A DNA stretch of 63,110 nt, counting the filler, from Craspedostauros australis (Eukaryota): NCBI GenBank assembly GCA_030167865.1. It is 9 parts of 9 records of this genome, joined end to end, with 100 filler letters (N's around TTAATTAATTAA, not from the genome) between each part and the next. Parts side by side here need not be neighbours in the genome. Positions count along the whole stretch, not along the records: positions 24,217 to 29,697 come from JALAGF010005601.1; 8 more parts are not named here. One strand, 5' to 3'. Shown here piece by piece: positions 1-63,110 of the stretch. Below the pieces are notes generated by a model. It saw only the letters and a program-made list of their open reading frames with translations. It did not search any database and was not told where the DNA came from. A program made the translations under genes and the position numbers. Every line of letters begins with the position of its first letter. Positions within the stretch are counted from its first letter, which is position 1.

Positions 1-193
1 ACGCATCACATTCACTCCCTTTCTCCACAATCAATCCATTCGTCAAGCGAAAACACGACAACAACAGCACCGCCGCTGCCACCAACAACAACAACATCAT
101 CATTGACACGGCCAACCGTTCTCGCGTTGACTTGGTAGATGGGACCCTTCTCTCTCGGATAGTACGATACGAGTCGACAGTCCAAGCTGCGCC

Positions 194-2285
194 ATGACAG
201 CAGAAGTGAACATAGAGGCGACATCAGCCGCAGCGAAGATTGTAGATGGTGCCACCGGAGGCCCAGCTGCTGCGCAAGACAACGGCAACACCAGCAAAGG
301 CACGAATGGCACGAATGCTAACATGGAGAGTGACATGGATAACGCCATGGACAACACGGAGGGAAACACTGCAAACGGCAGCATTTGCAACAAGGAACAA
401 CGAGGGGTGCTGGGATCATCTCGCAGACGCGCCTCCTCCTTCGTGTACCTGACGTCCAAGGAGCATACCTTCTTGCGGGAACTTTCGATGCGTGGCACGG
501 ACAGCGAGATCGAACTGGTATGGGAGCGACTGCAGCAGGGGGAGCTCATGTCCATGTCATCCATTTCTCACGTTGCCACNNNNNNNNNNNNNNNNNNNNN
601 NNNNNNNNNNNNNNNNNNNNNNNNNNNNNNNNNNNNNNNNNNNNNGCCAATGGCATCAATCATGATGCTGACTCCACCGCTGCTACTACTACAACTGCTG
701 CTACTTTGCAACTGCGACTTTGGCTGACGCGGAGTTGAAGGCAAACACAAGGCCACCGCTGCCAAGACTCCCGAAGCCCATATCATTCGCGTCCAATGCA
801 GATGGTCTTCAAAACGGTGATGTGAGTGGCATGAATTCAAAAGGTTCCGTCCACAAGAAGATGGGCAGGTCCACGTCAGTGGGATCCGCCTGTCGCAACC
901 CGGTGCTGCAGCAACGACATCAACAGCAACTGGATGGCAAGGACTCGCCGCACATGCTTCTGTGGAAGGTGCATGAGCAAGGGCTGGGGACTTTGGTCAC
1001 GACATCGAATGCGACGGGTGCGGGGACGCTGTTCGTTCCAGCTGACACGCCACCACATCTCTGGCTGCAGTCACAGGCACAAGCCAACCAAAGGGACAGC
1101 TTGGAATCTACCAACCAATCAGTGTCAACCAGAGCTACGCCTCCGACCATCATCCAGCCACTCCCATCCATGCTCCGGATTCCGCAATAACAACGAAACA
1201 CCAGCCACAGTAGCAGCAACAGCAACATCTGGAGCAGTTATTACAATTCTGCCGCCGCGCCAATACCAACAAGAGGCTTTCATTCAGCAGCAGTGTCCAT
1301 AGCGCCACCTCATCCGCATCATCGTTGGCCCTGATGACATGCATCGCTTGCATGCTAAGGCGCGCATGATCCTCCGCAGCAAGCTGCAACGCAGATCGAT
1401 CAGACTCCCTGCCTCCACCACTCTGCAGCAGAGGTCGCAAATGCAGCAGCAAAAGCAACAGCAACAACAACAACAACGCGACATCCCAACTGCAAAACTC
1501 ACACGCAAATATCAGCGTTCCCAGTCGCTGACCGTCGCTGCAGTATCCTTTGCAAACAAGCCAATGGCAGCATTGCGGCTATCACCAATGCCCAAGAGAT
1601 CGTCGATGTCAAAATCACAGTTTGGTGCCCTCGCATCTCCGCCAATGCCGCTGGCCGCACGTGACAGGATACAATCTGTCACCTTTTTTGGAGTGAACAA
1701 ACGATGGTACCACTCCAACACCAACTTCAACCTTTCGCAGGCCGAAGCTTCTGACTCGCAGACAGTCGGACACATTGGTCTACGCCTCGTCGTCGTCATT
1801 GCCAATCGACGATGCTCCTGTGCCAACGTCGCGACCAAGCACAGCTCGTCTTGCAAGGATCGCATCTGACGCAGGATCCATCGCGTCCTTTGCCAGCATC
1901 CGCCCCGCCGCCGCCATTCGAAGCGACTCATCCACGACGGTGGCGAGCATTGGCAATACGAGCATCCCACCGATCTAACCGGCAACAGCGCTGCGATCGC
2001 AATAGACAGCCACGGTCGATACGTTCCCCCCAATCCCTCCAGGCAAGGCGATGCGCGGCAATCCGTCGCCACCGAGGCCAGCATCCCACCCATCCAACTC
2101 GCGACGGCCATCCAGTCCGAATCAACTGCCACCAACAACACGTTCCCGCCGCTCCCACCAAGCGTTGTGATGCGAGGCGAGTCAGTTGCCACCGACGCGA
2201 CGAATGCGACCATCCCATCCATTCGTCATGCGACAGCGTTGCATTCCCAATCCACCATCTCGACGGACAGCGACTTGCCTTGCTT
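194..2285 (+). pseudogene. Disrupted 5' part of the TLDc gene (low-complexity Q/T/S-rich N-terminus)
   Basis: ORFs 194-727, 720-1190 and 1339-1869 link through a gap, an apparent frameshift near 1175 and in-frame stops (TAG 1300-1302, TGA 1867-1869). A PP(I/L)xxAxx(M/I)xSESxAT-like peptide repeat continues from the 1339/2167 frame into the 1812 frame near 2280. Confidence 0.5.
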
Positions 2286-4694
2286 CAGAATTCGGCACTG
2301 GCAACATCGCCACATGTTCAATCAACCGCGACCACTGAGACATTCCCTCCCATCCAACCCGCAACCGTCATGCGGTCCGAATCGTGCACCGCCACTTTTC
2401 ACGATGCAGCAGCACAGCAATCATCTAGAGTTGTCATCCAAGACGGCATCCCGATCACATCTTCCACCACAACTACGCAGCTGTGCTTCCGCGATGCTGT
2501 CGTCACCATCCCACCACCACCATCTGTCAACGCGGCAGAGATCCTGCACGCGCAGTACAAGGCATCGGATCAAGTGGCTATGGCATGGGCGACGGCCGGC
2601 AACATGTCGTCATTTGCAACAAGCACATCGCAGTCGTCGCAAACCAGCAGCTCACACGAGCAACAGCAACAGCAACAGCAACAAAATCTCCCTCTTGATC
2701 ATGTTCTTGCTACCATCCCGACTGTCCGAACTGCGGCCACAATACCGAGCGCCGCATCGACTGTCACAACCATCGAGTCTGCTGCAACGGCAGATTGTTC
2801 AATGGATCTTGACACCATGAGTCAAGCTTTGCCTTCGTCAACACCATCAGACGCCAAGATGCCTTCCCTCACCACGGAAGAACATGATGCGCCAACGGGG
2901 GCACCCGACACGCCCACAGCCAAGAAGAGCCCACCAAAACCTGTCCTGTTGCGCCTGGCATCAAGAAACAATTACGACGGCGAGGGTGTGGAAGTCAGCG
3001 AAAGTCCATCGAATATGTTGCAACAGCAGCAGCAGCAGCAGCAGCAGGGTTCGTTGCAGGCAACGGAAGATGCCACAGCACATGGCCAAGACGACGATGG
3101 TCAAGATCAGCAGCAGGAACCAGTGGTGCTGGATTACACTGATGTGGATCACAGCGCCGCCGTCGAAAACGCTGGGTCAAGCGAAGGGGCCTATCATCAC
3201 TGGCAGCAACAGCTGCAACAACGGGCACAGCAACAACCTCCGCAGAGCATCATCTGGTTCTCTCGACTGTTGAGCCATGGAAACACACCGATGGATCAGA
3301 GCCATGGCAACCATTACCTGTCAACCTCATTTGATGAATCGTCGTACTACCACTACAAGGACGGTTTCCAGAACCAGGGCGCTTTGTTCAACCAAGATGC
3401 GCACGATGACATCTTTCGCATTCGTCGTGCCGTGTCGCACGACAACGATCAGTCGTTCATCCCAGAGATCATCGCCACAACGTCTGCACCAAATCTGGAG
3501 ATGTCGAAATATTCCTCGCATGATCCCTTGGATGCCTCCACTATTGGCACACAGCGCGATCCGGAAGCCCTCAGTCACTTTGATACGCAGCATGCCCACC
3601 GCATGCACTCTGAGGACGGCGATACTGATGACGACGACGACGACGACGACTACCAGGACTCTTGGGATATGTCATCGGTGCCAGACAACGAACGGTTCGA
3701 CAGCTGGAACATCATGAAGGACGATTACGCGAACGGTTACGGAGGTGGTGGCACGTTGGGATTTTCCATCCTTGGCACATCGGCGGACGATGTGGCGGCG
3801 TCACCTCATGTCCTGAGCCCTCCGTTGATGGAATCACTTCAAGGATTCTTCCCGTTTTCCAAAAATGGAGAAAACTTCTACCTGAAGTACTCCCTCGTCC
3901 GCGACGGCGCATCCCTCGGGTCCTTCCTTCAGCATGCAAGAGGGGCGCAGTACACAATACTGGCGCTGGAGACGGTGGATGGCGAAGTGTTCGGCGCCTT
4001 CACCGGCCAGGCATGGCGGAAGACATGGAAGTACTTTGGCACAGGCGAATGCTTCCTGTGGCGGATGCGCAATCACCGCTTGGCGCCGAAGAGCCGATCC
4101 GTTCTGGAGCAGGCGCAGCTGGAAAGCGAGATCGATGTCTTCCCGTATGCCGGTGCCAACGACTACATCCAGCTCTGCACGAGCGATCGACTTGCGGTTG
4201 GATGGGGCACCCCTGCCGATAGCACCGGCCCCATGCCAATTCCCACCGTTCCATCCTCCTCCTCTTCTCACAACTTCTACGACGATGACGATGGCGGACA
4301 AGAAGCAGGCGAAAAGAAGGAGGAATATCCACACACGGCCACCAACTACACATCAACCCACCTGGACACCATTGGTGGTCCAGCGACGGGTAGCAGTGGC
4401 CTCGACACCAACACGCACACCAGCAACAACAACAGTGACAGAACACAGCAACAGCAGCAACAGCCGGACTGGGGATTTGGTTTGGTCATCGAAGGAGATG
4501 ATCTGCTCCATGGAACAACGTCCCCGTGTCTGACATTCAACAGCCCATCACTGTCGAAGGTGCACAGCGACGGAACCAAGTTCGAAATCGTCAATCTCGA
4601 ACTCTGGACGTTAACACCGTGCTCAACAGAAGCAGAGGCTGAGAAACTGGAGCTCTCGCGATTGTTTTTGGAACGCCATGCGGCATGGCCATAG
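1812..4694 (+). CDS. TLDc-domain protein (OXR1/NCOA7-like C-terminus)
   Basis: Motifs LKYSLVRDGASL, ILALETVDGEVFGAF, YFGTGECFLWR, LAVGWG, FGLVI, TFNSPSL and FEIVNLELW. The first ~155 aa of this ORF are probably off-frame. Confidence 0.88.
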   Translation: MLLCQRRDQAQLVLQGSHLTQDPSRPLPASAPPPPFEATHPRRWRALAIRASHRSNRQQRCDRNRQPRSIRSPQSLQARRCAAIRRHRGQHPTHPTRDGHPVRINCHQQHVPAAPTKRCDARRVSCHRRDECDHPIHSSCDSVAFPIHHLDGQRLALLQNSALATSPHVQSTATTETFPPIQPATVMRSESCTATFHDAAAQQSSRVVIQDGIPITSSTTTTQLCFRDAVVTIPPPPSVNAAEILHAQYKASDQVAMAWATAGNMSSFATSTSQSSQTSSSHEQQQQQQQQNLPLDHVLATIPTVRTAATIPSAASTVTTIESAATADCSMDLDTMSQALPSSTPSDAKMPSLTTEEHDAPTGAPDTPTAKKSPPKPVLLRLASRNNYDGEGVEVSESPSNMLQQQQQQQQQGSLQATEDATAHGQDDDGQDQQQEPVVLDYTDVDHSAAVENAGSSEGAYHHWQQQLQQRAQQQPPQSIIWFSRLLSHGNTPMDQSHGNHYLSTSFDESSYYHYKDGFQNQGALFNQDAHDDIFRIRRAVSHDNDQSFIPEIIATTSAPNLEMSKYSSHDPLDASTIGTQRDPEALSHFDTQHAHRMHSEDGDTDDDDDDDDYQDSWDMSSVPDNERFDSWNIMKDDYANGYGGGGTLGFSILGTSADDVAASPHVLSPPLMESLQGFFPFSKNGENFYLKYSLVRDGASLGSFLQHARGAQYTILALETVDGEVFGAFTGQAWRKTWKYFGTGECFLWRMRNHRLAPKSRSVLEQAQLESEIDVFPYAGANDYIQLCTSDRLAVGWGTPADSTGPMPIPTVPSSSSSHNFYDDDDGGQEAGEKKEEYPHTATNYTSTHLDTIGGPATGSSGLDTNTHTSNNNSDRTQQQQQQPDWGFGLVIEGDDLLHGTTSPCLTFNSPSLSKVHSDGTKFEIVNLELWTLTPCSTEAEAEKLELSRLFLERHAAWP

Positions 4695-5400
4695 GCACGA
4701 GCTATTCCAAGCGATGTGGAGTACTCTGCATCGAAAGTACTGATGCACTGCTTCAGAGAGATCCGTCAGGACCACCGATCCGGATTGCGCAGCTACGAGC
4801 GACATGAAACCCGTTCAGTGAAATCATCATTGAGACTGTTACTACATTGCCAAGCTATCATGTGCACTCGTCCAATACCTAAGATACTAACCGCTCAGAC
4901 TCAGAGCATACTTTCCACTCAAGAGGATCATTAGCACTTTTCTTGTAGTTGTACTCATCGTTGTGCTCCTCCTCCAGAACAGAGCGATGCTCCGACCGTT
5001 CCTGTGATGGATGTGATGCTCACTTTTCGTGCCAACTCCCTCGTGTCTTTTCGAAGACGAGGATGGGAAACATCATACCTGTAAAGTACGACTATGAGCA
5101 AGACATGGACATAGAATCCCACAAGGGGGATGGATTGGATTGACGTGTGTAGGAGTATTTCCTACAAAGAAAGGGAGACAGAGATCGGCGCATGCCCACA
5201 GTCGCATGTGGCATCACGTGGCAAAGCGCTCTCAGGAGGGCACGAAACGAAGCCAGTACGGGAGAGTGCTCACTTTTTGCGCGAACCAAATAACAACAAA
5301 ACCCCAACACAACAACAAACAAGAAAGAAAGCAGAATCAACACCAGTAACAACACCAATAACAATAGTAGCATCACCACAACAGGCAAACACAATCAACA

Positions 5401-5823
5401 ATGAAGTTCATTTGTCTGGCATCCATGCATGCTGTTCGCAGAAGCGGCTCAACCTCTGCTTCCTTCGCAGGTCTTCGTGCCAAGAAGTTGGCATGCATCC
5501 CAGATCATGCCTCTGCCCCCATTCGTCGTGGGTTTGCTGCAGATGGTGCTGCAGGGGGTGCAAGTAAGAATGGAGATCAACCAGCTGCTTTCCAGATCAT
5601 GACTCAAGACGACTTTGCACTGGCAAAGCAGGTGGCCATCGTTGCTGTCGTTGGTGGTGGCATTGGTGCTACTGTTGTGGGCAACATTATCAAACTCTTG
5701 GTCGATGACAGCATCAACAAGAATGCAGCCCACACCAAGGATATCATCGACTATGTGGACCAGACTGTGGAACACCGTATCAAGGAGACTTTCAAGGGCA
5801 CCACCAAAGAAGCGCGCAATTAA
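5401..5823 (+). CDS. Small hypothetical single-pass membrane protein, possible mitochondrial presequence
   Basis: ATG after an (ACA)-rich leader; R/S/A-rich N-terminus ending RRGFAA; hydrophobic stretch VAIVAVVGGGIGATVVGNII. Confidence 0.4.
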   Translation: MKFICLASMHAVRRSGSTSASFAGLRAKKLACIPDHASAPIRRGFAADGAAGGASKNGDQPAAFQIMTQDDFALAKQVAIVAVVGGGIGATVVGNIIKLLVDDSINKNAAHTKDIIDYVDQTVEHRIKETFKGTTKEARN

Positions 5824-6956
5824 CAAACGGACAACGTGGCCAGTGTCGCAGGAGGCCGGTTTGTTCAAGGTGATGTGGAAGGGTTGTTGCTCCTTCCTTT
5901 CCATGCAGCGTGGAAGCTTTGCCTCTGGCTTGGCACATCTTTGGCAAACATGTCCCGCACCAACACCAACACCAACACCAACACCAACAATAACAACAAA
6001 CCAACCAGCTGATCTCTTTCATATGCACTCTACTGTGACACCCATACCATGGATGCCATGGAGGGCAAGAACAGAATGCAGCACACTCCTCATGCTTGTT
6101 CATAGAATGATTTGATATAACATTATGACAACAAATAGCAATCATCATCGCAAATCATTCCTCCTGTAATATTCGTATGAGTACATTTGTTCGACCGCAG
6201 TCGATCGAGCAGCGTCATCTTGCCTCAGACATGAGCAGCCCAGATCATGGGTTCCTTTTCTTGCTTGTTGGCTTGATGACAAACCAATCAGCATGCCCGC
6301 AGAACAAGCCATCATCCTTCCATCCGGTTGCCATTGGCATCTCATCCGTGGGTCTGTAAGAGTGCGCAGAGCGGCACGGAGTCGAACGGAGTTGAGTATC
6401 AACATGCGTCCAAGTGCGCAAGTACGAGTAGTGTCGACAACAAGATGATGGAAGAATCAAGGTGGAGGCGAAGTGAGAAAGCGGCGAGGATGGATGATTC
6501 CATGAACGACAGATCACTGCGTCGCTTCATCACTGCGTACATATCATATCATAGCATGACCATGAGCACAAGCACCAGCTCAATTCCGTTTGTGTGCTCA
6601 TGTTAATACATGATATCAAGCATCTGTGCTCTGACCGAACTTCCCGCTTCGATGATTCAGTCTTTGGATGCTTGGTTTCGTTCCCAACAAGACCGCCTGC
6701 ATCGATCAGATCACTCCCAAATCCCGAGCATGCGCCACACCAGTCAATTCCATCGCCCACGCGATTCATCAAATACGCTGCATCACGCCTGTCGATGACC
6801 GCGGTGAAGAAATCATCATCGTCAGCGCCATTGTTGGTGCTGCTGTGGATATTGTTGTTCGTGACGTTCATGGTGATGATGGTGGTGGTGTTGTTGTGAG
6901 CGCATCCATTCCTTTTCGTGGCGCTGGCGGTGCTGATGTCGTTGGAATCGAAATTG

Positions 6957-6989
<33 letters not shown>

Positions 6990-8682
6990 GTGGTGGTGGT
7001 GTGGATACTGGCCAGCAGTTGCTGCCGTTGCTGCCGCTGTTGCTTCTCGTGGTACTGGTGATGCTGACGATGATGTTACACATGGGAAGGAGCAATCGCA
7101 TGGGGGGTGGACCATCGGAGTGGTCTGCATCGTCATGGTCTCGTTGCAATTGTTGGTGACAGCAACGTACTGGATGCTGTGCTGCACATGGCAAGGAAGC
7201 ATGGCAAGGAAGCTTCCAACGGTTGGGAGGGAGACGATCGTGGCGCACCAAGCCATTGTTGATCGAAAGATGCTGCTTCCGCCCATCCCTGTGCAGGATG
7301 CGAATCGGCACACTCCATTGCAGAGACTCGATGTAGCTGGCTTGCATCGGTGGAATGACGACGACGATGGTCGTATCATTCATCACGCTTGCTTCGGGAC
7401 ACAGCGCAGATCCGGCGCACACCTCAACTTGGTTGATGAGCAAGGTGAAATGTGTGCCTGTGATTGTGCTGTCGGTGTGCTTGATGATGTCAACTTCGCC
7501 AATGCTGTGGAAGCGGGTCTGTGGGGAGGAATCTCCCACCCAGGCATGAATCTGGCCCGTAGAACACCGCACAGAGCGCATGGGTGGAGATTAGATGTCC
7601 TGGCGGGGTTGCAGCCACTGATTTGATCCTCCTGTAGAGGACAGGCTCCTCCCGTGGAAGGTCTTTTGATCTTTGTCTGCCCCAGCAATACCTCGTGCAA
7701 CGACCACTTCCAATCAGCTGTATCTGCTCACACCACGAGTACGAATACACAGATCGGATAATAGATTGCATTCTCGCGCAATGTGCGACACTCCAGGGAG
7801 GCGCGGTAATCCCTATCATCGGCGTATCACAAAAGGGTATTTTTCGTAGCAAAACGGTGTTCCACACCTCTTTTCATGCTTTTTACTCGCGATTCCTGAT
7901 GCTTTCTGTTACGACATCCTGTGTCTGTATCGCATGTACTGCGGAAGTCGTGCTTCACCCCATGCGCAATGGGCGATATTTGGCACCCCCCTGGTTTTTT
8001 CCGTTTCTGCTACGTGACTTCTGGGAAGGAGGCATGCTGGTGCAAGAGCCACCCAAGTCACTTGTAGCGGACGAGCTCCTGGGCGTACCAAAGCATAGTG
8101 CAATGATTTGGATTGTCTGTTGCGACGATCATTGTGAATAGAGCAATAAATGTGGAATAGAGCGCAGAGGCGGCAAGTGTGCCAACATAGTATCATATGA
8201 TATAATAGATGGTTGTGAAGGTGACGTTGTAATACAATTTTGATGACTTGTGTACCCGTATGCAATGGATGACTTCTAGGAAATGGTAGACTGCTCAACC
8301 CAAACCAGTCGCAAGAGTCGATGCCATCGGCTTGCTTGTCTCGTTCGATCAACACGTGACGAACACAGACCGCTCATGTGAGTCCCAGGTGCGATACCTG
8401 CAGTGGAAAAGGGCCGTTCTGGCGGCGACGAATCTGTTCTGCTTCGCATTCGCACCAACCGACGCCAGCTCAATGGGGGGGCTTTCTTGGCACGCAGCGC
8501 AGTTCGTGATCTTCATCAGGTAGGGAAGTTACATCAGTTCTACGTGGGAATGTGGAAAGAGTCCCAGCGAAAAGGGAAATACGACGAGGCGAATGGAAAT
8601 ATAAAATAAATTATATTGTAATTCCGGCCCTCTCTCCCCAGCAATTCCACCCAAAAAGGGAAAAATCTCACACTGCCATCGT

Positions 8683-8782
8683 NNNNNNNNNNNNNNNNNN
8701 NNNNNNNNNNNNNNNNNNNNNNNNNNTTAATTAATTAANNNNNNNNNNNNNNNNNNNNNNNNNNNNNNNNNNNNNNNNNNNN
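8683..8782. other. Artificial contig linker
   Basis: N44-TTAATTAATTAA-N44. The same linker occurs at 15708-15807, 18251-18350, 21400-21499, 24117-24216, 29698-29797, 54675-54774 and 59985-60084. Confidence 0.97.
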
Positions 8783-11448
8783 TGCATGAGTACAACACAA
8801 ACAACATGTGATAACACGTGCAACCGTGTTAATGTGAGATGAACATCGTCAATGGCAGATGAACATCGTCAATGGCACATGAACATTGTCAATGGCAAAT
8901 GAACTATCTGTCAACATCAAATGAACTATTGTTAACACATTCCAACTACTGGAGGATGGCACAAGTCCCATGAAATGGCTNNNNNNNNNNNNNNNNNNNN
9001 NNNNNNNNNNNNNNNNNNNNNNNNNNNNNNNNNNNNNNNNNNNNNNNNNNNNNNNNNTTGTGGGGGAGGAGGGGGAAGTCAACACCATCAACTGTGATAC
9101 TCACACATCCACGTGCTCACACACACACACACTGCCACACCACAAAACACATGATATCACAGTATGCCACATGTGACTATGACACTGCACACCATGACAC
9201 ATATGATCACACAATAATATATGGGATACAACATGCTCAACAGTGTCAACATGACAGTGCATGGATGCAGATGAGCTGCTGTGAACATTAGTCTTCGATT
9301 GCGTTGAAATGTCACTTTCTGAAATAACACGGTTGTTACCCTAAGGTTACAGGTTACTGTAAACCCAGACTAGAGTGTCCGCAGGTGCAATCAATCAAAC
9401 CCTAATGTACGAGGATTTAACAAGGTGACGTACGGCGGCCAGACCGAAGTTTGGGTCGATTGACGGACGACGTACAGACGTTTGTATTGGCACTCAATAC
9501 ACACGGTCGAAGGACGGACGTTTTTGTATGGAAAATGTTCATGTTCCGCAACTCCACGTACGGCGGTCAGACCGATGTTTGGGTCCGTTGACGGTCGACG
9601 TACAGACATTTGTATGGGCACACATACACGTACGGTCGACGTACAGACGTAAATGTATGGAAAATGTCGATGATCCGCAACTCCCCGAAAGTGCGGACGA
9701 ACGTTCATCATCCGCAACTCCCAAACAACACGAGATACTACGAACCACGCAATACACCGTGTTAAACATGTACACCACTCTACAGCATGATGAGCACATG
9801 TTCACGTACATCTATGTGTACACACACACGCAGCACGTCCATACCTACACGTCAACACCTGTACCATCTTCAACGGACCACTACAAGGTGAGATATTGAT
9901 GATCAAAGTACTCAACATCAACCAGTACTTGCAATACACAGTGCCATGTACATGTAAGCACACACACATGTTCACCATGACCATACGCACGTGTGACAAC
10001 AAGAACCACACTCTGAATCAACTTGGTGATGGAGATAGTGATGCATGTGTACATCACAAACAACATGTGACAACACGTGCAACCATGTTAATGTGAGATG
10101 AACATCGTCAATGGCAAATGAACTATCCGTCAACATCAAATGAACTATCTGTCAACATCAAATGAACTATTGTTAACACCATTCCAACTACAGGAGGATG
10201 GCACAAGTCCCATGAAATGGCTGACTTGTGGGGGAGGAGGGGGAAGTCAACACCATTCCAACTACTGGAGGATGGCACAAGTCCCATGAAATGGCAGACT
10301 TGTGGGGGAGGAGGGGGAAGTCAACACCATCAACTGTGATACTCACACATCCACATGCTCACACACACACACTGCCACACCGTACAACCAGCCACAACAT
10401 GCAACAACACGTGAGACCGTGATGCAACATTCAACACACAATGAACTATCTGTCGACATCAAATGAACAATTGTTAATATCATTCCAACTACAGGAGGAT
10501 GGCACAAGTCCCATGAAATGGCTGACTTGTGGGGGAGGAGGGGGAAGTCAACANNNNNNNNNNNNNNNNNNNNNNNNNNNNNNNNNNNNNNNNNNNNNNN
10601 NNNNNNNNNNNNNNNNNNNNNNNNNNNNNNNNNNNNNNNNNNNNNNNNNNNNNNNNNNNNNNNNNNNNNNNNNNNNNNNNNNNNNNNNNNNNNNNNNNNN
10701 NNNNNNNNNNNNNNNNNNNTGGCTGACTTGTGGGGGAGGAGGGGGAAGTCAACACCATCAACTGTGATACTCACACATCCACGTGCTCACACACACACAC
10801 ACATGCACACTGCTACACAGTACAACCAGCCACAACACACAGCAACACGTGAGACCGTGATGCAACAGTCAACACCAAATGAACTATCTGTCAACACCAT
10901 TCCAACTACAGGAGGATGGCACAAGTCCCATGAAATGGCTGACTTGTGGGGGAGGAGGGGGAAGTCAACACCATCAACTGTGATACTCACACATCCATGT
11001 GCTCACACACACACACACTGCCACACGGTACAACCAGCCACAACACACAACAACACGTGAGATCGTGATGCAATAGTCAACATCAAATGAACTATCTGTC
11101 AACATCAAATGNNNNNNNNNNNNNNNNNNNNNNNNNNNNNNNNNNNNNNNNNNNNNNNNNNACACCATCAACTGTGATACTCACACATCCACGTGCTCAC
11201 ACACACACACACACTGCCACACAGTACAACCAGCCACAACACACAACAACACGTGAGATCGTGATGCAATAGTCAACATCAAATGAACTATCTGTCAACA
11301 TCAAATGAACTATCTGTCAACACCATTCCAACTACAGGAGGATGGCACAAGTCCCATGAAATGGCTGACTTGTGGGGGAGGAGGGGGAAGTCAACACCAT
11401 TCCAACTACTAGAGGATGGCACAAGTCCCATGAAATGGCTGACTTGTG
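8783..11448 (+). repeat. Modular tandem repeat array (74-bp A, ~110-bp B, 22-bp C and 20-bp D modules)
   Basis: A = CACCATTCCAACTAC...GGGGAAGTCAA, in tandem at 10177-10250 and 10251-10324, about 8 copies visible. C = TCAAATGAACTATCTGTCAACA. D = GATGAACATCGTCAATGGCA x3 at ~8838-8897. 8783-8860 recurs at ~10041. Confidence 0.9.
9428..9722 (+). repeat. 128-bp imperfect tandem duplication
   Basis: Units start ACGTACGGCGG at 9428 and 9556 and both end GTATGGAAAATGT...CCGCAACTCC; a partial third end lies at ~9712-9721. Confidence 0.75.
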
Positions 11449-13094
11449 CCCATGTCACGGTGTGTTGGGCCTATGACGAGTTGACTCGGCGATTTCCGTC
11501 TTGTAGAAACATCGCGTACGCAAAAGGAATTGGAGCAGTGAGATTGAAATCGGACACTTCCGCTCAGATCGACCTGAACCTCAGGGGCGTCCAAATGAAC
11601 AGCTCACAGGACGTGCTTCGGGCGGAACCGATCATGCTGGCTGACATTCGCAGATTCCAGGAGTGCGCTGCACCCAATCCAGAAACGTACAGGAACATCG
11701 CCCTGCTCTAAGCTATGTTCGAGACTGGAGCCAGGAGCGTCGCATTTTGTCGACCAAGTCAGAAGGCTCCCAGGAAAGATCACTTGACAGGCTGATGGAC
11801 CATCACATATCCAAATGTGAAGGTCGGAGAAAGCCACCTTGACTACAGGCACGTCATATTGTCGCAGGAGGCATCAACTGCATTTGAACGATTTTGGAGA
11901 TGTTGCCACAACGTGGATTGGACACAGAAAGGGAACACATTCTGCATCCAGTCGCCCAATGCAATATACAAGTTCCTTGGGCACCTTTGTCTGAGCGCAG
12001 GCTACCCCAAGCAGTACTTCTCTGCGCATTCCGGACGAGCTGGTGCAATAAACACAGCCATATGTGATGCCATTCTGGCTGGGAAGCCAGTTTCTTTCGG
12101 CCAAGCAAATGCAACAATTCTGGGAGACTTCGCCACCAACTCTGAATGCATGAGATGGTACTACAGGGACGTGTCGGACACCATCGAGCAGTACAAGGGG
12201 CACGCAAAGGACACTTCGCATCTGACTGTGTTGCAACTGCATCAGAATCTACACAACATGCTGCAACCAATCACTCAACAGCACCCATCTTGTGGGGTGT
12301 CCTACAGCAACGGCGTATACAAGGCTGTTGCAATTTGCAACAAACTTGATTCCTCTTGGCAATTGGACGATTGGTGGCGCGCACAGGGCAACTCCTGGCG
12401 GACCAACGAGGTGTTTGAAGAAGCTGGCCTTCAGCTTGAGGCCAGTGGCCGCCTTCACAAACAGGTGCTGCAATGCACAGAGCTGTGCACATCGAAGCAA
12501 TGCAGTCATCCCAGAAGAATTGGCAATATCATCAAGCTCATGATTGGAGCCGGTGAGTTGAAAAGGGAAATGCTGATCTCCAACCACTCAATCAACGTGT
12601 CTCCACATTTCCTGCGCTACTTCCTCCTTCCTCAACAGCCATCAAAGGAGGCTCGCCAAGTACCAAGGCCAAGACAACAATATGATGCGTCCAATTCAAC
12701 CAGCCTTGACCTGTTCCACCAACACTTATCCAGTCGAGCATGTGAGCGAAACATTGGCTTCATCTCAGTTGGAGACAAACAGTACAATCTCGCACAATTG
12801 AGCACAGCGCAGTGGAAGATGCTGAGACGACGCAAGCGGCTGAAGGTGGTAATCGATGCATCCAAGTTCCACTCATCAAACCCAGCTGCTGTCCTTCCGC
12901 GGGAAGTGCATTCCGATGCTGCTGTCAATCAGACCACAGCGATACCGATTGATCTCTTGGCTGACGATCTTCCTGTCCATCATGATGAGACAGCAGAGAT
13001 GGATGATGCCATTGATAACAATCCTGGAGCAGCAGAGATCATTGATTTGATTGGTGTTGATGTGGAAGAAGAAGAAACCGAGGGAGATATTTAA
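11400..13094 (+). pseudogene. Tyrosine recombinase (Crypton-like) with two premature stops and a long C-terminal extension
   Basis: One frame contains RNIALL*AMFETGAR (catalytic R), NVKVG (K), FSAHSGRAGA (HxxR) and ILGDFATNSECMRWYY (Y). Stops are TAA 11709-11711 and TGA 11793-11795. Confidence 0.8.
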
Positions 13095-13662
13095 GCAAAA
13101 TAGTATGTTCGTGAATTGTGATGTGACGTACGAGTTCGGTGCAGTACACTGACAACGTGTTGCCTTTTGTGAAGGAGCAATGGAGCAAAACCAGATCAAG
13201 TGGCGATTTTGGAGTGGAGGCAATACCTGGAGCTGAATAAAGCAACACTGTAGTGAAGCAGGTGACACGAAGGCGAAACGATCGATGTACTACAAGAAAA
13301 CCAGCTTCAGCAACTTACCTTGGGTGAAAAGAAAAGCGCATGTTTTGCGCGGCGTCGACGTTCCAGCCTTTCAACAACCGTGTTGGGATGGACTGGAAAA
13401 TATGCTGCAGCACAAGGTCGACGGAATGTTGGCTGTGGCTGCTTCGTTCGTGCGATATTGACAGCAGCATCACTGTTTTGGAGATCTGGGACAACCAAAA
13501 TTTTTGTCCAGAAGATCCATCTCGAACGTGATTGAACGTTTGCAAGACAACATGTTCCCTCTTTGACAGAAATGATCGAGAAAACGATAGTGTTGCTTAT
13601 TTTTAGTAGTTTTACAATGTGAGAAATAGCAGTTCCCCTGTTCGTCATCAGTCGACAGAGTG

Positions 13663-13760
13663 AGACAAAGTCGGACAAAGTTAGACAAAGTTAGACAGAA
13701 CTCGGCAAAACTGGACAATAGTCAATCGATGTTGACAAAGTCGGACAAAGTTGGGCAAAG
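13663..13760 (+). repeat. ~10-bp minisatellite (GACAAAGTYR)
   Basis: GACAAAGTCG GACAAAGTTA GACAAAGTTA GACAGAACTC... GACAAAGTCG GACAAAGTTG. Confidence 0.75.
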
Positions 13761-13850
13761 TCTCCAAACACGGACATGGGTCAAGCACACACGCAAAGCA
13801 AAACATGACCACGGAGACCTGTGAATTCTATTATGCAGCATAAATCTTTC

Positions 13851-14360
13851 CTATTTAGTTGTGTTACGCTTCCTCTCAAGATAGAAGATGAACTTCTGAC
13901 GACGAACCTCTTGATAGATGCGTTCCTTGAACTTTGTATGACTAAATGGAGCATACTCAGGCCGGCTTTGTTGCAGTTGGAACAGTGATAAATGTGTGTG
14001 GCTTCCATCCATGATGTCTTGTCGAAGAAGCATCTTTGCGACAGACAAATCAAAAACATGCTCCCCTCGGTGGTTGTGTTGCTGTCGTGGGTGGAGTTGC
14101 CTGTCGTTCGCCAAGGCAGCGGATTCCATCAATGAGCGTCTGAGCTTTTTCCCCATTTGCTTCCGATGATCGCGAAGCCTAGCTTCACACTGACTGAACA
14201 CAACATCAACAAATTCTGCCATGTGAGAATAGCACAACTCCCATGCCTCACCAGCAGGAACCTCTTCCTCTTCCACTGGCAATGTACCAGAAAGAAGATC
14301 CTCAAGGATGATTTCTCTTGCCTGGCTTCCCCTCCAATCAATCCATCCATCTCTTGGCAT
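13851..14360 (-). CDS. Hypothetical protein with an internally duplicated domain (diatom family, possibly TE-associated)
   Basis: ATG at 14360 (MPRDGWIDWRGSQARE). Two similar halves: WRGSQAREIILEDLLSG...AEF...RLR and FDLSVAKMLLRQDIMDG...RPEY...FKERIYQE. Confidence 0.65.
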   Translation of the reverse strand: MPRDGWIDWRGSQAREIILEDLLSGTLPVEEEEVPAGEAWELCYSHMAEFVDVVFSQCEARLRDHRKQMGKKLRRSLMESAALANDRQLHPRQQHNHRGEHVFDLSVAKMLLRQDIMDGSHTHLSLFQLQQSRPEYAPFSHTKFKERIYQEVRRQKFIFYLERKRNTTK

Positions 14361-14990
14361 AATTGCTGTCTTCTTGACTTGGTGTTGTTGACTTGGTGTT
14401 GTTGTTGCTGCTGGCGCTTCCACAGTCACAGTATGGGTCGGTCAAAAAATTGCGTCTGTTTCCCAACTTGCAACGAATCTGTTGTGGGTATGCATGCATC
14501 CACATGCTCATGGGCGCAAGCACACGATCAAAAATAATTTGCCAACTTCACTGCAGTTCGCTGGCATGGCTTGGATGCATTGGTCCGGTTGTATCGCGCT
14601 GAGTTCCAAGCATCTCTTGGCCATCACGACTTGACAAACATGTGCAATGTCAGAGATGTTCTCAAACTATTTCATACTATCCTTGTGAGAGGATTCTGAT
14701 TGGACGAGGTTGACTAGTTTGCATGCAAACCTCGACGTCAGCGTGCTTCCAGTGACGTTTCCGATCAGCCTGTACGTGAGGTTCAGCAGACATGCGGAAG
14801 CATAAGTCTCGAACACCTGTTGGATGCGCTGAGCTTCATCGTTGCGCGAGTCAATTTTGCTTTGGTGTGGATGCAGAGATCTCGTTGTTGATGGTGAACA
14901 TGGGTGAGGAACGAGATGGTTGCCTGCTGCTTTCGCCTCTGTTGGCCAACAAGCCAACCTCGTCAACGCGCTTTGGTCACAACATCAACC

Positions 14991-15323
14991 ATGGACCAAG
15001 ACCTTCGCCCCTATGAAACAAAGCAACTCTTACAATCACTTGAAGCAACAAGCTGTGATCGAAGAGAAATTGACTTCCACCACATTTGTGAGACATCGCC
15101 CAACATCTTTGGGGTGAAAGGATCAGAGAAACGACGCCGGTTTCAACGCAAGGCGAGCTACTTGAAGGGACGAGACATTGAGTGCTACCTTCGCCATCTC
15201 GCTGCCGCCTGTGTCACTCCTGGTCATCGAACGCTCAGTGAGGTAGCAGTGGTGCAGGGAGCAGCAGTAGCAAAAGAAGTTGCATCAGGAGCAGTGGTGT
15301 TGGAAATCCGGGGTTATAGTTAG
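14991..15323 (+). CDS. Hypothetical protein, divergent from the previous gene, probably truncated by an insertion at 15298
   Basis: MDQDLRPYETKQLLQSLE...ICETSPNIFGVKGSEKRRRFQRK...YLRHL. Composition changes abruptly at TGTTGGAAATCC. Confidence 0.5.
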   Translation: MDQDLRPYETKQLLQSLEATSCDRREIDFHHICETSPNIFGVKGSEKRRRFQRKASYLKGRDIECYLRHLAAACVTPGHRTLSEVAVVQGAAVAKEVASGAVVLEIRGYS

Positions 15324-15707
15324 TACTAAGATCTAATCTGCTGTTAGAAACTGTACCGTTTTAGAACTGTGAGCACAATCTCACTTTCTCTTCCGATTTC
15401 GTTTTCTTGACAGGCATCTGTCGCGGTAACGACACGGGGCGTCCTGTTGTCTCTTAGGTGCTTCCCTCTTTGTTCATCATGCTCTGTTCTTGCTTCCTTG
15501 TCTCTGCATCGTCGTAGCTGTCTACGCTTGCATGGTAGGATCTGCAGTCTTGAGCACTTGCCTATCTCATGTTTCCGTCGTTGATTCTCATGACACCGTC
15601 GTCTCATGATTGATGTCATCTTCGGTGATGTTCCAAACCTGCGGATATTCTGATCCTTTCTGATGTTCCAAACCTGCAGATGTTCTTGTCCGCAGGGGAG
15701 GCATGTG
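15298..15707. mobile_element. Possible copia-type LTR fragment
   Basis: Starts TGTTG, interrupts the ORF and contains a short direct repeat (TGATGTTCCAAACCTGC x2). The other end is lost at the contig edge. Confidence 0.35.
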
Positions 15708-17151
15708 NNNNNNNNNNNNNNNNNNNNNNNNNNNNNNNNNNNNNNNNNNNNTTAATTAATTAANNNNNNNNNNNNNNNNNNNNNNNNNNNNNNNNNNNNN
15801 NNNNNNNCCTCGATGCGCAGACACGCTTGAAGCGCTTCTCCGCTTCGTGCAGCTGTGTTGTATTCTGCTCTGGAGCATATCGAGCAACCGCAGTTTCTGA
15901 AGTATTGCCGAGGATCAGCATGTCTGGTTTGTGTTGCGCATGCGCAGTCTTCTTTGATACTGCGATGTTGGTTTCCGGCCACATCCTGCGATGCTGCCCC
16001 GACCATCGATCCTCGTGGTGCAATAGCTGATATTGATGATACCGCTGACCATGGTGGCATGAGCTGTGTCTGTGGACGTTCACAACGTGATCATCTTGAT
16101 CATTGTGACTTCATTCGTGATGATGGAGTTGTCATGAGATTGTTGAATGCGTTGCTGGCATGCTTGCAGGAGCAATGCTGTGTTCTGCGTTTCTCCATCT
16201 CTCTGTCTCGCATCACCTTCTCTTGATCATGACCGTCGCTTGGCGTCCTGCCACGTCTCGTCATGTCCTGTCATGCTCGGTTCCGTTCATGCCTCATTTC
16301 TTCTCTCTTCACTGTTCGATGGATCTCTGTCAACGCGATTGTCATGTGGTCATCATTGGCAACGCCGCGCTTCATCGGCGCTCATCAGTGGCACTTCATT
16401 CCACCTTCATCTGCCATCCTCGTCCCACACCACACCACATCACACCACACGACCACATCCATTCCTCTTCATGCCGTCTCACCACTGTAGCCTTTGTCTC
16501 GTCTCATGTCTGCCATTCTGGCGAACAAGAAGAGAAGCCACAAATTTGGTGATGTGGTTCGCCATTTTTGTTCTTGTTTGGTCGTGTCCAAATGAGTCCC
16601 TACCTTCCACGATCGAAGCGTGTGATCCATTCAAATGAGTCGATAATGGTATCCACAAAGATCCGTCACAACCATCAAACCGCGTCTCCAACTCCTCTCT
16701 CTTGTGCGTATTTCATCCGAGCAACATCATTGAACCACTGGATGAAGCATGTTCGAAGGCACCCATCAAGCTGAAGTATTATGCGCTACCAAGACAGTAA
16801 GCGAGACAGCATCCAGCTTCGAATCAACAGATGCAACGATGGAGTTGAGTTGAGCATTCCTGTGTGTTCGTAGAATAGGCCAAAACGGAATGGTGTCAAA
16901 TCAAGATCTCTGCCGTCCCCATGAGCGTGGTGGACGCATCGACCATTATCATTCGTACACTCATGGTAGTCTCTTGTATTTAGTTCTATTGTAGGGTATT
17001 CTATTGTATTATATGTTTGTGTATGGTGAAAATTGTGTCTGTATGTAGACGGGCAGTGCAGGTACTGCAGATGACATTCATGGTTGCGTACTCGTTCGGC
17101 GATTGGCTGCAACCGCATCTGCGACTTCAAGTCTAAGCGCAGGAAAGCAAG

Positions 17152-18250
17152 CTACTGAACTATCATGGCTGGCAGCACCTTGTGCAGAACAGGACTGAAC
17201 CATTGCTGGACGATGTCCTTCGATCCGTACCATCTAGATTCCGAGGCTTCAGATGCGTGAGACGTGTGTTGATCGTGCTCATGTTGATGTTGATGCTGAT
17301 GCTGGTTCTGCAGCATGGAGGTGTGGTACACGTTGTCCAAGGTGATCTGGAGATTGGAACCCTCCAGGTGCGCAAGCGGGACAGGGACGATGCCATCACC
17401 GTCCTGGTGTCCTTGACCGGAAAGCAACTTGTACGATTGGTACGCAAGCATGTGATCAGCATCTGGCTGTGAGGTGATGGTGTTTGGAGAAGGGATGTGC
17501 GCTTGCTGCTGCTCCACATTCAGTGCAGATCCGGCAGCAGACACGTAGAAGAGACGGTCGTTGAAGAAGGCACCTGGGAAGGTGTCATGAACGATGCGGA
17601 GTGCACCGCCGGTGATGTCGACGGANCCCTTGGGGCATGGGATGTGGGGAGATCCGAGCGTGACGATTCCCAGAATGCTGTCGATGTCAATCTGCAGATC
17701 CTTGCCGTTGGTGTCATCCATTCCGTATCCGACAGCAGCTCTGTTGATTGGAAGGAGGTGAATGGTGAATGAGGCGTGATGAACGTGATGATGTGTGGAG
17801 GGAGAACGCGAGGGGTGACAGTGTGAGTGAAATGAATGGAGTAGAGCAGAGTAAAGCAGAACACTGAAGCATGCACAGGAGCAGTTGCATAGGAGCAAAG
17901 CCGCACCAAACTCACCTTGCGAGCCAGCCACCGGCGGAGTGTCCCACCAGGATGATCTTGGCGGTTGTGCCTTCCTCCTTGGCGACATCCTGGATTCTCT
18001 TGACCTCCTTGGCCACCTTCTGAAGGTACCATCGGTACGCCCACTTGGTTGCTGGTGCCTTGAAGGTCATGAAGTCGAGATCGCACATTCCGAACGTGAT
18101 GGTCTGTGCCCAATCATGTCGCTGGAGTGGCAGGACGTGGATGTGATCCATTGCGTTGGTCATGTCGTCGTTGTTGCTGTTGTTATTGCTGTTGCTGTTG
18201 TCGTTGCCCCACCATCCAGCGTCGATGGCTTGCTGTGCGATGTTGGGAAC
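17152..18250 (-). CDS. Alpha/beta hydrolase (lipase/PGAP1-like), 5'-partial, intron 17741-17915
   Basis: Nucleophile elbow ILVGHSAGGWLAR, then IVTLGSPH, GDGIVP and LDNVYH. Removing GTGAG...CAACAG (17915-17741) gives in-frame WLARAAVGYG. Confidence 0.88.
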
Positions 18251-18396
18251 NNNNNNNNNNNNNNNNNNNNNNNNNNNNNNNNNNNNNNNNNNNNTTAATT
18301 AATTAANNNNNNNNNNNNNNNNNNNNNNNNNNNNNNNNNNNNNNNNNNNNATAGAGGACTCTCGCACTCCGCTCAGCCCTTCACAAGCAAGCCTGC

Positions 18397-18468
18397 AAGG
18401 GAGCCACAGCCCGATAGCCACACCTTTCGAGGGGTGGCATCAGAGCTTCTCCCTTGGCGCAAGCCGAA
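18397..18468 (+). other. Structured element: long hairpin plus GNRA hairpin
   Basis: AAGGGAG (18397-18403) pairs with CTCCCTT (18449-18455) and encloses GCCACACCT-TTCG-AGGGGTGGC; GGC-GCAA-GCC follows. Confidence 0.4.
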
Positions 18469-19314
18469 TAGATTTAAGTTCGTGCGCTCCAAGCTGATAT
18501 GTTCTAAGCTTGCACAGTTCCAGCAAACTAGCAGCTCCATGCGTTAACCGAACATTAGCCAATCATGGTGCTTTATTCTGCGTTGTTTTATTGTTCTTGT
18601 CGTCTTCATTGCTCCATGCTTGTTGCTGGGCTATCTCATTTGCGTTTCATTTCAAACCACGACGTCAAGGAGAACCACCGCAACACATCCATGTCATGGG
18701 ATTACATTGCATCACATGCTTCCTCTGCATCATCCGCATCATCCACACCACTCTATGCTTATGCTTTCCTCTGATCCACACCCACCTACAACAGCCAATT
18801 CATCCATACCCCACCCCACTGTACATCTTCTTGCCAAATCAACAGCAAGCCACATTCTTCCATCATTGATCCATCCCAGCCTTTCGATTATCTCTCCACC
18901 CCTCGCCTCAACAACAACAGTGACCATCCTGATGGGACTGCAGTGCAGTCTCCCGCGCCATCCACTTGCACGATACAACCACCTTCCTACGCCGACGACG
19001 TGAAGCAGCCACCAACCATCACATGGTGTCCCAATGCATTCACGTTGGTGCAGTCTCCTCAGGATGCAGGTGTTGCCTACACGGAATGCAACAACAACGA
19101 ATCCCGCACTATGGCTGTCACTGATGGCTTACCCTGTACAACGCCGCCATCTACGGACCAGACGAACAACAAGAGGGCATGCCATTGCAAGAAGCCGCCA
19201 GCTCCTCCTACCTCAGTCTTCAAAATTGTGACGGTCGGTAGCAACAGTAATCAGCCCACTTCATGGCCTGATCCCATCACCACTGTTGGCAAGGCCGCAT
19301 AGCGTTTCCCTCCA

Positions 19315-20708
19315 ATGTACTACAAACTGAAGGGAAAGGTGGACTGCTTGCCTTGGCTGCACATACTGCAACCATGCAACAGAATCCCCATGAATGTGAT
19401 GACCAGGCTTCCAAACAAGCCATGGATATCACTCATTGGCACAGCATGGACAATCATCTGCAACGAACTACACCAACAGAACTCCACGGTGTTGCTGAAT
19501 ATGCCACAAGAATCCGCATTGGCCAACCAATTCCATAACTTCCTGGAGCTCACCAAAACACTCCTGAAGCGCACCCCTTGCTGCAGCGGCATGACGGAGA
19601 ATATGAAGCAGTGGCTCGATGAGCTCACCACCCTGATACAGGAGCGCAAGGACTACGCCAATGATTGTGTCACCTTGGAGCAAAGAATTCAAGGACGCAA
19701 TAGCATCACCAGCAAGGAAAGGTCCCACATGCTCGCCCTGCGCCCTGCAATATCAAAGGAATAGGCTGGCAAAGCCGCGCGCAAACAGAAGGCAGCAGGA
19801 AGTGAAGAGAATGCCTCATCTTTCTGCATGTCATCCACCGCAACGAAGCCTGAGAAGAAGCCACGCGTGAGTATGGAACAGAAGATACAGAACACTGCAA
19901 GCCTCCTCAACAGGCTGAACAAAATCGAAACAAGCTTGCAGATTGGATGCATGTGCCAATGCCTCCTTCTCCCACCCAAGCCGGACTACATCCAATCATG
20001 GTGGTCTGGTCTGCTTCTCTCCTTGCAGTACCGGCTGTGGAGGCAAGTGCACACATCCACAATAGCGGCAATGGAAACGGCAACAGAAATGGCAGCAAGG
20101 ACAGGGACAGTAGCAATGACAATAACAACAACAGCAACAACAGCCAATTCATCCAGCACATGTTGAATCAGCAACAGAAAATGCGCGATACATGCCACTG
20201 CTGGGAGGAGGATCATGACAGCGTGGAGCGAGAGACTTCTCAGTTGTGCTACACCCAAGATAGGCTCTCTGCTGATATGAGGTCTCTTGCGGACCTCATG
20301 TTCCAAAACTACCACACCAGCAATGGCACTGTCAGCGGCAATAGCAATGACAACATCAACAGCCACCGCGATGGCAACAACAACCACGATGGCAGTGGCA
20401 GTGGCAGTTGCAACCGAAACAGAAACGGAAGTGACAGCGATTCCGCAATCACTGTCTCCCAACAAGATTCAGCTTGCGGTGGCAGGGAATACCACAGCGG
20501 CCATGATGGACATCCTCCCCGAGTCACGAGGACGGAGTCCACCGAATTGTTTACGAACATAGAGTGNNNNNNNNNNNNNNNNNNNNNNNNNNNNNNNNNN
20601 NNNNNNNNNNNNNNNNCAAAGATGAAAGAACGGATGCAGCAGCTGCAACAATCAACAAGAAAAGGTCTGAACAAAACAGCCACCTCGAAAGAGAGAGAGA
20701 TACACTAG
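19315..20708 (+). pseudogene. Degenerate gene, N-terminus possibly Myb/SANT-like
   Basis: GTAWTIICNEL...LANQFHNFLEL...SG...WLDELTTL resembles Myb-like TE accessory proteins. Broken by a stop at 19762-19764 and a frameshift; N/S-rich tail. Confidence 0.3.
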
Positions 20709-21499
20709 AAATCTGCATTGGCAGTGTAATGAAGAGATGCGGCGGAAACTCGAATGAAGGAAAGAATTGCAAATGGGGTAGAACGTAGTTGCAGTGGAAG
20801 ACAAGTTAAACACAAAACGCAAACGCATCCGCTAAGAAAAGACTGTAAAATAGACGTAGCCAAGCTTGTCGGACAGCAGACACACATTAGAATGGTTTGT
20901 TGACGCAGAAGGAGACAAAACTAGAACAAGCAAGTACCGCGATGCAAGTGGAGGTGCGCTAACACCAAGAACAAGCGCACAGAAAAGAACGAAGCAGATG
21001 GCGCCAGCCAACAACGCGATGAATTGTCGTGACACTCATATTTTGTGTCGTGGATACGTGTTCCAGCCAGTCAAACGCCAAAATTAAATGTCCTGAGGAG
21101 GACAGATAATTTATCTGGGGCACACGGAAAAATGGCGCACAGGCAAGACGATTGTGGAATGTGTGTGATTTGTTACTGCTAATTATTGTTACGGTTGTTT
21201 CGTGGTGGACAGCCGTTCGGGTCATGAGCGCAGGCTTAGTTTGTAGATTCTGCGCTCGCTACTGTGTTGTGTCATTCGAGCTCATCAGTCTTCATTGGAG
21301 GAGAAGAAGGTGTCGTTGCTGGGGGTTGTTGGCTCATTGACATCTGCAATGGTGCTCACCTCGGACAAAATGCTGCTGTCACTATCGGTACCATCATCGN
21401 NNNNNNNNNNNNNNNNNNNNNNNNNNNNNNNNNNNNNNNNNNNTTAATTAATTAANNNNNNNNNNNNNNNNNNNNNNNNNNNNNNNNNNNNNNNNNNNN

Positions 21500-24116
21500 G
21501 ATCAACATTGAGAACATCCTTCGCATTTTCGCTTTCGCGAAAGAACGGCAAATCGACCAAGCAACCGATTGGGCAGCCATTAACGAGTTCACTACAACGA
21601 CCGGGTATGAGGTACGAACCATCAAGACTCCTGTTGCCAGCAAGGCAACCCAAATGTGATTGAAACTCGCGATGAAGGAAGCCACCAATCGTGAACTCGC
21701 CGAGGCAATGAGCTGCAAGGTTGTGGTACACTCACCAAGACGCCCACTGGAAGTACGCCGATCGCCATCAATGCCAACCAGATGGAAGTATGACAAGTTG
21801 CCCTGCTAGAGGCGGAGCCATTCAGCAGACTCAACATCNAATGGTACCAGTGGAAGACCGACTTCCACCGCCAGCTGGTCATGACCAGATACGCGGCATA
21901 CATGAAGGAGGAGAGACCAAATGACTACTGCAAGGATGTCGACACCCAGTTCTACGCAGTGCTCAACTCAAAGANGTGCAAAGGACACGCTAACTACATG
22001 GTCCTCGCGGAAAGAGACAGCGGTCATGCAGCCTTCCAGGCCCTCATCCGCACATACGAATCCACTGAGAACAGAGCCGACATTGTGGCAACAGAGGAAG
22101 ACAAACTGTCCAATCTTGTCTACAATGGATCTGGACCGTTCAGCGCGTTCGTCAATGACTTCTCCATATCTGTTCAGCCAATAGACGACAACGGAAAGGC
22201 AATGCGCGACAAGCAGAAGATTGCAAGAGTCTTCTTCAACATTCACGATGAGCGATTCACCAGTACGGTCTCTCGCCTCCAAGAGACGGACGAGTCCTTC
22301 AATTGGGTCTGCGAGACTCTCATGAAGCACAACAAGGTCCTCTCCAACGCGGAGATCGACAGATCTCCACGGCGCAATCAACGCGCGCACCAGAAGGACG
22401 GNCAAACGGACCGCAAGCGACCGTTTGAAGCTACATCCGGGGATCGCAAGAAACCGTCGATGTACCAACTTCCAGATATTGTATTCAGAAGCCGTCTGAC
22501 CCCAGCACAAGTGTTTGTGGTGGAATCCTTGCGTCACTTCCGCGAGACAGGAGAACTCATCAGCGAGGAGACATTCAAGCGCAACAAACCCGCTGAGTTC
22601 GCGAAGACCCAGGANNNNNNNNNNNNNNNNNNNNNNNNNNNNNNNNNNNNNNNNNNNNNNNNNNNNNNNNNNNNNNNNNGATTCGGCAACAAGACCGATC
22701 GAACCAAGAAGTACAGACCATGTGACAACAGCTCCTGAAAACCAACAACAGGCGCTTCGCGCCAGCAGTTGGAGGTCATCACATGCATCAAGGACCAAGA
22801 CAGTGTGGACTTGATGCACGAAGCCGCGGAGAGCGGGCCAGGGCATACAACCCCGGATACGCTACGAGAGTCGCGTCCAAGAAGCGCTGACTCGCATATA
22901 GAGCACACAATTCGACGGGCAAGAGTAACGAATAGTAGCCATGGCTATATCATTCTAGACTCAGGCACGGACGGTGACATTGTTCATGAGTCTGGATGGG
23001 CAGTTGCCCAAAATCACCAGCAGCAGTTCCACCCCGAGGGGCGACAGTGGACTCGCGAATCAAGACGTTTCCAATGGTTGACGCGGAGGCAGCGTACAAG
23101 CCGCCAGAAGGCGGAGTGATCCTCATCAAGGCACATTATGTGGCTCTCAACAAGCATCCATGGCAGATGGAGTCGCTGTTCAATACACACCACATGCGCA
23201 CGTCCGACATCAGCGTCTGCGATTGACTTCGACAACACGATGGGCAGCAACGGATAACGTCTGGCGACATCAGCATCCTGCTGGCCAATCACGACAGCAA
23301 TACCCTGTGCATCTCAATTCGTAAACCGACAGCTTGCGAGCTAACTCAAACTAAGAATATTACTATATGCAACAGACACAGACGCCTTCGGAGATCCCAC
23401 ACCAGTGGTGACTTCAACGAGGTCTTCTGGCATCTCCCACAACAGGTGGTCGAGAAAACGAAAGCAGCATCGACCCAACTGGCCGATACTCCCATCAATG
23501 CGGAGTCAAGACTCATCCCAAGGCAGTACTGTGCGCAGCAAGCGGGCGCGCTACAGCCACACTGAATCAAGGGAAGAGTGGAAACTGATCTATTCTTCTC
23601 CACGGTCCCATCCATTTGACACCACAAGTGCTTCCAGCTCTTTGCACACGGCGAATCCAAATTCATCTGGGCAAAGCCGCTCCGACGAGAGGCGATGGCG
23701 CCAAGGGCGCTCACCGATTTCATTGTGCAGGTCAGGGCACCTGACCTACTCTTCTTGGACTACTCACAGGTCCAAGCCGTCAAAGAATGGAAGGCTGTGG
23801 CGATGCGGTACATGATCGAGCACTCCTTCACTGCTCCCATGAATCAGAATCAGAACCGAGCGGAGCGGCCGATCGGCGACATCAAGCGACATGCATACAA
23901 ATTGCTTTGGGCGGAGTCCGTGCCACTCACCTTCTGGTGCTACACGGTACAACACGCCATCGATGTATGGAACTACATGGCAAACGAGAGCATTCAATGG
24001 AAGAATTCCATTGAACTGCTCCACAGGAACACTCTGGACATCTCCATGTTCAGGTTCACGTTCTTTCAACAGGTCTGGTATTTCGTGCCAATGACCAAGT
24101 TTCCACATCACCCATT
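21500..24116 (+). mobile_element. Degenerate Ty1/copia (CoDi-like) gag-protease-integrase region, a different family from 24217-29697
   Basis: Gag-like SGHAAFQALIRTYE; protease ILDSGTDG; integrase VETDLFFS, APDLLFLD, QNQNRAERPIGDIK and PLTFWCY. Several stops and frameshifts. Confidence 0.82.
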
Positions 24117-24217
24117 NNNNNNNNNNNNNNNNNNNNNNNNNNNNNNNNNNNNNNNNNNNNTTAATTAATTAANNNNNNNNNNNNNNNNNNNNNNNNNNNN
24201 NNNNNNNNNNNNNNNNC

Positions 24218-24373
24218 AAGATCAAGGGAAACCAGAACATCGCCGACATCCTCACGAAATTCCTTCCACGGTCGGTTTTCTGGGACCTCATCCAACCACT
24301 ATTGTTCTGGAAGGGCAACACCGATCCCACCCACACAAGTGACTGCGAAAAGATACGTTTCGGGGAGTATTAG
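24218..24373 (+). CDS. C-terminus of copia pol (RNase H)
   Basis: KIKGNQNIADILTKFL...LLFWKG...RFGEY*. The ORF reads through the PPT (GGGGAG, 24362-24367) and stops inside the LTR. Confidence 0.85.
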   Translation, partial: KIKGNQNIADILTKFLPRSVFWDLIQPLLFWKGNTDPTHTSDCEKIRFGEY

Positions 24374-24900
24374 CACAACGCTTTATTCACCTGATTCGTT
24401 TTCTGATTAGTCTATCCTGGTATGTGCTGAAACGATGCTTTACTCCGACACATGATTTTCGGCATAAGAGGGACACACTAGGGAGAACATCAGAGATTNN
24501 NNNNNNNNNNNNNNNNNNNNNNNNNNNNNNNCCAATTCGACCTGATATACTTCCCAACTAAACCTGAAATGACAACACACTCGATGACCTCAAGCATCAT
24601 CATGGAATGTGGAATCGACAGAGCCATGGAACGGTGATGAGTGACGTCGACACAGAAGACATCATCGCCACATCATGGGTCATCTCCACATCAGAACAAG
24701 ATCGGATTCGAGGTGCAATGACTGAGAGCTGACCTTGAAGACAGCAACATGAGATACAACTCAATGAAGATAACATAAGAACTAGAAGTCACTCAACCCA
24801 AACAGTGTCTTCACTCACCAGCTTGTCACCCTCGTCCTGAAAGACTTGATCTCTCTTGAAGGACTCGTGTGATTTCGCTGTGTACGATAACGAGATAACA
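24368..24900 (+). repeat. CoDi LTR with TA...CA termini
   Basis: Follows the PPT, starts TATTAGCAC and ends GAGATAACA. Homologous to 42749-43273 and 60626-61171. Confidence 0.9.
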
Positions 24901-24922
24901 GATTAACAGTCGCAAGCACTAC
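24901..24922 (+). promoter_or_regulatory. Primer-binding site complementary to the 5' half (about nt 19-40) of tRNA-Asn(GUU)
   Basis: The reverse complement GTAGTGCTTGCGACTGTTAATC reads as D-arm 3' strand plus anticodon arm TGCGA-CT-GTT-AA-TC. Confidence 0.75.
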
Positions 24923-25055
24923 GTCCTGACCTGACTGAGTGAACCCCCCTCCAACCCACCGAGCTGATACCATCAGCAACGAACCAACTGCATCACGTGA
25001 CGACGTGAAGCAAGAACCGAACAAGAACAAGAGCCTTCCAAGGCAGCGCACATGA

Positions 25056-25208
25056 ACACACAGAGCACAGCGTATCCGCTTCTCTGTGACGAACCGAACA
25101 AACGAATACACCGAGCACAGCGTATCCGCTCCTCCGTGACGAACCGAACAAACTGAACACACCGAGCACAGCGTATCCGCTTCTCCGTGACGAACCGAAC
25201 CGAACAAG
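25056..25208 (+). repeat. Three ~55-bp tandem repeats in the retrotransposon leader
   Basis: GAGCACAGCGTATCCGCTYCTCYGTGACGAACCGAAC x3. The sibling element has one copy at ~61330-61372. Confidence 0.85.
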
Positions 25209-28200
25209 ATGACAGAACCCACCGACCCCATCACNNNNNNNNNNNNNNNNNNNNNNNNNNNNNNNNNNNNNNNNNNNNNNNNNNNNNNNNNNNNNNNNNN
25301 NNNNNNNNNNNNNNNNNNNGTTGACGACCTCACCTTCCTCACCAAGGAAGACCTCGACGGTCTTCATCGCGACATCACTCCCACCACGGGAGACCCATAC
25401 TCATGCCGATTGACTGCATTGCACATTCGCAAGATCCTCGCACTCCCAATGTGGTATGACGCGCAAGCTGGCGACGGCGACTCCGTCTGGCTTGGCCTGA
25501 ATGCTGCGAGGCTCCAGAGCTTCATGAAAGCCGAACTCAAGAAACGCGTGGAAGCCTCCACACCGACACCCGAACCCACCATGTCGTCCATGGTGACACC
25601 ACCACCACCACCTGAACCTGTCTCTGATGGAGCCGCTGCCTTCGACAAGGGNATCAAGCGGAACCTCAGCGACTATCCGATCCTGAAGAGCGANGACCAG
25701 TTCATGGTCTTNGACCGACGTCTNCGAGCCACCGCTGCAGCGCACGGTGTGAAGAACGTCGTAGACCCCGAGTACCTCCCGACCCAAGATGAGTCTGAGC
25801 TGTTCGACAAGCAGCGCACCTTCCTCTTCTACGTCTTGACCCACTGTCTCAGGACCACGAAGAGCCGCAACTGTCTCCAAGCATACGCCGACGACGAGAA
25901 CGGTCATGGGGTGTATACCATGCTCCGTGAAGAGTATGCAACCGGCGTAGCTGCAGCCAACAAGGCCCAACTGATCCAGGAGGAGATCCGAAACCTCAAG
26001 CTGAACCACTCCTGGAACGGCAGCCGCGAAGCCTTCNTGAACAGCTGGCTCAGCAAGATCAACGACCTNGAAGAGATNCAGGATGCNCCTGTCTCTGAGG
26101 ACTGGAAGCTNCAGTGGCTCAAGGAGGCCATCACCCCTGATGCTGACCTCTTCCGTTCCCTTGACGACGCCGATGCTCTCCAGAGCAACTTGGCGTTGGC
26201 GACAGGAAAGACCAACTTCAGGCTGGACTTCGATGCCTTCCTTGGCGTTGTTCGCAGATCCGCACAGCGCAACGATCTCCGCGTCCCACGCAACAAGACC
26301 AAGCGTAGGGTCAACAACACAAGCAAGGACGCAAGCAACAACAAGAACAAGAGCACGAACAAGCGAATCCCAGACAACGAATGGAAACAAATGACCTGGG
26401 ATCAGAAGAAGGCCCACATGNNNNNNNNNNNNNNNNNNNNNNNNNNNNNNNNNNNNNNNNNNNNNNNNNNGCAGCCAACAAGGCCCAACTGATCCAGGAG
26501 GAGATCCGAAACCTCAAGCTGAACCACTCCTGGAACGGCAGCCGCGAAGCCTTCATGAACAGCTGGCTCAGCAAGATCAACGACCTTGAAGAGATTCAGG
26601 ATGCGCCTGTCTCTGAGGACTGGAAGCTCCAGTGGCTCAAGGAGGCCATCACCCCTGATGCTGACCTCTTCCGTTCCCTTGACGACGCCGATGCTCTCCA
26701 GAGCAACTTGGCGTTGGCGACAGGAAAGACCAACTTCAGGCTGGACTTCGATGCCTTCCTTGGCGTTGTTCGCAGATCCGCACAGCGCAACGATCTCCGC
26801 GTCCCACGCAACAAGACCAAGCGTAGGGTCAACAACACAAGCAAGGACGCAAGCAACAACAAGAACAAGAGCACGAACAAGCGAATCCCAGACAACGAAT
26901 GGAAACAAATGACCTGGGATCAGAAGAAGGCCCACATGCAGTCCAAGGGTACTTGGGATCCCAAGTACACCAGGGATGCATCGAACAGACAGGCCAACAA
27001 GACATCCACCGCTGGCAATGGGGGAGGTGGGCAAACCAAGTCCGCCTCGACCTCCGGCAACGCCGGTTCTGACGAACTCCCCGGCGATGCCATCAAGCGC
27101 ATGCTGGCCAATGCCACGACCAACACCAACACTTCCAACGAAGTCACCATCCAGGGCAAGGTCTACCGTGCTGTCCAGGCCACAGTCCTGCAATACAGCT
27201 TCAACAAGACTGATGTTGCGAAGTCCGGTTCCCTAATCGACAGCGGTGCGAACGGAGGATTGGCAGGCGATGATGTGACTATCATCAGCCGCACCAACCA
27301 TACCGCCGACATCAGCGGAATTGGAGACACCGCAATCGTCAACCTGGACATTGGAACGGTCGCTGGACTCGTCATGTCCACTGAGGGACCTATCATTGCG
27401 AAGTTCCACCAATACGCCCTCTATGGCAAGGGCAAGACGATTCACTCGACGAATCAGCTCGGTGCCTTCGGTCTCGATGTCAACGAGCGTCCTCGCGAAC
27501 TCCCCGGAGGGAGACAGACAATCGTCGTGCCTGATGGGCATGTGATCCCTCTCTCCATCCGACAGGGCCTATCCTACATGGACATGAGGCCTCCCACACG
27601 CAGGGAGATTGACACGTACCCTCACGTGGACTTCACTGCCGACGAGGAGTGGGACCCATCCACTCTCGACCACGAGTTCACCTTGCTGGACGGGACCTCC
27701 GATGGTGCCCCAGATGACGGCGTCCACTCACCGGACTCCATCGAAGTGTTCACCAGTGAGACCAATGCCCCACAGCAGGGCGCTATCACTCGTGCGAAAC
27801 CGACGATCGACTATGAGGCCCTCCGTCCGTACTTCGGATGGATCCCGGCCAGAAGAGTCCAAGACACTCTCAAGTGCACGTCCCAATGGTACCGCACCTC
27901 CGAGCGGTTCACCATGAGAAAGCACTTCAAGACCAGATTCCCTGCCGCGAACGTGGACAGACTCCACGAGACCGTTGCCATGGACACGTTGTTCTCTGAC
28001 ACACCTGCACACGACGATGGTGTGCCAGGCCATGGTGGCAGCACGATGATGCAAGTATACGTGGCCGTGGATTCTCGCTTCACCGCAGGATTCCCCATGA
28101 CATCGGAGAAGCAAGTTGCTTCCACTCTCCAAGACTTCATCCGGCGTCATGGAGCTCCTGACCTCCTGATGTCCGATAACGCAAAATCCGAAATCGGATT

Positions 28201-29697
28201 CAAGGTACAAGACATCCTCCGACAGTATTCCATCGCTGATCATCAGAGCGAACCGGAGCACCAGCACCAGAACGCCGCAGAGAGGCGTATCCAAGACATC
28301 AAGCGCATGACGAACGGCATCATGGACAGGACGGGCACACCTGCTCGCTTCTGGCTCATATGCANNNNNNNNNNNNNNNNNNNNNNNNNNNNNNNNNNNN
28401 NNNNNNNNNNNNNNNNNNNNNNNNNNNNNNNNNNNNNNNNNNNNNNNNNNNNNGATGTGAGCAAGTTCCTTGCCTACCGTTGGTGGCAACCGGTGTACTA
28501 CCGTGTGGAGAAACCTGGCTTTCCCAGCCAGTCCAAAGAACGAAAAGGGAGGTGGGCCGGACCCTGCCTCCACAAGGGTGACGAACTGACCTTCTGGGTG
28601 TTGGACGATGACACCCAACAGCTCCTCCCTCGATCCTCGATCCGTGCAGCCGACGAGCACGGCTCCCNNNNNNNNNNNNNNNNNNNNNNNNNNNNNNNNN
28701 NNNNNNNNNNNNNNNNNAGAGGCGTATCCAAGACATCAAGCGCATGACGAACGGCATCATGGACAGGACGGGCACACCTGCTCGCTTCTGGCTCATATGC
28801 ATCATGTATGTCATTGTGCTCTTCAATCACTTGGCTCAACGCACGGCAGGAAACGTCACGCCGATGCAGGCAGCCTACGGACACCGTCCTGATGTGAGCA
28901 AGTTCCTTGCCTACCGTTGGTGGCAACCGGTGTACTACCGTGTGGAGAAACCTGGCTTTCCCAGCCAGTCCAAANNNNNNNNNNNNNNNNNNNNNNNNNN
29001 NNNNNNNNNNNNNNNNNNNNNNNNGTTCCTTGCCTACCGTTGGTGGCAACCGGTGTACTACCGTGTGGAGAAACCTGGCTTTCCCAGCCAGTCCAAAGAA
29101 CGAAAAGGGAGGTGGGCCGGACCCTGCCTCCACAAGGGTGACGAACTGACCTTCTGGGTGTTGGACGATGACACCCAACAGCTCCTCCCTCGATCCTCGA
29201 TCCGTGCAGCCGACGAGCACGGCTCCCGCAACCTGCGNGTCGACTTTCCCCTGGCCGACGTTGGGGAGGAAGACGGCTCGGACACGAACCCACCTGATGA
29301 TGGGGAGCTTGACGACGACGTCCCAGTGCCTGATGGAATGCAACCAGTTGTTCATTCCCTCGGAGACGCCGTTCTTTTCGCTTCTGCGGAGTCCGATCCT
29401 GGAACGACGGACATGGCAAGAGTCTCCATCCCTCGATTCACACCAGAGGATCTCATCGGCAAGACCTTCCTGTACGACCGTGACGGACAGAGAGTCAAGG
29501 CCGAAGTCATCCAACGCGTCAACGATGCCGATGCTGCGAACCACCAGCGAATCAAGATGTTGCTCGCCTTCGACGATGGAGCCACCAACGAACTCATCTC
29601 CTACGTCCAGCTATCCGACATCATCGAACAGCAGCTCGAACGCAACGAAGACGACGAAGACGGAGTATGGGGATTCCAAGGCATCATCGGCCACGAA
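25209..29697 (+). mobile_element. CoDi Ty1/copia gag-pol (gag, protease, integrase), 3'-partial, gapped assembly
   Basis: ATG at 25209; protease LIDSGANGGLAG; integrase D-D-E in VAMDTLFS, LMSDNAKSE and QNAAERRIQ; no stops visible outside gap-flanking overlaps. Confidence 0.93.
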
Positions 29698-29799
29698 NNN
29701 NNNNNNNNNNNNNNNNNNNNNNNNNNNNNNNNNNNNNNNNNTTAATTAATTAANNNNNNNNNNNNNNNNNNNNNNNNNNNNNNNNNNNNNNNNNNNNAG

Positions 29800-32700
29800 C
29801 TCGCCACGCACTACCGGCAGCACTGCCTGGACAGCTTCGCGTTCTTCGTCTGCGGCAAGTTCGATCTGCATCAAATGGAGGAGCCCTACGCCGGCATCCG
29901 TAGTGCGATGGGGGAGCTCATGGAACAGATCAAGTTGCTGCCGCCCAACGACGTCGTCGGCGCAACCATGGACGATCCAAGGAGGGTCTCGCGCGTGCAT
30001 CAGGCGCTGGTCCGCAATCTGTCGTCCAGCGAGCTGAGGACGCTGCACAAGATCGTCCCTGGTATGTACAAATGGATGACGGGCGAAGATGCCGTCACCG
30101 TCGGCACGCGGCAAAGCAAATGTGCGGACCTCACCAGCAGGGATGCAACCAGCGACGATGTCAACAACAGCAATGTCAACAACAGCAATAATGATGACAA
30201 TAGCGACACTGCAGCCATCATCACGAATACGGAGCTGGTTGGCAGTAACTCCATGATCCAGCAGAAGTCGCTTGCAACCCTATCGATAGGGTCCGACGAT
30301 GAGAGGAATCCTGCCGCGGTGGAGGGATACAAGGAGAAGTCCGACAGGATCAAGCACACGCTCAAGCGGTTCCTGCGGATCATTTGCCAACACAGCCCGC
30401 TTGTGCTCATGATGGATGACATCCAATGGGCCGACAAGGCGTCGCTAGATCTGATCGAAATGTGGACGCTGGATGGTGAAATCCCGTCCTTGATGATCGT
30501 GGGATGCTTCAGATACAACGAGCTGGAGCAGAATGAATCGCTGCAAGGCATGATCGACACTCTCGAGAACTTGAAGCGAGAGCGGGCCATCCGCATCATC
30601 AACATCCATATGAGCGACCTACCGCAGCACAGCGTTCGGCAGATCCTCGTTGAGATCCTGCTGCCGGACAAGGATGACGATGTCAACGGCCTCGCGGATA
30701 TCGTCCATCGCAAGACGGGCGGCAACATCTTCTTCGTCAAGCAGTTTCTGGAATCGTTGGTCGATGATGATCTGCTGTGGTTTGATGAGGTTGGTGGGAT
30801 GAAGTGGCTCTGGGAGGAACGCAAGATCATCGCCGAATCGTTGGCCACGGACAACATTGTGGATCTGATGAAGCACAAGCTGCATCGCGTTGATGATGCT
30901 CACCATGTACTCCCGATTGCAGCGTGCCTCGGATGCACGTTTTCGCGCAAGAGGTTGATGCTTGTGATTCGGGCATTTTCGATCCATTCCGATCACAGGG
31001 TGTTCTTTCGAGATCTGCTGATTGAGGATGACGCAGCGCAGCCCAAATCGGTTGGTGCCGAACCAACACGGAAGCAACGGCGGCGGCAAAGTGTCGATCT
31101 CACATCGCATAAGAGCATACAAAAGATCCTCGATACCTGCGAACGCGAAGGGCTCATCGAGCAACATTCCCAACATCAAACCAAGCGCGCCAAGTCGAAA
31201 ACCAAGACCGAGAGGGCGCGAGCGGCACCAAACCAAGCGCGAAACGATGATGATCGATGCACCTTCATCCACGACAAGATCCAAGAGGCAGCATTGGCGT
31301 TGGTACCCCAAGACAAGATGTCTGAGCTGCAGCATAGGGTTGGTGACATCCTGCTCTCCTCCTTCTCCGGGGGCAAGATGGAGGATCATGACGTCTACAT
31401 GGTCGCGGGCCTCATCAACACGAGGCTTGACCTGATTCCAGCCACGGCAGAGCAATCCAACCGCCGCATGAGGATCGCCATGCTCAACTACAAGACGGCC
31501 CAGCTCGCCGTGGAGTGCGCCGCGTTTCAAGCTGCGTTGCGGTACTTCGCAACGGCCATGCAGATGCTGCCTACCAATCATTGGAAGAGCCATATCGCCG
31601 AGAGCTTGGATATCTACGCCTCGGCAGCTGAGTGCGCATACCTCATCAATGACTCCAACAAGGCCAAGGAGTACTGCTCGGCCGTCCTATCGCTTGAGTG
31701 CCCTCTGCTTCACAAGGTCCGAACATATCATATCTTACTAGAAGTCCTATTCATGGAATCTCAAGCACACAAGGCGGTCAAGACGCTACCAACATGCATC
31801 AACCTGCTCAGCATGCTTGGTTGCGAACTGCCCAAGAGCAGTTTCAGCAGAAAGATGCGACTCATCTTTGGCCTGTCGAAGATGAAGCGAGTGGCATCAA
31901 AATGGACCGTGGAATCTTTTCGAAGCATGCCAGCGTCACAGGATCCGACGCAAATCGCCATCGTCAAGACCCTCAACAAGTCAATCGTCATCGCCTTCGT
32001 CCTCGAACCGGACCTATTTCCTTTGATCATCCTCGAGTGCGTACGCAGGACCTTGAAGTACGGAATCATGCCATACTCGGCACCTGCTTTTAGTTGCTTG
32101 GCCGTACTCGTAGGGTACTTCATGGGAGACTTCGCCACAGCAGTCAAGATTTGCAAGGTTGCTCTCGCCATAACAGATCGCGAATCAAACCAAGTTTGCA
32201 AATGCCAGGTGATGTACACTGCTTGCCTGGGCACCATGCACTGGGTCAGACCTCTGGGGGAGATACCAGCGCTTTTCTGGGAGGCATACGAGCTGGGCAT
32301 GGCCTGCGGTGACGTCGACTCGGCCATCCGGGCTCTCATGTACTATTGGCAAACGAGATTCTACATCGGAGTCCCGCTGCCTCAGCTCGATGAGGACATG
32401 CTGAAGTACTCGAAGGTCATGGAAGACTTTCGGAGGGCGGACACAAGAAGCATCATCAACGTGACTTGGCAGTTAATGCAGAACTTGCGCGGTCTCTCGG
32501 ACAATGGCATCAAGCTGAAGGGAGACATGTTCGACGAAGATGCCTTCTTCCGGAATGCCACCGAGGAAAACGACCAGTTCGTGTCGCTTTTGGTGATGTC
32601 ATGTCGGCCAACGCTGGGCGTTTTCCTCGGCGAGTACGAGTACGGAGCTGCGGCATCGGTGAAAATCTTCGATGAGGAGCTGAAGGTGTTTGGTGGATGG

Positions 32701-33228
32701 TTCTTCCTGCCGCTTGCCGCGTGCTATTCCGGGGTCTGCTGCTACGCCACCTCCCACAGCACATCCAACAAGGCCCACGCGAAGCGATATCGCAAATTTG
32801 CTGACAAATGCCGAAAACAGCTGCATGTATGGGCAGACAAGGGCAATCCAAACTGCGACCACAGACTCGCCCTCCTGGAGGCGGAGCACAAGATGTTGCG
32901 ATCGAAGTACGACTTTGCCCTCTTCAAGTTCAGGAGTGTCATCGAGATGACCGACAAGCTCGGATGCATCCATGAACAAGCCTTGGCGAATGAGCGGCTG
33001 TCAGAGTGCTTGGTGAGAATGGGCAAGAGAGACGTCGCTCTTCTGGCCATGGCGGAAGCCATCAGGCTGTACGAGGAGTGGGGTGCAATGAAAAAGGTTG
33101 AGAAGCTGAGGTTGGCATGCGAGAAGATGCGACAGGGGGCACGGGCTGATGGTGTCGCTGTTTCGGTTGGTGGGGATACTGGTACAGTGCCGTTCGCGGC
33201 AGGTTCGACAGGCACGGCAAGTGCGTGA
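29800..33228 (+). CDS. STAND-class/AAA_16-type ATPase with TPR-like helical region, 5'-partial
   Basis: FVCGKFD...EPYAG, Walker B LVLMMDDIQWAD, KTGGNIFFV, FIHDKIQEAA, EQALANER and YEEWGAMKKV. The frame is open to the contig edge, so Walker A is missing. Confidence 0.88.
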   Translation, partial: LATHYRQHCLDSFAFFVCGKFDLHQMEEPYAGIRSAMGELMEQIKLLPPNDVVGATMDDPRRVSRVHQALVRNLSSSELRTLHKIVPGMYKWMTGEDAVTVGTRQSKCADLTSRDATSDDVNNSNVNNSNNDDNSDTAAIITNTELVGSNSMIQQKSLATLSIGSDDERNPAAVEGYKEKSDRIKHTLKRFLRIICQHSPLVLMMDDIQWADKASLDLIEMWTLDGEIPSLMIVGCFRYNELEQNESLQGMIDTLENLKRERAIRIINIHMSDLPQHSVRQILVEILLPDKDDDVNGLADIVHRKTGGNIFFVKQFLESLVDDDLLWFDEVGGMKWLWEERKIIAESLATDNIVDLMKHKLHRVDDAHHVLPIAACLGCTFSRKRLMLVIRAFSIHSDHRVFFRDLLIEDDAAQPKSVGAEPTRKQRRRQSVDLTSHKSIQKILDTCEREGLIEQHSQHQTKRAKSKTKTERARAAPNQARNDDDRCTFIHDKIQEAALALVPQDKMSELQHRVGDILLSSFSGGKMEDHDVYMVAGLINTRLDLIPATAEQSNRRMRIAMLNYKTAQLAVECAAFQAALRYFATAMQMLPTNHWKSHIAESLDIYASAAECAYLINDSNKAKEYCSAVLSLECPLLHKVRTYHILLEVLFMESQAHKAVKTLPTCINLLSMLGCELPKSSFSRKMRLIFGLSKMKRVASKWTVESFRSMPASQDPTQIAIVKTLNKSIVIAFVLEPDLFPLIILECVRRTLKYGIMPYSAPAFSCLAVLVGYFMGDFATAVKICKVALAITDRESNQVCKCQVMYTACLGTMHWVRPLGEIPALFWEAYELGMACGDVDSAIRALMYYWQTRFYIGVPLPQLDEDMLKYSKVMEDFRRADTRSIINVTWQLMQNLRGLSDNGIKLKGDMFDEDAFFRNATEENDQFVSLLVMSCRPTLGVFLGEYEYGAAASVKIFDEELKVFGGWFFLPLAACYSGVCCYATSHSTSNKAHAKRYRKFADKCRKQLHVWADKGNPNCDHRLALLEAEHKMLRSKYDFALFKFRSVIEMTDKLGCIHEQALANERLSECLVRMGKRDVALLAMAEAIRLYEEWGAMKKVEKLRLACEKMRQGARADGVAVSVGGDTGTVPFAAGSTGTASA

Positions 33229-34841
33229 AGCGGCAAGAAGTAAATAAGAAATATAATAGAGTAGACCGCTTGTGATCGAGTGTGATTATGTCGGTGGGTA
33301 GATGCGAGGAAGCATGAGTAGGCATGGTGCACCGAGCCATGGAATAGATGGTTTGACTGTGCCGTGCTGTGCTGCGATGTGTTCCTGAGGAGATTGGTGT
33401 GGTGCTATGCTGACGCAGTTCGTGGTTTCCAGTTCTTTTTTAAAATTGTGAGGAAGATCCGTATCCACGTTTGGATCAAAGCTGCGACACAATCACGACA
33501 TTCCAAGACACCAACACATAGCGAGATTGAGTGACGCGACGTCACAACACAGACACGTACGACCTCCACACCAACAAATGAGAACAAGAATCCAGAAGCA
33601 GAAGATCGTGGAAGGTGGAGACACCGCCAACAACAACCAAGAGACGTGCTCACCACAACACAGCACACTGCGCACACCATGGTCTCCGATTACCACAATA
33701 CTCACACAAACACGCTTCCCTCTACTCGTACGATTAATGGTACAAACACTTCCGAGATGATGGGCGCGGTCTTCGCTGCTTCAATTCCGCCGCCTGAACA
33801 AGTCAGACACCAACGTTGCGCGGAAAAGGGCAGGTGATGGACGAGAGAGCTGAAGTCGGACCACGCGTCATGTGGTCTCTTGGCGTCGACTTCGGTTCCG
33901 CGTATCTTTCGACAGATGATGCCAATCCCCAAGTCGTCAAATCGTCAAACTGGAGCACTGAGCAAGACTCTCACTCTGCGGCGAATTCGTCCGGACGTGC
34001 GGAAAGCAACGGCTTGGCAGCGAAGCATCACATGGCATCGGTGCGCTGCACAGGAGATGCATCGCTTTGGATGTCGGAGTAGTCGCCAACCCAGCCAAGT
34101 GGTTGGACCACACCAAGCCTCGCGCACTCCGCCGGCGGCGAGCGATCGCATGAAGCATAACCAAAGAGCAATTGGCGAGGCACATGGTTCTTGCTTCGTT
34201 GCTTGGCTCATCTGCTGCCCCAATAGCTGGCCCGAACAACAGAGCAACGGCTCACGTATAACAAGACACCAAGGGTATGACGACGAATATGAATGTGAAT
34301 CCAACGGAGGCTCCACGGCGCTGGCTCCACTCATATTCCATGCTCCTTGCCCACGTACATTCGCACTCACACTCACACTCACACTCACACTCATATTCAC
34401 ACTCATATTCACAGCCAGCTTGTCTCCCCTTCGCATCAACATGCCGCACAACTGAATTTAACAATGATCGAGTGACTGTTTGATGTCGTGGTAGTTCCGC
34501 TTGCAGCACTCTCTTCGGAACGCGCGAACCAACTTTCGTCTTTTCACTCAACGCGAGCGTTGGTGTTGAATCGGTGCATGACTTGGCATGTGCGATGCGG
34601 CATTGGACTGATAACTCGTCATCTCCTTCACCTTGACTGCACAGTGACTACTCATACAAGTCTCACTCCATACGAATCTGAAGGCTCTCTTGATAAAGTA
34701 ATATAGAGAATATCTAATTGCTCAGACTTTGTCATCTGCGCTACTCCACGGCATGATACGTTTGCTCCTCAAGCGCCGTTGCTGGAGTGAATCGCTTCAC
34801 TGCTCTTCCTCGGTGGTGCCGTCCACCTCAATCACTTCGGA

Positions 34842-35648
34842 TCAATTGGTTTTCATAGAGCTGGTTCTCGTCGAGCGGACGAAGTCCACCAGTGTCGCCC
34901 GATCCATGTATGCATCCACACGCGCGGTACCCTCGTCTTCGCTCAGCGCCTCGTACAACTCCATCATGGACATACGGTTGTACTCATCATCAATGCCATC
35001 ATTCTCCGCTCCCCCACTGCGGAGGACATGAATGCCTCCCATTAGTTGATGGTGTGGAATCAGCTTGCTGAAATCTGGATGAGTGAACATGTCTATCTCA
35101 CTTTCAGCTGCCATTCTCATTGCTCCATCCTTCAACACCAGGCAGTTGTGCTGATGAGCGAATATCAACACATCTATCATGGTGTCCTCTGTGAGATGCT
35201 TGCGGGCCAACTCTGCTTCAAGAACAAGCTTGAGTCGCCAGAAGCCGAACTCGTTGGCCACAAGGATCAGCTGTTGCAGATCGTCCTGTCCATTGAGTGT
35301 GGGAGTTGGTTGGTGAGAGGCATCTGTATCGTGGTGAGCGCCGATATGAGCTCCGACGTGAGCAGCAGCGTTGTCACGAACGCTGTCATGAAAGGATATC
35401 TCGCCTGTGTAGATGCATTGGAGGACATATCGGACGTGTTTTGGTTGAAGGTTGGGAAGAGGGATGGTTACTTGCATTGGGGGCGCGCCGTCCTCGGTGC
35501 CATCATTCGCGTGCTGATGTTGGATCCCATTGTCGATCAGTGTCTCAATGGATGGGAGGGTGACCATGAGGACTTTGGCGTTTGCCTTGATTGATTGTTG
35601 TTGGTCACCCTGCCCACACAAGAAGACGGCGTCTGTCCTGTTCTCGGT
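34842..35648 (-). CDS. BTB/POZ-BACK (SPOP-like) domain, in frame with the upstream ankyrin ORF but behind two TAA stops
   Basis: TDAVFLCG...IKANAKVL, VLQCIYTGE, LILVANEFG..LKLVLE and LIFAHQHNCLVLKD. Stops at 35778-35780 and 35649-35651. Confidence 0.78.
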   Translation of the reverse strand, partial: TENRTDAVFLCGQGDQQQSIKANAKVLMVTLPSIETLIDNGIQHQHANDGTEDGAPPMQVTIPLPNLQPKHVRYVLQCIYTGEISFHDSVRDNAAAHVGAHIGAHHDTDASHQPTPTLNGQDDLQQLILVANEFGFWRLKLVLEAELARKHLTEDTMIDVLIFAHQHNCLVLKDGAMRMAAESEIDMFTHPDFSKLIPHHQLMGGIHVLRSGGAENDGIDDEYNRMSMMELYEALSEDEGTARVDAYMDRATLVDFVRSTRTSSMKTN

Positions 35649-35777
35649 TTAGAAAGATCTGAGGCGGTCTTCTTCAATGCTGATGTTGGTCCTCTTGTGG
35701 CTACTGTGTTTGTGTTCATTCTCTTGCTTCTTTCGCTTCAACTGTTGTCTCAACTGTTCTTGTTGTTGTCCATTATC

Positions 35778-36698
35778 TTATTCCTTCAGTTTCAACTGTT
35801 GTCCCAACTGTTCTTGTGGTTGTTCATTCTCTTGCTCGTTTTGTTGCAAGCGTTGTTGCAGTTGTGGGTGAACTGAAGGCGAAAGTCCTCTAATGAGGGA
35901 CTCGATACACTCCAGTTTGCCGTTGCGGCATGCCCAATGAAGGGGAGTGTCATGATCGTTGTCTTCGCAGTTGGCGTCGGCCCCACATGATTTGATGAGG
36001 TACTCGATACACTCCAGGTGGCCGTTGCGACATGCAAAATGAAGGGGAGTCCAACCACGGTTGCTCTGGCAGTTGATGTTCGCCTCACATGATTGTATGA
36101 GGTACTTGACACACTCCAGCTTGTCATAAATGCATGCGTGATGAAGGGGAGTGAAACCATTGCTGGCTTTGCAGTTGATGTTCGCCTCACATGATTCGAT
36201 GAGGTATTTCACACACTCTAGCTGGCCGTTGCGGCATGCGTGATGAAGGGGAGTGAAACCATTGCTGGTTTTGCAGTTGGCATTGGCCCCACCTGATTCG
36301 ATGAGGTACTTCACACACTCCAGGTGGCCAAAAATGCATGCCAAATGAAGGGGAGTGGAATCATTGTCGGCTTTGCAGTTGATGTTCGCCCCACCTGATT
36401 CGATGAGGTACTTGACACACTCCAGGAGGCCGTTGCTGCATGCGTCATGAAGGGGAGTCCAACCATCGTAGTTTTTGCAATTGATGTTCGCCTCACATGA
36501 TTGGATGAGGTACTTCACACACTCCAGGTGGCCGTTCATGCATGCCCAATGAAGGGGAGTGGAACCAACCCAGTCTGCAACCTTGTTGACATCAACTCCT
36601 TCGTTCTTCGTCTTGTTCTGCTTCTTCCATGCCTTCAACACCGACAAGTTACCTGCACGGGCAGCATTAAGGAGTTCTTGGTACGTAACATTCGTCAT
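35778..36698 (-). CDS. Ankyrin-repeat protein, copy 1 (7 TPLH repeats of 34 aa)
   Basis: 102-bp repeats encoding GxTPLHxACxxGxLECVKYLI; ATG at 36698; coiled-coil-like tail. Confidence 0.9.
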   Translation of the reverse strand: MTNVTYQELLNAARAGNLSVLKAWKKQNKTKNEGVDVNKVADWVGSTPLHWACMNGHLECVKYLIQSCEANINCKNYDGWTPLHDACSNGLLECVKYLIESGGANINCKADNDSTPLHLACIFGHLECVKYLIESGGANANCKTSNGFTPLHHACRNGQLECVKYLIESCEANINCKASNGFTPLHHACIYDKLECVKYLIQSCEANINCQSNRGWTPLHFACRNGHLECIEYLIKSCGADANCEDNDHDTPLHWACRNGKLECIESLIRGLSPSVHPQLQQRLQQNEQENEQPQEQLGQQLKLKE

Positions 36699-37460
36699 TT
36701 TGAGAGGATAGTCGATGGTTGCTGGACGATTGACGTTGGACGTTGGATGATTGTCGTTGGATTGGCTGCCGAGGGAGTGTGTAGTCTGAGCTATCTATGG
36801 CAGAGATATCGATCGTGTGTCTTCAATACCTTGTATGAGTATTAGGATGAGAAATCTGAACTGTGTGATGAATAGTAGTATGCGTGGCAATTCGATGTCT
36901 GTTGTTGATGTGCTGGAGTGTGATGTTGAGTGGTGTTGTGTTGTTGTCTGTGTTTGCCTCCTCTTGATCACACCCTCTGGTTTGTGCGGTTTGGGTCCTT
37001 CTGTTCTCATCCATCACGGAAATGTACGACCCCATTCAGGACAATACGGTAGTATCCTGCCGATTTTTTATCGGACAACATGACTTTTTTGGCAAACGAT
37101 GTGGCGTGTTGTCCATTAGGGTCATATTTAATTAGCTAGCTTCTACGACACAAATACCTGGCTGACTTGTCTTCAGCGTGGACGAAAATGCTGACGTCAA
37201 CGACGGTCGATGTCAGACTGCGATGGTATCCAACGGTGTGGATGGTGATGTTGCGGCAGATTCGGTGTCGCGTTGATTCTTCACGATGTCGATGATTTGG
37301 CTCAGTTGTGTGTTTCCACCTTCGCGCATGTTGCGCAAAGAAGCACAGCGTTGGTGGTGGCACCCCTTCGCGTCAGCTGCAACACTCACGAATACCACAC
37401 AACACAGAATTGTATTATATAATGTCATGGAGCACAATGGCTTTTTCTTTGGTATGCAAA

Positions 37461-38763
37461 ATAAATAAATAAATAACTCAGTGATTACATCATAGATGTG
37501 CCATAAGGCTATACCCTCGCCTCCATAGGCCCCATGGGGCCATGTTTTGAGCGAGCTGTCAAGTGTCCCTTCTCGAGCCATCCCCAGCCACGACGCCATG
37601 CTCGCCTCTTGGCTTGTATCGTTCGCGATCATCGCCGCGCTTTCACCACCACTTGGATGGCTATCATAGAGTTCACCCACTGTTTCATCTGTTCCTCCGT
37701 ACTGTACTCAATACTGCGGCCTTCTCGGAGTAGATGTAGCTCCGATTCGTTGATGTCCTGACTCGCACCCTGTATCAGTCTTGGTACCTGCCTACGCAAG
37801 TCCCTCGCGGCCGGGTGTTGTTCTTCGTCAAGAACTTTGGCGTTCCTGGCCAGCCACACCTCCCAGGGCACTTTCCGTATCCATCGCACCATTTCCCAAG
37901 CCATACTTTTGCGTCTGGATATGGGCACTTGTGCGTCATCATCCAGTGCTCCTGCTGGCTCCCAGTCCTCATGCAGAAGCCCTACCAGTAGTGGGGACCA
38001 TCCCATGGCACTTTGTGGGTCATTCGAGCATACATTCTTCCTCCATTTCACCAAACCCACTCTCATGTTCCTTTACCAATTGTGGGAATATTTCAATCTC
38101 CACCATGTGATTCACTAGGTTCGAGGTGGCACTCATCCATGCCTTGTGATGTTCTGGGCATGTGTGGATAGGATTTGTCCCAATTTCCACATCAAAGAGG
38201 AGAAGATGTTGGACGTTGCCAACAGTCGCACCATGATTTGCACCATCAGCAGGATGGATTCTGTGGTTAGTTTGTTGTCGTACGCATTGCTGAACAGCTG
38301 CTTCCACTGTTTGAAGGATGCCCCCATCCGCCAGATCATCCCTCATCTCCTGTATGAAGGCAATGGGCTTGTCAAGCGCGCCCTCTTCCCCAGATGCGGC
38401 TTGAAAAGGTTGCGAGCTCTGTGTCATCAGGTTCCTCTTGCGGAGGATGTCACCCCAACTTCTCTCGTGTTGATGACTCCCAATCCAATGGTTCTCGTTT
38501 TCAGTGGGTTGCTTCTTTGGCGTCTTTTTGCCTGGAGAGTCCCTGGACTGTGGCTTGCCGCCTTGGCCTCCTTGTCCTGGACATCCTTGTGCCATGGTCG
38601 GCGTCGATCGATCGCACTGGTTGGCTTTGCCAGAGCCGTTTTGTGCGCTTGTGCGCACCATTGTCAAATATTTTGTTCTAGTACTGATTCTACAGGTTCT
38701 ACATGAGAATTTTCGTACTGGTCCTACGTACATCATCAACTGTGAAAGAACCACAGGACACTT
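37461..38763 (-). mobile_element. Internally deleted non-LTR retrotransposon nested in TIR element 1
   Basis: 13-bp TSD TTTGGTATGCAAA (37448-37460 and 38764-38776); (TATT)n 3' tail; LINE ORF2 C-terminal signature QSAMGWSPLLVG...W...WEVWLARN preceded by HTCP. Confidence 0.75.
38706..38763 (-). ncRNA. Type III hammerhead ribozyme, slightly decayed
   Basis: GTC / CTGTG-GTTCTTT-CACAG / TTGATGA-T / GTAC-GTAGGACCA-GTAC / GAAA-ATTC, with complementary loops 1 and 2. Confidence 0.7.
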
Positions 38764-41700
38764 TTTGGTATGCAAACTATAGCATTATTTCACACTAAGC
38801 TTCACGTGTTAATACAAAGACATGCACAACCTGCTTTGCTCCCATTGGATAGGGGATGCCAAGGTCATCTGCTGAGCTGTTGGCATGGTTCGGAAAGAGA
38901 CTGGTGGCAGTGGTGTTGTTTTCCATATTGTTTCTCATGTTGTGATTTGTGTGCTTGCAGATTCATTGACACCAAAATACCAAGCCGAGAGGAGAGCAGA
39001 TGAACAACGGCCAGCAGCAAGAGATGGCTGTTGGCGACGACGAGCAGACAGGAGGTCCAAAGGAACAAACAGAGAATAGATCTGAAGCGAGGATGAGGCC
39101 GCAATATTGAGTAGACATATGGAGGGAAGGCAGTGTTGCTGATTGGGATGTGGACAAAGCTCAACGCCACGGACCACGAACGACGGAAGAACCGAGAACA
39201 AGGCAGCGTGAAAGTCAAGCTGGGGGTCAAGATCTGGATTACCCACTAACCCACAACTCTGAATTTTGACAACTGATCCACGGCCCAGATGAATCAGCAT
39301 CCTTGACATGCCTACCGCTGCCACGCAATCCTCAACATTTCTTCGAAACCAACCACCTCACCAACTCGAAATGTGAGTCTGTTGATGATGGACACGACTG
39401 GGCATCAAGCTGAAGCACGACTGGCGTTTCCGAACCCCCATCTGCACGTCTACGTCTGCATGCCCAACATGTTTAGCCATAGACTGATGCAAAAAATATG
39501 TACTTTTTAACTACAAGGCTCAGGATCTTGTTACTTCACCAATATACTCTCTGCAGAATTATAGGATGAACGAAGCCCTCAAATTAAAAATCGGCACGAT
39601 AGTACCTTTGTATCCTGAATACGATCGTACGACCCCATTCAGGATAGAAACGTACGTTTTTGCGGATTTTTAAGATAAGCACTTAGATCATCCTATTATG
39701 TTGCAGAGAGTATATGAGTGAAGTTACAAGATCCTGGGCCTTGTAGTTAAAAAGTTTATATTTTTCGCATTAGTCTACGACTAGACACGTTGCGCATGCG
39801 GACGTTGAGGGGCAAATGGGGTTCGGAATCGCCAGTCGTGCTTCGGCTCGCTGTCCAGTCGTGTCCATCATCGGCGCTCTCGCATTTCGCATGGGTGAGG
39901 CGGTTGGGTGCGAAGAAATGATGAGGATTGCGCAGTGGCGGCAGGCTTGCTGAGGCCGATGCTTCGTCTGGGCTGCCGATCANNNNNNNNNNNNNNNNNN
40001 NNNNNNNNNNNNNNNNNNNNNNNNNNNNNNNNTGTGGGTTGGTGGGTAATCCAGATCTTGATGCCCAGCTTGACTTCCACACTGCTTTGTTCTCTGTTCT
40101 GCTGCTGTTCATGGCCTTCGTTGGCTTCTGGCCGTTGTTCATCTGCTTTGCTCTTGGCTTTTTGTTTCAGTGTCAATCACTTGATTCTTCCGAATTGGAC
40201 GCAGTTTTGTGTGTTTTCCCGTTTCCGGAGACGCATGATTTTCTTGTTCTCAACGTATTTCACGTTTTGGACGAGAACAAAGGCCTCATGTCATCAAATA
40301 TTGATTCCAAATTTCTGATTTCTGATCATGTGTCGGCGAGAAGTGTTCTCCACGATAGTGTTTGAATTTTCAGTGACCAATCATTTCTTCTCGATGTCGT
40401 ACAATATCTTCACGAAAGAGGGACAGACCTTGTATTTGGCAGTGAATACCAGCGGCGGTTGGGATCTTGGTGAGAGAGTTCAACTCGTGATCCTGTTGTG
40501 TTGGGTGCAATCTCTCCAAGTTCGCCAACCTCTATCGCACCCACACACCACAAGCTACGATTCCAACAACAACAACGACAACAACAATCTAACCACAAAA
40601 GCAGCTCCTGAACAATCTGCGTTGTGACCGCCAGTTGTCATGATCGGAGATCGTTCCATGGAAGCNATTGAAAGCACAACCGGCATCCATTACTGAATTC
40701 ATCGTTGGGGGCAACACGCATCTCGCACACTCAAAATTTGTCACTCTGCCTGGGCAAGCTTTGACTGCGCGAGATGTTTGTGCTCCGCGCGCGCAACACT
40801 TGTGATGTTGACATCTGTCAAAGGACCACTTTTGATTCGCATTGTCCACGTCGCATGCAATGATTGGTGCAAAAACAAGTCCATCCGGTCAAGGGTCGTG
40901 ACACGTTGGTGATTCCTTCAGTCTCTCTTGGGTCATTCATCCAAGGACTGTTGGATGAAGGATCAGGTGCGTGCCGCCAGGATTGATCAGTGTTTGCAGA
41001 TCGAGATGGTGGCGCTCAAGTATCAGATTGGTGTTGCCCCTGGCATCTGGCCTAGCACGAGTATCCATTTGGTTTTCATTCTTTCCNNNNNNNNNNNNNN
41101 NNNNNNNNNNNNNNNNNNNNNNNNNNNNNNNNNNNNNNNNNNNNNNNNNNNNNNNNNNNNNNNNNNNNNNNNNNNNNNNNNNNNGCTGGATGGTCCAAGT
41201 GTTGAGGGTTCACACACAGCAGTATAGCATGATGCATGCCATGCAACAGAGATGAAGAACAACTCCAACGCAATACACACCATGTGGTGTCAGAGTCTGA
41301 GCCACGAATGCAATGTTTCCATACATGCACAATGCCATCACCGATGCACTTACCTGGTGCAAGGCACCCCATCTTCTGCATGCTTTTTGCAATCCTCCCA
41401 TCGACCCTCTTCCGGTGTCGCCTTGCGCATGTGGACGACTGACCCGTAGAAGCAACGTCTGCACGAGGCAACCGATCTCGCGATCGGCGTATTCCAACAA
41501 CAATTGACCCCACATGACAGGGTATGTGAGCAGTCATATCTCCTCTTCCAATATCTTCTCCTCACTTCTTTCCATCGTCAGGCGCACTCTGACACAAAGC
41601 CGGCATACATCTCAAGCCTAGTATGTACCATCTGGGATATGTGCGCATGGCTGGAGTAGGAAGGCATAATATGGCCAAGGCCCAAGCTCCAACTACGTGG

Positions 41701-42748
41701 CAACCAACTTGTGTATGCCGCTGCTGTGTATTCTGGTGTATGCAGAGCCTGACAGGACTGTTTCCACGACTGTACCGAATGCTGATCGCTGGATGCACTA
41801 AAACACTGCCATCGGCGCGTGTGTAGAGGCAGAATCTTTGCCCAGTCGCCAACAGCCAAGCTCTCGCAACCTGGGCACATTCCATGCAGACATATAGATG
41901 CGGCGCATCGCTAGTCCCATGCATTGTTGCCTCCTCCTCATGCTTGTAGCCTGCGTTGCAACACATCTCACCTATTCTAGTCATTCAACGCTGCCAACAC
42001 GGATACCCTGGGCGGCCAAAGCGCTCTTGTGGTATGCTCGTTGCTCGTTGCATGTGACCGTCGCCGAGTTTCTGCCAAGTATTTGAATGGATTGACTGAT
42101 GACAATCGTGAGCCAAAAGAATCGATTCTGATGGTGCAGAGGCCATCAGCAATGAACTGCGACCGTGCTCATGACATACCATTTCACTGTTGCCATTGCC
42201 CTCGTCATGGCGCATTCGACGTGTTCCATTCTCCAATGATGCAGGTTGGGCATGAAGCCCGACGTGCAGATTTGCATCAGCAATCTGGCCACCACACATA
42301 TGCGAATGAGCTTGGTTGTGATGTGTTTTCCTCAACTCTCGTGTTGGTTGTACTGCATCTTCTTTCAGCTGTCTATCACTGTGGCGAACTCCTCGCGCAA
42401 TGGACACCACAGCTGGTGCTTGAGCTTTGTTCTCCTGATGAGGTGGGGCCAGAGTTTAATAGAGATGGAGGGATTCACAATGACAGATGGGAGGATAGAC
42501 TCGAACAGCAGTTGCAAATCTCGCCGGATTCGCTTGTAGGATGGCCAGTCAATCATGAGAGCCTTCATTTCCGTTCGGTGCGCTTACACCAACTACCTTG
42601 GCCCCATGTGTNNNNNNNNNNNNNNNNNNNNNNNNNNNNNNNNNNNNNNNNNNNNNNNNNNNNNNNNNNNNNNNNNNNNNNNNNNNNNNNNNNNNNNNNN
42701 NNNNNNNNNNNNNNNNNNNNNNNNNNNNNNNNNTCGTTGCTTTCAGCT

Positions 42749-43273
42749 TATTAGCACACTGCTTTATTCACCTGATACATTTTCTGATTAGTCCGTCCTG
42801 GTATGTGCTGAAACGTCGTTTCCTCCAGACACATGTTTATTGGCATAAGGGACACATTAGAGAACATCAGAGATTTGGTCTGGCCACCACCCAGCAATCA
42901 TGTGACACCAAGTTTGACTTGATCTACTTCCCAACTAAACCTGAAGTGACACCACCTTCAACGACCTCAAGATTCATCATGGAATGTGGAATCGACAGAG
43001 CCATGGAATGGTGATGAGTGACGTCGATACAGGAGACGTCATTGCCACATCATGGGTCATCTCCACATCAGAACAAGATGGCAAAGATGCATGACCGAGA
43101 GCTGTCCTTGAACGCAGCAACATGAGATACAACTCAATGAAGATAACATAGATTCAGAAGTCACTCTACCCAATCAGTGCCTTTGTTACACCAGCTTATC
43201 ACCACCTTCCTGAAAGACTTGATCTCTCTTGACGGATTTGTGTGATTTCGCTGTGTACAATAACAGGATACCA
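42749..43273 (+). mobile_element. Solo CoDi LTR
   Basis: TATTAGCAC...GGATACCA, 525 bp, 5-bp TSD CAGCT (42744-42748 and 43274-43278); homologous to 24368-24900. Confidence 0.9.
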
Positions 43274-44824
43274 CAGCTCCTCCACAGGCTGTTCTGACTC
43301 TTGAAGGTGGGCAGAGGTGTTCGGATGCTCTTGCACATGTGTGTGGATGGTCTTGCTGGACTCATGAACACAACCACAGATGACCCGTCCGGATCCTTCG
43401 AGATGGTACATAACGTTTTTGGGAATTTGCTCTGTGTTGATTGTTGTTGCTGAGCCGAGGCTGCTTCATCTGGAAGGAGAAAAAGTTCAAAGAGGATAGG
43501 CTTGTTAGGCTTGGTGCTTTGAAGATGGTGCTGGACAAGGGGCAAAGGAGGGAGGATTCGAATTCATCTTCCATGCTGCGACCATTGAGGTTGGGATCAG
43601 CAGGGAAGATGTGAGCTGATGCATCCTGGCAGTTCACATGGAAGATGGCATGACCAGGGGTCTGTGTGAAATGGAATAACACTGTCCCTGATAGTTTATC
43701 ATTGTGCACCTGGGACGGAAAGTCATTGCACAAGTTGCTGTTCAAGGAAATCGCCTCCTTGGCAATGATAGGCGTCTGCATTCGTTCCCTGCCACAACCT
43801 TGTGGAAATTCTACCGACATATGCCAATGAGCATCGCGGACAGTGCCAACGTTCTGATTGCCCATGGACCAATTTCAAAGGTTGTACATGGGGGAGAATC
43901 CAAATAGCAGTGAGATCTTGCCATGGTCACAAGGTCACAACCATGTTGGCTGTGGAGGCTGGGACCCAGTTCGCTCAAATCCGGCCAACTTGGTGTTGCA
44001 AGCCAGTTCAAAGCCGTTTCGATTGGCACTCCTTCCTTGTGGTTGTTGGAATCATGATGATATCACCAGTTGCAGGAATATTAGACCTTGTTTTGACATC
44101 TGGTGTCCTGAGCGTATATTGTGCATGGCCACTGGCCACTGCTGAAATAATGGTGGCAGGATGAAGAGGTGTGGCTGCAAGGAACCTTGCACAATGCCTC
44201 CTGCCTCCTCTTCTTGTTCCCGTTCCGCTGCTGTTGGAGTTGGCACGCCCTCTGTTGCGGATCGAATTGGTACTGCTGATCCTGATGCATTTAAGGATCC
44301 TGGTGCAGCCAAAGATATCAGGATTTGTACTAACGAAGGCACACAGTTTATGCTGGAACCTGTCTTCTGTTGACACCAATGGCACAATAGCCAGCAACTC
44401 TCTCCAGTTTTGTACAGACTGCACAAAAGGGCGCATGGTTGATGTCTTGGCATGCTCTTTGCAACAGGAGTAGATGAGATGATGCTGCTACTGCTGCTAC
44501 TCAATCCTATTGGTTCTTCTCCAGCAACCTCCACTGTTCTGATGTCTGTGCATGTTCCAAGGATGTTGGTGGCTGGAGGCTTTGGATGCAGTCGTCATGA
44601 TGGCCATGTTGTCTCTTGTGGCCACCTGCTTGCCTGCTGATGGCTGGATGGTTGGATGGATGGAGAGATGGATGGAGGGATGGACAACGCCATCTATTCG
44701 TGTATCGTGCAAGGCCACATGGGATGCTATGAAAAGCATGGACCCGGCCTGGTAGAAGTATGATGGGTCTGTACATGTATGGGAGAGCAGAATTGATGTG
44801 AGGTGCGTCTGTGGATGGATCTTT

Positions 44825-45349
44825 TAATAGAGCTAAACTAATACCCATCTTAGAGAGAGACTACGAATCATCCGACCCGTCAGTGTTCCAGTAGATCGAA
44901 TCAATACTTCACCGGCCCCCACGTTTGGGGACAGATCCAGAACATTGAAGCAAATCTTTGGAACCCGTGTCAAGGAACCAGTGGGGTTCCGATAACCAAG
45001 TTTCTGACACCCACCATCGCCAAAACGCTGACACAGGGAAACGGTGCCCCAGCAACGCACATCATCGCACATTGTCTCTCACGGAACTCAGCCATTGGAT
45101 CTCAACTCACGGTACATGGGTTACATGACCCATACACACTGTCACTCAGGACACCACAGGAGATCCTCCCCACAGGGAAGAACCATAGCACTAATCTCAT
45201 AATCCGCACGTTTCTTCACCATCTACCAGTATTCTCAATTGACTACTTGTGGAACAGAAGACTCACGTTCGGACCGCTTGCCAATGAAGCCTCTGCCCAA
45301 AGCTATCAACATCCAACAAGACAACAGCCATTACGTTTGGGCTCTATTA
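44825..45349. mobile_element. 525-bp insertion with TA...TA ends (solo LTR or MITE)
   Basis: Ends TAATAGAGC and GCTCTATTA; TSD TCTTT. The empty site is seen in the paralogue at ~58643-58662. Confidence 0.88.
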
Positions 45350-48300
45350 TCTTTTCCCAGAGTATACCACGCTCAGCACCAACATTACAATACGTTGGCA
45401 GCACATGCCAAGTTGAATACTTCCACGGGTGCATGGAAAAGTTGGTGGATGGATGGGCCAGCCCATGTGATAATGCTGGAATAGACTGTATTCCATGTCG
45501 AAGGCAAGGATGGCAACAGTCGAGAAAAACTGTCACACTCAGCGCACCCTCCCACAGATCACCAGATGCAAAACGTTGAACGGATCATCCGATGTGACCA
45601 CAGCAGCCAAAAAAGCTGTCGCGGCTAGTAGCAGTCCGCCCTTGACTTGGCTTCCCCTGCAAAACCAGATACGAAACACTCTTTGGCTGATCTGCACCAA
45701 CACTGGATGTCCGATTCTCAGCAGAATGGTTTGACAGTAGAGCCCATTCTCGTGTTGTTTGTGTCTGCTCGATCCCTCAAAATGACAAATTCAACGTCTG
45801 TCCCACCACCAGGATCAGAAGCACCAAAACGTGCTCTGACGCCAGATCATGCAAACGGAACCATGGAATTGGAAAAAANNNNNNNNNNNNNNNNNNNNNN
45901 NNNNNNNNNNNNNNNNNNNNNATTTGCACAATGATGGCTGCCACAACAGGAAAGGTCAAAATCAACCGACAACCACTGAAACACAACAAAGGAAACAACA
46001 CTGCCGCCACCAGTCTCTTTCCGCGTCGTGCCATCAGCTCAGCAAGGGGAGACATGCAGATTGCGCAGGACTTTGTGTTACACACTAAGCTTAACATTAA
46101 ATAGTATTGTACAATATTTTGCATACCACAGGAAAAGCCACAGTGCTCCATTACATTATATAATACTGTGTTGTGTGGTATACGCAAGTGTTCCTGTTGC
46201 CGTGAACGTGGACGTGCAGGAACGCTGCCACCAACGCTGCGCTGCTTGACACAACACACACACGAGGAAGCACGCAACAGAACCAAATCACCAACAACGC
46301 GAGGAAACAACGCGACACCGAATCTGTCGCAACGTCAGCATCCACACCGTTGGATGTCATCACCGTCTGATATCGACCGTCAAAAACGTCATCATTTTCG
46401 TCCACGGTGAAGACAAGTCGGCCAGGTATTTGTGTCGTAGAAGCTAGCTAAATATATCTAACCCTAATGGACAACACGAAAAATCATGTTCTAAAAATAT
46501 CACGTGTTACGATGTCAAATCCGCAAAAACGTACGATTCTATCCTGAATGGGGCCGTACACAGACAACAAGGAAGGAAGGAAACACGTTCCAAGCACAAC
46601 AGAGTTCTCTTTTGTGGGTCTTCGGAAACCCGAATCTTCGACCGATACGACTATGAGTCAAGCCATCGAAGAAGATCCTTGTCTGTTTGGGCATCGATCG
46701 AAGCACAACGAATGCGAGAGATCATTGATCGTGACGCAAAGGTGGTTCGAAATGATCGTTGAGTATTGCCATTGGTCTGAACGGTCCTTGTGCTGTGAGT
46801 CTGCCTCCAACAACTCGACTCCAGCCACGATCAACACCACATCAATTCGAAACAAACAACGTGGAAGTCTTCGGAGACAGAGAGACAGAGAGAGAAGGAG
46901 CTGTCGCCACCACCACCAGTATGTGCATCATGTGCACCATGACCTTTGCTTGCTTGCGTCATCGTGGCATCTGCGTGACTGTGGACCCTCATCCGCCTGC
47001 CATCGCAAGCACCAACTTGAGGTGTGAACCAATGCCTCGAACAAAGATGAAGCCACCGATGTGACTGCCTCTGTTGGTTGCAACCCATCTCATTTGGATT
47101 TGGCTGGTTGCCATGCCACCACATTGCAACAATCACCATCCACGCAGGCAACAAGAGTCCTCAACATCCAACCAACACCACATTGCGTATTGGGATGAGT
47201 TGACACGTTCAGCAATCAACAGGCGGAGTGATACCGTGCCGCCTCCACTGTTCCTGCCGCACGGACCACCAACATACAATACCATGCGCATTCTATCAAT
47301 AGGCATGAGTGCCGCCGTCTTGGCTCATGACTTCCAGAGCATCGATGCTCAACCGAGGCGATCGACAGGAACCCCCACCTCACGAACGAAGTTGGGAGCA
47401 CCACAAAGGAAGACATGTGGGTGTACGGTGCGCGCATGGGCCATGGATCGCTGACCACGTACTTCTTGTGCTGTATGGAACTCTGTGTCAACCATGATCC
47501 GCAATTCGGCACTCGCACTCTGCATGGGGTTGCTCGTTGGTTCGTTGGTTCGTTGGTTTCTTCTGTTGCTCGTCAAGCTCTCTGGATGTTTGGACTGCAC
47601 TGGCTCGTCGGTTCTTGTCTTTCCGCCACACTAGCACTGGTCGCTTCGAAGATTGGAATGGATGGTGACCCCTGCATTTGTTGCTTCAACGGCAAGTGAT
47701 CACTCCTCCTCGGACTTGGTGAGGGTCTCGACTGCAGTTCTGGCACAATGACAGGAGTGCAACTCATGAAGAGATGAGGACAATAGCGCGATACGAGACG
47801 GTCGATGGAACTGCGCAGCAACCATTCTCCTCGCGGCTTCCCATCATTTCCCTCTGCTTTGTTCGCCATGTGCTCTTCGTAGATCGTCTCTTCCAGAAAC
47901 TTGGATCGGCTGGCATCGACACTGTCGCTTTGAATCGGCTTGGCAGTGCGTGACTTGGAGTGGAGTGCTCTGTGTGTGAATCCGGTGGCACAGGGACGAC
48001 CTCCCAGTGACGACCGCACGGCTTGTGAACATGCTGCTGCCATGCGTCCTTTGTCTGAGCAACGAACCAACAACGATGCTGATGGCGGAGTATGGATGGA
48101 ACCACGGATGTCCAATCTGGTAATGAATGACATCGGCAACATCCCTGTGTGCGTATGTACTATACCGCAGAGAGCGGACCATACAAGTTGCAGACAAGGA
48201 GGAGGCAGCGTGGGAGCAGTATCCAGCCCTTCAATCTCGTGAAACATCCGATGACTTCATCACAGCATTCTATTGCACAAGCAGATATAGTGCATGCGGT

Positions 48301-48881
48301 ACTGTTCCAATCCTACATATCATAGAACATCACAGAGTATTCGTAGGTGTATTACATTACAGGGATGTGGATCTACCACACCTCTATGAGTATTATACGA
48401 GTACGGAGCGGCCCCTCCATCTCATTCCATCCCATCGTGTCGTGATGCATCACTGGTGTTAGTTGGGTGCCATTCATCGAGCGATCACGGTACTGAGACG
48501 CGCACTTGCTCCTGACCACATTCTTTGGTGTGAGTTGCAGTGGCTTTGTGCCAGACAGCTTCTCATGGTAGACAACATCGCGAGTCGACGATCTGCTTCG
48601 TCCACAACGATTTGATTGAAGGGCCCGTGTGATGACGAACGTTCCTTGCCATGTCGTTGTTTGCAATGCCGTCCATCTTCATCTCGCTCATTGCTGTGCC
48701 GTTCGACGCTGTCATGTCGATATCCTCTTGATCTGCTTCGTGGTCGCGCCGATGATGATCGTTCATGGGAGGACTTCCTTCGCTGATCTTCGCCACGTGG
48801 TGTCGATTGGCTACGGTCACGTTGATTTGGTGTTCGCGAACTTCCTCGGTCATGCTTTCGGGAAGATGAGCCCTTGTACCG

Positions 48882-50570
48882 TTACAAACCAGCACCAGTG
48901 GAGTGCGCATTTGAGTTGGATTGGCGTGAACGCGAGGCTGCGTTCATATCATCCGAACTGCCAGATGTCCGTTGGCGTCGTGATGATGGCGATGAGTCCA
49001 TCGATACTTGCGCAGTTCTTCTGCGGCCGCGGTCGGACGGGCTTCGACGACTCTGCGCCGATGGCGAGCAGCGGCTTCTTCCAGAAGAGGAAGTGTGAAT
49101 TGCTCCGTCACGACGATGACGGAATGATGTCGAATGCTCCACATTCTTTGATCTTGACGATATCGAGTGCGGCTTGCCACTGGTGTGCTGTGCGCTTCTC
49201 CGCCGATGCCGTGGCGATGATGAACTCGATGGTGATGACACACCTCATGTTTTGCTGGAGTGGTGACGTCGGGGCCCATTGCCAAGCACCTTGGAGATCT
49301 TTTCCTTGATCGCATCACGCAGAGCACCCGTGCTTCGTCCGCGTGAACGTCGTTGCTTTGAGTCTTCACTTGGGCGAAACGAACTGCATGCAGATCTGTT
49401 GCGAGAAGGAGCCACCCGGTCTTTCTGCTCGATTGTAATTCGATTCCCAAACTCAAGGCTCCAGGGCTGGATGAGGCTTGGGGTTGTGGCCGAGACACCT
49501 CCGTGTTCGCGTTCGAACTGTTGAAGATTGAGTTTGGATTTGGACTGTGATGATGATGACGGTGGCGATGATGATGGCGATGATGGCGCCTTTGCGGATG
49601 CTTCAGTCAAGGCAAGATCGGCCAATTGCGATGGTCGGGATTCGAGAGATGGTCGTTGCTTCGATTTGGCGGGATTGGTTGACGACACTTCGCGTAATGA
49701 CGATCGTTTGGTCTTGAGGATACTTTCCAACGTCGACCTGCGCTTGTTCAACGACGAAGACTGTTGTCTCTGTTCATGTGTGCGACTGAAGGGGAAGGGG
49801 GCTGGTGTAGATGCCGCGCTCCAACCCCCAGGCGCGACAGGGGCCGCAGAGCTTCTCCCACCATTCGTTGCAGCAGCACTTGTCGCAACGTCGACGCTGT
49901 CGTGGAGACTTGGCAGATTGGACATTGACTCCAGGCTCTCACTGCGTGACGTCTCCGTTGTCGCAACTCGAGATAGAGCCAGCGTGCTGGCTGTACTCAT
50001 CGCGCCTGGTATGTCTGATGTGCCTGGACTGTTGTGTCCGTCCTTCGAGAATTCCAAACTCATGCTCCTCGATTCGGCGCTGCTGGTCGTTCCGTTGGAA
50101 TTCGTTCTTGGCCTTGGCCTGTATTTCCGACTCTGGGCAAGCTTCGTCTTGTCTTGGCTTCTCCGTTCGTGGGTTGCGCCGAGTGCTGGGGCTGTGGCGA
50201 AGCTGAGTCCACCTGGGGTGTTTGGCGCCGGTATCGATTTGTTGGTGTTGAACTTGCTGGAATCAAGGGAGCTGAATGACATCTCGTGATCTTGCATGTC
50301 GAGCATGTCCAGACTCTTCGCACGTGATGGTTTCACAGCCAAAGCTTTTGCATCTTTGGCTGTACTTCTATTGGCCCTGCTTGGTGTATCTGTGCTGACA
50401 CTCGCACGACGACCTGATTTTGCAGCTGCTTTGGCCTCTTTGGCGACGCTTGTGGGCTTGCTCGCCTTCAATTTCGTGTCAGTCTGTTGTGGTTGCTTGG
50501 TCTCCGTTTGCTTCTCCGCTATCAGTCTGACACCGTCCTCTTCCAGAAACTTCGATCGTCATGACCTCAT
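48882..50570 (-). pseudogene. Low-complexity S/R/K-rich gene with in-frame TGA stops
   Basis: One frame runs from ATG 50570 through ORFs 49245-50471 and 48882-49241, with TGA at 50559-50561 and 49245-49247. It may extend further 3'. Confidence 0.5.
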
Positions 50571-52355
50571 GACTGCACAAAGGTTTGAACAGAGTACCTA
50601 TCAGGCTGGACGCTTTGCTGTGGCAACTCCCAGAGTAGATCGTGCTCATGGAAGGTTCCATAGTAATACTCATAGTCGTATGACGGGTGGGTCAAGATGC
50701 GGAGCAACTGGCGAGCCTTCCCACAGTTCCTCTTGGATGTCGATGCCTCATCATCTTGTCTGATTGTTTGTCTGTTTGTGTTGTTGGTGGTGGTGGTGTT
50801 GGTGGTGGTACCAATGTGAAGGGATGCGGTGTCATTGGAGTGGTTGCCATCGTCATCGTCATCGCCATCGTCGAACAGAGTTGCGTTGCATGAAGACAAC
50901 GCATTGGTGATGTTGGTTGTGAGTGCGTGTGTGTCATCAGTTGAATGAACAACGGACGTTAGACAGACGAGTACCCAACAAACGCGCCAAAAATTCTTGA
51001 CACCACCCGAAACAACGAATCTTCGATTTTGCACAAGATCCATCAAACGACTTCAACACAAAGAGAGAGAGAGAGATGAAATGGCATGACTATGTTTGCA
51101 TTGATGGAGGCATCAGCCAACACTGACGCATTGAACCTCAAGCAATGAAGAAATGAAGCAATGAAGTAATCAAGCAAGTGGCGGCTGCGCAAATATGGCA
51201 CGCCAACCAGAATCAACGAAGGCGGCCATTGCAAGGGACGATGATGACGCTGATGCCGATGATGAATGCCAAGCGGTGACGAACAGCGATATCAAACGTG
51301 TCGCATCGCTCAGCGACATCAGAAAGGAAGATATCACACCAACTGCTCTAGAGTAGAGGAGAGCTTGGGACATGAGCAATCGCAGAGCCAACAACAGAAC
51401 CAACAGCCATGGCGAGACTTGTCATGGCCCATGGTGCGGTCTGGATTCAAGTCATCAGCAGCAGCATCCACGCACATAAACATCCGATGCGCTGTCGGAA
51501 ACGGAGTCAGCACATGTTGGATAGGTGCATCCGTGAGATCAAACGCAGCGACTTCTTCCGGGACCTGCAGAGCCTGTTGTTCAGAGATGTTCCTCAGTTT
51601 CCACTGCACGCACCACAACCAGCCACGCCTGCTCATACCGATGCTCGAAGCGATGCGTCGCTAACACAAACCGCAATCAATGAGACAGAGGCACTGTCTT
51701 TTCAGATCGACAAATGAAAGAAATTGTGCGCAATTACGTCGGCAACTTCTCCCATTGCTCGTCATCTTTGTCGGCCACATCGAAAACCATGCAGCTGCTG
51801 GCATACATGCGTGCCTTGCGCGACATCATGCACAAACTGCAGCAGCAGCAGCACCACTAACAACAACAAACTGACAGCCGTAGTACATCCCGCTCCGTCA
51901 AGTTGGGTTCCAGTCCAACAATCCATGCATGATACCCGCGAGGTCCACCATAGCTTCCCACACAACTCCTTCCACACCAACGAAACCAACGAACGCGGAA
52001 ACCATATGATCGGCAATGACGATCACGGCGATGACAGCGGTGGCTGGACCATCTTCTTCATGTCGCATTGGCCACTGATGCTGCACACCAACGTGCCTTA
52101 CACCAACCGGGATCATCTGCAATTCATGCACAGAAGACCATGCGTATCTCGCGGATTAGCCAGACCGTGCTGCGAACGATACAGGAGTGGATAGAGCAGC
52201 ATGCTGTGCACATCACCAAAGGCGACGGTGAAGGCATGGCAGACGCACCATTCAATGATTGGATCTCAAGTTGCTCCAGTTCCTTTCACATAGTTACTAT
52301 CCTAATGAGTATTCTGACGACTATTTTTATCCGTCGACTCAATTCTGTCATGCGT

Positions 52356-53249
52356 TCACTTGTGGAAGATTTCTGGTACGGTATGGCATGATCTGACACT
52401 TCGCTCCTCTTCCTCGGCAGTGCCGTCCACCACAATCACTTCGGATCCATTCGCTCTCATAGAGCTGGTTCTCATTGAGCGGACGAAGTCCACCAATGTT
52501 TCCCGATCCATGTATGAATCCACTTGTGTTGTACCCTCATCCTCATCGACAACCTTGTACAGCTCCACCATGGACATGTGGCTGTACTCACCATCAACTC
52601 CATCACTCTCCGCTCCCCCATTGCAGAGGACATGAATGCCTCCCATCAGTTGAGGTTGTAGAATTAGTTTGCTTAAATCTAGATGAGTGGACGTATCCTT
52701 CTCACTTTCAGCTGCCATTCTCATCGCCATATCCTTCAACACCACGCAGTTGTGCTGATCAGCGAATATCAACGCATCTATCATGCTGTCTTCTGTGAAA
52801 TGCTTGTGCGCTAGCTCTGATTCAAGAACAAGCTTGAGTCGTCAGAAGCCGCACTCGTTGGCCACAAGGATCAGCTGTTGCAGATCATCCTGTCCAGTGA
52901 GGATGGGAGTTGGCTGGTGAGAGGCATCTGTATCGTGGTGAGCGTTGGCGTGAGCACCGATGTGAGTGGCGGCGTTGTCACGAGCGCTGTCATTCAAGGA
53001 TATCTTGCCTGTGTAGATGCATTGGAGGACGTATCGGACGTGCCTTGGTTGGAGGTGGGGAAGAGGGATGGTTGTTTGGATTGAGCCGCGCCGTCCTTGG
53101 TGCCATCATTCGCGTGCTGATGCTGGATTTCTTTGTCGATCAGTCTCAATGGATGGGGCAGCGATCATGAGGACTCCAGAGTTTGCCTTGATTGGTTGTT
53201 GTTGGTCGCCCTGTCCACACGAGGGGATGGTGTCTGCGCTGTTCCCAGT
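52356..53249 (-). pseudogene. Degenerate BTB-BACK region, paralogue of 34842-35648
   Basis: Clear nucleotide similarity to copy 1; W>TGA at 52842-52844 and small indels. Confidence 0.75.
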
Positions 53250-54344
53250 TTAGGAGGATTTGAGTCGGTCTTCTCCAATGCTGATGTTGGTCCTCTTGTT
53301 GCTGCTGTGTTTGTGTTCATTCTCTTGGCTCTTTCGCTTCAACTGCTGTCTCAACTGTTCTTGTGGTTGTTCATTTGCTTGTTCGTTTTGTTGCAAGCGT
53401 TGTTGCAGTTGTGGGTGAACTGAAGGCGAAAGTCCTCTAATGAGGGACTCGATACACTCCAGCTGGCCGTTGCGGCATGCCACATGAAGGGGAGTGGAAC
53501 CATTGTTGTTTTGGCAGTTGATGTTTGCTCCACCTGATTCGGTGAGGTACTTCACACACTCCAGGTGGTTGTATATGCATGCCAGATGAAGGGGAGTCCA
53601 ACCATCGTCGTCTTCGCAGTTGATGTTCGCCCCACATGATTCAATGAGGTACTTCACACACTCCAGCTTGCCGTTGCGGCATGCCTCATGAAGGGGAGTG
53701 CGACCATCGTCGTCTTCGCAGTTGATGTCCGCCTCACATGATTCGATGAGGTGCTTGACACACTCCAGCTGGCTGTTGGAGCATGCCAGATGAAGGGGAG
53801 TGGAACCTTGGTTGGTTTTGCAGTTGATGTCCGCCCCACATGATTCGATGAGGTACTTCACACACCCCAGGTGGCCACACAAGCATACCAAATGAAGGGG
53901 AGTGTAACCATGGTTGTTTCGGCAGCTGATGTCCGCCTCACATGATTCGATGAGGTACTCCACGCACTCCAGGTGGCCTTTGTGGCATGCATGATGAAGG
54001 GGAGTGTAACCATCGCTGTCTTTACAGTTGACGTTCGCTCCACATGATTCGATGAGGTACTTCGCACACTCCAGCCTGTCGATTTCGCATGCCCAATGAA
54101 GGGGAGTGTCACCATCGTTGTCTTTGCAGTTGATGTCCGCCTCACATGATTCGATGAGGTACTTGACACACTCCAGGTGGCCGTTGTAGCATGCCCAATG
54201 AAGGGGAGCGTAACCAATGTCGTCTTTGCAGTTGACACCATCTCCTTCATTCTGCGTCTTGTTCTGCTTCTTCCACTCCTTCAACACTGACAAGTCACCT
54301 TCCCCTGCAGCATCAATGAGTTGTTCGTTCGTAACACTTGGCAT
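53250..54344 (-). CDS. Ankyrin-repeat protein, copy 2 (8 repeats)
   Basis: Same 34-aa framework as copy 1; shared upstream sequence including (TTGGACG)n and (GAGTAT)n. Confidence 0.9.
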   Translation of the reverse strand: MPSVTNEQLIDAAGEGDLSVLKEWKKQNKTQNEGDGVNCKDDIGYAPLHWACYNGHLECVKYLIESCEADINCKDNDGDTPLHWACEIDRLECAKYLIESCGANVNCKDSDGYTPLHHACHKGHLECVEYLIESCEADISCRNNHGYTPLHLVCLCGHLGCVKYLIESCGADINCKTNQGSTPLHLACSNSQLECVKHLIESCEADINCEDDDGRTPLHEACRNGKLECVKYLIESCGANINCEDDDGWTPLHLACIYNHLECVKYLTESGGANINCQNNNGSTPLHVACRNGQLECIESLIRGLSPSVHPQLQQRLQQNEQANEQPQEQLRQQLKRKSQENEHKHSSNKRTNISIGEDRLKSS

Positions 54345-56910
54345 TTTGAGAGTATGGTGGATGGTCGATGGTCGCTGGACGATAGACGTTGGACGTTGGA
54401 CGTTGGACGTTGGACGATTGGCGTTGGATTGGCTGTCGAGGATGTCTGTGGTCGGAGCTGCCTATGGAAGAGATATCGATGTTTGTGTATGCAACAGCTT
54501 GTATTAGTATGAGTATGAGTATGAGTATGAGTATGAGTACCATACGCTGTGTGATGAATATGAGTGGCAATTCGATGTCTGTTGTTCACGCGGTTGAGTA
54601 TGGGGTTGGGTGATGTGTGTGCTGTTGTCTTGTTCGCATGGTCTCCTCCTTCTGTTTGCCTGTGTTTGTCTCCTNNNNNNNNNNNNNNNNNNNNNNNNNN
54701 NNNNNNNNNNNNNNNNNNTTAATTAATTAANNNNNNNNNNNNNNNNNNNNNNNNNNNNNNNNNNNNNNNNNNNNCACATGGGAGCATGCGTTTGTTCCGA
54801 ACACAATTTTCAATGTGTTTCGAAAACTGGTTGGTCACGATGCAGCAACAAACACGATTGTTGATGTGCTTCAAAAGTGCGCGACAGACCTGCGTTGGTG
54901 CCCAAGTTGCTGCCCGCACACCGCTTTGTGCACCTGATTGCTTGCGTCATTGCGCATGCGCAGTAAATGCACGACGTGTGTACCTGTGCAAGTGCGGGGG
55001 AAGTGGATGCGCACGGAAAGCACACGTGCAGTGTGTGGCGCAGAAATCCCCAACACGTCTCCTGATGTGTGCATCGCGGTGTATTTCCCCAACTCCATGC
55101 ATCTTCGCTTCATCCACGCAATTCCCAACGATGGCCATTCATCGGTGCATCCGCACAATTCCCACGACATCACTGCGACACTATTTGGTCATGACTATGA
55201 CATAAGTTGTATTCTGTATCTAGACAATACTGAATAGACTAACATCATTGATCACTCAAAAGAATCATAAAACGAAGAAAAGAATGATCTTATTCAATTT
55301 CATCGCTATCTAATGGCCAAGAACACTAGTAATTTATTTGATCCTCTGTTGTTTATTGCTTAACAGCATTGAAAGTTAAAGTGGAAGTGACACTGTGATG
55401 GCAAGAGGCGGGATCGGATTCATGTCGTATCGGACTTATACAAGACATGTAAAAGACATATTTTTGCATCAAAATGCGAGACGACCCGGATGTGCAGAGA
55501 ATGTGCAAATTGAAGGGAAGGTGTTGGCAAATGTGGGGATGCGCGGAAAATGTGCAGATCGCAGGAAAGATGTTGACACATGCGCGGATGTGCGGAGAAT
55601 GTGCATGATGTGCAGTGCATGCGCGAGGAATGATGTGTGGGGGATGTTGTTGTAACGAACATGCACTGGCACCATTCGCATGCAAATAGCCTGCACTGCG
55701 CAGCGCGTTCGATGACAACCACACATGCGGAGAGGCGCATGACGTCGAACACGTGCATGCGAATGCGTGAAGTGTTGTTGACAACTGAGTTGTACAGAGC
55801 AAGAGTCGATTCACGTTGTGCAGAGACGCATCACTCTTTTCGCAGGACGCGTCGACATCTTCATCGAATGTGCACATCCTGCGCCTGTTCTGCAAAACGG
55901 TCATGAAGTGCCGGTTCGCATCTCTTTTTCCTCCCCCATGACACAATCACTGATTGGTAATTGTGCAACGGCGTTTCGATTGAGGTGCTTTTCTCCACCG
56001 AAACAGAGAATACGATCAGCTCAATCGCGCACCATTGCCACATCCACGCCTTGAAGAAGGAGGATCCGTCTTCGATGCACATGTCCGCGCTTCCCATGCA
56101 GTTATCACAGATGCAGTCACAAAAATACAGAAGTGCAACACACTCCTCTTTTGCGATGCCGTGCTGGTGATGATTTAACTTCTGTGATTGCCGCCTGCAG
56201 CGACTCCCCATTGTCCAAGCCCGACACCGCTGTGTTTCTCGCGAAAAGAGGGAGAATTGTTCAGGCGCATGTTCGATCGGAGGGGAAGAACGAGATCACA
56301 ATGATGTTGATGTGGTTGGACTTGTTGTGTTTGGCCGAAGTCTTCCCCAATTCCTCATGCGCGTGTCAGCTCCAATGCAGCCGTCGCCACCACCCACGTC
56401 ATACCATCAGAATGCGTTGAAGGACGACTAACGTAGAAACTCCTCATGTCTGGCCATTGGCGCCTTTGTCGCTGATCGCCAGTATCGTAAGTGTACGAGT
56501 ATCGCGCCAGCACACACTGCCACACAGAGCAAAACAGGGGAGAGCCAAAGCTGACAGTGGCATGAGCCTATTGCGTGTGGAGTTCTGTACGCGACGCGTT
56601 GGCACCCTGTGCTCTGCAGCGATACGTGAACAATCACGTCCTCGCAACCANNNNNNNNNNNNNNNNNNNNNNNNNNNNNNNNNNNNNNNNNNNNNNNNNN
56701 GCGTGTCAGCTCCAATGCAGCCGTCGCCACCACCCACGTCATACCATCAGAATGCGTTGAAGGACGACTAACGTAGAAACTCCTCATGTCTGGCCATTGG
56801 CGCCTTTGTCGCTGATCGCCAGTATCGTAAGTGTACGAGTATCGCGCCAGCACACACTGCCACACAGAGCAAAACAGGGGAGAGCCAAAGCTGACAGTGG
56901 CATGAGCCTA

Positions 56911-59902
56911 TGGCCCCATTCAGGATAGAATCGTACGTTTTTGCGGATTTGACATCGTAAAACGTGATATATTTAGATAACGATACGGCGTGTTGTCAAT
57001 TAGGGTTAGATATAGTTAGCTAGCTTATACGACACAAATACCTGACTGACTTGTCTTCACCGCGGACGAAATTGATGACGTCTTTGACGGTCGATATCAG
57101 ACGGCGATGGTATTGACGGTGTGGATGGTGACGTTGTCGCAGATTCGGTGTTGCCTTGATTCCTTGCGTTGTTGGTGATTTGGTTCTGTTGTGTGCTTCC
57201 TTGTTGTGTCAAACAGCACAGCGTTGGTGGCAGCGTTGGTGGCAGCGTCCCTGCACGTCCATGTTCACAGCAACAGCAACACTTGAGAATACCACACAAC
57301 ACAGTATTATATAATGTAATGGATCACAGTGGCTTATCCTGTGGTATGCAAAATATTGTATAATACTATATAATGTTGAGCTTAGTTTGTAAATACAAAG
57401 TCCTGCGCAACCTGTATCTCTCCCCTTGCTGAGCTGATGGCACGACGCGGAAAGATGCTGGTGGCGGCAGTGTTGTTTCCTTTGTTGTGTTTCAGTGGTT
57501 GTCGGTTGATTTTGACCTTTCCTGTTGTGGCAGCCATCATTGTGCAAATNNNNNNNNNNNNNNNNNNNNNNNNNNNNNNNNNNNNNNNNNNNTTTTTTCC
57601 AATTCCATGGTTCCGTTTGCATGATCTGGCGTCAGAGCACGTTTTGGTGCTTCTGATCCTGGTGGTGGGACAGACGTTGAATTTGTCATTTTGAGGGATC
57701 GAGCAGAGACAAACAACATGAGAATGCGCTCTACTGTCAAACCATTCTGCTGATAATAGAGCTAAACTAGTATCCATCTCAGAGAGAGAGACTACGAATC
57801 ATTTGACTCGTCAGCATTCCAGTAGATCGAACGAATACTTCACCGGCCCCCACGACTGGGGACAGATCCAGAACCTTGAAGCAGATCTTCGGAACCCGTG
57901 TCAGGGAACCAATAGGGTTCCAATAACCAAGTTTCTGACACCCACCATCGCCAAAACGCCAACACACGGAACCAGGGCACCAGCAACGCGCATCATCGCC
58001 CATTGTCTCTCACAAAACTCAGACAACGGATCTCGACCCATGGTACTTGGGCTACACAAACCCCACGCATTGTCATTCAGGACACCACAGGAGATCCTCC
58101 CCAAAGGAAAGAACCATAGCACTAATCTCATAATCCGCACGTTTCTTCACCATCTACCAGTATTCTCAATTGACTACTTGTGGAACAGAAGACTCACGTT
58201 CGGACCGCTTGCCAGTCAAGCCTCTGCCTACAGCTAAAGAACAGCCAACAAGACAACAGCCATTACGTTTGGGCTCTATTAGCTGAGAATCGGACATCCA
58301 GTGTTGGTGCAGATCAGCCAAAGAGTGTTTCGTACCTGGTTTTGCAGGGGAAGCCAAGTCAAGGGCGGACTGCTACTAGCCGCGACAGCTTTTTGGCTGC
58401 TGTGGTCACATCGGATGATCCGTTCAACATTTTGCATCTGGTGATCTGTGGGAGGGTGCGTTGAGTGTGACAGTTTTTCTCAACTGTTGCCATCCTTGCC
58501 TTCGACATGGAATACAGTCTATTCCAGCATTATCACATGGGCTGGACCATCCATCCACCAACTTTTCCATGCACCCGTGGAAGCATTCAACTTGGCATGC
58601 GCTGCCAACGTATTGCAATGTTGGTGCTGAGCATGGTATACTCTGGGAAAAGATCCATCCACAGACGCACCTCACATCAATTCTGCTCTCCCATACATGT
58701 ACAGACCCATCATACTTCTACCAGGCCGGGTCCATGCTTTTCATAGCATCCCATGTGGGCTTGCACGATACACGAATAGATGGCGTTGTCCATCCCTCCA
58801 TCCATCCAACCATCAGCAGGCAAGCAGGTGGCCACAAGAGACAACATGGCCATCATGACGACTGCATCCAAAGCCTCCAGCCACCAACATCCTTGGAACA
58901 TGCACANNNNNNNNNNNNNNNNNNNNNNNNNNNNNNNNNNNNNNNNNNNNNNAACAGTGGAGGTTGCTGGAGAAGAACCAATAGGATTGAGTAGCAGCAG
59001 TAGCAGCATCATCTTATCTACTCCTGTTGTGAAGAGCACGCCAAGACATCAACCATGCGCCCTTTTGTGCAGTCTGTACAAAACTGGAGAGAGTTGCTGG
59101 CTATTGTGCCATTGGTGTCAACAGAAGACAGGTTCCAGCATAAACTGTGTGCCTTCGTTGGTACAAATCCTGATATCTTTGGCTGCACCAGGATCCTCGA
59201 TTACATCAGGATCAGCAGTACCAATTCAATCCGCAACAGAGGGCGTGGCAACTCCAGCAGCAGTGGAACGGGAACAAGAAGAGGAGGCAGGAGGCATTGT
59301 GCAAGGTTCCTTGCAGCCACACCTCCTCATTCTGCCACCATTAGTACAGCAGTGGCCAGTGGCCATGCACAATATATGCTCAGGACACCAGATGTCAAAA
59401 CAAGGTTTAGTACTCCTGCAACTGGTGATATCATCATGATTCCAACAACCACAAGGAAGGAGTGCCAATCGAAACGGCTTTGAACCGCCTTGCAACACCA
59501 AGTCGGCCGGATTTGAGTGAGCTGGGTCCCAGCCTCCACAGCCAACATGGTTGTGACCTTGTGACCACGGCAAGATCTCACTGCTAGTTGGATTCTCCCC
59601 CATGTACAACCTTTGAAATTGGTCCATGGGCAATCAGAACGTTGGCACTGTCCGCGATGGTCATTGGCATATGTCGGTAGAATTTCCACAAGGTTGTGGC
59701 GGGGAACGAATGCAGACGCCTATCATTGCCAAGGAGGCGATTTCCTTGAACAGCAACTTGTGCAATGACTTTCCATCCCAGGTGCACAATGATAACTATC
59801 AGGGACAGTGTTATTCCATTCCACACAGACCCCTGGTCATGCCATCTTCCATGTAAACTGCCAGGATGCATCAGCTCACATCTTCCCTGCTGATCCCAAC
59901 CT
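56911..59902. mobile_element. TIR element 3, a copy of element 2 in opposite orientation, partial
   Basis: TA (56909-56910) then TGGCCCCATTCAGGATAGAATCGTACG; matches the reverse complement of ~43588-46556. Confidence 0.88.
57754..58281. mobile_element. Second copy of the TA...TA element
   Basis: TAATAGAGC...GCTCTATTA with TSD GCTGA (57749-57753 and 58282-58286). The empty site is seen at ~45711-45730. Confidence 0.88.
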
Positions 59903-60086
59903 GATAATCAGCAATTACACACAGGACAAGAGGGGAGCACCAAACACTGCACTTACAACGCCGCCTGGGTGATCAATCCAATAGNNNNNNNNNNNNNNNN
60001 NNNNNNNNNNNNNNNNNNNNNNNNNNNNTTAATTAATTAANNNNNNNNNNNNNNNNNNNNNNNNNNNNNNNNNNNNNNNNNNNNCC

Positions 60087-60625
60087 GACGACTACATCGA
60101 AGACTCCTTCTTCGATAACTTCGAGTGCGTCGGAAGTGACGACGAAGTGCAGGACGATGAGATCGTCCTGGAGTGGCTCAGCGAGGAGCCAATCATCCAC
60201 GAGGTGGACCCAAGACGCGAAGTGAGCTACGAATGCTGCTTCAACGCGCACGACCTGATCGGTNNNNNNNNNNNNNNNNNNNNNNNNNNNNNNNNNNNNN
60301 NNNNNNNNNNNNNNNNNNNNNNNNNNNNNNNNNNNNNNNNNNNNNNNNNNNACGCCGACGAGGACGGCGCAGATGAAGACGACGAGGCGAACCGCGACGA
60401 GTTGCCTCCTCCTCAAGCTGGGAGATACGAGAGAACAGGAACCTTCATCAATCAAGACCAAGGCGAAACGAACCGCGCCGCGGCGCCACCTCCTCCGGCG
60501 GCGGGGAACAACAGATCGGGCATCTTCGACGAAGATGACAGCGACGAAACCGAAGATCATCCAGACGACAGCTTCAATCCAAACGAGCGTGTCGTCTATC
60601 CAGCGAATATCGACTTCCCGGATAA
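60087..60625 (+). CDS. Acidic protein fragment interrupted by a CoDi insertion
   Basis: Open D/E-rich frame (DDYIEDSFFDNFECV...YPANIDFPD) running into the LTR at 60626. Confidence 0.5.
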
Positions 60626-61171
60626 TATTAGCACAACGCTTTATTCACCTGATTCGTTTTCTGATTAGTCTGTCCTTGTATGTGCTGAAACGATGCTTTC
60701 CTCAGACACATGATTTTCGGCATGAGGGACACACTAGAGAGAACATCAGAGATTCAGTCTGGCCACCACCCGGCAAACATGTGATGTCCAATTCAACCTG
60801 ATATACTTCCCAACTAAACCTGAAATGACAACACACCCGACGACCTCAAGCATCATCAATGGAATGTGGAATCGACAGANNNNNNNNNNNNNNNNNNNNN
60901 NNNNNNNNNNNNNNNNNNNNNNNNNNNNNGAAGACATCATCGCCACATCATGGGTCATCTCCACATCAGAACAAGATCGCAGAGGTGCAATGACCGAGAG
61001 CTGACCTTGAAGATAGCAACACGAGATACAACTCAATGAAGATAACATAGAACCAGAAGTCACTCAACCCAAACAGTGTCTTCACTCACCAGCTTGTCAC
61101 CCTCGTCCTGAAAGACTTGATCTCTCTTGAAGGACTCGTGTGATTTCGCTGTGTACGATAACGAGATAACA
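60626..61171 (+). repeat. 5' LTR of a second CoDi copy; PBS at 61172-61193
   Basis: TATTAGCAC...GAGATAACA followed by GATTAACAGTCGCAAGCACTAC; expected TSD GATAA. Confidence 0.9.
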
Positions 61172-61373
61172 GATTAACAGTCGCAAGCACTACGTCCTGA
61201 CCTGACTGAGTGAACCCCTCTCCAAACCACCGAGCTGATCACATCAGCAACGAACCAACTGCATCACATGACGACGTGAAGCAAGAACCGAACAACAACA
61301 AGAGCCTTTCAAGGCAGCGCACCCGAACACACCGAGCACAGCGTATCCGCTTCTCCGTGACGAACCGAACAAG

Positions 61374-63110
61374 ATGACAGAATCCACCGACCCCATCACC
61401 GTACTGAACCACGTCCTCAAGGCCGTGGGTATCTACGACGACTCCGACCATCGCCGCGTTATCATCGACGCAGCGGTGGAGAACGTTGACGACCTCACCT
61501 TCCTCACCAAGGAAGACCTCGACGGTCTTCATCGCGACATCACTCCCACCTCGGGAGACACATACTCATGCCGATTGACCGCGTTGCACATTCGCAAGAT
61601 CCTCGCACTCCCAATGTGGTATGACGCGCAAGCTGGCGACGGCGAATCCGTCTGGCTTGACCTGAACGCTGCGAGGCTCCAGACCTTCATGAGAGCTGAA
61701 CTCAAGAAGCGCGTGGATGCCTCCATGCCGACACCCGAACCCACCATGTCATCCATGGTGACACCACCACCACCACCTGAACCTGTCTCTGATGGAGCCG
61801 CTGCCTTCGACAAGGGCATCAAGCGGAACCTCAGCGACTATCCGATCCTGAAGAGCGANGANCAGTTCATGNTCTTCGACCGACGTCTCCGAGCCACCGC
61901 TGCAGCGCACGGTGTGAAGAACGTCGTAGACCCCGAGTACCTCCCGACCCAAGACGAGGCTGACCTGTTCGACAAACAGCGCACCTTCCTCTTCTACGTC
62001 TTGACCCACTGCCTCAGGACCACGAAGAGCCGCAACTGTCTCCAGGCATACGCCGATGACGAGAACGGTCATGGGGTGTATACCATGCTCCGTGAGGAGT
62101 ACGCGACCGGAGTAGCCGCAGCCAACAAGGCCCAGCTGATCCAGGAGGAGATCCGGAACCTCAAGCTGAACCACTCCTGGAACAGCAGCCGCGAAGCCTT
62201 CGTGAACAGCTGGCTCAGCAAGATCAACGACCTCGAGGAGATCCAGGATGCCCCTGTCTCTGAGGACTGGAAGCTCCAGTGGCTCAAGGAAGCCATCTCC
62301 CCTGATGCTGATCTCTTCCGTTCCCTTGACGACGCCGATGCTCTTCAGAGCAACTTGGCGTTGGCGACAGGAAAGGCCGACTTCAGACTGGACTTCGATG
62401 CCTTCCTTGGAGTTGTTCGCAGATCCGCACAGCGCAACGATCTCCGCGTCCCACGCAACAAGACCAAGCATAGGGTCAACAACACAAGCAAGGACGCAAG
62501 CAACAACGAGAACAAGACCAACCAATCCAAGAACAAGAACACGAACAAGAGAATCCCAGACAACGAATGGAAGCAAATGACATGGGATCAGAAGAAGGCC
62601 CACATGCAATCCAAGGGTACTTGGGATGCCAAGTACACCAGGGATACATCGAACAGGCAGGCCAACAAGACATCCGCCACTGGCAATGGGGGTGGTGGGC
62701 AAGCTAAGTCCACCTCGACCTCAGGCAGCGCCGGTTCTGACGAACTCCCCGGCGATGCCATCAAGCGTATGCTGGCCAATGCCACGACCAACACCAACAC
62801 TTCTGACGAAGTCACCATCCAGGGCAAGGTCTACCGAGCTGTTCAGGCCACAGTCCTGCAATACAGCTTCAACAAGACCGATGTTGCGAAGTCCGGTTCC
62901 CTGATTGACAGCGGTGCGAATGGAGGATTGGCAGGCGAAGATGTGACTATCATCAGCCGTACCAACCATACCGCCGACATCAGCGGGATTGGAGACACCG
63001 CAATCGTCAACCTGGACATCGGAACAGTTGCTGGACTCGTCATGTCCACCGAGGGACCTATCATCGCGAAGTTCCACCAATACGCCCTCTATGGCAAGGG
63101 CAAGACGATT
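61374..63110 (+). mobile_element. CoDi gag-protease ORF running off the window
   Basis: MTESTDPITVLNHVLK...LIDSGANGGLAG; near-identical to 25209 onward. Absent from the ORF track because it has no stop. Confidence 0.92.

Follow-up and report, generated by a model that had tools for sequence, protein, structure and literature searches.

A Copia element and its LTRs

The window, by which we mean the whole stretch of 63,110 nucleotides analysed here, filler included, contains parts of a Ty1/copia element, present as copies A and C of a single family, together with a solo LTR, B. The corresponding features are given below; A2 denotes a profile, with its alignment, obtained from 22 relative polyproteins and mapped onto the window.

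23629..24108, + strand: integrase fragment from an upstream copy of the same Copia family (A2 HMM positions 843-1003, i-Evalue 1.2e-29), with N runs before the next part
24215..24343, + strand: C-terminus of pol (RNase H end), found immediately before LTR A (A2 HMM 1793-1835, i-Evalue 1.1e-14)
24362..24367, + strand: polypurine-tract-like GGGGAG, read from the sequence between the end of pol and the start of LTR A
24368..24900, + strand: LTR copy A, TATTAG...ATAACA, 533 bp long with 33 N counted in; it acts as 5' LTR for the copy with gag-PR-INT
25317..29700, + strand: gag, protease (LIDSGANGG) and integrase of copy A (A2 HMM, profile positions 40-1183)
42744..42748, + strand: CAGCT, left target-site duplication of solo LTR B
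42749..43273, + strand: solo LTR B, 525 bp
43274..43278, + strand: CAGCT, right target-site duplication of solo LTR B
60626..61171, + strand: LTR copy C, 5' LTR of the second copy, with an upstream flank unrelated to those of A and B
61374..63110, + strand: gag-protease open frame of copy C, from ATG to the window end (A2 HMM 6-617, i-Evalue 2.7e-118)

The LTRs were delimited by self-comparison and three-way alignment, which revealed a repeat of about 530 bp, present in three copies with sharp ends. All three copies start with TATTAGCACA, while the last bases are GAGATAACA (ATAACA) in A and C, and GGATACCA (ATACCA) in B. LTRs A and C align with 449 matches, 13 mismatches and 7 gap positions, A and B with 431 matches, 59 mismatches and 12 gap positions. 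The sequences upstream of A, B and C are all different from each other. Since CAGCT is found on both sides of B, this copy is a solo LTR bordered by a 5-bp target-site duplication, and both LTR ends are thereby fixed to the base; the boundary proposed in the initial annotation of this DNA coincides with the one defined in this way. The termini of the element are TA...CA instead of TG...CA: the LTRs at 24368, 42749 and 60626 all start with TA, and TATTA...TAACA forms an imperfect terminal inverted repeat. Copia LTRs starting with TA have been described, as in the tomato element TARE1 (accessible text of PMC3701649).

The domain order observed in the window is gag-protease-integrase, plus a separate C-terminus of pol, whose translation, ending in NIADILTKFLPRSVFWDLIQPLLFWKGNT, agrees with the C-terminus of the A2 consensus. 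In the translated sequences the protease motif LIDSGANGG is followed by an integrase-like D, D, E region. No reverse transcriptase (RT) is present in the window, copy A ending at an N run and copy C running off the window end. A Pfam search of the window ORFs, even at E 0.1, returned no retroelement domain; the integrase and protease of this element are too diverged for the Pfam models. Assignment to Copia comes from the relatives: residues 270-730 of P0002, corresponding to the PR-INT part, detect 108 longer relatives, with E from 2e-160 to 6e-55, and the Copia RT domain RVT_2 (PF07727) is found in 107 of them, which, along with the succession of PR and INT in the window, upholds the classification as Copia given in the initial annotation. 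PF07727 was confirmed on P0005, P0056 and P0090, and rve precedes RVT_2 in the latter two. Two of the relatives are named from diatoms, Mayamaea and Entomoneis. A search for relatives in viral contigs produced 51 pattern matches, none of which was confirmed by tblastn. Between integrase and RT, the A2 consensus features a conserved YNVLVxWEDGSxTxEPL stretch with a chromodomain-like look, for which no Pfam match was obtained on P0005, P0056 and P0090 at E 0.01.

The many N runs of the window, and the exact duplicates flanking gaps, are those of a draft assembly. Three pairs of duplicates, 98.9-100% identical, are located at 50-N gaps (25953-26420 and 26471-26938; 28465-28667 and 29025-29227; 56361-56571 and 56701-56911) and look like assembly artefacts. 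The reading frames of copy A are broken by duplicates of this kind: its HMM segments, 25317-26381, 26471-28660, 28717-28977 and 29023-29700, are separated by N runs and gap-flanking duplicates. The end of pol and the polypurine tract lie before LTR A, and gag lies after it, an arrangement implying either tandem copies sharing one LTR or a collapsed or permuted assembly; LTR A is at once the 3' LTR of the upstream copy and the 5' LTR of the gag copy.

The sequence adjoining the LTR and its recurrence in other Copia families

Immediately 3' of GAGATAACA, the terminal bases of the 533-546 bp LTR, both element copies carry the 22-mer GATTAACAGTCGCAAGCACTAC. It occurs exactly twice in the window (24901-24922 and 61172-61193), both times on the + strand, and in A as in C it begins at the very next base after the LTR end. 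It can be divided as follows, the division being dictated by the comparison with other families described below.

24901..24918, + strand: candidate primer-binding site core GATTAACAGTCGCAAGCA, adjoining LTR A; the same 18 bases occur in at least five other Copia families
24919..24922, + strand: CTAC, bases 19-22 of the 22-mer; they fit G19-U20-A21-G22 of common tRNA-Asn genes and are not conserved in other families
61172..61189, + strand: candidate primer-binding site core of copy C; the 22-mer extends to 61193

None of 100 dinucleotide shuffles contained a match to the 22-mer at up to 3 mismatches. Since copies A and C belong to one family, their two occurrences cannot be counted as separate evidence. 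The initial annotation had noticed a motif repeated at 24901 and 61172, right after the LTR-terminal CA, and had remarked on the lack of a canonical TGG; the positions are confirmed, and TGG is indeed absent throughout 24880-24990. Searching 24860-24980 with Rfam cmscan, at E up to 10, gave no tRNA or other match, as expected if the site corresponds to a tRNA fragment only, and ARAGORN detected no tRNA gene in the whole window. A text search of the literature with four 13-base strings from the site or its complement identified no paper containing them.

Metagenome contigs were scanned for the exact 18-base complement, and 24 loci were found. Twelve of them could be assigned, by means of the A2 profile, to five Copia families with protein evidence. 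In five loci (L005, L007, L008, L021 and L023) the motif is preceded, at a distance of 160-630 nt, by the C-terminus of pol in the same orientation (E from 2e-145 to 2e-12); in L005, AGGGGAG soon follows the pol stop. In four others (L006, L009, L012 and L020) gag is found about 300 nt downstream (E from 7e-7 to 7e-4). L004 lies at the opposite end of the L005 contig, 7736 bases apart, and is identical to L005 at 1572 of 1573 bases: this arrangement is a circular permutation, as would be expected if identical LTRs had collapsed in assembly. The last two loci, L011 and L019, were placed in the L009 family by DNA similarity. The profile was needed to detect these proteins, since tblastn of the gag, PR and INT sequences of the window against the 24 loci gave nothing at 1e-3.

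Five of the remaining loci are chance matches in bacterial DNA: four are found in bacterial-type genes (L002 and L024, histidine kinase; L014, NUDIX; L017, amylase), and one, L003, shares its downstream flank with L126, a contig of a bacterial genome. The other seven (L001, L010, L013, L015, L016, L018 and L022) feature neither Copia protein evidence nor a bacterial assignment; phmmer against 112 proteins returned nothing for any of them, and when L013, L018 and L022 were compared with the A2 profile by hhalign, the probabilities were 1.2%, 2.6% and 0.2%, respectively. As a measure of the rarity of the motif, prokaryote genomes amounting to 596 billion bases contain the 18-mer just 5 times.

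As the scan demanded all 18 bases, identity within the block was imposed, and the free observation is the lack of conservation outside of it. In a comparison of 12 representatives, mean pairwise identity over 30 nt flanks is 0.30 upstream and 0.26 downstream, and no conserved column adjoins the 18-mer. Likewise, blastn between families with the 18-mer masked (500 nt upstream, 300 nt downstream) found no similarity, and the C-termini of pol are only 41-58% identical between families. Conservation between families ends at base 18, and CTAC, which follows in the window, is found in no other family. An invariant 18-mer, located at the LTR-leader junction of elements which otherwise cannot be aligned, behaves like a site pairing with a host RNA, and these comparisons support a primer-binding role for the bases adjoining the LTR.

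A minor feature was noticed in the leader. Within the 40 nt following the site, 6 of the 12 representatives (L005, L013, L018, L021, L022 and L023) contain a complement of 5-6 bases to the last 8 site bases (TGCTT, GCTTG, CTTGC), which is missing from the element of the window. Shuffled sequences feature such a complement in 1.2 of 12 cases on average, and 0.05% of the shuffles reach 6, figures that refer to a motif picked after looking. It may correspond to a leader stem formed over part of the site.

Probable pairing with tRNA-Asn and alternative explanations

Read as its complement, the site contains C-T-GTT-A-A at the position of an anticodon loop, closed by two base pairs. A 17-base anticodon arm, composed of the 14 complement bases and 3 predicted ones, was therefore scanned in viral contigs, where it identified 97 loci; in these, 96 tRNA-Asn genes were called by ARAGORN. 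All 14 complement bases are identical to positions 27-40 of these 96 tRNA-Asn(GTT) genes, which are viral and not the host's; the anticodon-arm register of tRNA-Asn(GUU), first proposed in the initial annotation, is thus matched in real genes. Over the whole 22-mer complement, 45 of the 98 occurrences of the arm match at 20 of 22 bases in register, with mismatches at tRNA positions 23 and 26. The 18-mer is matched best, at 17 of 18 bases, by L111, called tRNA-Asn(gtt), on a viral contig; it is also the only called tRNA gene with T at position 23, while T at position 26, demanded by the site, is found in none of the 98 occurrences of the arm. All these figures refer to phage and giant-virus genes, which are not eukaryotic and not representative of diatoms. 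The exact 18-mer has no hit at all in the viral contigs and lies in no tRNA gene at any of the 24 metagenome loci or the 5 prokaryote loci, and the searchable supplements of PMC4247016 contain only a count row for Asn-GTT, with no sequence.

We consider it probable that the 18 bases GATTAACAGTCGCAAGCA are the minus-strand primer-binding site of a diatom-type Ty1/copia element, pairing with positions 23-40 of cytoplasmic tRNA-Asn(GUU), a reading which derives from sequence comparison; in kind, as a Copia primer site for a 3'-truncated tRNA-Asn, it is very probably right. The initial annotation had extended the match to tRNA positions 19-40: positions 23-40 are retained in the proposed register, while pairing with 19-22 is no more than putative, the facing CTAC not being conserved between families. 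On the tRNA, the pairing would span the anticodon arm and a portion of the D arm. A free 3' OH would be needed opposite G24901, and the primer would thus be a piece of tRNA-Asn whose last base is C40, on the 3' side of the anticodon stem: either the 5' "half" of the molecule or a shorter internal fragment with the same end. Its last 18 bases would pair with 24901-24918, and RT would extend it into U5, giving minus-strand strong-stop DNA; priming of this kind has been described for tRNA-iMet in copia and Ty5. We infer that the host tRNA-Asn carries U23-G24-C25-U26, and that a cut tRNA-Asn fragment exists and primes.

The sharp limit at 18 bases could depend on a feature of the tRNA which blocks plus-strand synthesis, or on a short primer. 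In retroviruses, an 18-base rule for primer sites is attributed to m1A58. A more specific version, in which the site facing tRNA-Asn 23-40 is fixed throughout the clade and its length is set by the primer, either by an RT block at position 22, analogous to the retroviral one, or by a short internal fragment in place of a 40-nt half, is put forward only tentatively, as a possibility which we rather doubt. This version would also predict a host tRNA-Asn that is out of the ordinary in having U at both 23 and 26.

The rarity of T at position 23, and its absence at position 26 in all 98 viral occurrences of the arm, might suggest that the primer is an RNA other than standard cytoplasmic tRNA-Asn, such as a variant or tRNA-like copy, an organellar tRNA-Asn or another small RNA, and the abrupt end of conservation after 18 bases would fit a short defined RNA as well. 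The tRNA genes compared are, however, viral and not representative of diatoms, and the anticodon-loop signature with its two closing pairs fits a normal tRNA; moreover, the Copia precedents given in the accessible texts of PMC6317226, PMC4139406 and PMC10886601 are all ordinary cytoplasmic tRNAs. We consider a non-standard primer RNA unlikely. It is very unlikely, in our opinion, that the 18-mer is a conserved cis element of the leader, involved in packaging, dimerisation or translation control, with an incidental likeness to tRNA-Asn and priming achieved otherwise. Such an element would be in keeping with the lack of the full 18-base complement in tRNA genes of the three collections scanned, and the complement to the last bases of the site, present within 40 nt in half of the representatives (6 of 12), hints at a local stem; yet a stem including the primer site is compatible with priming. 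In the window, furthermore, no base separates the site from the LTR, in other families the site sits at the junction of pol end, LTR and gag, and no alternative candidate primer site, neither a TGG nor a self-complement, is available. Were the 18-mer such a cis element, its agreement over 14 bases with 96 tRNA-Asn genes, in a register that makes sense, would be a coincidence.

The self-complement just mentioned would be required by self-priming of the Tf1 type, in which the 5' end of the transcript of the element itself base-pairs with the site. Certain LTR elements prime in this way, some plant Copia among them (accessible text of PMC6317226), but when LTRs A, B and C and the 378 nt that follow were searched for exact complements to the 22-mer, the longest measured 5 nt, at the low end of what shuffled LTRs offer (at least 5 nt in 498 of 500, at least 6 nt in 362 of 500). 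Families with unrelated LTRs have the same 18-mer, which self-priming does not predict, and this explanation is close to refuted.

Comparison with known elements and other features of the window

Drosophila copia and yeast Ty5 are elements of the kind for which the genus name Hemivirus is used. In both, a fragment of initiator tRNA-Met, internal or 5', serves as the primer (Kikuchi 1986 and Ke 1999, cited in the accessible text of PMC10886601). The element of the window resembles them in belonging to the Ty1/copia superfamily, in having its site directly after the 5' LTR, with no TGG, and in the complementarity of the site to an anticodon stem-loop, for which a 3'-truncated tRNA would be needed. 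It differs in its predicted tRNA, Asn(GUU) in place of iMet, and in its host, probably a diatom; the present case was derived from sequence comparison.

Similar sites have been reported in fungi and plants. According to the accessible text of PMC10886601, rust Copia elements and the non-autonomous Helenus elements feature anticodon-loop sites for tRNA-Tyr, Ile, Asp and iMet, and one fungal Helenus lineage has an anticodon-loop site for tRNA-Asn-GTT. The inferred mechanism, the tRNA in that one lineage and the 5-bp target-site duplications are shared with the present element, whereas those elements live in fungi, and the one that uses Asn is non-autonomous. In Candida, sites for internal tRNA-Arg(UCU) and tRNA-iMet regions are described (PMC4139406, accessible text), and in FunCo1 a site for an internal region of tRNA-Lys (PMC5445492, likewise). 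FunCo1 is thus a further case of an internal, non-initiator tRNA in Copia, and the layout of its site is that of the first 11 bases found here, with the complement of the anticodon in the middle; as for the other fungal Copia elements of this type, however, the tRNAs and the hosts differ, and the reported sites are shorter.

In plants, as far as the accessible text of PMC6317226 goes, half-molecule primers, tRNA-Met and tRNA-Ile, are restricted to certain Copia lineages, namely Osser, Bryco and Gymco-II (1/2 tRNA-Met) and Bianca (1/2 tRNA-Ile), while tRNA-Asn is found only among the tRNAs used by their 3' end, in 2% of the elements. Only Copia elements use half-tRNA primers, and a lineage can be recognised by the type of primer: here, as in those lineages, several related families have one site in common. 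The tRNA is a different one. The idea that all half-tRNA primers read ANN codons and carry t6A37 was considered, and fails because tRNA-Tyr and tRNA-Asp are among those reported in the accessible text of PMC10886601.

For the diatom CoDi Copia elements (PMC2806351), the connection lies in the polyprotein relatives from Mayamaea and Entomoneis. CoDi membership rests on RT phylogeny (PMC2806351), and the window contains no RT. The main text of the CoDi paper mentions neither tRNA nor primer-binding site, and a literature search covering neither subscription journals nor figure content found no paper on primer sites of diatom Copia.

The initial annotation had described tRNA-Asn as an unusual primer choice. 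It now appears less so, anticodon-loop priming by Ile, Tyr, Asp, Lys, Arg and Asn-GTT tRNAs having been published, as far as the accessible texts cited above report; by the same sources, the mechanism, and even the tRNA-Asn species, are already on record for other hosts, and the understanding of the mechanism is unchanged. What would be added is diatom-type Copia, as a lineage and a host group, to the retrotransposons that use a cut tRNA, and not the 3' end of a tRNA, as primer. Scans for primer-binding sites limited to tRNA 3' ends would miss a site of this type. One 18-mer marks several environmental Copia families, and annotation of algal genomes and metagenomes could use this exact signature to locate such elements and establish their orientation. 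The reading also makes definite predictions, namely the sequence of the host tRNA-Asn, including an unusual D arm, and a tRNA-Asn fragment ending at C40.

Various other features were noticed in the window. A duplicated segment, 78-85% identical, lies on the - strand at 34795-36954 and 52399-54634; it contains a BTB-domain ORF (34845-35648) and ankyrin-repeat ORFs (35781-36794 and 53253-54461) made of 102-bp tandem units. A second duplication, inverted and about 3 kb in size, relates 43588-46558 to 56909-59902 with 89-97% identity and some internal rearrangement. Right after the N run that ends copy A, an unrelated gene is found on the + strand (29746-33225), as an open frame of 1160 residues with a weak match to AAA_16 (STAND-type NTPase; E 2e-6, under the Pfam cut-off). 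Another open frame on the + strand, of 979 residues (1755-4691), contains a TLDc domain (E 2e-26).
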